DNA of 59,360 bases, filler included, from Sphacelaria rigidula (GCA_964200075.2; 5 parts of 5 records of this genome joined end to end with filler, not necessarily neighbours in it); one strand, 5' to 3'. Counted from the first letter of the whole stretch, positions 1 to 59,360 are shown. Numbers and translations are program-made. Notes: generated by a model from the sequence alone, not told the origin.

Positions 1-129
1 CGCTGTGACAGATAGGGGCAGTCGTCTCGATCCAACCACAATGGAGTATGACCCATCAGGTACCAAGCATGACAAAGTATGACACATGGGAACCTAATCG
101 ACTGGACAATGGCCAATATATCTGTAACA
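1..129 (-). mobile_element. LTR terminus (begins TGTTACA on minus) inserted into gypsy RT; truncated by contig start
   Basis: 1-129 aligns with 57937-58066 (shared ...AGTATGACCCATCAGGTACCAAGC.TGACAAAGTATGACA...TCTGTAACA). Similarity ends exactly at TGTAACA in both copies, and the gypsy RT frame (…REFLGAQCF) stops there. Confidence 0.7.
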
Positions 130-641
130 GAAGCATTGGGCTCCCAGAAACTCCCGCATGTCTTCTTGGCTTGGCATCTCTCCCGGAGACTGTCCCATTT
201 GCGTATTCACCGCCTGATAGTCGCTGACCAAACGGAATGTGTCCCTCTTCAGCACCGCCGTCGCCGACCTCGCCCACACAGCCTGGATGCTCCCAATCAC
301 CAAACCAAACGCCACCAAAGCTGCGATGCATGAGGCAAGCCACCCGTTTTCACCGGATCGTAACGTCTTGGCTCGGCCTCCAACGCCTTTGCCTATGGCT
401 TGAGGTACACCCTCATGGGCTCTACGCACCCCGGTGGATCACCACGCAGCGCACGACGAAATGTATCCACCCGACGAGCCAAAATATCACGCAGACGACA
501 TGCGCCATCGGCGCTAAGGCCCTTCTGCTCGGCCTATTGCACGCTATTCTCAAGCGCACGTCCTCTGGCACCTCTCTCGTCCGCAGGGTCCAAGAACATG
601 TCGGGCCCCTGATCGACCAAGCGCTCCACCGCTTCATCTGC
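130..641 (-). pseudogene. Ty3/gypsy pol fragment (RT N-terminal region), decayed
   Basis: Translates ADEAVERLVDQGPDMFLDP…FRRALRGDPPGCVEPMRVYLKP*…PRRYDP, then after a frameshift WLASCIAALVAFGLV…AVWA…RLVSDYQAVN. These are gypsy RT motifs, with two in-frame TAG stops. Confidence 0.8.
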
Positions 642-1667
642 AGGAGCCTCTCTTGTCGATATTGTTGTGGGTATCCCTGTACGCGGGATCAGAGGCCGAC
701 TCCACCGAGGTTAGTCGGATCCAGGGAGTCAGAAAGTTAGACACTACACCTCCAGTGTAGGCTACACCCTGTAAAGTGTAGGCTTGATTTGGGGCACTAC
801 AACTGCTCCAGTGCAGGCTACACCCTGTAAAGTGTAGGCTCAATTCGACTGACAAACACGGTGTTACCGTGCTATCAGGCCAAAGTCTGACTCTCAGCAG
901 ACTTCGCTGTGCGGTTTGTGCGCAGGCTCTGTTTTGAGGTTTGTTACAACTCTCAAGTGTGCAAAGCTCTATGCGCCGCCCGGAAGCGGCTCGTAGACTC
1001 AATGCCCCTCGAGTGCTCTACACAGATACAACGTACCGTGTCCTCATCTTGTGCAGTCTTGAACGCCGGGTGATCAGTCCGCGTCCGAACAGCAAGCGGG
1101 GTGACTCAAAGTAAACCTGCAACCAAAGGCTCAGTCACTCTCTGACTTGTGTAGCAAACCACCTGCAACTTCCAAACAGTTCCTCGCTAGGCTCATGACC
1201 TCTTGAGGATATTGTTATGGATATCTCTGCACGCGGGATCAGAGGCTGACTCCACCGAGGTTAGTCGGATCCAGGGAGTCGGAAAGTTTGGGTAGCAGAA
1301 GTACCGCAGTACTTCAGAGCAGAAGACAAGGGTTCGACGTTGTAAACAAGGCGCTTGCGGCCAACACAGACAAATAAAACACACAGACACATGCGGCTGC
1401 TGATTGCCCAGGTAGGGTGTTGCTCCTAGAGGTGATGAGGAACCCAGACAAATCAGGAAGGTAACCAAGGAGTGAGCTCGAACACCGAGCACAGCTCATC
1501 AACATCCTTCTTTACAGACGTTAGTATATTCCTCCGCAGACGTTACATGACAACCGATACATGTTATACCGACTGTACTTTATAGCCACACTACAACAAT
1601 GAGCAATGCATGAACAGTGCTACTATACATTGACTACATAGAGGATTGTGTAGAGAATTTCGTAACA
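642..1667 (-). repeat. Copia 3' LTR (starts TGTTACG after PPT; distal ~97 bp rearranged)
   Basis: 739-1664 is nearly identical to 6761-7799 apart from tandem-unit number. 650-738 is a ~91% copy of the internal LTR segment 1199-1288. Confidence 0.85.
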
Positions 1668-1676
1668 CTCCCCTTC
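1668..1676 (-). promoter_or_regulatory. Polypurine tract of copia element
   Basis: Reverse complement GAAGGGGAG immediately precedes TGTTACG of the 3' LTR. Confidence 0.8.
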
Positions 1677-1769
1677 GATGAAAGCTGCCTGTGAAGTGCG
1701 ATATCGATTGTTAAATAAAAACCAATATGCTTCTTACTAATTATACACATGAACATAGGTGTCAAATGT

Positions 1770-3251
1770 TCATCCTCCGAAGTTCTTGATCCTGTCGACA
1801 AGGAAACGAAAACGATGTTTGCTCCAAAACGTGGTTCCGATGTCGGCGAGTTGATGCTCCGTGGGAATATAATGAATAGTCATTTTGCCATCCTTGACCA
1901 TCTCTCTGATGTAGAAGAAGCGTAGAGCGATGTGCTTTGTGCGAGAACTGTACGCCTCATTGCCGATGACATGAAAAGTGGCCGTATTATCGATGTTTAA
2001 CGACACTTGTCCGAACTGCTGTCCAAAACCCAACTTGGTCATCATGTTCAAGCAAAACACAGGTTCCTTCATTGTTAGAGCTGCAGCCACCAGTTCTGCC
2101 TCCATGGTTGACATCGCTGTCAGGCTCTGAATTCCTGACTTGAAGCTTACGGGTGCCCCACACATCATCACCATGAGATAAGCTGAGGTCGATTTACGGT
2201 TGTCAGGGTTGTTACCCCAGTTTGCATCCGAAAACGCAGTGAGCTTAAATCCTCCTCGCTTGTATATGATGTTAAACGCCTTTGTTTCAGAAAGACACCA
2301 AAAAAGATGCTTTGCAGTGCCCATGTAAACTTTGGCTGGCTTCGACATTGCAAGAGCAAGCTGGCAAGGTGCATACATCACGTCGTAACGTGTGATCTAC
2401 GCTAGGTACATAATAGAACCTGTTATGGCCTGGTACTTCTGAGTTTCTTCGTCGCTGAGAAGAATCTCCTCCGCTTGTTCCGTAGACAACGCCGAACCGA
2501 ATCCCGGGGTGTACACAGGCTTGCAGTGTTCCATTCCAAATCGTGCAAGAAATGATCTTGTATATTCCTCCTGAGTGATGGTGAGCATACCTTCTTCACG
2601 ATCGCGAGTGACTTGCATCCCCAGTACAAGCGATACATTCCCCATGTCACTCATCTTGAACTTATCCATGAGCTTCCTTTTGATATCTTCGATCACGCTG
2701 AGGTTACTCCCAGCGACAAGGAGGTCGTCGACGTAGAGGGTAATGACCGCAATCGTATTATTATGGTTGTATATGTAGACGCAGGGATCTGATTTTAGAG
2801 ACGTGAATCCAAGCTCCATTAGTTTCGGATCTATCGTTTCCCACCAGTTGCGTGGGCTTTGGGCTGATCCGTAGAGGCTCTTTTCCAGCTTAATGACAAG
2901 TTGGATTCCATCCTTATTTGTGGTCTCGCAACCAGGCGCCATTTTTATGAACAAGTCTTCCTCGTTGTCCGCATGAAGAAAAACAGTCTTGACGTCAAGC
3001 TGGATCACTTCCCAGTGCAACTCAGTAGCGATCGCGAGCACCATCCGAATGCTTTGTAGTCGGCAAACGGGAGCGAAGGTGCCGCCACAGTCTTTCACGG
3101 GGACTTGATTCCAGCCCTGTGCGTCCAGTCTGGTTTTATATGTTTTGTCCGGCTTGACTTTAAAGACCCACTTAGAGCCGATAAGTTTCAATCCCAGAGG
3201 GATATCTGTCTTTGGGACGAGAGTGTAAACCTTCAGGTCTTGCAGACTTAT
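1770..3251 (-). pseudogene. Copia reverse transcriptase and RNase H, interrupted by stops
   Basis: KWVFKVK…YKTRLDAQG, QLDVKTVFLH, LEKSLYG, LYVDDLL (2724-2735); RNase H AFSDANW…RKSTS, STMEAE, SRTKHIALRF, QLADIGT. Confidence 0.95.
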
Positions 3252-4820
3252 TTATTCCTTCTGAGCTGCTTCTTTCCACATCGTAGATTCCGGCAACTTC
3301 ATAGTTTCTTCAAAGTTCGTCGAGACCTTGATCGTTCCCAAACGAAGTTGTGTATTTGTCGCTGCGTAGGCATACTCGACCAGACTAAGCTGTTCCTGTG
3401 AGTGTGCCACGTCTGGAAACTCCCCTTTAGCGTAGTAAGCAAGTTTTCGAAGTTCTCGGACTGTTCTCGACGCAGGCACACGTTGATTACGCTCTGAAGG
3501 CACACGTTGATTAGTCTGTACACGCGTTCTGGTGTGAACGCCCGATGGAACTGACTCGTCGACCAGCGATGGTTCAGTCGACGCCAAACGTTCAGGAGCA
3601 GCAAATAGATCTCGGGACGACATTTCTTTTATGAGATCGAGTATTCGATTAATCAAAATGTCTCCAGTCTCGCGGTTTTCTGAGGGCGAACTAAGATCAA
3701 AGCTTGACGTATAGTTACGCACGTCTCGCATAAGGTCCTCACACTCATCGTACGAAATATTTCCTTCGTCAAAACCGATCACCAAGTTTAGTTCAGGCAT
3801 AACAGGAGGTGTCTCGATGAAGACGACGTTTCGACTCTCGCGTACTTTTCGAGTTTCTGGGTGGTAAATTCGAAAATACTTGCTGTCCATGCTGTATGCT
3901 ACCGGTCGTTCTTCCCACGCGCGGGGTTCCAGTTTCTTGTTATGTGTTTCTACGTGAACAAACGCTCTTGCTCCGATAGTCCGAAGGTGTCCAAGGTTAG
4001 CTTCCTTGGCGTAGAGAGCTTTGAAGGGTGTTTCATTGTTTAGAGCTGAGTGTGGAATTCTATTGATCAGGTATGTGGCAGTTTGCATGAGTTCTCCCCA
4101 AGGGAAATGCGGTAAATCTGAATCAGACAGCATGCATCTAACCATACCCGCTAAGGTGCGTCCAAACCGCTCGTTTGCGCCTATCTGTTGAGGAGTATTT
4201 GTTGATGCAAACTCGAACTTTATTCCTATGTCGAGGCATTACTTGCGAAAGGCCGAACCTGTATTTTCTCCCCCCTTGTCTGCTCTTGGGCGCTCCAAGC
4301 GCAATCCAGTGAGGACGACAACGACCTGGTTGTATAGCTGCAGGGCGTCAACAGCAGAACCCTTCTCCTTGATCAGGAAAATCTCCGTCTATTTTGTGAC
4401 CTGATCATTACACTTGACAACGTGATTGAAGCCACCCAATGCCTGAGGGGAGATTGGTCCCATGATGTCGGTGAAGACTAGCTGAAAGGGAAGCTTGACG
4501 TTGTGAGATGCTCGCTTCGGGTGCGGTTGTTGTGCGCTCTTGCCCACAGCGCAAACATCACAAGCAAGTGGATCTCCGTTATACTCAACATCATTACCCT
4601 GCACTCTCCGTAGGATATTCATACTTCTACTATTGGTGTGACCCAGGCGGCGATGCCACAGGTCTGCTGATTCGGTCCGCAAAGCTACACTATTAGTTAT
4701 ATTGTATGCAGGTAGTTCTAAACAAAAGACATTTAAGTTATCATTCTGAAGCCGCTGCAACGGTATAGCAACTTTCCCTACCTCCAATCGTGGTAGTGAG
4801 GGATAAAAAATCGTTGTCAC
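3252..4820 (-). pseudogene. Copia GAG-pre-integrase and integrase, interrupted by stops
   Basis: LWHRRLGH…CDVCAVGK, FQLVFTDIMGP, MVRCML…WGELMQTATYLINRIP, KKLEPRA, ESRNVVF. Confidence 0.92.
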
Positions 4821-6550
4821 TCCCCTTTTCGTAGCTGCCGGGACAGAGAAGAGATTCCTTCCAAGGCCAGGAACGATAAACGCTCTGAAGTTGATTGGTA
4901 TCTTGTGACCGTTGACGTCATTGACAGTACCGTGGATAGTACCTTTACCGACACCTTCGAGTTGATGGCCACCAGATTCATGCTAAGATGGGTGGGGGGG
5001 TATTTTGGGCCGTTTCCTTCCACGAAATTTTGCTTGAAATCGTCGTTAATAGTAGCAACGGTTGTTCAAATGCGCTTACTTCCGATAAATAACGCCCACT
5101 CATACCGCTTGACACCGCTTTTACCCAAATACAAGCGCGCCGCGAGTGTGTTAGGTCGTCTGAAGCATATATGAGCCCATTTTTTCGTGGAATCAAACAC
5201 CCCCCCCCCCAACGTAGCACGACTCACCAGCCGTGCAGATTTTGTGAGGCTTGTGAAGTACAGTGTAGTTCTTCATACGAACTGAGAAATCCGGTAAGAG
5301 CGAAGGATCGACGAGTGTGTCAGACGCCCTACTATCCATCAGCATGATGATGGATGTAACTCTCGGACTCAAATCGGCGCTCGAACTTAAAGTAGACGTC
5401 ATGAAGACCCCTCCGAGTGCACCAAAAAGTCCAGAGGTGTTTTTTTGTTGAAGGGGTTGTCTAACTTCAGCCTGTGATGGTCCTAACTGTATTTCGTATT
5501 TCCCGGTAGCCGTTGGCGTCGGAGAGTTGACAGCTGTCGTCGTCGTCGTGTTGAATGCGGTGGTGTTTGCAGTGTGTCTTATGGCGGAGAACGGAAATCC
5601 AAACGAGGAGTTGTCCTCGTCTTCCGGGAGATGGGCACTCCCCACTTGTGCAAAATTGGCTTGAGGAGGCGTCTGATTCTTCAGTTTTGCTTGCGCTTGA
5701 CATTCATCATCGGAATAGGTTTCAATCGGTCATACGAACACCACTTGTCGCCACCGCCACCTTTCTTGGAGTTTTTTTTCTTGTAATATTTGGGGTGATG
5801 TTGTTTGGTAGAATCCGGGCAATCATGCCGGCGGTGTCCGTAGTTTTTGCATTGGTAGCATTGGACCCTGTCGGGCGCAGCTGCCATTGCTACTCCACGT
5901 CCAGTGACGAATGGGCCCGACGATTTCTGAGAAAGTTCGTCAATGTACATGTTGATGACAGTAGAACGGATTTCTGGGAGGCCAAATGAGCGATCACGGT
6001 GACTGGTTTGTCAAACGAAGTCGTACTCCTTTGGGAGAGCACGAAGAATCACATCTTCGTAGCTTTCGTCAGGGAAAATTTCTCCCATTTCTTGCAATCG
6101 AGCACGCCAATCGTCCATCTTTGAAAAAAAATCGGAAGGGTCCTCGTCAGATTTCATCACTGTAGAAAATAGATTTTTTCGGCATGCACGACAAGCTTCT
6201 TTTGTATTCCCGTCAAATCTATCGTCGAGCGCTTTTCACGCCGCCGCTCCGTTTCCAAGAGATCTAGCTGCAGAAGTCGCCTCGTGCGCTTTTACAGTTA
6301 TGTGTGCGGATCCTTCCGTTGCGAAGTATGAAAGTGGGAAACTGTTTCCGTTCGCTTGGTCCCATTTAGCGACATCTTCACTATTCGTGGCCGAGGGATG
6401 AGGACGCGGAGTCCCGTCCAAAACTGCCAGTATTTCGGGCGAATGAAAGCCGATAGCCTGACGCATTTTCGACTTCCATTCGCGATACCCAGGGCCCGAG
6501 CATTTCGATATAAGCTGTAACGTCCTATGTACGGAAGACGATTCCGCCAT
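4821..6550 (-). pseudogene. Copia gag (CCHC knuckle) and aspartic protease, decayed and split by a MITE
   Basis: YREWKSKM N-terminal gag motif, CYQCKNYGHRRHDC zinc knuckle, LMDSRAS (degenerate DSGAS). Removing the MITE restores ICTAGGHQLEGVGKG…FIVPGLGRNLFSV. Confidence 0.9.
4975..5225. mobile_element. MITE (251 bp), 4-bp TSD ACCA, Sola-like family
   Basis: Imperfect TIRs GATTCATGCTAAGATGGG…GGGGTATTTTGG and (rc) GAGTCGTGCTACGTTGGGG…GTGTTTG. ACCA at 4971-4974 and 5226-5229. Excision restores the copia protease frame. Confidence 0.9.
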
Positions 6551-6578
6551 GACTGCACGCCCGGAGATCCCATGAACC

Positions 6579-7798
6579 TGATGAGCGCCACAGGCGCGTA
6601 TTGTCTAAAGTAGAGCCCCCCCTGAGGGTGATTAAGAGAAGCTGTGAAGTAAGTTTGTGTACTTACTGGCCGACCGCAGGTGGCGAAGCTGCGGTGTTGT
6701 GACGCCGGAGTTGCCAACTCTCACCCCGTCCTACAGGTACACTGGTCAGATGTACTGCTCAGACACTACACCTCCAGTGTAGGCTACACCCTGTAAAGTG
6801 TAGGCTTGATTTAGGGCACTACACCTGCTCCAGTGTAGGCTACACCCTGTAAAGTGTAGGCTTGATTTGGGGCACTACACCTGCTCCAGCGTAGGCTACA
6901 CCCTGTAAAGTGTAGGCTTGATTTGGGGCACTACAACTGCTCCAGTGTAGGCTACACCCTGTAAAGTGTAGGCTCAATTCGACTGACAAACACGGTGTTA
7001 CCGTGCTATCAGGCCAAAGTCTGACTCTCAGCAGACTTCGCTGCGCGGTTTGTGCGCAGGCTCTGTTTTGAGGTTTGTTACAACTCTCAAGTGTGCAAAG
7101 CTCTATGCGCCGCCCGGAAGCGGCTCGTAGACTCAATGCCCCTCGAGTGCTCTACACAGATACAACGTACCGTGTCCTCATCTTGTGCAGTCTTGAACGC
7201 CGGGTGATCAGTCCGCGTCCGAACAGCAAGCGGGGTGACTCAAAGTAAACCTGCAACCAAAGGCTCAGTCACTCTCTGACTTGTGTAGCAAACCACCTGC
7301 AACTTCCAAACAGTTCCTCGCTAGGCTCATGACCTCTTGAGGATATTGTTCTGGATATCTCTGCACGCGGGATCAGAGGCTGACTCCACCGAGGTTAGTC
7401 GGATCCAGGGAGTCGGAAAGTTTGGGTAGCAGAAGTACCGCAGTACTTCAGAGCAGAAGACAAGGGTTCGACGTTGTAAACAAGGCGCTTGCGGCCAACA
7501 CAGACAAATAAAACACACAGACACATGCGGCTGCTGATTGCCCAGGTAGGGTGTTGCTCCTAGAGGTGATGAGGAACCCAGACAAATCAGGAAGGTAACC
7601 AAGGAGTGAGCTCGAACACCGAGCACAGCTCATCAACATCCTTCTTTACAGACGTTAGTATATTCCTCCGCAGACGTTACATGACAACCGATACATGTTA
7701 TACCGACTGTACTTTATAGCCACACTACAACAATGAGCAATACATGGAACAATGCTACTATACATTGACTACATAGAGGATTGTGTAGAGAATTCCGT
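6579..7798 (-). repeat. Copia 5' LTR (~1.2 kb; inner end ...CATCA inferred; lacks terminal TG)
   Basis: 6761-7799 matches the 3' LTR. The inner end is placed at CA followed by the PBS-like GGTTCATGGG, 28 bp before the gag ATG (6550). Confidence 0.75.
6763..6974. repeat. 56-bp tandem repeat within the LTR (4 units here, 2 units at ~741-840)
   Basis: Unit CACTACACCTGCTCCAGTGTAGGCTACACCCTGTAAAGTGTAGGCTTGATTTGGGG; full units start at 6817, 6873 and 6929. Confidence 0.95.
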
Positions 7799-9460
7799 AT
7801 CTGCCTCCTCCTCATCGGCGCTCTGGAATGACCGTATGGATACGACCACACGCCTTGCAGCAAGATTGCTAGGAGTTTCCCCAGTCGGTTTGCACCGGGC
7901 GTAACCTATCCAATGCCAGCGGGTACAAATCAATCCCGAGCTTCTTCACCGTCGCCATTCCAAATAAAACCACGTTGTCCCCACCGGGCACAACAGCGAA
8001 CGTACTGGGCTGCAACTGCACAGCCCCCTATGGCGTACGCACGCTAACAGTAATCGGCACCGTTTCATGTGTAACCATCACGGGAGCATCCGTGGCGGTC
8101 TGTGCCGTTTGCGGTCCGTTTTCAAATGGAATCGGAAGCGAAGCGCCGCCAAATTGCAAAGATATTTGTCCTAGCAACCCCACACCGATCGACGTGAGCA
8201 CGGACCCAGAATCCAGAATAACGCGGACCATGCAGGGAAAGATCTGCTCGTAAACATTCAGCCTAGCGATCGACAAGTACCACGCCTGCCGAAGAACCCT
8301 GGTCGGTACCAAGAGTCACCCGACGCCAGGGCTACGCTCCAGCACTTGGCATCGATAACCGAGAATCGGCGCTCCAGCCAGAGCACGTAGCCGAATATGC
8401 AAACGGTGCTTTTACAGCCGTCGCAGTAGTAGGAGATGCGCCAGACACAGATCCTGCCTGACCCAGGGGTTGCCAACTATTGGTTCCAGCACTCCCCACC
8501 GGAGTGTTTGCATTTCCCACGTACACTGTCCGCCCCGACACGGACGAACCATAAGATACAGAGTCACCACCGGATGGCGTAGTAGAAGAATGAGCAGCGG
8601 AGGAACCACCATTCGCCATCGATTGCTTACAACCGCGGCCGTCGCGCCCGGGTCCCTGGTTGGCACGGCCCCGTCCACCGTAACGACCGCCTCGAGATCC
8701 TGATGTGAATCTCGCGCATTTCCTCGAGCAGCGCCTTGAGCGCGAAGCTTGGAGTAATCCTTGACCCGGTATCCGTTGTCGCCGCAGTTGTATCATGCGC
8801 GAGTGGACGACGCTCGCGTACACGGCTGCTGTTTCTGTCGCTGTTGTTGTTTGCGGCGCGGACTACCTGGACTTGCCGCAGAGTCGCGCCGGTCTTGCGC
8901 CTTAATGAACTTCCAGTGGTCGGCGGCATCAAATATCGTGTTGATCACCACGGTCGAGTTCTTTCTCCAGCCGTCTACATCGTGGGCGTACACTTCTGAC
9001 ATACGCCTTGAATTCCGGAGGCGAAATTCCGTCCACCAAAGTTGTGGAAACCGAATCAGCCGGCTAGATCCTATCCTTTGCACGGTAAGTGGCTTACACC
9101 GTGAGGTTTTCTGCGAAAAACGTTCCCATCGATGAATTGACCATCATCGCACGATCCTTGACGGATGTTCCACCGCTTCCTGGCGTAGTGAGAACTCTGC
9201 GTAAGTCTGCTGCAGCCCGCGAAGTGTCATGCTTGCCGCCGGTTGTGGTGTACCCGGCATGCTGCTTCACAGCATCTAGTAATTCGTCGGGGGTCGTAGC
9301 CCGAGGGTCCTTGTACATGCCTTCAAAGCACCGGTGAATATATGTTGTGATAAGCCGTTCTATGCTCACCCTGGCATGCCTTATGATCCCTTGTGCATTG
9401 GTCAAATGCAGCCTCTCCAAATACTCGAGATATTTGGCCCAAAATACTTTGAACATTCGG
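7799..9460 (-). pseudogene. Ty3/gypsy gag and protease (5' part of the element interrupted by copia)
   Basis: Protease RVILDSGSVLTSIG (ORF 8028-8312). Degenerate knuckle *YNCGDNGYRVKDY near 8755-8797. Gag-like frameshifted ORFs 8793-9456. The frame …SADEEEAD joins EAVERLV at 635. Confidence 0.8.
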
Positions 9461-9749
9461 CAAAAGTCGCGCTTCTTTCAATTCACTTTGGGTTACCCTA
9501 ATCTATGTGCGGGAAGTTTGGCTTGAGATGCGGGCTTCGCCCGCTAATTGATTCAAGCAGATTTTGTCCCGGTATATCTTCAGTTTGCCCTCTTTATTAT
9601 CATCGAGTGATTCTCAACAGACCACATCACGAGCCAGACAGATGAGGGCCATCAATCCAGGATCCCCTTTCCCCTGCCACTGCTCCAATCATGCATGCGG
9701 TTATGCTGAAACCTACGGCTTGGTATCATTTGGCTACATACTCGTCGAT

Positions 9750-10078
9750 AGAACTCGAAATTGCTAGCGTCGGTAGATTTTGGTGCAATCAACAGGTTAT
9801 CCTTGAAAGATAGTGCCCAAGTCAGTGTTAGTTGGTGTTATTGGGCGATACGAGTAAGTACCCCGTTTATCAGGAGGGTGTCACTGACCGTGAAACACAG
9901 TTTTTCGGCTTTAGTACAATGAGTACGAAGAATATCAGAAAAATAAAACTGTACATTCCTTGACAAATATGATCAGAACAGGCTCGATCGACCGAAAATA
10001 CCGAAGAGTAAAAATCTGGGCTGAAACATGGTAGGATCCCCGATGACCGGTCAGCCCGCAAGTCAGTCAATATTGAGT
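9750..10078 (+). repeat. ~325-bp dispersed repeat unit (unclassified)
   Basis: Shares GCTAGCG…CCCCGTTTATCAGGAGGGTGT…GCCCG.AAGT…TCAATATTGA with 29935-30265 and in part with 29610-29850. Confidence 0.7.
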
Positions 10079-11379
10079 ACAGGCTGGGCCGCCTGAGAAG
10101 CAGACTTCCTTCAGCCGGGTCTAACTGACGATTTATCGCGAGTTGTGCCTACTATGACACATCGTGGTCATCTGCAACTCAACGCGCGTATTTCACTTCA
10201 CGTAGTACTGCGATCTGACAAGTTTCCATCAAACGAAATACCAAACTGTAGTCAGCTGCGAAGTGGAGAGAGTTGACGGTGGCATGTGCGGCGGAATTAG
10301 GGGGAAATATGGCTGAAATCGCACTGGCGGTTACAGTCGGTTGTACTGCGGCCGCAAAGTGATGGTGCTGCACTAGTTGTGGTTGTACAACAATAATTCG
10401 TGTCGTACTGTACGCGCGCAGGGTCTGAGGTGGCACGCAGACGAGACCTCCAGCGCCCCAAGGCGTCGGGCTTGTAGAAAACGTCAAAATTTCCGGCTGA
10501 GGTTGTTGTAGTCGAAAAGCAAGTGAAGCGATTCTCGACAGAAAACCGCGATTTCACTGCTCAATTTCTAGTCGTTTTCCATGGATTTTTGACACGATAT
10601 ACATTAGGTATATGTTAAGCCCCTACCGTTTCCCCGCCTTGTATTTTCCTGTCCCCTTGTGAGTTATTGGTGATGTAAATTTCCGAACCTCGTTTCCTGG
10701 TACAAAAGTGTCGACAAGTCGTTAAAAAAAAAATGGCAAGGGGGGACGATAGGGACTTCACAACATACCTCATGCGCATCTTGTTGGGATTTCTTGAAGA
10801 AATACTTGAAATTGAACAGCATGACCGCATTTCATTTTTTCGTGGCTGGTCCATCGCCACATGGGGACCAGTCTTGAACACGAACACGCGATTCAACAGC
10901 TTCATTTCAGGTCGTTTTCTATGACATTGTGACACGATGTACACAGGATATATGTGCAGAGACGCCCCCATTTTCCCCGTACATTTATTGTTTCTTCTCC
11001 CTGAGTTATCGGTGACCAAACATTTCGGAACATTTGTTTCGGAATAAAATCGTGAATAAGTCCAAAAACAAAAACAAAAATGTAGGAGGCCGGGAATAGA
11101 GTCTTTGTACATACGTCCTGAACATTGTGTTAAAATTTCGTAGGAAACGACTCACAATTGAGCTGCTAAACCGCGTGTTCACATCCCTGTCCCCGTCTTC
11201 GGCGGCCCAGCCTGTACAGATGTTTTTTTTTCTTGGAATGTGGAGCGGATCCAAATACCTTCAGATCCCCGATGTGATAAGCTTTGGCAAGCGAAAAGAG
11301 CGCAGGAAAATCGCCAATTACGAAAAAAGTCACAAAATGCCACAAAATGAATAGTTAGACTGTTCACCCCTGTATGCGT

Positions 11380-11608
11380 GCATGTATGCACGTATACGTA
11401 AGTATATACATATACATACACACACTTACATACATATGTGCATACATACATACATACATACATACATACATACATACATACATACATACATACATACATA
11501 CATACATACATACATGCACACATACACACATACGCATACATACATACATACATACATACACACACATACATACATACATGCATACATACATACATACATA
11601 CATACATA
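11380..11608. repeat. (TACA)n microsatellite
   Basis: Directly visible; source of the spurious MYVC/HTYI ORFs. Confidence 0.98.
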
Positions 11609-11793
11609 CTGTGGCGAAATCACGCCGTCACGATTGAGTATATAGTGGATCCTGGATGATGACCAGGGGGCATCCTGTAGATGATGACTCTTGATGTGTA
11701 GCCCAGGCCAGATGGTACAGGGTTGCAGAGTATTCACTCCATGATAATGATAAGGGGTGGTAGAGGCTGACAACAGAGACCTTGAGGCCAGAA

Positions 11794-11893
11794 NNNNNNN
11801 NNNNNNNNNNNNNNNNNNNNNNNNNNNNNNNNNNNNNTTAATTAATTAANNNNNNNNNNNNNNNNNNNNNNNNNNNNNNNNNNNNNNNNNNNN
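11794..11893. other. Artificial contig spacer
   Basis: N44-TTAATTAATTAA-N44; stops in all six frames. Confidence 0.98.
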
Positions 11894-11967
11894 CCCCCCC
11901 CCCTCCCTCCTCCCGCCCCCCCCCTCAATACAACATACCCCCCCCCTCGCCGGGTTTCTGGGTTCAT

Positions 11968-12004
<37 letters not shown>

Positions 12005-14103
12005 CGAAAAAAAACGCTCTGCGAGTAGCCGGCGTCACCGATGGTTTGATACGTGCTGGCCGTGCCAATACTTCGCTGGAACGGCGATACGCGTTACGTC
12101 ATCACGCTACTTGTGCTGTACACCTTGTCCTGAGTTTTTTTCTCAGGTGTGTGCATTTAGGCCGTGTGGTGTACTATTACGAGGAAAAAAAGTGATATAT
12201 CGCACCGAAAAATTGGTGGAGGGATGTGCGGACTATAATAGGTGTATGGAAGGATATACAAAAACTCCCTTGACATCGATGTTATCATAATTATTTTATA
12301 CTGTTGCTATTGCTAATGCTACTATGAATTGATTGATTGATTAATTGTCTCACACTATCTGATCCCCGAGTGTTGGTCATTATCCACAACATAGGACGTA
12401 CCGTGCCCAAGGAATAGAAAGAAAAAAAGGAACCGATCGCTGTAGAAGAGAAGGGTGAAGATTACATTTCCTGTTTGGTAATGATCTATATCGCTTTCTT
12501 CGATTCGCGTTTCCCGCTTGCGGACGACGCAAACCAACATACTGGTGAAGGCTACCGTCGGAAATGGAAGTCGTATGATATGTTTCAACCTGTGTGGTTT
12601 TGACCTACGGGCCAGGTCGACCACCGGGGCGCGGCAGCACGAAGTTCATTGTCGCGGCCGACCGGAGACTTTACACAGGATGAGTCGTCACCCTATTTAT
12701 TTATTCATGTACTCGACGTGAGGAGGAAACCTGACCCAACACGTACCCCGCAAGCGGCGCAAGCGGGGTCGCGTACCGATTACCCGGAGGCTCGACCAAA
12801 TTGCCTCTTGGCAGTCATGTGGGGTAGGCACGTCGAGCGTTCGCAAGCTTTGCTCAAGGCACTGTACTGGTCGGGTCGGACACACTAAAATCTCCCACCA
12901 ACTTGGCGGAGCTCACGCGCCAATATGTTCTCAAGAGCTTCCCCCCTAGGTTGCCCCATTTTAGTGAACCTATTTAATATGGTGGTGACCGTCCAAAAAC
13001 ACTCTGTTTTCCTCCCCCAGCGTTGAGCATCCTTGACTTGAAACTTGCGAGGGTAACGCATCTTTCGAAGGAAACAGCGGTCGAGACTGCTGTTTCCCAT
13101 CTGCGTCCGGATAGGTCAGACCTCTTTTTTTGAGGCCTTGAACGAGTGCCTCCTGAACCTCCGAATCATGCATTACCCCACTCGACTACCTCGCCCACAT
13201 CGTACGAATCAAGTCGTATTCGGCGTGTTCCGTTTATCGTAAATTCTAGTCTATGTCCTGTGGGTGACCCGTCGTGGGTACCACGTGTCTCCCTACATAG
13301 AGCTTTTGGCGTCTTTCGTACATGGTAGCAGATGTTGTGCTCGCTGGGTAAGGATGGTTTCCCGCTGTATGAATCAAGTGTGCTCGAGGCGGTCGTCTCA
13401 GTTCGAGCTATGTTCTCGGTAGCGAGTCTGGTTGTGAGCTGTTCGAGTGTTTTTCTATTATTACAGTGCTCCCAACGTGCATAAACCCTCTGTACTACAA
13501 CCACAAGGTATACGAATGACTGACTGATTGTGGAATGTATCACGTGGTCGTGCGCCATGACGCGGAGACAAAAAATGACTGGCTGTCTCGTACAGCGTGC
13601 TCGTCGATACATAAGAAATGGTGGTGCAACACGCATCACCCATTTTACATTCATTTTCGGGTTTCGTGCACCCTTTCCTTCAGGTCCGTTTTGAAAACTC
13701 CCCCCCCCCCTTTTTGCTTATACGAGTATATATTTATTGGGATTTGTCTTTCCACAAATACAGGTGGCGGTCCTAGCCGCTACTCAGATGCCCTCGTCTG
13801 TAATGAAACCCGCCGCCCCCATCTATCACTGAGCAAACGGAAGGAAGTCCCTCATCGTGCCCTCCCGCACGAAAAACCAAATCAAAGCTAATCCCATACT
13901 ATCCTGCGGTGCTGTGGAGAATGACTACAAATATCCCCGTTTTCTCTTCCGCATCGCCCGCAAATGTTTCGTTCTTTGGCCATTTTCAAGTTGCGATGCA
14001 CTCTTTGACTAACCTTACTTCCTGTGTGCTGTGCCCGACGTACGGGGGGGGTTGGGATGGGGTGCGGGGGTATGCTGTAACCGTCGGATTATGACGACGT
14101 AAG

Positions 14104-14234
14104 GGGGGAGGGTTGTGAGCGAGTTCGATCCGTTCCAGAGGCTGACTTCCGTTCACGTGAACTCTACGGACGATCACATGCTGGCTTCGGGTTACACTTT
14201 CGGCGTGAGGCTGTTCGACATCGAAACCAAACAG
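14104..14234 (+). CDS. Exon, DHU1-like WD40 protein (5' boundary uncertain; upstream exons not found)
   Basis: VSEFDPFQRLTSVHVNSTDDHMLASGYTFGVRLFDIETKQ|GTGCAG, phase 0. In-frame TAA at 14100 forces an acceptor at 14103 or 14110. Confidence 0.85.
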
Positions 14235-15269
14235 GTGCAGTCAACACTCTTTCCATTCGTATCCCATGACAAAAGCACTGCGCCGGTGCCGCTGTGTGCT
14301 GCTTATGACCCGTCTGTAAGTACTTTCTCTGTCCCATAAGACAGGGTATTCCAGTTTTCAAGGAGCGCTCACCCCAACGGCGTGTGTGTATGACACTAAA
14401 CTTGGTATCGTTGGAAAGATGAAACGTAGGGGAAGCCGACGGAAAGAAGAAAAAGAAACGACGGATATTTCTTGTCGAAAATTCGGGTAAAAAATGACCA
14501 ATTTCGGAAATATTTTGACATTTTTTGTCTAGAATCAAGTTCCAGCAATTGCGGAAGACGACTGACTTTTCAGGGGGCAGAAGCGTTTTTCAATTTTTCG
14601 TTTTTTTTTTCTGCACTCGGGTTATGAGCGGATATGGCCTTTAAAAGAGAGGAGGATTGATTTTTTTCCGGCTGATAGGCGCCATGGGTAGAAACATGAG
14701 GAAAATACGTGAAATAAAGAATAATGATGAAAAGTACAAAAATGGGTTCCGACGCAAAAAACGCCGAGAAAAATATTAAGAAAAACGTCTTTGCAATCGG
14801 ACACGGTGAAGGACTAGTGTAAAAACCCCAAGTACCCTAACTTATGGGACAGATAAAGTGTAAGTATATTACATATACTGTATGTACTAGCTCACACCCT
14901 CAGGAGGTGACGAAACCGACTGCACATGCATTTTACGATGGTCACCGAAGACGAAACAGCTGTAATGAAAGGACAGTGAGGGTGTGCATATATATCCCAG
15001 ATATGCGTTTCCCAGGAAAGAACGTGAGTACATAGAGTAATCGACTGAGTTTGTTTGACGTGGGCTGACGCGGTGCGGGAGTGCTGAGCCAATCGGCGAG
15101 ACCAAACTGCAAGGCTTATACCAGGGGAGAGATGGGATGATTCCTTGAGACCACGCAGTTATCCCGAGGAAGGGGAGGGGTTCAAAGTGCGACGAATCGT
15201 TGACGAAAAATGTGCGTGTTTCGACGTACATGTATCCTGGTACGCGTACTTGATTAAAATAATTTTGAA

Positions 15270-15530
15270 GGATCGGAGGAATGATGATTCGTCTGAAAAT
15301 TTCTTGCTCCCGGTATATATGACCTGTACCGCACGAATCAATCAGTCGTTAGGCTTTGTTTTTCAGCGTTGCACCCCAGGTGCGTGAAATAGCGCAAAAA
15401 TCGCGTAAGAGACTTGTTTCGCTTGTGGTCAATTTTCTCTGTCTTTCGATCAGTCATGCGTCAGAAATCGTAGATTTGGTGATTCGAACCGACGATGATT
15501 CATCAAACTCTTGAAAATTTTGAAGTCTTG
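15270..15530 (+). repeat. Dispersed intronic repeat (also ~22435-22700, ~35495-35578)
   Basis: Shared TGATTC.TCTG(A/G)A.AT…CGAATCAA in all three; CAGCGTTGCA.CCCAGGT…AGAAATCGT.GATTTGGTGATTC in the first two. Confidence 0.65.
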
Positions 15531-16359
15531 CCGCGCACTATCAAGATCTGCACCTGGCACCCTTTCAGAATTTTGCAGCAATTGGGGACAGGCAGGCTCG
15601 TTTGAAAGCTGGGGGTCAAGCGTTCCCAATACAAGTTTATAGCGCGTGCGCTGGCGCTGTTGGGGACGGAGAGATATTGATCGAGATGTTGTGCTTTATA
15701 AGCTTTCATTCCCTGCGAATGCTGGACTCGCTCTGTTGCGATGTCACGGTGTACAAAATGCACATGCCGTCGTCCCATTCCGCTTTTGCTTACTGTGTGT
15801 GCACTGTGTTCATTGGTGCTGCTTCTGTATGGTGTGTTCATTTTTGTCATCTCAATGTGATCGCCTCGTTTATAGGACCCAGCCCGCTTACTCATGAGCG
15901 GGGCCCGTCAACCCCGGCATCGCCATCCTCCAACCCCCAGGCTGGGCTATAATCATACTCCTCACTTGGGATGTGCACCATGCTGCATCCCACAGTCGTT
16001 CAGTCCATCTTGTCGCCCTATGCCCTGCATCTGCAAGGCTTTCCAACTCCACGCCCACGTCGCGTTTCTACACACCTCGTACACCCAACACCGAGTGAAA
16101 AGCCAAGACCTGCACACGACATCTGTCCTGGGTTGGGTAGGCCGCATCCATTGTCCACGATTCTTGATTACTTGAAATATTTTTCGTCATTCAATATTTT
16201 TGCCAGTTCCCCTCGCCCCTCGGCGCCGCCCCTCGCTGCAAATCCCCAAAACACACCCCNNNNNNNNNNCCTACCCCCACCCCGCTCCCCTCGTTTTCCA
16301 CTAATTTTTTTTTCCTTTCTTATTTTTTCTGCCCCCCCCCCCCCCCCCCCCCCCTGCAG

Positions 16360-16461
16360 GTGGTGCGAGACTTCAAAGACATCCACCAAGATCACATCAA
16401 CATTAGCCGTTTCGCCAACCATTCGCCTTTTATCTTCGCCACTTCTAGTTTCGACAAAACG
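16360..16461 (+). CDS. Exon, DHU1-like WD40 protein
   Basis: TGCAG|VVRDFKDIHQDHINISRFANHSPFIFATSSFDKT|GTGAGG, phase 0-0. Confidence 0.92.
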
Positions 16462-17484
16462 GTGAGGAGAGTGTAAACCTCTTTATTTTATTTTTGTTTT
16501 GTTTCGTTTTTGTGATGACGATAGGTTATTTTTCCTCGCTTCGACGCGCTAGCCGCCTCATATGAGACTTGTTGTGAAATATATCGTCATGTACCTCGAC
16601 AGGAGCGTTAACGTGGGATTTAGCGCACGTAACAAATACGAGTCGCGGTGTATGGACTGCGCACACTGGATGATGGCAATACTGTAGGTCACATTGTTGA
16701 AGAGTGTGCTGGGTACACTGAGGAATCTACTGTCTATTGCAATAGACACAGTACTCGATACTGTACGCAGTACACTTTTGATTAGGTGATCTATTGTCCA
16801 GGGTGTGATGGATTGTCTCCAGCGATTTTGTGTGGGCCGTTTCAGAATTCTGCTTTATATCTTGCTGTATTTCGGAGATCGATATTCCGCGGGGACCGCT
16901 GTTCATGTGTCCTTCTCCGAGGCTGAAATTTGTCTTGCCCTCCTTCATTTTGCAACCGCTCTAATCGCTGTTTATCCTAATTTTAGCGCTACTACATGAT
17001 TGTAGCTGTATCCCCGCAAGGGCTTCGAAAGGCCTGAGTCTGTTTTGATATTTTGGAGTGTTGAACTTGTTTCGCGCGGTCTCTTTTTCTGTTGCTGTTT
17101 TTTGGCGTTTGACCCCCGCAAAGTGATTGTGATGAACTGCAGGTCTCATTTCAGCATGCCTGCTTCACTTCATTCTTGACTGTTTTTTTTTTCTGGGGTG
17201 TGGGTTTTTTTTTTGTTTTTTTTTTTTTTTTCTCACTTATTTTCTGCCGGTCATTTTTTTTTTTTTTTTTNNNNNNNNNNGGCGTTTGTGCTCGGCTGCG
17301 TGGTTGTGTTGTTCTTCTGGTCTGTTTTCAGTCTGCCTGTTCCACTTCTTTTTTGTCTGTTTTTTTTTGCGGGGGGGGGGGAGTTCGTGCGTCATGTACT
17401 CCGTGCTCTCACTCATTTACGGCCGCTCACATTTTTTTTTCTTCATCTTCGTCTCTTTTTTTGTCGTTCCATCAACCGTTGTAG

Positions 17485-17573
17485 GTAAAAGCGTGGGACT
17501 CGCGTGTGAGGGCAGACAAAGCCCCCATATACACCTGTCACTCGGAGCGAGGGCACGTCATGCTCAGCTTCAG
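17485..17573 (+). CDS. Exon, DHU1-like WD40 protein containing WDxR (DWD box)
   Basis: GTAG|VKAWDSRVRADKAPIYTCHSERGHVMLSF(S)|GTAGAC, phase 0-2. Confidence 0.92.
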
Positions 17574-18533
17574 GTAGACTGGTAGACACACACATACACA
17601 CAAGTAGTATCGAGTGTTTCCGTTCATGTGAAGCAATACCTCAAGTTTTCATCATGTGTGCTTTCACCATGGATGGACTCGTGACGAATCACTTCGTGCG
17701 AGAGATGAATCCAGCCAAATATAGTTATCGACCAATTCCTGCCTTCTTTTTCTTTTTTTCGTCGTATTTGGTGCTCTCTGGTCTTTGAGAGTGAGTTTTA
17801 CGATTAGGTAAGGGAAACCAGAACGCAGCTGTGGATGTGGCGCATTTTTTTTTATTGACAGCCTCCGCTTCTAGGATGTCATATTCTTGTTGGAATTTTT
17901 ATGATCTGAGCTATCCGCATGATGTTGATGATACGCGCACGTACCCGGAGAGGGACGGGTTGAGATCCCTCCAAGATCACCGACTCGTCCCGAGGAAGGG
18001 TCTTGATGAGATAGTGAATGTATTGAAACAGCGGAAACATGAGCGGGGCAACACCAGCCCACACGTTGGTTAATAATGGAATGCATCGGTCAGGACCCGT
18101 CCGTCCAAGTGCTGGAACTTGATCAGGCGTTCGCGAAGCCGAGAAGGGGTTGGAATCATGACATGGGCAAGAAAGAAGAGAAAAAAGTCGGCATCTGGAG
18201 TGTTTTTGTCGGAATACGTTGTTCACCCCCCCCCGGTAACTGAACTTCCGGAACCCATTTATTCGTCACCCGCGGGTATTATCCTGTGTTGCACACGGTA
18301 TCTACATACAATTTACACCGTTTATTTTTATTTTTAAACCCTGACCTGGATGATACCGACGCCACTGTGAATACCTACCTTACCGCTCCTTGTCATTCCC
18401 AGCTTTACTCGCCATGCTCGTGTCTGTTTTTGTTGTGTTTTCAACTTCGGTCGCTCCTGCTGCCGAATGGAAAATTGACGCGAACTTACGTTTTTTTTTC
18501 TTGTATTTGTTGTTCCGTTTGTCTGGAAAATAG

Positions 18534-18683
18534 CCCGGACGACGTTTTTTTGCTCACCTCGGCGGTTGACAACGAGATAAAGCAGTATCTTACCGTGGAT
18601 GGGAGGTTGCACATGGATCTTGATGTGCCCAAGACGGGTCTGGAGGAGAACTACACGCGCTCGTACTACACGTCCAGCGGGAG
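18534..18683 (+). CDS. Exon, DHU1-like WD40 protein
   Basis: ATAG|PDDVFLLTSAVDNEIKQYLTVDGRLHMDLDVPKTGLEENYTRSYYTSSG(R)|GTGTGT, phase 2-2. Confidence 0.92.
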
Positions 18684-18711
18684 GTGTGTTGTCAAGTTGG
18701 GGAGTGTTGGG

Positions 18712-18812
18712 GGCCTGTACTCATGATCTTGCATGCCGTAGTCATCTGACCATTGACCCCGCATCCCTACAAAGCCGGGACGGAGCACGCCGGGTTTTCG
18801 CCGGACCAGGTT
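18712..18812 (+). repeat. Dispersed repeat family (copies ~20312-20590, ~24275-24375, ~28268-28318, ~32775-33030)
   Basis: Shared TCATGATCTTGCA.GCCGTAG…CGCATCCCTACAAAGCCGGGACGGAGCACGCCGGG…CGCCGGAC, usually preceded by a G run. Confidence 0.8.
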
Positions 18813-19223
18813 CGCATTCCCCAAGCTCCAAGCTTTTTTTTTTCTGGTGGGGAGTGGTGTATGTATGTGTGTATGTATTTGTTTTATTTAGGGGCGGGGG
18901 AAGGTGAATAGTCTTTGACAATTTCTGCGGTTCTTCTTCAACACGCTTGGCCATGCAGTGCGTGCACGCATGCTGAGCCTGATTGACTGCGCCGTTTTCA
19001 CTGGAGCAAAGTGAGAAGATGTACCACATATCCTGTCGTGCCTGCCCCTGTTATGCTAGACAGCTCTACGGAGGAAACGCTCAATATTTTTTCGGTGTGA
19101 AACACAGTATGCAGCTAGCTGGTTGTCTCTATGCCGAATTTTTCAACTCGGCAGATAAACCCCTCGTGCGCTGGACCAACCATCTGATTTGAGTCCTTGT
19201 GTCATCTTCCCCTCTTCCACCAG

Positions 19224-19352
19224 GTTGATACTCTCCGGGTCGTCGGAGGAGCAGATCGTAAGGCTGTACTGCGCACAAACAGGCCGCCTCATACATTCGG
19301 CGGAAATGTATCCAGGGCGCAAACACGGCTCGCTTTACGTCCAATCTCTCAG
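19224..19352 (+). CDS. Exon, DHU1-like WD40 protein
   Basis: CCAG|LILSGSSEEQIVRLYCAQTGRLIHSAEMYPGRKHGSLYVQSL(R)|GTGATA, phase 2-2. Confidence 0.92.
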
Positions 19353-20587
19353 GTGATAACTGTTATTTTCGGCGTTCGCTTGTGCTAGCTGGCCAGCAGG
19401 AGGGAGAGACTCGTCTGCGCTGAGGTTCCGCTTCGATGTTTTCATCTTCCTCCCCCCCCCCCCCCCCCAACCAAAAATAAAAACAAATCTAATAAAAACA
19501 CCAAACCAAAATAACAATAATATTACCACAAAAANNNNNNNNNNCATCCGGGCGGGCGGGCCCCGCGCCCCCGACACCGCCTCTCCCCTTTTTTCTCCTC
19601 CCCCCCCCCCCCCCCCCCAAAACAAACATACAAGTAAAAGTGGACACATACACAAACATACATGCAAATAATGAAGCGAACAAGTGGAGCCTTCGTCGTT
19701 TATTTCATGTTTCAGTCAGAACAAAGGCGGCGCTCAGTCTGTTTGTGCCAATAGCGTGTGTACACATTCTTGTCGTTGGCCTAGGTCGCCACGACTGCTT
19801 CGTTCATGATAGCATATGGCTGTGTTTATAACTAAAGTACTGATTGTCAATCCCTTGGACATCGACAAGCTCCGCGCTAACCGCATCCACGGTGTAAGAA
19901 CGTAAGTGTCATACACGACGGCCGCCAAAAAATACAGTTGACCTTCTCCAGCGCGTGGACAGTGTGCTGATTGCATAGCATTATTACAGGGGGCCTTCAT
20001 AAGTTCTTGCGGACGAAAATCGACTAGTTTGGTCGTGCATAGATTCCTTTGAAAGTTAATCGTTTCTCTTCGTCTCACCGCGAGAACAAAAATAGGGACT
20101 GCAGGTACTGTCGAGATCGGAGCCCACTCATTCCAACCGGAAGTGCAACAATGTAGTGTTGATGGTAGGTTGACAGCTGGGGCGCGGCGGTAAATTATAT
20201 CGCATGTATTGATTGGATTACTAGTAAGCTTTATTAGGTCTGGCCCCCAGAGGTTGAAATCCCTCATCTTTTAACTTCAGCGGTGTCGCCGGCTGACACC
20301 GCTGTTGCTAGGGAGTATCTTCATGATCTTGCACGCCGTAGTCGTTGGACCATGGATTTCGCATCCCTACGAAGCAGAGACGGATCACGCGGGATTTTTC
20401 CCGCACAAGGCTTGCAATCAATCACCGAACGCGAAGCGCCGTGATGTGTCCGGCGAGTCGCTCGAAGCGTGAGCTGCATCTTGCTGAGGTTGTTCGGCCC
20501 GAGGCGTACTGACATCTTGCATTTGGATGACAGCCTCCAATGAGTTGGCTCGTTCTCTGATACGACCACGTCCAGAGACAGCCACGA

Positions 20588-20760
20588 GTTTGATTGATTG
20601 GTTGATTGTCGCACTTCAACTGACCCCCCAGGGGTCCAGCCGTGGTCTTATGATGGACGTCCCCAAGAAAAACGAAACTGAAGCACGCTCTGAGAAAAAG
20701 AAGGAACGGAAAAAAAGGGGGGGGGGGGTCGAACAGAACGACATCGCAGACTAAGTCGTA
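20588..20760 (-). repeat. 3' end of a SINE/LINE-like repeat with (TCAA)n tail (second copy ~25180-25330)
   Basis: TTGATTG…TTGTCGCACTT.AA.TGACCCCCCAGGG.TCCAGCCGTGGT…AAAACGAAACTGAA is shared between contigs 2 and 3. Confidence 0.65.
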
Positions 20761-21047
20761 ACAAAAAAAGAGGAAATGAAAAAGTAGTTACACCGCCTCA
20801 TTGTGTGTCTCACCGTTCATCACCGCGTGCCGCTGTAGCTATTAATAGGGGATGCTGTGATCACCTCTGTTCGGGTCGACCCGCTTTCTGAAGGACCCGG
20901 GCCCGTTGACACGGACCGTCATGCAGGTTTCATCAGCCCTGCTATCCTCTAGGGGGCAATCACAAGATAGAGTACAACAAAATGCCGAGACTTTCGTCGC
21001 TTCACCTACAAGTTGTATCGCTTCGTTTTGCATGTTGTGCTGCCCAG

Positions 21048-21152
21048 GGGCGACCCTCATCATGACTTCCAGTTCAGCGTGCTGGTCAATTACAGAGACA
21101 CGGCATACCCCCTGGAGATCGTGACGGTCGACATGCTGCAGGGAAACAATGG
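21048..21152 (+). CDS. Exon, end of DHU1-like WD40 region
   Basis: CCCAG|GDPHHDFQFSVLVNYRDTAYPLEIVTVDMLQGNN(G)|GTGAGG, phase 2-2. Confidence 0.9.
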
Positions 21153-22088
21153 GTGAGGGTGGAGGAAGACATATCCTGTACGTAGGCTGAAGTCGGAATA
21201 AATCGCACCCGGTGATACCGGTGAACATATGTACGGCCACGTGTGCTTTTTTTTTTTTCTTGAGAAACTGGAAGTATGGCGAATCCCGTTCTTTTGAGCG
21301 ATCACTTTCACGGGGACAACTACAAAGTTGAAACACGCGCCGAACGAAATTCGAGAAAGGGGACGGATGAAAGAAGAGGCACAGTACAACAAGTCAACCC
21401 TTAGACCGCGAGGTTAGTCTTCTGTTGAATCGGCATCAACTTCAAGTGAAAAAAAAGTATGCATGATCCAGAGAGACTAATCTCGCGGTGTAAGGGTTAA
21501 ACGAACAGACTCAGCTGAAGAAGACAATAAAAAGGAGGACAAACGTGCCTCCAGCAAGCGAGCTGAAATCGGCGTTTGAGCGGAAAGGCGTGCTGTTCAC
21601 GCTGGCGAGCACTTCGGGCGCTGTCTGCCCCATCCCTGTACCCTTCTACCCGAAAGATCTGAATGTGATGATCTACTCTTGGATCAAACATTCAAAACTA
21701 GTTTTCAAGCATTGAATATGGATATAAGTTAATGCAAAGCTGTACGGCTGCTGCCAACTCTTTGATCGCCGGGCTGGGTAATCTGGATCATACCAAGTAC
21801 ATATTTCATTTTTTTCAATTGACAACGGCACCGATTCGACAGATAAACCACCTCTGCGGTCACAGAGTTGAAGCTCTTCCTCCCCCCCCCTTTTTTTTAT
21901 ATCATTTTCCAAAAGGGATGACCTCAGCTTCGTAGCGATGATGTACCTGCACCCACAGTTGTACAGGAATCCGCCGTTTTTGTTATCACTTTTTTTGTGT
22001 GACAAACGACATTAATGTCCTCAGTGACCAAGAAGACGGGTCACAAATGCGCCAAATCGCACCGTGCCTGTTATTGACCACCATCTAG

Positions 22089-22303
22089 GGAGGATCTTAG
22101 CTCCCTCATGACCTACACGTCATCCTCGCGGCTCTCGGCTGACCTGGGCCGCGCGTGTGTAGAGAAAGAAGGGGCCGATGTTCATCTCGTATCGAGAGAC
22201 CGGTCGCGTTTCTCTGCGCACAAAGCCATACTGGCGTGCCGGAGCCCGGTTCTCAGCAGCTTGCTCGCTGCGTCTGCTGCTACTTCTGCCGAGCCGTCTA
22301 CAG
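22089..22303 (+). CDS. Exon encoding N-terminal half of a BTB/POZ domain, in phase with the WD40 exons
   Basis: CTAG|EDLSSLMTYTSSSRLSADLGRACVEKEGADVHLVSRDRSRFSAHKAILACRSPVLSSLL…|GTGAGG; classic DV.L…F.AHK.ILA.RSPV BTB motif. Confidence 0.88.
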
Positions 22304-23686
22304 GTGAGGCGACCTAGAGTTTTGGTCGTATATCTATGGTTGATTTTGTCGAACACACTAACAACAACGTTGAAACCCTAACCCTAACCCCGACCCAAGG
22401 CGTACGAGAGCCTCGGGCAAGGGGGGTGCATAGGTTCAAGGGTCGGCCAAATAATGATTCGTCTGGATATTACCTGGTTTTAGTGTAACTGATTCGACTT
22501 GTACGAATCAACCCCTAGGCTTTGTTTGCAGCGTTGCAACCCAGGTACACGCAGCCCAGACACGTGGAATGGCGCAAAAACTGCGTGGATACCCCTTGGA
22601 CCAGCGATCAACTNNNNNNNNNNTTTTCTCCCTTTTGGGTAATCAGGCCGAAGAAATCGTGGATTTGGTGATTCTTAGTCGTGATGATTCGTCCTAACCG
22701 TGCATAGCTTCCCCTAGGCAAAGGGTGCGTTGGAAAACCTGAAGTCGACGCCGCAGGCGCTGATTTCGATAAAAACACGTTCTGGACGAGCTAGACCCAC
22801 TGCTCACCTGTCCCAAACCATAAAATTTCTCAGAACTTTGTCGACTCTAAAATCAAATAGTCATGTTTTTCAACCGGTGATGTACAACCAAAGCTTCAGG
22901 TGTGCTGCTACAGGTACGTATGCTGTAGTGCTACATGCATGGAGGTTTCAGAATTGCCATCCGATTGATGTTGACTTCCGCCTTTGGTGGAGGCAAGCTG
23001 GCAAGAAGTGGAGTGCATACTTTCTAGTACCGCCAGTACCCCGCTTATTACACTAGTGTGCATGACTCATGTATTACTCTATATTTTTACAAAAGTATTG
23101 TGTGCCATGACTCGTCCATCTCAGTAAGTGTGTGTGCTGACTAGCTGTGTACAGTTAGCTGTGCCTAAGTACGCGCCTCGTGTGGTGTATGAAGAGCAGA
23201 ATTTCGCGCCGCTTTTGGCCTGCCATGCGTGAGAGATGTGACGAGAGATCGTCAATTGAAAAACGAAAAGGGCGAGACGTAAATGCCATCTTGGGGCAAG
23301 TTAAAGAAATATTAAATAGTTTGCGAAAAAGATCTACGAGTATGGCACGATATTCAAAAAGGAGGACAGGAATAGTCGTTTGCAAATAATGCCCGGCATC
23401 TTGCACAAGAGATGGTCCGCTGTTTTTTTTTTTCTCGTTCCAACTTCCTTCGAAACGTTTCGATTGTTCTCATTCGTACGGGTTCAAATCGTACGTAGCT
23501 TCCGCAGCCCGAACAACTATTATACAACCAGTACCTAGTCGTACGCAAATAACTGCTCAATCATGAAGAAATGCTTGGAAATGCTCGGTCACCCATCTGT
23601 ACAACTAGGTGTTTGCGGACCGACGTCCGGATGGGTAGGGTGACTCATGTACAGAGTCGAGCTAGGGGACATTGTAGGAGGTTTGG

Positions 23687-23786
23687 NNNNNNNNNNNNNN
23701 NNNNNNNNNNNNNNNNNNNNNNNNNNNNNNTTAATTAATTAANNNNNNNNNNNNNNNNNNNNNNNNNNNNNNNNNNNNNNNNNNNN
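23687..23786. other. Artificial contig spacer
   Basis: N44-TTAATTAATTAA-N44. Confidence 0.98.
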
Positions 23787-23857
23787 GGGTCAGGGCATCC
23801 CCGTTTGCAGACTCATTCGGGATATCCCCAGCACATTGGAATAGTAATCCTGGCGTG

Positions 23858-24052
23858 CTCTCGCATATTTTCATATTTCGTGTTTTGGATGAAAAGGGCT
23901 CCTAACAATTCTAACCTCAGAAAATATTTGTGTTCCCCTACCGTAGCACCCTTCCGTACTCTCGCATATTTTCATAAGTCGTGTTTTGGATAAGATAAGG
24001 GGCTCCTAACAATTCTAACCTTTAAAAAAAATTATGTACCCCTACCGTAGCA
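23858..24052. repeat. ~100-bp tandem duplication (2 units), intronic
   Basis: CTCGCATATTTTCATA…GTGTTTTGGAT…GGGCTCCTAACAATTCTAACCT…CCCCTACCGTAGCA occurs twice. Confidence 0.85.
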
Positions 24053-24070
24053 TTACTCGCTTCCCCATAC

Positions 24071-24217
24071 CTCGGCGTGTAGAGGCTAACTCCATACATA
24101 TCTCGAGCGAAATCTTCGGGCGCCCCGTACTGGTACGTCAATGTCGCGTACTTAGCCCAAGCGAAGAAATGCGGAGACACCTCAATGTCATCTTCAAATA
24201 AGAAGCCGTGGTGATGC
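24071..24217 (-). CDS. Exon, GT-A/GT2-like glycosyltransferase (EDD motif)
   Basis: CTCAG|HHHGFLFEDDIEVSPHFFAWAKYATLTYQYGAPEDFARDMYGVSLYTP(R)|GTATGG, phase 2-2. Confidence 0.88.
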
Positions 24218-25991
24218 CTGAGCGTTTTTTGTTCCGAATTCAGCAAAACGGAAAAATATGGGGGGGGGGGGGGGGGGGGTGTACTCAGAACCATGCATGC
24301 CATAGCCGTATGACCTTTGACCTCGCATCCCCACAAAGCCGGGACGGAGCACGCCGGGTTATCGCCGGACAAGGCGGGGGGGGAGGGGCGGGGCGAGGGA
24401 AGGGAAAAAGGAACAAACGAAACAAAAATAAGGGTGGCCCGTAGATTCTTCAGTACGGCAGGTGGTAGTATGAAAACATGTAAATCCCGTGATTGATGTA
24501 TTCACCTGGCTGTTCCCGTTCTGAACGCAATAGTTCAGAAATATACATAAAAATGATAAGAGTTATGCCTCGGTAGAGGCTGCACACTTGGGCCCAGATC
24601 TCTCAATCGAGAGGGGCTCCTAACGTCAGGAGCTGCGAAAGAACATGGATCAGGACATTCCCGTTCTAAATTCCATTCGAGATACCAGTAATCCATTGGA
24701 ATCCTGGGTGCTCTCACATATCCCGTAAATAATTTTTTTCGATGAGGCAAGGGCCCTTATATTTCAAAATCTGAGAGACGGTTTGTGCACCCTCCCCCTA
24801 CCGTGGCATGACTCGATGAAGAGGAAAAAGAACGACGACAAAACAAAAAAAAAAGGAGAAGCAACTTTTTTTTTTATCATAAGCGCAAACAGAGTTGAAG
24901 AATTGGCTGCCTGCTTTTGTTCGGGATGAGTTTTGCGTAAAAAATTTAAGTGCTAAATTTAACAGAGCACTTTTACTACTGCTCTCTATGCCACTCAAGA
25001 ATCTAGGCGACACTCCGGTAGTCAAGCCACCTCTGGCCGGTCCGGTCCGGTCCGGTCCGGGTCGCCCAACATAACGTCGAAAACTCGCCCCCGGTAGCCC
25101 ATATATATCGAGACGGTCCTAACCACGAGTGATTACCCCAGTTCGGCTCCAAGTTGTTCAAAGCTGGTATTACGGGGTTTGATTAATTTGATTGATTGAT
25201 TGTCGCACTTTAATTGACCCCCCAGGGATCCAGCCGTGGTTACATGATAGACGTACCCAAGACAAAACGAAACTGAAACACTCGCTGAAGTGAAGAAAAA
25301 AAAGAAACAGAAAAAAGATAACAGAACAACACAAGTAGACCAAGACGTGGAAAATAAAAAAATCATTGAAAAAATATATAAAAATGAGATGGCATACACC
25401 AATATTCGGATCTTTGGTGGGGCTGACAGTCGCGAGTATTCCCTCCTCGCGTGCGCATTTCGCGTTTTTTTGTGTGTGTGTGTGTCGAAATCGGGCACCA
25501 TACGTGTCGATTTCAGGTCTGATAACGCACACTTTGCCTGGAGCAACACACCCTTTCCACCCCCCCTTTGCCCCGGGGTTCTCGGTATGCCTTGGGTTAG
25601 GGTTTCGGTTAGGGCTCTATTTCCGAATTGTATCAACCATGATTTTTCGGGAGGAGAACTGGAATCGATCCCCCCCACCTTAGCCGCTCCGTCTCAAAAG
25701 GGATGCGTGGTCAATGGTCACACGACTGAGGCAAGCAACAAATGAGTACGTTCCCCCCCACCCACCCTAGCCGACCCCTTGGGGGGGCGAGTTTATTCAC
25801 TTTGAGAATTCGTTCATGCCGGTGCCAAACATTACTTGATTCTATTATAGAGTACGAATGCTGCCGGAGCAGCGAAGGCCCACAACACGCTTCGCGGGTC
25901 GAAAGGGTTGATTTCAGTAAATAAGGACTCGAGAAAACAAAAAAATGACCACCCACGGCGGGTGTCCGTCCGAAACTGTTGAATTGGAACC

Positions 25992-26024
<33 letters not shown>

Positions 26025-26032
26025 CACAGTAC

Positions 26033-26293
26033 GGGTCTTCCTACGATAGCCTCCCCCCGCCCAAACCAGCCTAAAGCTTTCTCGAAGAAAATAGTCATAT
26101 AGCACTTGATGTTTGGTTTCAGGCTGCATGAAGCGCCTCATGTGGGCGACATTTGGCGAAGAAAACGAAGCCACGTGTCGGAATTCCCAGCTGCTCGTTG
26201 TGCTCGGCTTGTTTCATTTCTATGTACGTACAGATTTTTCATCATATCCACGAACCAGCCACTTTGGGGGGGACGGCTATCGTAGAAAGCGTC
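26033..26293. mobile_element. MITE-like element (261 bp) with degenerate TIRs
   Basis: Left GGGTCTTCCTACGATAGCCTCCCCCC; right (rc) GACGCTTTCTACGATAGCCGTCCCCCC; flanks GTAC/ATAC (3/4 match). Confidence 0.65.
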
Positions 26294-28489
26294 ATACATG
26301 CACTTGATGACAAGGAAGGACCGTCAGTGAAGGGCCCATCGCTGTCCGATCTGCAGCCACTCGAAACGTTCGTGACTCGTTCAGCATGTTTCTGAGCAAA
26401 AGTAGACTCCAAGGGTGTGTTCTGTAGGGTACGGGATTTCTTGCAGTACTTACAGAGTCTGTCGGGTATGTTGCGGAGGTTGTACAGAAACCTTAGCCCC
26501 GCAACCGGGTATCCCTACAAGAGTATATCCGTGCCCCGAGTAAGAGTAAACATTTGCTGGGGAACTTACAGAACGTTCAGGTTCTGGGGTGGGAGACGTA
26601 CAGAAGTAACATAACTATAGGGTGCGAGGCGGTCTAGCCGAACCTCCGGGTAATTGGCATTCGAACCCGTTAGCGGGGAAGTGTTGAGTGAGATTTCCTC
26701 ATGCATTTAGGGAAAAAAGGATCGGGGTAAGGGTGATACCCGGAAAAACAGCCCGGATATACGAAAAATCGTGCCCTCCAGAACGCAGTCTCGATCATTT
26801 CTGCGTCGTGAGAGCATTACAAATATTGCGGTATCATTCTTCCAATACATACTCCATGAGACAGGTATTAATACTACTAACCTTTCGCATATGTTTTTCA
26901 TTTGCATGAAAAAAGTATTTTCCAAGAAAATTCTGAGGTCTGAGTATATATCATAAATAATACTCCAAGCTTTCCGCGATACCACTCTATGAGCTCAGGT
27001 TTACCTTGGCTTTTCCAAGTTACAAGTCGTCAAGTGTATTCATTAATATAGTAGAAGCACTACGTTTAACCAGGTCAAAAAAGTCTGTAACATCTAGTAC
27101 CCGAACTCGAACGCGTGAGTCCTTCGAGCAAGCGCCCAGTAAGTGAGTGAGTGACTTGTGTGATCGTCCGTTTTAATCGACATGCGATTCATCGATTTTT
27201 TCACTTTGACGAAATAAAAACGACCCAGCCTTTCAACCGCTACTTTGCAATACCTACCCAATACTCTCATATGTTCGGTTAATTCTAGTTACGAGCGAAA
27301 CCCTTAAGTATTTCATGTTTCGAATATTTAATGATAAACTTAGTAAATACCGCTATAAGCTTTTAGGTTCTATAGAAACATTAATGTTATTATAAAGCTT
27401 TTGTAGACTATGAAAAAAACATAACATCATACCGAAGAGGGTGACATAGCCGAATTCGTGTTCAAGGCTATAGTGGGTGGCGCTAAGGGCGAAAATGTAC
27501 CTCAACCAATCAACCCTCTACGAATTGTTCTGAAATCGAACATACGAATTCCAAGCCCAATTTTCACCCAATCTCCACATGCTTCAAATCCCAGTGACCG
27601 CGATCAAATCGAGAATCTGAAGGAAAATATATATATCCGAAAACGGCTACTACGGGATCGTATTATACCCGAAATCGTGGTGTTTCGGTGATGTGGTGTT
27701 TTGAGGCCGTCTAATTTCCACTCATAGTACGCACGAAAGACGCAGAGAGCCTCGTGACGGTTTCCCTCACAACTGTCGTGAAAAGCTCAGATCGCCCCCC
27801 AACTTGGCAATTCTGTAGAAAAAGTAAAAAAGTGAAAAAGGAAAAAAAAACTGGACCTTCGGAAGTTGCGTGATGACCCACAGCAAAACTGTGCAAAATT
27901 TCAGGGTCTAACGCCTGATAATGGCGTGAAGCTATGCGCATGAGTATTTTTAGATTGATAAGCGTGAGCCAGCCTGTAATGAGAGGCGAGACGTATCTAG
28001 TATTTTTTCATTTTCATCTTATCAGCCGCTGCAGCAAAAAATGGCAATGGCGATTACTTCCAGTGTCCAAGTTCAAGCCTCTGAGACCCAGAGCTATGTC
28101 GAAGAAATAACGCCTGTTCAACGGTTTGGAGTGACCTCGCATCATGGTTACCGCAAAAAAACGCAAGTGCGCAATAAAAAATCGATAACCTGTTTACCTA
28201 GCTTACGTACGGAGTGACGTGCTTTTACAGCGTCGTTGCCAACCGATACCAACCGCACAGGGGGTTCGTCCCTACAAAGCCGGGACGGAGCGCGCCGGCG
28301 TGTCGCCGGACCAGGCTAACCAAGGGGGAGATGGGTCCATCTGCTTTGAGATCATACATGCGAACGGACTCAACTCGTCCCGAAGAAGAGAAGAGCTCGA
28401 CAGCGTTGCTCTCGCTCTCACGAAGACAAAACAAGTTGTGGAGCAAGACATCATGGACATAAAGTACAAAAACGAAAGAAAGAGCGCAC

Positions 28490-28656
28490 CTGTCACTGGG
28501 GTAGAACGATTCCGTGACCGCTCGAATCAAACCACCTTTCAGTACCCTGAAGTGGGTCTGGACCGGTCCCCGCTTTCCCCACTGCGACGAAAACGCCTCT
28601 ACTATGGACAGGGTCTTGTCGTCCGCCGAGCTTTCGACGTAAAAGTCCACGGCGAG
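28490..28656 (-). CDS. Exon, GT-A/GT2-like glycosyltransferase
   Basis: AAAG|LAVDFYVESSADDKTLSIVEAFSSQWGKRGPVQTHFRVLKGGLIRAVTESFYPSD(R)|GTGCGC, phase 0-2. Confidence 0.88.
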
Positions 28657-29468
28657 CTTTTTTTTTGGGGGGGGTGGGGGGCGGGCGGAGGGTTTGAGTG
28701 AAACATTGATCAGCGAGACGGGAAACAAAAAGTGAAAGATAAAACATCGCTATATGGCTAAGTCAAGGTCTAGTCGTCTGCCCAGCTGTTTACGCGCGCA
28801 CAAGAAAAATAAAAGTTCATTTCAAGCGCTACCTTTACACTTGCTGTCAAGTATTTCAAGAACATACGTCAAGAACATGAGTCAATCAGAACGTCAGCAG
28901 ATGAGGTAAATAACAGAGGACAAGTTTTTTCGGCCGTTGGTGTGTGCCAATATTTCCAGACGTGAAGAGAAAGAACCATCTGCGGGGGGCTAGCAAGCTG
29001 CGTTTTAATTATTTTCAATTTTGTGAAATTCAGGAAGACACCAACGGAAAAAAAAAACCAGTGAGAATGAAAATGAACTGAAAATGTCTGTTATTACTGT
29101 GTCCATGATCGGGCAAGACACGAAGACAAGAGCAAAAAAACGAGAGTCCATTGGCCGTCGCATGGCTGTAGGCAACGAAGGCATATCAATACGAGAAAAA
29201 AAAAATACAGACACGCGTCAGACAGATCATGATCCGTTTAAACAACACTTTCTCTCAGTATACTGATCGGGATCATGATCCGGATCATTTGGCCCCCCTT
29301 TTCCATGATTGCTCCCTATACCGCGGTAACATATTTTGGTTTTTTTCACCAACAGATCCGAGAGTCTTATTCTTTGCTTACATTAGTTATTTCAGACAGA
29401 TAATAATTTGTCCGACGCGTGGAACAAAAATACAAACAACTGTAACGACCGATTAATGTATGATACGG

Positions 29469-29501
<33 letters not shown>

Positions 29502-29609
29502 CGGATGTATACTGTGTATAGTGTATAGTAGTCAGCATTAGAAGTCTTCAGAATTCGTACGAAGTTGTTACAGTTTTCGAGTTTTTCACGGGTACTATTT
29601 TTCATTACT

Positions 29610-30265
29610 ACTTGAAAGTGCTAGCGCCGGGAGATTTAGGGGGAAAGCGTAGGCCGCGCTCAGACTGCAGTGCCCAAGTTGGTGTTTTTTGGGACGATAC
29701 GGACTAGATACCCCCGTTTATCAGGAGGGTGTTATTGACCGTTTTTAGTGCAATAGAAACAGTTTTCCGGCTCTTCCGCAACGAAACGGTAAATATTCAG
29801 ATACATGAATACGTGTACATTTTTTCACGATAACGATCGAGATCGTGTTTCCCTCCTATACTGCACCGGCCTCAGTCTAGCACTTTCTGCGGATGACCTC
29901 TTTTCGTCTTGTTTTCGCATAACACTTTCCATGAGCACTCGAAAGTGCTAGCGTCGATAGTTCCGGCAAAATAAGCAGACCGTGCTCATATCACAATGAT
30001 CAAGTTGATGTTGTGGGGGCGATACGGAGTAAAGACCCCGTTTATCAGGAGGGTGTTATCGACCGTGAATGGTCCAAGAAACATAGTTTTACGGCGCTAA
30101 CGCAGTGAATAGGCGAAATTTCAAAAAAGCAATCCTCCTCGAGTCCTCACTTATATGATCGGGATCGAGTCAGTCCACCGAAAAAAACGAAAAGCTAGAA
30201 CCTGGGTTTGCACTTTCGCAGGACCCCCGAAGATCCGTCAAGCCCGTAAGTTACTCAATATTGAT
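29610..30265 (+). repeat. Two diverged tandem ~325-bp units, same family as 9750-10078
   Basis: GAAAGTGCTAGCG and CCCCGTTTATCAGGAGGGTGTTAT recur ~325 bp apart. Confidence 0.75.
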
Positions 30266-30775
30266 CGCAGATACTTCTTTCAATATTGATCAAGAGGATT
30301 AAAATATCTCCAGATGCCCATTCTTGTGGCATCCAACAGTCACTGTGATGAGCGATGGAAAGCGAAACAAATTTGGAAAATCTTTGGGAAACTAAGAAAT
30401 CACGAATTCTGCGTACTTCTGACGCTGACTACTGTATACCACACACATAGAATAATATAGAGAGTTTCGGTGAACAAAATTTTGGGGCAAAAACTCGGGG
30501 ATAATTAGCGTCTTCTTACTAAAATCCAATCAAACGATAATTATCCCTGAGTTTTTCGGGCCTGTTCACGCTTAAACCCCAGGTTTGTTTTTAGTTTTTT
30601 TCACCACGCAGGTGTGGACCGTGGCCAACTTTTCAGGGTTTAGGCTTTTCTGTTCCGAATGCCACGTGGTCGGTGTCATGAGTTGAAAAGGTATAAGTCG
30701 CGCCGTGCTTTTCTGCCCTTGTACTCTGCACCTACCCATGCGGTGTTACTCGTGCAGCGCGGGAGAGCAAGTACA

Positions 30776-31022
30776 GAGCCGTGCTACGATAGATTGGGTG
30801 TTTGATTCCAGGAACAAAAGACTCACAGATGTTCCGGACAACCTGACACACTCACCCTGCGCTTGTATTTGGGTAAAACAGCCTCAAGCAGTACTGTATG
30901 GATTAGCGTTCTTTATCGGTAACACGCGCGTTCTGGAGATCGTTGCTCCTAAAATCGATTCGAAGTTGAATTTAGTGCAAGCAACGGCCCAAAATACCCC
31001 TCCTCTTATCCTAGCATCACTT
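30776..31022. mobile_element. MITE (247 bp), 4-bp TSD TACA, same family as 4975-5225 in opposite orientation
   Basis: Starts GAGCCGTGCTACGATAG, ends CCAAAATACCCCTCC…ATCCTAGCATCACTT; TACA at 30772-30775 and 31023-31026. Confidence 0.85.
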
Positions 31023-31069
31023 TACATGTTTGTGCTGTCCTCGTACCGTTCAATACGCGACAGCAGTAT

Positions 31070-31291
31070 ATTCGACTTGACGGTCGACGAAGGGAAGGGA
31101 CTGCTGAACCCCTCTCGCGATAAAGTAAAAAGGCAAGCACCGCAGAAGAAAGGTGGAGTACTGAAAAAACAAACACAAGAGGAAAAAACTTCTTGTGTTG
31201 ACCTTCCTCCTGTGTGACCCCGACTGGTGCGCCCACATCTACCGAAAGGTGTAGACCGGCGTCCAGAATAGTGGGACGACAACTCACACAC
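31070..31291 (+). mobile_element. 5'-truncated copy of tRNA-derived SINE
   Basis: Matches the 3' two-thirds of 39276-39637 and ends GGGACGACAACTCACACAC. Confidence 0.85.
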
Positions 31292-31640
31292 GTAGTATCT
31301 TAAACACAGCCTCCGGGTACGAACCCGGCACAGTAGACAACGTTTGGCACACAGGCCGTGCACCTCGGCGCCCGCTTGTCTTTCATAAGTGCTGCACATG
31401 TCGGTGTGTGGTACAGCACTATTACGTTGAGACCGTTGAGGGTTGTACTACTGTACGGTTGCACTGCCTGTAGACAGTTTTGTATACTTTCTGTAGGAAG
31501 TATTCTGTACTGTACTACCGTCTGTAGTACTGTACTACCGTCTGTAGTACAAGTGTGCACATGCCTATGCGTTTGCATACTTTGAGAACGTACAGTCGTT
31601 CTCGATAAAGGTTCACCATACGCAGTAATCCTAGCTGCGT

Positions 31641-31904
31641 GAAGGCGAGAGTAGGAACAGAGACACCTGTCGACCTGGCTTTAAGATGATGTGGAAGGGC
31701 TGAAGTGGGCCACTCATGCAGCTGCGACGAGGATCTCGACAAAATGGCCACCCAACGGTGGTGTACCTGCGCGAGCTAACGCAAGCTTCACGTTGGGTTT
31801 GCCATTTTGTTAAGTCCTCATAGCAGCTGCTTGAGCGGCCGACTCCCGCCCTTTCGCATCATCATAAGCCAGGTCGACTGGTGTCGGCTCCCCCGTTCGC
31901 CTCC
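31641..31904. repeat. Long imperfect inverted repeat (~115-bp arms, 33-nt loop) in glycosyltransferase intron
   Basis: 31641-31757 aligns with the reverse complement of 31791-31904, e.g. GACACCTGTCGACCTGGCTT vs AAGCCAGGTCGACTGGTGTC. Confidence 0.9.
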
Positions 31905-32403
31905 AAGTGTTCCTCCTAGTCTTGGGTCACCCTCGTGAACGAGCTGCCATCACCAGCGCTGTCGCGGGCGTTCGCGGCATCCGCCATCGCTTCCCTTATG
32001 ATATTTGTCCTACGGCTGTGTTCTGTAACCTTGGTCGTTATGGGGCAGGGTGTCTAGTTCCGTTTCATAACCCGGAGTTTGGCACCAACGCTTTGGGGTG
32101 TCTGGCAACTAGCAACTCACGGTTTATTTGAAGAATTGAAAATTAATCCCGAGTTGCTGCGCATGTCTCTTCTCAGGGTTCAGTTTTCGGGGTTTAACTA
32201 GGGGAATTCGTCGCACCCTGGCCTTAAATCCCAACTCCTAAACCCTAACCTGTCTTAACCCTGAGTTTTTCCGGCCGGTTTGGTGTTTCCGAAACTGTCT
32301 AATATCAAAACCCATTGGTTGGGGAGGGCGGACTTGACCTAAACGTGGTGATATTCGAATCCTGGCACTACAGAACCCTTTCCACAACGAACCGATGCCT
32401 CAC

Positions 32404-32595
32404 CTCGTCGCCGAATAGCCTCGACCGCAGCAGCGATGTCAAGAGCCTTTGCAAGGACTCAGGGCGGTCATTGGTGATCACGGATACGGAGAACCTCGGG
32501 CGTGCCCAGCTGGCAAGCGCTTCTGGGGCCAGTGTGGCGACCCACGTCGCGTGTACTGCGTCTTCGACCGGCATGCGGATGTAAGAGGTCGGGGC
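32404..32595 (-). CDS. Exon, GT-A/GT2-like glycosyltransferase
   Basis: GGCAG|APTSYIRMPVEDAVHATWVATLAPEALASWARPRFSVSVITNDRPESLQRLLTSLLRSRLFGDE|GTGAGG, phase 0-0; GT-A N-terminal V.T..R…L.RLL.SL motif. Confidence 0.88.
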
Positions 32596-33929
32596 CTGCC
32601 AAGAAAGATACGTTCCGCGCGTTCCGGGTGTGGCGGGATGCATATGGCGTTGATTCATGCAGGGGAGCAGCAGGGAGAAGGACAGGAGACGAGAGAGGAG
32701 AGAACTTACGAGCGAGCGAGCTCGAGAGTACTTATGATCTTGCATGCGATAGTGGAGAGGAGAGGGGGGGGTGGGGGGAGTACTCATGATATTGTATGCA
32801 GTAGCCATAAATCGCAAAAGTCGGACGCAGCACGACGGAATTTCGCCGGACCACGCCCGCAATCACCAAGCGCGAAACGTCATGATGTGTTCGGCGAGTC
32901 GGATGGAGGGGGAGCTGCATCCTGCTAAGGTGGTTCCACACGAAGCGTAATGATTTTGTTGCCTATGGATGACAGCCTCCAATGAGTTCCTTCATTTCCT
33001 GGCATCGTCACTTCCAGAGACAGCCACGGGTTACACACTGCCTCATGGGTGTTGTACCCCGTAAGCAACATGTATTACGATCACCCCTTTTGCACAATAG
33101 TATTATGTGACTCGACCGTCATCATGGATACCGAAAAAAACAAAAAAATATGGGCGGAGGCGAGGCGGCGGATGTTTTACTGTATACTTGACACCTTTAC
33201 TCAATTTACAGTAGTCACAAGGCGAATATTAACCGGTGAGTTTCATCTTCGGGTTACGACTAAAAAGCTTTGTTGGGAGGAAGGCATATGATGTAAGGGA
33301 TACAAATCGTGCGGAAGCGGGTCCATGTACGTATGTGTCGATTTGATGCGGTGAAGCTCATAGCGCCATGTATATATACAAAAAAAAATATATATATATA
33401 TATGTATATATTACTTCTTCAAGTTAGCATAATCGTCTGCGGCATGTCTTCATCATGAACCCAACCATAGCATCGTCATCACCCCTGTCAGGGGGATAGG
33501 ATCTGCACCCCATGGCTCGCCTAACGTACGGAATGGGGGAAGCGACTATGAGTTTTGAGCGTGGTCTTATAAAGAGGTTGCAGTCCTTTGGTAGAAGGCT
33601 AATAGTGCCAAGTACAAAGCTGCTGAATACGATGTCATCCACTGGACCTGTGCTTTTTGTCACAGGGGAAAAGGAGACGAGCGCTGCAGCCACATTGTTT
33701 AGACATTGCAGATGAATAGTAATGCATCAGTAACTAGTTTCAGGTTTCACGCTGCTCAGTAGACTCGTTTCAGCTGCCCTGCATGATTGTAGGCTATGTG
33801 ACTTCATCACGAAATTGATTACAGATTTCAAAATAAACGTTGCCACCCGTGCATTATTTCTTAATTCGCAATAAAGCACAGGCCAGTATTTAGTTCAATA
33901 GTTAAGAACACAGCGCACTGGTTGCCCTT

Positions 33930-34240
33930 CCTTTTTTTGTCGCACTTTGAGCACCTCCCCTTCCTCGGGATAAGTCCGTGGTCTCAAGGGATTCACCCTT
34001 CTCTCCCCCGGTACACGCCTTGCATTTTGGTCTCGCGGATTGGGTCATGACTATCAGTACTCACGCACCGCGTCAACTCACGTCAAATAAACTCAGTCGA
34101 CTACTTTGTTTACTCACGTTCTCACGCTTTCCATGGTGGAAATAAGACATTACGAAAGGAAACCCAACGCAACGGGAATCGAACCCTTGTTCTCTTCACC
34201 CTAAAGGCGACAGTCGGACCATTACATCACCGGGGCGTGG
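33930..34240 (-). mobile_element. Second tRNA-headed SINE-like element (3' extent approximate)
   Basis: rc head CGCCCCGGTGATGTAATGGTCC…GGGTTCGATTCCC has A and B boxes; the 3' region ends AAAGTGCGACAA, like the repeats at 20.6 and 25.2 kb. Confidence 0.5.
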
Positions 34241-34785
34241 CGGCACTACATACACATATAACTGTTGCCATGTGTTGTTTTCTCCCACAAATACAAACTG
34301 CTTCGTCTCGAAAGGGATGCGTGGTCAATGGTCAAACGACTATGGCAAGCAACAAATGAGTACGCCTCCCCTACAAACAGCAAACACTACTGTGACTTGT
34401 TCACCAACCTCTCCCCCGCGAGATCGTAATTTGGATCATGAGCCTAAATAGTTGATTTGGATAATGACCCCCACTTCGTTCCATTACCGCTCTCATACTC
34501 AACCCTGCATTCCGTAAGTTGGGTATGAATGCGTGTGCTTTTGCGCAATATCTTCTTCACTTGAAGTCATGTTGCAGAGGGCGGCCATTTCTATTCCATA
34601 TTTCTTGTTTTTGTTTTTGTTTAATTTCGATCTACTGCTTGTGTCTGTTCCACCTCTTTGTTTCCTCCACTTCTCTCGACCGACTGCATATGGTTGTCTT
34701 CATCTCGGATACGTCTATTCTGTGTTCACGGCTGGATCTCTGGGGGATTCATATATGTGCAACAATCAAGGCCGATAAATAAAAA

Positions 34786-35150
34786 CCGGTCGCCCCAGTG
34801 ACTCAGTTGGTGACCTCGGAATCTTCCGACGGGTGGGTCGTGGGTCCGAATCTCGGAGCGATCTGGGATTTTTTCTCACACAAAGTCCTATAGTGGAGAG
34901 CGACTGTGTCGTGGGTACACAAAATTGGACTCAATGGTCACTGGTCGACGAGGGAAAGGGACTGCTAAACCCCCCTCGCGATAAAAAATAAAAAGCAAGC
35001 ACCGCAGAAGGCAGGTGGAGAACTAAAACAAACCAAAAAGGAAAAATTCCCGTGTTACCCTTCCTCCTGTGCGGCCCCCAGCTGGTGCGCCGGCATATAC
35101 CGAACGGCGTAGACCGGCGTCCAGAATAGATGGGACGACAACACACACAC
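34786..35150 (+). mobile_element. tRNA-derived SINE, full length
   Basis: CCGGTCGCCCCAGTGACTCAGTTGG…GGTCCGAATCT head, conserved body, (CA)n tail. Confidence 0.88.
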
Positions 35151-35578
35151 CTCAATAAGAAGAGGGGAGTGCTTGGTTTGACACCAAAAAAGCACGGAAA
35201 TACGCCCCATATATGTTCCACACCCGAAGCGTTTCAAAAGCGGTATGGGTAGGAACCCTGCGAGGGCACATCAGATAGAGTATACCCGATATTGTTGTAT
35301 TTTGAAGAGTGGAGATCCGACCCATGTCCGTAGCAGCAGCCAGCCCAGTGCTGTTCTTTCCCTCTCTAAAGCACATACAAGTAAGTCGTTATCACTGACT
35401 GAGGCAGATGATGTGCGACTTTTCAACATATCATATTATCGGGTATAGATATGCCCGACCCGACAGGCCCTTCAAACCCTATATGATAGTTAAAAGGGTA
35501 CAAGGGTCGGACAAATATTGATTCATCTGAAAATTACTTGGTTTTAGTATAATGAGTCGACTCGTGACGAATCAATCC

Positions 35579-35678
35579 NNNNNNNNNNNNNNNNNNNNNN
35601 NNNNNNNNNNNNNNNNNNNNNNTTAATTAATTAANNNNNNNNNNNNNNNNNNNNNNNNNNNNNNNNNNNNNNNNNNNN
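35579..35678. other. Artificial contig spacer
   Basis: N44-TTAATTAATTAA-N44. Confidence 0.98.
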
Positions 35679-38163
35679 TGCATCGATCGGGGGTTTCATA
35701 GAGATTTTAGTTTGGACGTTATCTCCCTTAGGTATAGGAATTACTAGACATGGGGTTTAATCAACGATAGAATATAGGCCCGAAATTTTGAGCAGATGGG
35801 CACCTTCCCCTTGGTTAGACGATTAATGCAATATGCGGATCATGGCCCAACTCGTTCGTCTCGACGAGATGTTGCTTTGAGGGCATAAATCCGTGTCTAG
35901 GCTGGCCGAGCTCGTACAACACTGGGAAGAACGCGCACCAACAAGGCCGTCCGTCGTGTGACCTATGCGCGAAATATGAAACCCGGAAAACCCCACCCAT
36001 GCTGACCCCGTGTCATCATGTGAGCAGAGGCCTCACTGTAGTTGTGGTGAGATTCCAGGTGCTATTCTCGGCGACACAGAGTTTGAAGGCACAAACAAAA
36101 ACTCAGTTTCACAAAAATGACGCACAGGCTGGCAGGTGTGCACCAACATGACCATAATCGGGTCCAACAAAATGCAGCAATCAGCTGTTGCAAAAGGCTA
36201 TCACCAGCCAGAAAGAAATAGGTGGGATGCGAACATACTCAGAGCTGTGCCGTTTTGCCCGTGGTACTTGTGACTTGACCGTTCACATCAACTGGAAAAC
36301 CTTACACCGTGCCAACACACCTCCTTTGCACTTTTCAGCAGACGCTCAGTTCCTGCAGTATACGTATTTTTTTTGTCTTGCAAAAACACTGCGATCCCTC
36401 GGAAGGCAGGCTACCGTGAGGGTCCAGTCCGTGCTCTTGTTGATGTGCTTTGGTTCGTGTACAGTGCTCGACGTTCAACCGGAGAATCCATTCAATCGGG
36501 AACTTTTCATGGAGGGATCTTAATTTCTCTTCGAAATTTCTAGAATTGGCGAATTCTGGAAGAGAAGTCAGTTTTTTCGCATGAAATACTACCTAACTTT
36601 GTGTTGTCGGGGCAACTCGACGCGAAACCTGCTTGCTTGGAGGGGGCAATAGCCATTACTTTGATTCAAATACATGACCCCACCAGAACGATCGAGACTG
36701 GTTAGATTCGAGGGAACATTTCCAAGAGCCAGCACCTGGGGCCGTGTACTCATGGCACCCCCAACGACCGGTGAGTCCATAGCCTTTGGAAAATCATCGT
36801 AAGTAAGTTCTTCGTTTCGGAATTTGTTTTCGTACCAGTACATTTTCACCCTCCTGTTTCGGTATTCAATTCTTCACTGTGATGAGTCACGGAAACAGAA
36901 AAAATAAAATAAAAAAGATGTTCAACCGAAAATTCTCCGCTTCATACACCAACGATTATATGCAACCTCAAGGACACACATGGTGCTTGCTGTAGAGAGT
37001 GATATTCTCGTTTGGTCTCATCAACTAGCAAGCTGCATGATCGTGAGTGAAAGCTCCCCCTTCAAGTCCTCCAGGAGACCGAGGCTGCGGGTCCAAGGGA
37101 CGTCAAGAATGTACTCTCCACATTACCTTATCATCCGCGGATCTCGAGCCTGTAGAGCAGACCGTGACGATTCGAAAGGATGAGCTCTGCGGCGTAACAG
37201 ACACAGGTGTTCAACGACTTCATCACCTGCCCTCCTTGCACTGCACTACACTAGATGATGTCCAACGATATACATGACCTATCTTGGCTCAGAGTACACG
37301 TAGCGTGGCAAGCGGGACAAATATAGCTCCACTACGGGGGCATATAGCGAGTGCGAGGACACAGAGCGGACACGGACGATCAAACAAGTCATTCAACGTC
37401 TATTTCTTCTAAGAAAAAATGGCACCAGCCTCAACGATGATGCCTCGATCACCACCAGCTTTTTAGGTTGGCGCACCTACCAGATGAGAGGTCTGACACA
37501 CAGCAGCGTAGTCGTAGGCGGTGCCTTGAAAACATACTGGTGCATGCATGACTTGTGTATTGATTATCCCAATGCGTCACGACTCACGTCGCGCCACGCG
37601 TCGTGGTCCATGGCTGAAGCCCCAGGGATATGACACGAACGATGATTGTCATCAACGATAACAGCGCCTCACCCCCCTTGTTTCTATATAGGCATTTTCG
37701 TCCCAACGAGAAGCAAGGTTCAACTGCATCCAAGCGACGAATTCAGGTTGTCATTCAGGTTGTCATTCAGGTTCTAGTTCCAGTCTGAATCTCGGCAGAG
37801 CATCTCGAAATTGCTTTTTTGAGCATACTACTCTGACCGTACTCTATCTGAACCCGCGCCAAAATGCCGGTTACCGTGCGCATTAGAAGTCGGTGCCCAT
37901 TAGAAGTCGGTGTCGAGTACTTCGACAACAGAATTCGAGGGTCACACTGTCGTATTGTACTCTCGGGTTGACTTCTGAGTCAGGCAAGTCAGACTCGTTC
38001 GTGGGACACATGACCCGCACTTTCACACCTGCAAATGAAATGAACGAGAAGTCCAGGAACTGCATGTAGCGAGTCTGATTAACTGCGCAATTTCCAAGCT
38101 ACAAAAATACGATAGTATCAATCTTGGCGGCCATTCAAACCAGTAGCACAACGTAGCCCTCAC

Positions 38164-38323
38164 CCGAAGTGGGCAGTGGTTATGCTTGGGTCCCAGAGCG
38201 TGATCCGGACCCAGCACATTGTACGACAGAATCCGGATCTTCTTCGTCTTGGCAGCACCATCACCATCACCATCACCATCACCATCACCATCACCATCAC
38301 CATCACCATCACCATCGGGGGAG
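38164..38323 (-). CDS. Exon, CCR4/nocturnin/PDE12-like EEP nuclease (first catalytic strand) with (DG)10 repeat
   Basis: ATCAG|SPDGDG…DGAAKTKKIRILSYNVLGPDHALGPKHNHCPLR|GTGAGG; R(I/V)LSYN(V/I)L…Y/H..CP is the CCR4-family start motif. Confidence 0.7.
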
Positions 38324-38582
38324 CTGATAGTGGGCGCGTTCCAATCACGAAAACAAACGGACACGAACGCAACGGGGAAAAGAAGAGGCAGCAAGCAATT
38401 TATCCTTTGGATGCGGTTGTCAAGTATCAAGAACCCGAGTCCGCAGAGGCGTACAGTATGCGGCGAGATGTCACTGGCGGTCAGAACGCCATACGACGCT
38501 ACTTATCTCACTTCAACTGAATCAGAACAATTTTGTCTTTTTCACACTCTCTGGCCCCTCTTCGAGCTTTCGTGCTCGAAAC

Positions 38583-38681
38583 CTCTGGTGCAATGCGGTC
38601 AATGATCTCCACATGGGATAGACGCCCTCTAATCTGGGTTTTGTGGCAGTATCCTGGGCGCTGTCTTCGTCGATGTAGAGT
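38583..38681 (-). CDS. Candidate upstream exon of the EEP gene
   Basis: GCAAG|LYIDEDSAQDTATKPRLEGVYPMWRSLTALHQ|GTTTCG, phase 2-2 compatible with neighbours; no homology recognised. Confidence 0.4.
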
Positions 38682-39275
38682 CTTGCACAGAGTGATACAA
38701 GCACCGACAGTGACGTAATGGCAGACGACGACAAATGCATGTCAGATACTTCCTCTGTTCGGTAAGTCCACTCGGTTTTGCTTGTACGGGCTCTTACCTG
38801 TCTCCGATTCTGTTCTCGTATTTCTCATTGAATTATTTGACGTTTCCTTAAATCCAAATCATTCACTGTTACATAGTCCTGTTTGTCCCATACTCTATGA
38901 CCATACATAGAGTTTTAGTGTTAGTGTTAGTGTTAGTGCTACCGAACGGCAAAAAAAAAAAAAGCAGTCGGTCCGACAATAGCGTGACGTTATCTCGCTC
39001 CATCTCCGGCGGCACAAGAAAAAATTAGAACCGGAAGAAATGGCGCAAAACGTGGACTGGTGAAAGACGGTAACGTGAGGAAGGCATGCCAAAATCGCCT
39101 ATTTTGTGTCTTGATCTGCGCTTTTTGTCTTGTGTTCCCAGAGGAATGAATAGTCTGCACCTGCCGCGGCACCACCGTACGACTCGACAGGTCTCCAAGA
39201 TTCGTGCTCAAACGTGGGTGCAGACTCTCTATTGACGCATTACGCCAACGTTTCAAAGTTCGGACTCCAACCGTT

Positions 39276-39637
39276 AGCCGGTCGCCCCGGTGGCTCAGTT
39301 GGTAACCTCGAAACCTTCTGACGGTTGGGTCGTGGGTTCGAATCTCGGAGCGATCTGCGATTTTTTCTCATGCCGAACAGTGGAGAGCGACTACGTCGTG
39401 GGTACACATAAATTCGACTTCACGGTCGACGAGGGAAAGGGATTGCTGAACCCCTCTCGTGATCAAAATAAAAGGCAAGCACCGCAGAAGGAAGGTGGAC
39501 TACTAAAACAAAACAAAAAGAAAAATTCCTGTGTTAACCTTCCTCCTGTGTGATCCCGGCTGGTGCGCCCACATATACCGAAAGGTGAATCCCGGCGTCC
39601 AGAATAGATGGGACGACAACACAACACAACACAACAC
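39276..39637 (+). mobile_element. tRNA-derived SINE, full length
   Basis: A box TGGCTCAGTTGG, B box GGTTCGAATCT, (CAACA)n tail; possible TSD ACTCCAACCG (39264-39273) / ACTCCAGCCG (39638-39647). Confidence 0.9.
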
Positions 39638-42600
39638 ACTCCAGCCGCCGGCTAGTGCACGCTTGCCGGGCTCATAGGTACCAACGCACCAGCGTGAAGT
39701 CCTCTGGAAAGCAACGTTGTCGAGACCTCTCCAGATCTCTCTCAATACCACGAACATGTGTAAAAATTCAGCACCAGTGCCCCTCTGTATTGCAATGCTA
39801 CAATCTCGACGGATGCTTGACCACCGACGAACTCGTCGCGACATATGGGCCTTGGTGCCATGTACTATCACCTATAGAAGAGTTATTACGCGTCTTGAAA
39901 GCATTGCACACATGGCGCAGCGTTGCTCGAGTCATTTCACCATTAACCCTCTTGGAACCCATTGACGATTCTTGTTTTTGTGAATCGGCATTGTTTTCAG
40001 GCATTTTCAAGTCAAAATGATGCCGATTTTCGAAAACAAAAATCGTCAGTAGGTTCCAAAAGGGGTGATAGTGGTGGAGCACAGTAGTCTTCGAAGATTC
40101 CCAGCATTTGTCAGAAGTTTCGAAAATTTGATTCAAATTTCTCCCAACGTTCGTCTATGGCTGCCGAAGCGGCTGAAAATAGCACGCAAGATTGGTCGCA
40201 CGCTAACTTCGATGAGGTTAGGTCGACGTGCAACGTGCTGTCGACAGATCTGTTGTTGGCCGATACCAGGTATCGAATAAAGCCTCTTTACGGCACCGGG
40301 GCCTCAACTGAATCGTTGCACTCGTGGTCCGGATCACAAGCCATTCTTGGACTCCAATTTCGTACTGCAAGTTACGGGTGAAGTTTGCGACAACCTCACA
40401 ACGCAGCGAAGGTGTGTCAGCACATTTCCAATTATGATACAAGCTGGTCCTACTGAGAAGGTTATCAATCCTTTATCGCACAACCTTTCATGGGATGCCG
40501 ACGGAGCACATATAATATACCACGTATCCGCTCGACGCTGGGGAATCTAGCACGAGAGCGGCCTGAATTGTTCAACAACATTTCCCCCGGAAACAATGAT
40601 TGCATGTATTGCGACATAGGAAGCATCAAAGAGCGAAAGGATGGAGCTCACACCATCTGTAGCATATTTGACACCTCCATAAGAGACTTGGCCTTTGAAT
40701 AAGCTTCAGCGTGGGCTTGAAACGTTCATGGGAAGATGACCAAACCGGTGTGGATATCTATCACACCTCGTCCCCAGTCTCGACTATACGATCCCTTAGA
40801 TATCACCGCCATAGCTCACCGTTGTAAGTTGCGTGAACTGTTCCGACATGAAGCATCTCAATTGTTTGGCGTTTGCCCTGCCCACTTTTCTAGGTATGAC
40901 CTTGAACGTTTCGCTCATATTGGACAATACGAATGACTCATGCCAAATTCTCCATGTTGCAGATCATGTTCGGCGTGGAAAATGTCCAATAGTACACTGA
41001 ATAAATACAAAATCCACATTTTGTAACCCAAGACGGCAAAAATAAAAATCGTGACGAAAGCTTAGTTCGTTCTACGATGTACATGGGGTACCTAGCGATG
41101 GTGCGCGGGGCGTGTAGTTCCAGTATAAGTATGTTGTGTCTGCTTTCGCTTTCAAGCACACGGTGGTCAGCAGTAACCGTCACTACAAAACTGTGCACCG
41201 GCAGCACGGCATTCTGTGTATATTGAAGCACCCCAGGTTCTGCGCAAAAACGCCCATACCCAACTTTCAACTACTGGAGGTACAGTCGATCTCACTTGCG
41301 AAAGCACGACGTATACGAGGTGCTCGACATGGACATTTTCATTGCATTTGAATACGAGCGGGGCCAGAGTAAAAATGCGCATACCGCGGGCTCACGATAA
41401 CCTCTAATCTTTTCAGTTGCCCGAACAATCCGGATGTAAGCATATCGCGGTGAACTGCAGATCAACCTGCTGATGAACGCTCTGCCGCAAAAGACACAAA
41501 CATGAAAAAAATGTACTGCGTAATATGTGACCGTGACGACGGGACCAGATGCTGAGGGACAAAATCCGTCGAGGTTCGAATTGGTGACCTCCGTAACTCG
41601 AGTCTACTGTATTACTTGAACAACGGGATCGCGGCGGCATCACACAAAACGTTGAATGCGCAGCCCAATTTCAGGCTCAGGGTTAGGCTTAGCTGCACTG
41701 GTTGTTAACCCCGGGCTAAAAAAGAGGGGGAATAGCGGGTACGTGCCGTTTAAGAGAAACGGGGTTTGATGTCAGACAAGGATGTACCAAGCCATTTTGA
41801 CCTCTCGTAACCGTTTGGGAATCCTCCCCTCCCGTCCCCGGTGCAGACGCCTCATTTTTTCAAGCGCTGACAAAGGAGAAAATATGGGGGGGAAAAGTAC
41901 CGACAACAACCATATTAACGGCGGAAGGTCACAGAGGGATCCACCGACGTGCGTCATGCTCGCACCAAAAATGTCGCTCCGGTGCGGTCGGATTTGTTCT
42001 ATCCGATGAGGGATGCAACGGGTCAAGTGTGCTCAACTTTATGCACACAGCAAAAATCAGTACCGCGGCCTCTAAATTTTATTTTAAAAAATCAGCACCA
42101 CCTGTAAATTTTCTATATATGCAGTCCCATGTGGCACTGGGGCACACATTTATAACGGTGACGCACCGCTCCGGATATTGTTGTGCTGCAGTCCGGAGGT
42201 CGTACCCGTCCAACACTTCGCAAGCGTGCTAAGCAACACCACAAAAACAAAGTAATATGGCCGAGTACACAGAAATCACCTCACCACACGTAAAAGGATT
42301 GAGGTGCGATATTTACGCGATTCACCGGCAGTTGGAACTCGCACGGGTCTGAATAACACGCCTCGGGCAAAGTAGTGCTGCATGGAAGCTGCAAACAATC
42401 AACCATATGTCGTACAAAAAACAGCTCCTCGAAAAGGACCGATTCTGTGTTCGGGAAGAATTGATGCTTTGTGCAGGAGCGGGACAAATTTTCCCACATA
42501 TTTATAATGGTTACAGTATCTAGAAGCCATTTCAGAACACATTGATCTGCAAGATTGCCTGTGTGATAAGCCAGTTGAGACAGTTCAGTGTGGGAGAAGC

Positions 42601-43018
42601 AGTATGGTATATGGGCAAGTGCATCTACGGTGAAGTGACAATTACGGTGTCTCGGTTGAAGTCGAGGTTTATGAGATCCCGGAGACGGGTGTGGTGCGGC
42701 TATCGGTTGGCGACAGCATCGCGAATCGATGTTTTCTGAGTTTTTTCAACGGGGCACAAGCGGCGTCACCAAATCACGAAATCAGGCCGCCGGGGCGGGT
42801 GGACAGGGCAAACACAAGGTTAGTGGGAGAGACCCAGCACATCCCACGAGTCTACTCTCCCACAAGGATCCGACATCTACGTTCATGGAGTTAATACGCG
42901 GGGATAGTTCTGCTCAGTTTCAGGCGTTGGAAGTTCTTCGCCGGCGAGGCGGATCGTGTCGAGTTCAACGGAGGTTACAGCTGTGGACCTTCGATACCTC
43001 GGAAAATCACGTTAGTGC

Positions 43019-43024
<6 letters not shown>

Positions 43025-43064
<40 letters not shown>

Positions 43065-43418
43065 GTCGTCCCATCTGCTCCGGGCGCCGGTCTACACCTT
43101 TCGGTATATGTGGGCGCATCAGCCGGGGTCACACAGGAGGAAGGTAAACATAGGATTGTTTTGTTTTGTTTTATTTGTTTTTGGTGCCCCACCGTCCTTC
43201 TGCGGTGCTTGCCTTTTTTATTTTTCATCGCGAGAGGGGTTCAGTACTCCCTTTCCCTCGTCGATCGTCAAGTCGAATTTTGTGTACCCACGACATAGTT
43301 GCTTTCCACTGTTGGGCACAGCGTGAGAAAAAAACCCAGACTGCTCCGAGATTTGAACCCACGACCAAACCGTCAGAAGGTATCGAGGTCACCAACTGAG
43401 CCACCGGGGCGACCGGCT
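43025..43418 (-). mobile_element. tRNA-derived SINE, full length, TSD (T)GCTGCGTG
   Basis: rc of the same family with (CA)n tail; GCTGCGTG at 43017-43024 and 43419-43426. Confidence 0.9.
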
Positions 43419-44017
43419 GCTGCGTGGAAGCTGCAAACAATCGACCATATGTCGTTCAAAAACAGCTCCTCGAAATCAGCACTTTCCCCTTGCCAGTACC
43501 TAAAGGGTTAAAACGGCAATTATCCGGAACATATATATCTCAAACCGTGGCCTGCACAGTACCTGAACTACGCAGAGCAGTGTTTTAGCGGAGCAGGGAT
43601 CCTGTCTGAGTGGTCAAGGAAGCCACACCACACATCTTGCGGAGCTCTCGCCTACCAGTACTACGAGTAACAGAACGTGCGCTACGAACCAGGAAGAGGG
43701 CTACTGCCAACGTTCAATACAATAGACGGTGCGACGCCTACAACACCTAGCGAGTCGTAAAAAATACGGGACGATGCATAGTGTTGTTAGAGTATACTTG
43801 TTGCAAAGCAGAGTACAGACGTCGGTAATCCCGAGTACTGGTAGTACCGCAGTGCCTGTATTTCTGAAGGGGTGTTATTCCCCGTACACGGTGCGCTGTA
43901 CCTTCTTTTTTCTGTGCGGAACACTACTTTGCACTAACACTACCAGCTTGTTCTACACTACTATACAGTGCAGCAAGGAGAAGCATGAAGAAACTTGGTA
44001 GTGGCTGAGTTACACAC

Positions 44018-44256
44018 CTCGTCTGAATCCAGGCGCGGTTCCTGCCAGGTCTAGTACCATTAGCACCGTGAAGCACCCGAGTCTTGCTCAACTTCTCGGT
44101 AGCTGTGACACCCAATCTAAGAAGCCATCGCCGATTAGTTGACGGCTGCCTCACCAAAAAAAAGGCTCGAACACCGACTGAGCATGTGGTAGTGAATATT
44201 ACAGCAGAAGCTATCAACCGCCGTGCAATGGTCGGCACGCTGATTCCGCCTTGCAT
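44018..44256 (-). CDS. Candidate first exon with signal/transit peptide (alternative ATG at 44298), probably of the EEP gene
   Basis: MQGGISVPTIARRLIASAVIFTTTCSVGVRA-FFLVRQPSTNRRWLLR…WIQT(R)|GTGTGT: hydrophobic stretch, VRA-F site, then an R/S/T-rich tract; phase 2 donor. Confidence 0.5.
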
Positions 44257-44810
44257 CCCCGTGTGGTGAAAACGGCCTGGAAATGGCATGGATTTCATGT
44301 GTCATGATTTTCACCTTTTTAATGCTGACTAATACTCGGCATCCCCTCGGTCAGACCCACGGTCCGGGAAGCTGAAAGTTAATCCGAGCGCCAGCCGGCC
44401 CACTATCCAAGCCTATACTACGCTTTCAATATTATCAAATTTGAACAAGAAATTTCTCAAGGGTACTCTTTTGGTTTGTCATCACAACTTTTGAAAAAAA
44501 ATGGCATTCGGAGAGAATTGGGTTGTACTTCCACGATGGCACTACGGGTCTGAGAATGTTTCGTGCGCATCTAGCTCAGCTTTTCATGCTGCGTTTTCCC
44601 GGGTACTGATGATGCTGTGTACAGTGTAACTGTACTATATTGTTGTATACACGGAGAGGGAGAGAGAGAGGGGGGGAGAGAGCTAGACGGTACAGCATAT
44701 TTCAACGACTACCAACGTGTTTCGTGCGGTGCCTCTACGCCTGCCGCGGGGTACATGCTTAGCACTGTTTGCTGTCCTGTACAGTACGGTAGCTCTTGAG
44801 CTCACCAAGC

Positions 44811-45112
44811 ATGGATGCCGTGGAGGGGACGCGGCAGCAGCAACAACCCCTGCCGGATGTACAGATGCTATGGGAGAAAGCACAGACAGAGGTGGCCCTG
44901 GAAGGTAGCAATGGCTGCACGTTGGAGCGGCTCTGGCGCCTCTTGGGCTTGACACATAATATTGGAGACGTTGATAGCAATACTGGTCGTGCTGGTGGTC
45001 ACGCAGGTGGTGGTGCAACATCAACATCAACAGCCGTAACCGCACCAGCAGTTGGGGGTGATGACGGTAATGGTGATGACCCCAAGATCTTCTTGAGGGG
45101 CTGGCTGTGGAG
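44811..45112 (+). CDS. GTF3C1: First exon, TFIIIC subunit 1 (B-box binding, GTF3C1/Tfc3-like)
   Basis: MDAVEG…QTEVALEGSNGCTLERLWRLL…FLRGWLWR|GTGAGT resembles the GTF3C1 N-terminus (EVALEG..G..L..LW..L…FLWR) as recalled; consensus donor. Confidence 0.7.
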
Positions 45113-46303
45113 GTGAGTTACTTACACAGCAAGTTGTTGTAGCATGATACGTGCAAGGAGCATGTTTGGTTTGGAGCATTCACTTATGTTCCTGTCGCAC
45201 CCAAGTGATGGGTGCACGGCACAGTACCGTAACGGACAGTGGTCGGTGTTCGGCCGGTGCTCGTCATGCAGTGCGTCAGCAGAAACTGACCGTAATTCCG
45301 TGTGTGTTGCATTTGGTCGTTTGGATATGCGAATCCTAATGCTACGGGAGTGAACCTGGTCCTTGAGTTTCAAGTGAAAGGAACTGCTGACCCTCTTACA
45401 GAAACAGGCACTACTCATGTGGTATGACCGCGTCTTGTTGTTGTTGTTGTCTTCGCTTTAAAAAAACGTTGCGATCTCTGCTCCGTACCTTTCTAAAGAC
45501 CGCACTACTTTATCAAGTGGTGGGTAGACGCCTTGGGGTGGTCACAAGCTAATGTCCAAAAACAGGTGCAAGTAAAAGAAAAAACTACAGTGATGGAAAT
45601 GAATCGGACCCCGAGAAATCGCACAACGCAAAACAACAAAAAAAAAAACGAAGGCCCAAGCCGGACATGCTAGAGGTATCGGCTATCGTTTCCCCCCATT
45701 GAAACGGCAAAAAACGTAGAGAACGAGGGCGATGAAAGAGCCCACGGTAGCAGACCATGCGAACAAAACAGTAGATCTCTTGTGCAATGGGAAATTTTGT
45801 AGATTTTGGTGGACAAAAGAAGAAGTAATGCGGCAGTTATTTCAAAATACGAAAAAACAGTAGATAAAGTCGAGGTTATGAATCCTACACAGATGTGGAG
45901 CTCGAGGTCATGTCCAAATCCTCAGACTGTAAGCCTCATCTCGGAGCAGTTCCGCCGGCTGACAGTCCAGATATTGGTTTCCCGGTATAATTTGTCTGAA
46001 TCCGGCATTTTATCCACGGTTGATTTTTATTTTATATGAGTGTCAACCCCGAGATTCGAGTATCTAGTGTGACTGACAGTCCCAAGTGCTCTCTAGCGTG
46101 CTCAGACCGCGGTTTCGTCCGTAACGGTGCCACATGTGCACTAACGCACACTCTGCCAAGGGCATCCATTGCACCCCCCTTACATGAGGGTTCTCGGTAG
46201 GCCTTGGGGTGGGGTTGAAGTTTGAGTCATTTCAAACATGTGTCAAACATGTATCAAACATGGATAGAATGGCGGCGAACTGGGACAAACCTCCCTCTTG
46301 TTG

Positions 46304-46339
<36 letters not shown>

Positions 46340-47469
46340 AGAAAATCTTTCAAGATCGACCATGCGTGGCCGGAAGTTTCCAACGAAACATTTCAAGTAC
46401 TGTAGGGTGCCAAGCCCGGAGCAGAATCATCAAATGGGCCCATGTGGATCCCACATCTTAGAGGACAAGTGCTATTAACCTGTCTACGACGTGGTTCATT
46501 GTGCCACCGTTGATCACCTCACGGCAGAGCCAATTTTTTTCCTACCGCCGGTCCTAAGACCATCTTTTATGGCAGTCACCAATCTCGATTTTTCGAGCAT
46601 CGAGGGAAAAAAATCGGGGAACGCATTTTACGGAGAAGAAATCGGGGTGTCACGATCTCAGAATGATTCCCTCCGATGTTTTCGAGGGGGGGGGGTTTCC
46701 CCCCGACTTTGAGGTGACGTATGTGCGTTGACGTACACTGGTACGGTACGAGGCGTTTGATGTTGTTGCAACCGCAGCAGAAGACAGTCTCGTGACAGTG
46801 CGGGGTGTGCCTGCCCGCGCCAGCTGCTGAAGCAGCTTCGCACGGGGTTTGACAAGCGGATAATAAGTGTTGACGCCGTACCCTGCGGCGATGGCAATAT
46901 TATATGCTGCACTGCGCTGCCATATATATCACTACAACGAACGGTACTGCACTGAAGTATCCTAGTCAGTTGTCGCCGTACTTGCAGCGTGATGTATGGC
47001 ACTGCACTGCTGAGCTCTTCTCGCGTACTGTGTGTTCACTGTCCTTGCAATATCGACTGTGCCATCATGTATCACCACACGACATTATCATGTACTGTAA
47101 TCATGGAGTGCCCTGCACTGTATTACCCCAGGGTACCACGGCACGACACTGTACTCGAAGGATTATTCACCGCCTGCCTGCTCTTCGGCTTCATGCACGA
47201 TACGCGATACCACACCCATGCAGAATATGAATGTCTGTGTACAAAACTGTTTCACAAAACTGTGAAACCATAAAACGGTCCCCCCGAATTGGAGTTTGCG
47301 AATTTGAGTGAGAAATCGGGGTCTAAAAAAAAACGAGATTCGTTGTAAAAAATTGTCTTACCCCAACGAATTCATAACATGTACCCTCGGGTACACGGGG
47401 GGGGGGGGGGGGGGGGGGTTGTTGTTTTTGTCTCTAGTGGAGTGGGGGCTGTAGCACCACGTCAGCTCT

Positions 47470-47569
47470 NNNNNNNNNNNNNNNNNNNNNNNNNNNNNNN
47501 NNNNNNNNNNNNNTTAATTAATTAANNNNNNNNNNNNNNNNNNNNNNNNNNNNNNNNNNNNNNNNNNNN
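47470..47569. other. Artificial contig spacer
   Basis: N44-TTAATTAATTAA-N44. Confidence 0.98.
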
Positions 47570-47810
47570 AAATGGACACAATCCCGGGGAGCGGTGGATT
47601 CTTATTTCAAAATACGTTCTCATTTTTCTGGCAACCCTGTTAAAAGCTTGAATCACGGCCGCCGACAAAACAACAATTATGCAAGCCCTCGCCAGAACGG
47701 TCATAATTCTCGCGACAACAAACGATCCGCTGATAGACACCAGCGGATGGGACCAAGGGCGTTCTAAGGTCTTCCGCGCCGCCGACAGCAATACCGAAGA
47801 TTCTTTCAAC

Positions 47811-48037
47811 ACAGCCCGCGGAGCCCGTGACTAAGATTGCTCACCCGACTCCCCCGGCATTATCCAGGAGCGCAACAGACGACCGTTCAAATCGATCCCC
47901 GTCTCCACCCTCCACACACTTTTCGATACAGCCCGCAGAGCCCGCGACTGAGATTATTCTCCCGGCTCCCCCGGCACTATGCAGGAGCGCAACTATTGGC
48001 CGTTCATATCGACCCCCGTCTTCACCCCTCCACACAC
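47811..48037. repeat. ~117-bp tandem duplication (2 diverged units)
   Basis: ACAGCCCGC.GAGCCCG.GACT.AGATT…CTCCCCCGGCA.TAT.CAGGAGCGCAAC…CCCTCCACACAC occurs twice. Confidence 0.85.
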
Positions 48038-48044
48038 TGCTGAA

Positions 48045-48330
48045 GAGTCATCCTACGATAGGGGGAGGGGTATTTGGCTGCACGAAAAACAAGGCTCATA
48101 AGTGTGTCAGACACCCTTCCACACTTGCGTTGCACTTGTATTTTGTTCCAAACGGTGTCAGGCAGTATGAATGAGCGTTATTGATCCACAACAAGCTTTT
48201 TCGAACAACCGTTGCTGCTTTCAACGACGATTTGCCTCGAAATTCCGAGCAACAAATGGGACGATCTGACTCGAAATTTCGAGCAACAAATCGCCCAAAA
48301 TACCCCCCCCCCTCTATCGTAGGATGACTC
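48045..48330. mobile_element. MITE (286 bp), 4-bp TSD TGAA, best-preserved TIRs
   Basis: Perfect 17-bp TIR GAGTCATCCTACGATAG, extended by G-run-TATTT; TGAA at 48041-48044 and 48331-48334. Confidence 0.92.
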
Positions 48331-48334
48331 TGAA

Positions 48335-51120
48335 CAGTTGTATCACCCCGCGACTCGGACCTACACCCGACCCTGAACTTCGTCCTTCAGTGCCGAGTAT
48401 CAGTCTGAGGTGTGGGAGGACCAACAGCCAGTCCCCGAGGCAAAGGCTTCCCTCAGCGACCGCACGCACAGGTAGTAACAAGGCTTTTCCAGCCGATCCA
48501 AGTGTTGCTGATTTGAACTTGACCACATAGGATCATGTAATTCCCAATCAGTTGGATCGAGCTCCTTCCCCGCGATTCTCAACACGCGCGGAATTACCTT
48601 TGGCAGGTTCTAATAACAACCGCCCCCAAATACCTTCGGCTATGACCCCCCAGCCAAGCCTGCCTACGGACAGCAGCCCACAAGTTTCGCTCGATCATGC
48701 CCCGATGCTGACCCCATCCACCCAACTGGACGCAGTTGTGGTATCATCCCAAGATGTTTTGGAAGTTCCCCGGCCATTGTCACGGCGAAAGAGAAACTCC
48801 CGTAAGCATGCCCCCAAGGACGCGCGCGCATCATCACGTACACCTCTTTCGAGCGGAAATCTTTGACCTCAATCTCTCCAAAGTGCGACGACTTTGAGTT
48901 CGACGGCTCTATCAACTATCACGTAAGGAACAAAATCAAATATTTCTGACGTCACTACTTCTTCAATCGACGACTCCAGTCCCGCACAATCTGGATCCCC
49001 CTTGGACGGTGACCCCTGTCAACCAAAGACGATCATTTACGGAATCGCTAATGGTCACTCTGACCGTGCCACACCTGGAAATAATATATTGTTCACCCCC
49101 TTTTCTGGTGAGAAATCTGACCCACCGGCGGATCACCCGCCGTCCGTTTTTGCTGTCAGCCCCGCTGATCCTGACCAATTCACCTTGCCGGAACACGGCC
49201 CGGATCTTGTCGACGGTAAAGTGTCTGTGGATCCGGCCACTTTCACTACACGCGTCGCGATCCACTCTGGTCCAAACGCTACCACGCATACAAAATACGT
49301 ATCCTTGTTGGACACCGGCAGCCCGCAAACATTGTTTTGAGAATCAACATGGAAACACATGAAACAGACTGGCGCTGCTATTACAGCCTGCGAAACCACC
49401 ACCCAACCTCGAGCATGGGGCCGTCTCGGTGATTCTACCGCACCCCGGACAACACGGAATCCGTACGTCTCAGTGTACAATTTTTTCACAACACCACTCG
49501 TTCTGCCAGCCTGGCCGTCTGGGCATGGATTGTTCCCGACAGCACAAAGAATCACGCATATTATGCGGTTGATAAACAAACCTACCGTACGCTTCCACCA
49601 CCATCGCCACACTCCACTCCTCGTGGAGAATTCAACCTCGAACACTTTGGTACCCTCCACGGCACCCTGGCCTACCAAAAGAATACTCAAGCAACCGGAG
49701 CTGCTTACCACCTACGATACAACGATAGTGTTGGTATTACACTCTCCGACGATCCTCAACTTTTAAAAGTTGCACTAGTTCGCCGAGATGGCATGCCAGC
49801 ACTTACCGGTCATTATCTTGCCGAAATGTTACCCCGTATTGGCGCACCAGCCGACACAGAACATTTTGTCTCGGCGGGACAACAACTCCTCCCTCTCACG
49901 GGTCATGCTAACTTGGAACCCGGCGATATTTTAGGAATCACCGCTGCTCCCCTGATGCACATCCTACTCGAGACGTGCGCAACAGAGCCTGCCGCATCAA
50001 ACGCAACATCTCCCATGGGGTCAGTCCATAGTGTCGATGAACCTTACTTCGACCTCGCCTCTGCGACTCCACCCCAGGTTCACGCCGTGGATCCTGCCCA
50101 GTCAAATTCCGATCCTCCTGCTGAAGTGCTTCAACACTCATCACCAGATTCTCGTAATATTTTCTTGCAGATGTGGCACCAAGTACCGCCAAACATGCGC
50201 AACATCAATTTAGAACTTCATGGGCCCGGCTGGGAACCGACAGTCGTCCGAGAACTCAGTGATGTCCTGCTACAGTACCAAGACCGATTTTCACGATTCA
50301 AGACGGATCCTGGGCACCGCAAAACGCTGCCCTTCGAGGTGACCCTCCAATCCGGCGTTGCCGATCTCTTTCGACCGTACCGGACAAACCCAATCCTTAC
50401 CAACAAGGTTAAAGCCATCTTGGATGCATATTTGGGAGCGGGATCAATACAACATTTCTCCTCTCCTTGGGCCTCGCCACTTACTTGTGTTCGTTCCCAA
50501 AAAGGATGAGGGATACGCATAACCGTAAATTACTAACGGTTGAATCGCGTCACTGTTGTTGGTAAACTTCCAATTCCCCGCGTTGATGAAGTCTTCGACT
50601 CCTTGGGCGTATTCAGCACCTTCGACCTCGCTTCTAGATTTTTTTCAGAATGCTATTTACTCTGACACAGTCCCACTAGCGGCCTTTTGTACCTCGTCCA
50701 GACTCTACAAGTGACTTCGAATGCCAAAGGGCGCTGTCACTGCCCCAGAATGCTTTCAACGCTTAATGCAACGCGTCACCAACGGCCTAGAGCACATCAT
50801 CATGTACCTAGATGACGCTATCGCTTTTCGTGCCTGACCTATTGCACATATCCGCACTTTACGAGAACTTCTCTCTCGCCTACGCACAAACGATTTAAAA
50901 CTGTCTCAATCCAAAGCTCGCCTTGGTGCGACTGACTTGGATTTTCTGGGGCATTTCATTTCGCCAGCAGGACTACATCCGGATACAAACAAAGTCAGGG
51001 CGATGACTGACTTACCGATCCCAACTAAAATTTCTCAACTTCGCTCATTGTTGTGCGGACTATCCTACTACATCACTTTTTTGCCGAACTTACTTAAACG
51101 GATTCGCCCCCTCACGAGCG
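48335..51120 (+). pseudogene. Decayed Ty3/gypsy pol (protease, RT), 3' truncated
   Basis: LLDTGS (49305-49322); RPYRTNP…SSPWASPL; YLDD (50805-50816); DFLGHFISPAGLHPD…QLRSLLCGLSYY; many stops and frameshifts. Confidence 0.9.
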
Positions 51121-52992
51121 GGGCCGTCCAAGAAGCCACAAGGAATGTTGAAACGCACTTCCTGCGCTCAATTTTGGATCGTTTTCGATGAAATTTTGAC
51201 ACGGTGTACAGGATGTATGTACGAATACCAAATGTCATGAGGAAGGAAGATAGAGAGGCATTATTGTTTGTTCCTTTAGACAGTTTTGGGGCAGGTTGAC
51301 TTACAGATCATTCGATCTGTTCATGGGATTACTCCCATAGTTTTGGGGAAGGTTGGCATGCAGACTTGCATACCCTAGCCCCGAGGAGGAGGAACGTCTT
51401 CTCGGGCCTAGGTCAGAGAGGTTGTGTTGCTTGCACCCTCGACCACTCTCTGAGCTGGACCATCTGCATCTACTGCTTACCTTCGGTGAGAACAGTACGC
51501 TAGGCGAGCAAGAGAATAACAAGCGAGAACAAGATGCCAAGCCTCCGAGCTCTTTTGTTTGTTTGCTACTGTTGACCAACAGTCACGTGAACCTGTGTGT
51601 GAAACACATATCTGCAGCTTGTTCTGCTCGGACACATTGCACCTTGTGCATTTCACCAAGCTTGCAGCATATTGATAAAACACCCATCTAGGAAGGTGTG
51701 TGGAGCCTTCCATATTACACTGGTGTTAATTTAATTGGCCGTGTCTTGCTTGGTTTTTCAGTAGCCTTTCACTCGTTTTCTTGTAGCTTCGTTGCCTTAT
51801 TTAGCTGTCTCTTCCTGTAGCCCTCGTTTGCTGCTCCTCGCTTTTGGTCGACCCTGTAATTTTCCTTCCTCTTTTTCTTGTTGCAGTCTTCACAGTCCCT
51901 GAATTTCATTTAGCTTTTAGAGTGCTTTCATTTTTGCTGTGTCACAGCGCTGTTTTTCTGCATTTGTTCGGTCGCATTGTCCTGCCTCCACCGCTGGCAC
52001 ACTCTATCCTTTGTCCTTCTCCTGCTTTGGCCACTCCTTTTGCTGAGCCGCACTCGTGATCTGTAGTACTTCTGTCACCGCACCCTCCCTCAGGTTTCGA
52101 CAACACCCCAGCCCCGCCTCTCAATTTTCCGCTGGGTGTGCACTACGCGATCCACTTTTCATCTTTGGGTTGTGTATTACGCGACGCGCTTTTCATCTTG
52201 TGTGTGTATTGGGTGACACATTTTTCATCTTTCGCGTGTGTACTACGTGACACATTTTCCCGTTTGGTTTTATAGTGCGTGATCCACCCTTTGGTCGCAC
52301 CCTACGTGATCCACCTTTTCCTCCTTGGCGATGTACTACCTGGTTCGCTTTACGATTTACTATTTTTATTTGTGAAGTCACTTCTGTTCACCAGCCCTCG
52401 CGTCGAACATCCTCCTCGCGTCTTGGCCACTCTGGAGAGCCTTTCACAGAACACTTACCTTCAGTCACGGCTCTTCACCACTTGCTCCGCTCATCACCGG
52501 CTGTCATTTCTTATGGTCCGGCGACAACTGCCCTCTCACAAGCGCTTGCGGCCACGTTTCACACAGCCGTTCAACATTCGGCGTCTTCAGATCATGTTCT
52601 CTTTGATGGTAATGCGAACCATCGGGCCTCTGTCCCAGCGTCTACAGACCCTGATGACGAACTTTCGACCTCAGATGTTCCCTCTGATTTGGATTTGGAT
52701 GGTGACGACATAATTCGCCATAGTGATCGTACTACTCATGTCCATGATGTACGTGCCCTGTTTTCAGGATTATCATCAACCACGGGATCCTCACGACCTA
52801 AACCTGTCGATCGGACGCATGTGAGCTCACGACTACCCGTTGATGCTTCGTTGGCTGATATTCACGCACCTTTGCGCGACGGACGCAGCACTAACCGTGC
52901 CCTTCCACCCCATCCTGATGCTGCCACTGTGCGTGCTGTGGAACGACAAATAAATGGTAGATCTTCGTCGATACCTGCGATCAGCTTTCACC

Positions 52993-55900
52993 ATGGCCAA
53001 CACCCCTGCACCTTCAACCACCGCTCCTGTCGCGGCCGCCCCCAATACTGCAACCGCGGACGTCGATACGGACGCTGAGAGCATCCGCGTCACACACCCC
53101 GCCCCTAGCGCGGCAGAGACTGCGGCTGCCGACACGGCAGCTACGGGTGACACCCTTGTCACGGCAACCCTTGCGGGATCTGACACTTCCCCGCATGATG
53201 CTTCCGCCACTGGTCCAGCTCCGGCGCCTGCACCCACGTCTCTCACGGACGACCGCCCCCTGTTGGGCGTCGAGCACTGCCCGCCGGGCCTCCTGCCCCG
53301 ACTCTGGTTGCGTGGTCCCCGCTCCGATCAGGAGCAAATCCTCGCTGAATACCGAGCACTGCAACCGGACACGCCCCCTGCGCCACCATCACCCCGGGAA
53401 ACGGCGAATGACGCCGCTACTCATCTACTTCTCAACGACCTCACAGCACGCATCACGCGCCAACGTCAAGCCGTCGACTCGGCGACCAGCCGCCAGCGGG
53501 TGGCTCAATAGACTTTAACTGAACGTCTCGCAGCGTTCGACAAGATGCGTGACTCCATTCGGCGCGACGAACAACGTCTGCGCCAATGTACTGCGGCCAC
53601 GGCCACCGCCACCACGGCTTTACGCTCCTTGGAACAGGAGCAACATCTTCCTCTTCTGAGGACGATGCCCACAGCGCCAGCGCCTGCACCTACTTCTGCG
53701 ATTTCAGGCTCAGCCGAGACCCGCCAGCCCTCGCGTGCATACGCTGCTGCTGCCGCTCCTACGGCCTTGCCTGCGCGCACCCCACCAGCACCACCGCAGA
53801 TCCCTCAGGCCTCAACGCCCACTGCCCTCACACCTTGGCTCCGCCTTCAGGGAAGCGAACGTTCTTGGCTTTCCTGGACGCTCCGTCAACTTTCGGGTAA
53901 ATACCACCGTAACAACGTTCTTCGCGCTTCCGAGCAGGCTTGGAGCTCGCTCACCTTGCCCATAAACAGTGCGATCGTCCCTTTCCTTCAGCAAGAGGAA
54001 CAACTACCAAACAACGATCCGGGCGCCCTCACCATCAAACGACTCGTACTGTACCTTACGATCGGTACCGGGGACAATCGTCCCACCTACGAAACCGCCG
54101 TCGCTGCCCTCTTTAACGCTATGCGTGCCGCCCACAACACGCTAACACCCGACGATGACAACGACTGGATCACACCCCACTCCTCTCATCACCGCCGTGA
54201 TGATGACGACTTCGACGATGACCAACCCGGGGCCGAACCACGCCGCGGACAAGGAGCCCACCGTAAAAACATCAACGACGGCCGCCGTACCACCCGAGGC
54301 AGTCATAAGCGCTCTGGCCAACAGTTTTCGGGCTCATCTACATCAAGACACCACCAATCCGCTTCAACGCGATCCGCTCGGCCCTCAGCGGCCGTCAGGC
54401 AAGTAACGCCCCCTCTCGCAGATGCGTCTGCTCGCCTTCTAGGTCTTACGGATCGTGATAGTGACAATTCGGCTCGCCCATTGTCTTCTACCTCGGCTCG
54501 GTCATTTGCTGCCGCCGCCGCCGTAGCCAAATAGCAAGCTGCCGCTGATAAAGCCGCCTCCGATACTCGTAGAGAAGCATCTCGTGTCGCTGCCATCAAG
54601 CGTGAGTGCTTACAGATGGATGTTAAAAAACTATGGCATATCAAAACCATGCCTGCTGCAGACAATGAGGATTCTAGTCAGTTTACATCCGCTCTCATTT
54701 CCTCAATGCGTCGAACTATGCGCAACGCCCTTGAGTTGGCCGACGCAACTGGACAACAACGTTTCGAAGACCCTGACTGGATTGATGGATGGCAAACCCC
54801 GTTACACAAGGCTTCGCATCGCTCAATAAGCCGCCGCTCCCCTGACAGCGCTGCTTCCTTTACGCAGATTCTCGACTCCTTCTTCCACGCCATGGATCAA
54901 GATTGTGCCGGCGGGCAAACAGCGCCGCTACTATTCGGCAATTTGGAAAGGCGTATCATAAGTTACTTTGATAAGTCCGAGCAGGCCGGCGCCATCAAGC
55001 GCCTCAGCTCCTTCGCTGTGGCAACGGACGTACCCTTTGCTGACTACCTACGCGATTTCAAGCTTTTGGTGTCTAGTGTAACCGGTACTGGCCGACAGAA
55101 TGGCCCTGGTGATGCTATGCGTCAGACGTACGTTCGCAATAGTATCGCTCAGCAATTTCCGACGCTGATGCCGTCTCTGTTTCTGGGCGTTCTGGCGCAC
55201 AAAGAAGTGCCTTACGCCTCCGTAGACGCGATGTGGACTGCGTTTGTAGATCAGGAACATAACTTAACGCCTGCCATCCGTGGCACACAGTGTTCTTCCG
55301 AGTCTTCGAAGACTTTGCGTGCCGCATCCGCAAGTACCTCCGGGTCTCGTGGACGCACTCAAACTTTGTCCAGTAATACTTGGACACCCAACTCTGCCGG
55401 TGGATCGGTCATGTCTGTTCATAGCAAAAAAGACCTTTTCCGAGCAAGCTTCGACGCTTGGCTTTATTCGGCAGACACGTTTGATGACGTTTATGTCATT
55501 TCCACAACTGCTTTCATCACAGATTATCCACATTTGTGGACCCCATTGCTTCCGCCTTCGGCTCGCAAGGATGCTTTTCGTCGCCATTCTAACACATGCA
55601 TCAACTGCAATGGTACTGGCCACAGTATGCGTGGCTGCCCTGAACCTTGCATCAACACTTTTTCGCTCATGGACCCTGAACTTCAGAGCAACGGGCCGGC
55701 GTGGCGCCGATGGCAAAAACGCATGCGCGAGTATCATACACCATCTCGTCACCATCACCAGCCTTACCACAATCATAGCGACTGTCGCTCAAATCGCGAC
55801 CGCTGCCTCTCGGGTGACAAAACGTTCTCACCCAAACTCTTCAACACTATGTAGGAGATCTAATGACAGCCGTTCTTCTCGACCCCCGGTTTTATCTCCA

Positions 55901-57047
55901 CACACACAGCGTAACCGTTGTGTTGACCCACCACCCAGCTCTATGCTTGGCTCCAGACTTGGTCCTCCGGAGAACTAGGAATAAATCTGAGGTGTGGGAA
56001 AACCGACCGCGGACGCTTGAGGCATGGGCTTCCCTCAACAACCGCACGCACAGGTTGTAGCAGACCTCCTTCAACTGGTTCTGGCGTTGATGGTTTGAAA
56101 CTGACCACTTCAAATCCTTCGACTCCTACTTAGCCTGATCGCAGTCGTTCTTCGCGCCACTCTTCTGCCGCGAAACTACACCGACATACAACGGACAACA
56201 CTCGTCACCTTTCACATTTAGCAGTGCGCTTTGTATCGAGCTTGCCAGCGGACAGTCCACAAGTTTCGGCCGAGCATGCCCTGATGCTGACAACATCACC
56301 TCAACTGGATGCAGTTGCAGTTTCCCAAGAAGCCTTGAAAGTTCCCAGCCATTTGTCACGGCATGAGAGGAAGCCTCGTCGTTATGCCCCCAGGCAAGCG
56401 CGAGCGTTGACACGTACCCCTCCCGCCAGCAGAAAATTCCGACGTCATTCTCCCCAAAAAGTGGCGACTTTGAGCTCGATGACATTGCCAGGTATCCAAG
56501 AGGAATCCGAACTGGACCTTTCAGACGGTACCGCATCCTTCACTGACGACCCCCGTGGCACTTCGCAGCAATCTCTCTTCAATGATGACCCTTGTATTCC
56601 CAAGCCAGCCATCTACGAGATTGATCAGAATCCTTATTCACGCTGCCTTTCACAATCGGATCACAATCCCGCGCTGTCTACCGACAACTTTGAACCTCCC
56701 GCGGATCACCCGCCATCCGTTTTCACGGTCAGTCTGACTGATCCTGACCAATTCACGTTATCTGAACATGGTCCTGACCTCGTCGGTGGTAAGATGTCCG
56801 TTGATCCTGCCACCTTCACTACCTGCGTAGCATTACACTGCGGCCCTTACGCCATCGCGCGCGCCAAGTGCGTCTCATTGTTAGACAGCGGTAGTCCACA
56901 GACATTCATCAAAGAATCCATGTGGAATCATATGAAGCAGACTAGCGCTGCTTCCGATGTCTGCGAAATCATCATCCAATCTCGCGTTTGGGGCGGTTTC
57001 GGCGATTCCAACACACCTTTGACGACACGAAAATCTGTTCGTCTTAG
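52993..57047 (+). pseudogene. Second decayed gypsy element: long gag-like ORF with CCHC knuckle plus protease, truncated
   Basis: One frame 52993-55854 broken only by TAGs at 53509 and 54532; CINCNGTGHSMRGC (55597-55638); LLDSGS (56878-56895). ~55900-57047 is homologous to ~48340-49470. Confidence 0.85.
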
Positions 57048-57204
57048 GCCGTTTCTTCCGGTTGGTTATATCCCCTCGTATTTCACAACATATTATGAGG
57101 AAAAAATACCGCTAGGAAACTATTTTGAGAGATGTTGACCCTAGCTTACGGTTGCAGATATATTTTTGAGGGGGGTGGGTACCAAAAGGGTGGGGGGATA
57201 CCAT

Positions 57205-58066
57205 AAGGACGATCAGCGGAAACCGAAGGGATGTGCAGGCCAAGGCGAGGTACAAAGACCTAAACACTTCGCCATGCGAAGCTCCCTGTGTTTATGTAAA
57301 AAGACCTGAAACGTAGACTTCCCCCGATCGCTGCTGGCCCAGCTCGCACTGTGTGTGCAACCTGCCATTTTCAATCTATACTGCCATATCACGTAGGCGG
57401 CAGTACAGACAAAAGTACTGTACTGTCTAGTACTGTCTGTACTGCACTCCTCCATATCAATTCTAGTGCAGCCGTTGTAAATTACCATCTTCAACCTGAC
57501 ATGTGCGCATGTATACGGCCGTATGCGGCAGGCAGAACAGGCAGTACTGTACTGCTTAGTTCTGTCTGTACTGCATGTTGCCCACGTCATCATTAGTACA
57601 GCCGTTGTACTGTCATGGTATGATACTTACCACCTGGGTAGGAAGATGCCAGTTCAGTGGGCACCGGGGCTAGCAGGCCCAAACACAATCATTAGTATCG
57701 AAGCCATTGAGTCGGACATTACCGAGTATAAAGTCAGCCACCGCACCAGTGGTCAGGTGTCATGCCATGAGCCGCGCTGGCTGCAGCACACCATGTTGTG
57801 TTGCATGAAGGTCAGGCTTACATTTGTGAAGACCAGAGAATCCTCTGAGATTGCAGTCCATGATGGCGTAGATGCTCTTGTATTATTGGCGTACAGGCTA
57901 ACTTGTGCTTTGCTAGTTGAGATGGATAGTCCAAACCGCTGTGTCCCAAGGGGGCGGCCAAGTCAATCAAATCAAACAATGCAGTATGACCCATCAGGTA
58001 CCAAGCGTGACAAAGTATGACAAATGGAACCCAGTCGACTGGAACATGACCAATAAATCTGTAACA
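57205..58066 (-). repeat. Probable LTR (low-coordinate boundary uncertain)
   Basis: Starts TGTTACA after a short purine run AGGGGA on minus; terminal 130 bp homologous to 1-129. Confidence 0.55.
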
Positions 58067-59292
58067 TCCCCCTAGCCATATTTATATGGCTACACACAAA
58101 TTTATTGGAGAGCTGGAAGGGCCAGAACAAAAACAAAGTCTGTGCATCATACGCCTGAAAATAAAACGAGAAAAACCTGCTAAATTACAGTACAGGGGAA
58201 AACTCGTTGCAGATCGAATGAATGAGTAAACCCTGATAAGCAGGGGGAAACTCCATCCGTTAGGAAAGGAAAAAAAATCTATAACGCCCTTTCCAACGAC
58301 AGAAACAGCAGACAAGTACGGTCGCTGTCGTTTTCCCGGGATCTCAGTTAAACTGGAGAACGATCGGCTAGTTAGCGTGATCGCGCGTCGACACCCTGGA
58401 TCAGTTACACTGAATTCTAGGGTCGTGCGGGGCTTAAACCTCGCTAAAAACAACCTTTCCGCGAACTGATCAATAGTTACAGGGGTGCAACTTTTGAGGG
58501 GTGCTCTTCTGTAACTACCGACACCTATTCTACTGGAAATAGAGACCACGCGCCTTGGCTCACACATGTGCCCGTATATTACCAAATGGGAAGCAATCGA
58601 TGACAAAGCGGCACAAGAAAAAGACAAGGAACACTCGAAATTCATGACTGAAGCGTGCGGTAGCAGCAATACATAGTTACATATTCCCTTATTTCACTAC
58701 CGTATTCCTCTCGCAATGATGTCGTATACCACATCACACAACAGCCATTCGTCCACGTCCATGGCTGCAGTCTATCTTTGGCTCCTCCGTTCCAACCTGG
58801 GTCGCTCACCTTCCAAGCGAGATGGCTGTTCCAGTCTCCATCTTCGTATCGTACTCGCCGAAAAAAAATATCATAATCATACACGTAGTGCTTCAGGTTG
58901 GCACTGCTGTAGCCTTTCCAGGAGGTAGCATCTATGGCAAAAGCTTCAAGGCATCACGACGTGGGGAAGCGGGGTGCTTCGAGTGCGATGGCGGGGTCGA
59001 AGAAACCGTGTGGTGATACAGGTGCAAAAGGCTCATGACGCGGTATGGGGCAATGGGCTGTGGGAAAATATACGAAGAACTGTGATCAAAGGAAAGGTGT
59101 GGACGATGAAGACGACAGAACTGTGCCAAGAGGGCGATGATGCTAGACAGGGAAATATAGGAATATTTTGATATTTTGCAAGGAGTCGCACCAGGATGTA
59201 CGCTATCACCCTCTCTTCTCGAGGTATTCTTTGATGACCTGATACTAGCATTAGGCATTGCAAAGCAAGGGGTAAAGTTGCTGAAGAAATTG
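58067..59292 (-). mobile_element. 3' internal region of an LTR retrotransposon, decayed
   Basis: Lies upstream of the PPT/LTR; contains VYDYDIFFRRVRYEDGDW, a Tudor/chromo-like motif of the kind found at integrase C-termini. Confidence 0.45.
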
Positions 59293-59360
59293 GAGTCATC
59301 CTACGATAGGGGGGGGGGTATTTGGTTGCACGAAAAAGAGGCTCACCAGTAGGTCAGGAA
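59293..59360. mobile_element. MITE end, same family as 48045-48330, cut by contig end
   Basis: GAGTCATCCTACGATAGGGGGGGGGGTATTTGG.TGCACGAAAAA matches 48045 onward. Confidence 0.88.

Follow-up and report, generated by a model that had tools for sequence, protein, structure and literature searches.

A DHU1-like WD40 propeller spliced in frame to a BTB domain in Sphacelaria rigidula marks a conserved stramenopile family of predicted two-propeller, two-BTB proteins

Organization of the locus

The window, i.e., the whole 59,360-nt stretch of Sphacelaria rigidula DNA analyzed here (GCA_964200075.2), is composed of five pieces of about 11.79 kb separated by N44-TTAATTAATTAA-N44 linkers, and these pieces are not necessarily neighbours in the genome. 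Seven exons, A–G, lie within one piece on the plus strand (14104–22303) and encode a DHU1-like WD40 propeller carrying a WDxR box (KAWDSR), which continues in frame into the beginning of a BTB domain (Table 1). Every exon is preceded by AG and followed by GT, as read from the DNA and checked by script; the intron phases are 0,0,2,2,2,2, and the joined exons comprise 921 nt, a stop-free frame of 306 codons. In exon positions, intron phases and open frame the gene structure agrees with an earlier note on this DNA, which had been made from the sequence alone. The motifs LTSVHVNSTD, HINISRFANHSPFIFATSSFDK, KAWDSR, NYTRSYY, CAQTGR and ADVHLV..FSAHKAILACRSPV are all present, while FSPDD..SAVDNE and YVQSLRGDP span the C|D and E|F joints, respectively.

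Table 1. Exons of the WD40–BTB gene in the window
Feature	Coordinates	Strand	Encoded part	Support
Exon A	14104..14234	+	WD40 blades (..LTSVHVNSTD..)	AG/GT, tblastn with P0016 aa 155-198, contig piece 14101-14237
Exon B	16360..16461	+	WD40 (HINISRFANHSPFIFATSSFDKT)	AG/GT, tblastn
Exon C	17485..17573	+	WDxR box KAWDSR at 17488-17505	AG/GT, tblastn
Exon D	18534..18683	+	WD40 (SPDDVFLLTSAVDNE..NYTRSYY)	AG/GT, tblastn, contig piece 18532-18681
Exon E	19224..19352	+	WD40 (..CAQTGR..YVQSL)	AG/GT, tblastn, contig piece 19222-19349
Exon F	21048..21152	+	last WD40 strands (GDPHHDFQFSVLVNYRD..EIVTVDMLQ)	AG/GT, tblastn, contig piece 21045-21151, directly adjoining the exon G piece
Exon G	22089..22303	+	linker and first third of BTB1	AG/GT, tblastn, contig piece 22088-22303

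Exon A is entered in phase 1 and left in phase 0, which implies one or more coding exons further upstream; exon G is left in phase 1, so the frame continues into an exon outside the piece. By itself, exon G reaches 31.4 bits with the Pfam BTB profile (cut-off 20.5; E 2.4e-7), the match covering 22168–22275 and profile positions 9–44 of 110. Retention of the intron after exon F would bring the frame to an immediate stop (TGA 21154–21156); as a natural gene end this stop was ruled out, since the GTAG/GTGA donors after exons C and E stop the frame likewise.

No further orthologue exons beyond A–G were detected in the whole window, on both strands, by tblastn with P0016, P0014 and P0009 to E 50, and a scan for 20 conserved peptide patterns left 18 unmatched and gave one stray match, outside any exon context, for each of the other two; neither approach identified a Kelch-coding exon within the window. 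This absence says little because the window consists of five joined pieces that may not be contiguous. Exons A–G are the middle of one transcribed, much larger brown-alga gene. By comparison with relatives they would correspond to approximately residues 155–453 of a protein of 1100–2000 aa, and the full architecture in S. rigidula is probably that of these relatives.

The WD40–BTB splice is transcribed

The in-frame splice of the WD40 part into the BTB domain is real and transcribed. Three runs of one study, X1–X3, which are RNA-like and, as with X4, presumed to be RNA without being recorded as such, each contain one intron-less contig (2569, 2446 and 2692 nt) in which the exons stand back to back with 0 mismatches. 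In each contig 921 nt span 14104 to 22303, including the exact 21152/22089 joint, and these contigs are fragments of 2.4–2.7 kb rather than full-length transcripts. The exon F and G pieces are adjacent in the X1 and X3 records (e.g., 1213|1214); in X2 the exon F piece is unlisted and the record gap is exactly 107 nt. The 186 nt unlisted between the exon A and D pieces fit exons B and C, ambiguous end bases counted, and past 22303 the contig with the exon G piece runs on for 997 more bases. X5 is a DNA run, and its unspliced contigs cross the exon-intron borders. Reads across the 21152/22089 junction had been proposed in the earlier note as a check of the continuous WD40–BTB frame, and the contigs bear that frame out. 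A protein search with exon G found no same-species protein, the best match being 78% identical.

It is highly improbable that the locus holds two separate genes, a WD40 gene ending at TGA 21154–21156 and a BTB gene starting at ATG 22108, with the common frame arising by coincidence or as a gene-prediction artefact. Such a division would accommodate the stop met directly on read-through of the exon F donor, the in-frame ATG of exon G (22108–22110) about 20 codons ahead of the BTB core, and the end of plant DHU1 near the same point. However, in a phase-2 intron any GTGA or GTAG donor brings the frame to a stop at once; this also happens behind exons C and E but not behind exon D, whose donor is GTGT. 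Two genes would also leave the exact joining of 21152 to 22089 in spliced contigs of three runs to be explained, together with the same joint within one open frame in relatives from intron-poor organisms. The joined translation is moreover colinear with brown-algal proteins through the WD40–BTB joint, with identity unbroken across it at 84–86% over 289–299 aa.

A conserved stramenopile family

In full-length relatives of 1100–2000 aa the domains follow the order WD40, BTB/BACK, Kelch, BTB/BACK; these proteins occur in brown algae, Chrysoparadoxa, chrysophytes, one oomycete and MAST-4. All named taxa are stramenopiles: Ectocarpus spp., Cladosiphon, Laminaria, Hapterophycus, Discosporangium, Choristocarpus, Chrysoparadoxa, Mallomonas, Epipyxis, Aphanomyces and MAST-4. 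Sequence comparison and structure modeling point to a large, conserved and so far undescribed stramenopile protein in which a WD40 propeller, a BTB/BACK module, a Kelch propeller and a second BTB/BACK module follow one another. The WD40–BTB combination is no local novelty but turns out in the survey of relatives to be an old fusion that is widespread through stramenopiles, and what had been read as DHU1 plus a BTB is instead probably the middle of a WD40-BTB/BACK-Kelch-BTB/BACK protein of 1100–2000 aa. Literature searches on WD40–BTB proteins, on stramenopile proteins with BTB, WD40 and Kelch, on BTB and cullin in Ectocarpus and on CUL3/CUL4 dual adaptors gave no account of the architecture.

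Pfam BTB is listed for 7/40 exon D matches, six of which are WD40+BTB proteins of 623–1976 aa; the seventh, P0009, has BTB alone listed and starts at exon D's SPDDVFLL. Among 32 representatives whose propeller is N-terminal, domain counts at E ≤ 1e-5 were 27/32 for Kelch (PF24681), 22/32 for the ATRN/LZTR1 propeller (PF24981) and 18/32 for BTB. In P0140 a full BTB (346–468, profile positions 7–109 of 110) comes directly past the propeller. Single open frames occur on short contigs, with 1297 aa on 4668 nt in P0039, 1268 aa on 4005 nt in P0067 and 1318 aa on 4287 nt in P0082, the last a transcript ORF labelled 'complete'. The brown-algal BTB1 is divergent and split by a long low-complexity insert, and Pfam detects only the second BTB in P0016; in relatives, phmmer identified a conserved BACK-like block after BTB1. 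Ahead of the propeller, DHU1_N/LRR is absent in the orthologues P0016, P0021 and P0026 and in the family lists of the 32 relatives.

The AlphaFold2 model of P0063 (1136 aa; pLDDT 84.2, pTM 0.80) is consistent with this order, with a propeller at 1–327, a BTB and helical BACK at 344–525 (the helices after BTB1 at 435–525), a propeller at 554–913 and a second BTB and BACK at 928–1113. The DHU1-type WD40 propeller is seven-bladed and the Kelch propeller is of the six-blade type. Against solved chains, BTB1/BACK1 of P0063 matched the SPOP BTB/3-box region only (9/9 matches; best E 0.0016, a weak score), and LZTR1 ranked first among the solved matches to the Kelch part (sequence E 1.5e-16; Foldseek TM 0.76–0.81). 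Foldseek with the whole 1136-aa model returned mostly single propellers, WDR5 at TM 0.83–0.85 against 0.71–0.75 for DDB2 chains bound to DDB1. A sequence search of solved structures with P0011 found generic WD40 proteins only (WDR5, Apaf-1, DAW1).

Relationship to plant DHU1

DHU1 of plants, named DWD HYPERSENSITIVE TO UV-B 1 (AT4G34280), is a DWD/DCAF-type WD40 protein and shares with the window the propeller motif run and the WDxR repeat. DHU1-named plant proteins are found among the exon D matches, and the WD40 part is 52% identical over 225 aa to residues 493–716 of the plant protein P0024 (E 8e-76), which upholds the DHU1-like assignment made at first sight. As the earlier note stated, plant DHU1 has no BTB, its sequence ending about 20–30 aa past the propeller. 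In plant-type proteins DHU1_N/LRR precedes the propeller (DHU1_N in 24/59) and the chain ends just after it, with BTB and Kelch absent among the 25 listed of 35 families; in contrast, the window's family has almost nothing ahead of the propeller and 800–1600 aa behind it.

In an unrooted tree of 120 propeller cores, one branch (SH-aLRT 99) parts the 35 fused-class from the 56 plant-type cores. Of the short cores, 14 lie on the side of the former and 15 on that of the latter, and the fused-class cores thus fall outside the plant-type DHU1 group. The WDxR site is kept in 34/35 fused-class, 56/56 plant-type and 29/29 short cores, and alignments A1, A2 and A3 show no variation at its arginine. Such an arginine is typical of DDB1-binding WD40 proteins. 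The strict DWD logo, given as [DE]xxxx[ILV][WY]D[ILVM][RK] in the methods of PMC4327156, is matched at similar rates by fused-class (15/35) and plant-type cores (23/56); the window's DKTVKAWDSR deviates from that logo, with A and S at two hydrophobic positions.

Predicted function

BTB adaptors and DCAF-type WD40 receptors choose the substrates of two different cullin ligase families, each normally as a protein of its own. In this family, a propeller that closely resembles the one of a plant DDB1-CUL4 receptor is a fixed part of a protein with two BTBs and two propellers, and that protein is conserved in lineages ranging from MAST-4 flagellates and oomycetes to kelp-like algae. We hypothesize that this two-propeller protein acts as a substrate adaptor of the BTB (CUL3) type and that the family probably serves ubiquitin ligases. 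Each propeller would stand N-terminal to its own BTB/BACK module, like MATH in SPOP and Kelch in LZTR1, and the DHU1-like propeller would be a second module for binding substrates or partners and not a stand-alone DDB1-CUL4 receptor; relative to plant DHU1, it would have changed its cullin system. We lean slightly towards this combined reading, namely membership of the WD40-BTB/BACK-Kelch-BTB/BACK family as a CUL3-type adaptor whose propeller changed cullin.

The analogy draws on the likeness of BTB1/BACK1 to SPOP (weak, E 0.0016) and of the Kelch part to LZTR1. In SPOP, a CUL3 adaptor of the order MATH-BTB-3-box/BACK, the substrate-binding domain likewise precedes the BTB, which is followed by BACK-like helices; here, however, a WD40 propeller takes the place of MATH, with a further propeller and BTB behind this unit. 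KLHL-type proteins (BTB-BACK-Kelch) also combine BTB, BACK and Kelch in one chain, but in reversed orientation, the propeller coming after the BTB, and KLHL proteins are not known to have a WD40 propeller. LZTR1 (Kelch - BTB/BACK - BTB/BACK), described as a CUL3 adaptor for RAS-family GTPases, resembles the relatives in its Kelch N-terminal to BTB/BACK and its two BTB/BACK modules per chain; in the relatives, by contrast, the first BTB/BACK precedes the Kelch and is headed by the WD40 propeller, an order that differs from that of LZTR1. Several observations weigh against the combined reading: BTB is found at E ≤ 1e-5 in only 18/32 relatives, the brown-algal BTB1 carries an insert, the WDxR arginine is conserved, which is compatible both with a retained CUL4 link and with a structural role, and DDB1-bound DDB2 chains are present among the structural matches of the P0063 model.

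The BTB/BACK modules might bind no cullin and only oligomerise, leaving a scaffold that unites the partners of the two propellers; we regard this as unlikely, albeit worth serious consideration. BTB domains also serve as plain dimerisation modules, the divergent, insert-bearing brown-algal BTB1 would suit such a role, and so would the weak sequence likeness to SPOP, but the P0063 model places a BACK-like helical region behind both BTBs, as in cullin-binding adaptors, and the Kelch part has its nearest counterpart in LZTR1, a CUL3 adaptor. The idea raised in the earlier note, a dual adaptor with the WDxR propeller on DDB1-CUL4 and BTB/BACK on CUL3 that couples or cross-regulates two cullin ligases, seems to us improbable. 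It agrees with the retention of WDxR at the homologous repeat in nearly all fused-class and all plant-type cores, with the DDB2 structural matches and with the similar rates at which both classes match the logo; because the WDxR arginine is invariant, a dual CUL4 and CUL3 role keeps some small probability. However, WD40 proteins other than DDB1 binders also carry WDxR, and WDR5 outscores DDB2 against the P0063 model. Binding of plant DHU1 to DDB1 is reported in the review PMC6761389 and favours a dual role, whereas the two hydrophobic positions missed by the window's box, relative to the logo of PMC4327156, weigh against it. We likewise give little credence to the stramenopile protein bridging two cullin systems, with the DHU1-type propeller on DDB1-CUL4 and the BTB/BACK modules recruiting CUL3. 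Were the bridge real, one ligase might regulate its partner or attach ubiquitin to it, or the Kelch propeller might hold a substrate on which both act.

The family offers a natural experiment in how receptor modules shift between cullin systems, and the protein is a concrete candidate for asking whether one protein can serve two cullins. The plant name is the sole support for a UV or light link of the window's gene, and the propeller alone is no ground for giving stramenopile genes the plant name and a UV-B role. As a lead only, BTB1/BACK1 of P0063 retrieved BTB clusters at 0.87 in the ESM Atlas.

Transcript-level joining of the WD40 and BTB exons

The seven GT-AG exons described in the earlier note were all found on the plus strand (14104-22303; exons A-G in the table below), with the intron phases 0,0,2,2,2,2 that it gave. 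Joined by script, they form a continuous frame of 921 nt (306 codons, 0 stops), and every motif it quoted is present, including KAWDSR and the BTB start ADVHLV..FSAHKAILACRSPV. Exon G by itself scores 31.4 bits for Pfam BTB against a cut-off of 20.5. Exon A is entered and exon G is left in phase 1, so that the gene must have coding exons on both sides; a search of the window found none of these remaining exons. As exons A-G are confined to one of the five linker-bounded pieces of ~11.79 kb, the missing exons are uninformative on intron length or a truncated copy. Reading through the exon F donor yields GGG TGA, which was considered as the end of the gene and rejected, because GTGA/GTAG donors in phase-2 introns simply produce such a stop, as they do after exons C and E. 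Four 10-N gaps, all intronic, occur in this region, three of them near long C or T runs, and the polypyrimidine tract of exon B is a very long C run.

Two brown-algal proteins, P0016 (residues 155-443) and P0014 (158-446), fall by tblastn on exactly exons A-G, and over 289-299 aa the spliced product shares 84-86% identity with both of them and with P0011, the WD40-to-BTB joint being unbroken. The joining of the exons, F to G included, was also observed at the transcript level in contigs from three runs guessed to be RNA (X1-X3, three samples of one study). These contigs are fragments, one per run (2569, 2446 and 2692 nt, respectively), matching with 0 mismatches and with the pieces back to back. 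In the X1 contig, record positions 998-1213 correspond to window 22088-22303 and 1214-1320 to 21045-21151; where piece and exon boundaries disagree, they do so by 1-3 bases that match on either side of the joint. The record from 14104 to 22303 spans exactly 921 nt, the summed length of the seven exons, and therefore also covers exons B and C, for which no pieces are listed. The contigs extend 997 nt past exon G and 648 nt ahead of exon A. A DNA run (X5) contains unspliced contigs over exon-intron borders, e.g., 12836-14388 and 21460-22334; thus, the intron-less form differs from the genomic one. That the WD40 and BTB regions belong to two separate genes is contradicted and would be extremely improbable.

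Features of the window by position
Feature	Position	Strand	Remark
Exon A	14104-14234	+	AG/GT borders
Exon B	16360-16461	+	AG/GT borders
Exon C	17485-17573	+	AG/GT borders
Exon D	18534-18683	+	AG/GT borders
Exon E	19224-19352	+	AG/GT borders
Exon F	21048-21152	+	AG/GT borders
Exon G	22089-22303	+	AG/GT borders
KAWDSR motif	17488-17505		
C run before exon B	16335-16354		
10-N gaps	16260-16269, 17271-17280, 19535-19544, 22614-22623		
Linkers, 100 nt	11794-11893, 23687-23786, 35579-35678, 47470-47569		
Dispersed repeat	18699-18810, 20299-20410, 24263-24374, 28269-28315, 32809-32855		
Telomere-like CCCTAACCCTAACCCCGACCC	22376-22396		~70 nt past exon G
Copia-type retroelement with open frames	1770-4982	-	RVT_2 E 7e-60, retroviral SH3-like 1.6e-19, GAG-pre-integrase 2.7e-9
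Long open frames, 334-439 aa	48500-57200	+	48531-49766 resembles 56134-57138 by eye
TG/CA-rich stretch	11179-11793		up to first linker

Conserved domain architecture and fold

Full-length relatives, such as P0016 (Cladosiphon, 1976 aa), P0021 (1566 aa), P0026 (1487 aa), P0031 (1440 aa) and P0039 (1297 aa), share one conserved order, in which a DHU1-like propeller at the N-terminus is followed by a BTB, a BACK-like block, Kelch repeats and another BTB. In most fused-class proteins, NYRD..E[IL]V.V is followed in the alignment by a variable linker, which leads into a BTB that begins D[VIL].L ... H..IL.AR.P.L. Single open frames in P0039 (1297 aa, contig of 4668 nt) and P0067 (1268 aa, 4005 nt), and the 1318-aa P0082, marked complete (4287 nt), lie on contigs that barely exceed them, which supports one polypeptide independently of intron models. 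Matches to exon D are brown-algal first (best 98% identity, Laminaria 94%, Ectocarpus 90%), and Pfam BTB is listed for 7 of 40. In line with the earlier note, the plant DHU1 P0024 (739 aa) has no BTB; its propeller is preceded by DHU1_N and LRR, and the protein ends ~20-30 aa after it. Full-text literature searches found no paper describing the WD40-BTB-Kelch-BTB architecture; gene models of the family are already in public collections as unnamed products.

The folds of the fused-class domains are shown by an AlphaFold2 model of P0063 (1136 aa, 35-row alignment; mean pLDDT 84.2, pTM 0.80), which predicts a beta-propeller (1-327), a BTB with a helical region (344-525), a second propeller (554-913) and another BTB with a helical region (928-1113). 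By sequence, its first BTB/BACK matches only SPOP BTB/3-box chains (9/9 matches, best E 0.0016), and the Kelch part matches LZTR1 best (E 1.5e-16). Foldseek matches to the whole model include WDR5 (TM 0.83-0.85), DDB2 from DDB1 complexes (TM 0.71-0.75) and the Kelch domains of KLHDC2 and LZTR1.

Possible cullin association

SPOP is a CUL3 adaptor with its substrate-binding domain ahead of the BTB. LZTR1 is reported to be another adaptor of this kind, and the family to which the window gene belongs resembles a tandem of two such modules. Taking the explanation as a whole, splice included, we lean modestly towards a CUL3-type adaptor that would carry two propellers. A scaffold acting without a cullin is possible, if rather unlikely. 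Retention of a DDB1-CUL4 link appears improbable. In its favour, the WDxR arginine is invariant in the alignments, the site occurs in 34 of 35 fused-class cores, and plant DHU1 is reported in two reviews (PMC6761389, PMC6591365) to bind DDB1 along with COP1 and RUP1; against it, DKTVKAWDSR of the window departs at two hydrophobic positions from the published logo (PMC4327156).

Survey and phylogeny

A HMMER scan of all 1.84 billion representatives with P0011 returned 206 proteins at E<=1e-30, the best 150 of which were classed by propeller-core position: 32 had at least 300 aa after the core, 62 had at least 250 aa before and <120 aa after it, 55 were short or other, and one had no core match. 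The fused-class scan covered 32 proteins with an N-terminal propeller, namely 30 C-extended ones (P0186 and P0194 look multi-WD40 and were excluded) together with P0064 and P0097; at E<=1e-5, Kelch PF24681 was found in 27/32, the ATRN/LZTR1 propeller in 22/32 and BTB in 18/32. In the plant-type class (59/62 scanned), DHU1_N occurred in 24/59 and LRR families in 11-14, with no BTB or Kelch among the best 25 of 35 families.

A quick, unrooted maximum-likelihood tree was built from 120 propeller cores, with cores <215 or >320 aa, P0186 and P0194 dropped. One branch (SH-aLRT 99) separates 35 fused-class and 14 short cores from 56 plant-type and 15 short cores; with short rows uncounted, one change between the two architectures suffices. 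This separation argues against the window gene being a plant-type DHU1 recently joined to a BTB, a scenario we rejected. Either architecture may be the older, the tree being unrooted. All source names obtained are stramenopile: the brown algae Ectocarpus spp., Cladosiphon, Laminaria, Hapterophycus, Discosporangium and Choristocarpus, together with Chrysoparadoxa, the chrysophytes Mallomonas and Epipyxis, the oomycete Aphanomyces, and MAST-4. The 1397-aa P0099, which belongs to this eukaryotic family, is publicly filed under an archaeal MAG, probably through a binning error.

Other features of the window

The four identical linkers (N44, TTAATTAATTAA, N44) divide the window into pieces of 11791-11793 nt; with their all-frame stop word and regular spacing they look artificial, so the pieces may be non-contiguous in the genome. 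A short dispersed repeat family occurs within introns and beyond; in the RNA-like runs, contig depth over 18592-18985 reaches ~1e5, against 3.8e6 for the DNA run, indicating a very high-copy element. The telomere-like CCCTAACCCTAACCCCGACCC, whose reverse complement lies in the loose end of a contig at 21398, may be part of a repeat element flanking exon G. The partly duplicated open frames at 48500-57200 gave no Pfam match at E<=0.001 and possibly represent an unclassified mobile element. The long TG/CA-rich stretch ahead of the first linker is microsatellite-like, with repeated YVCM in translation.
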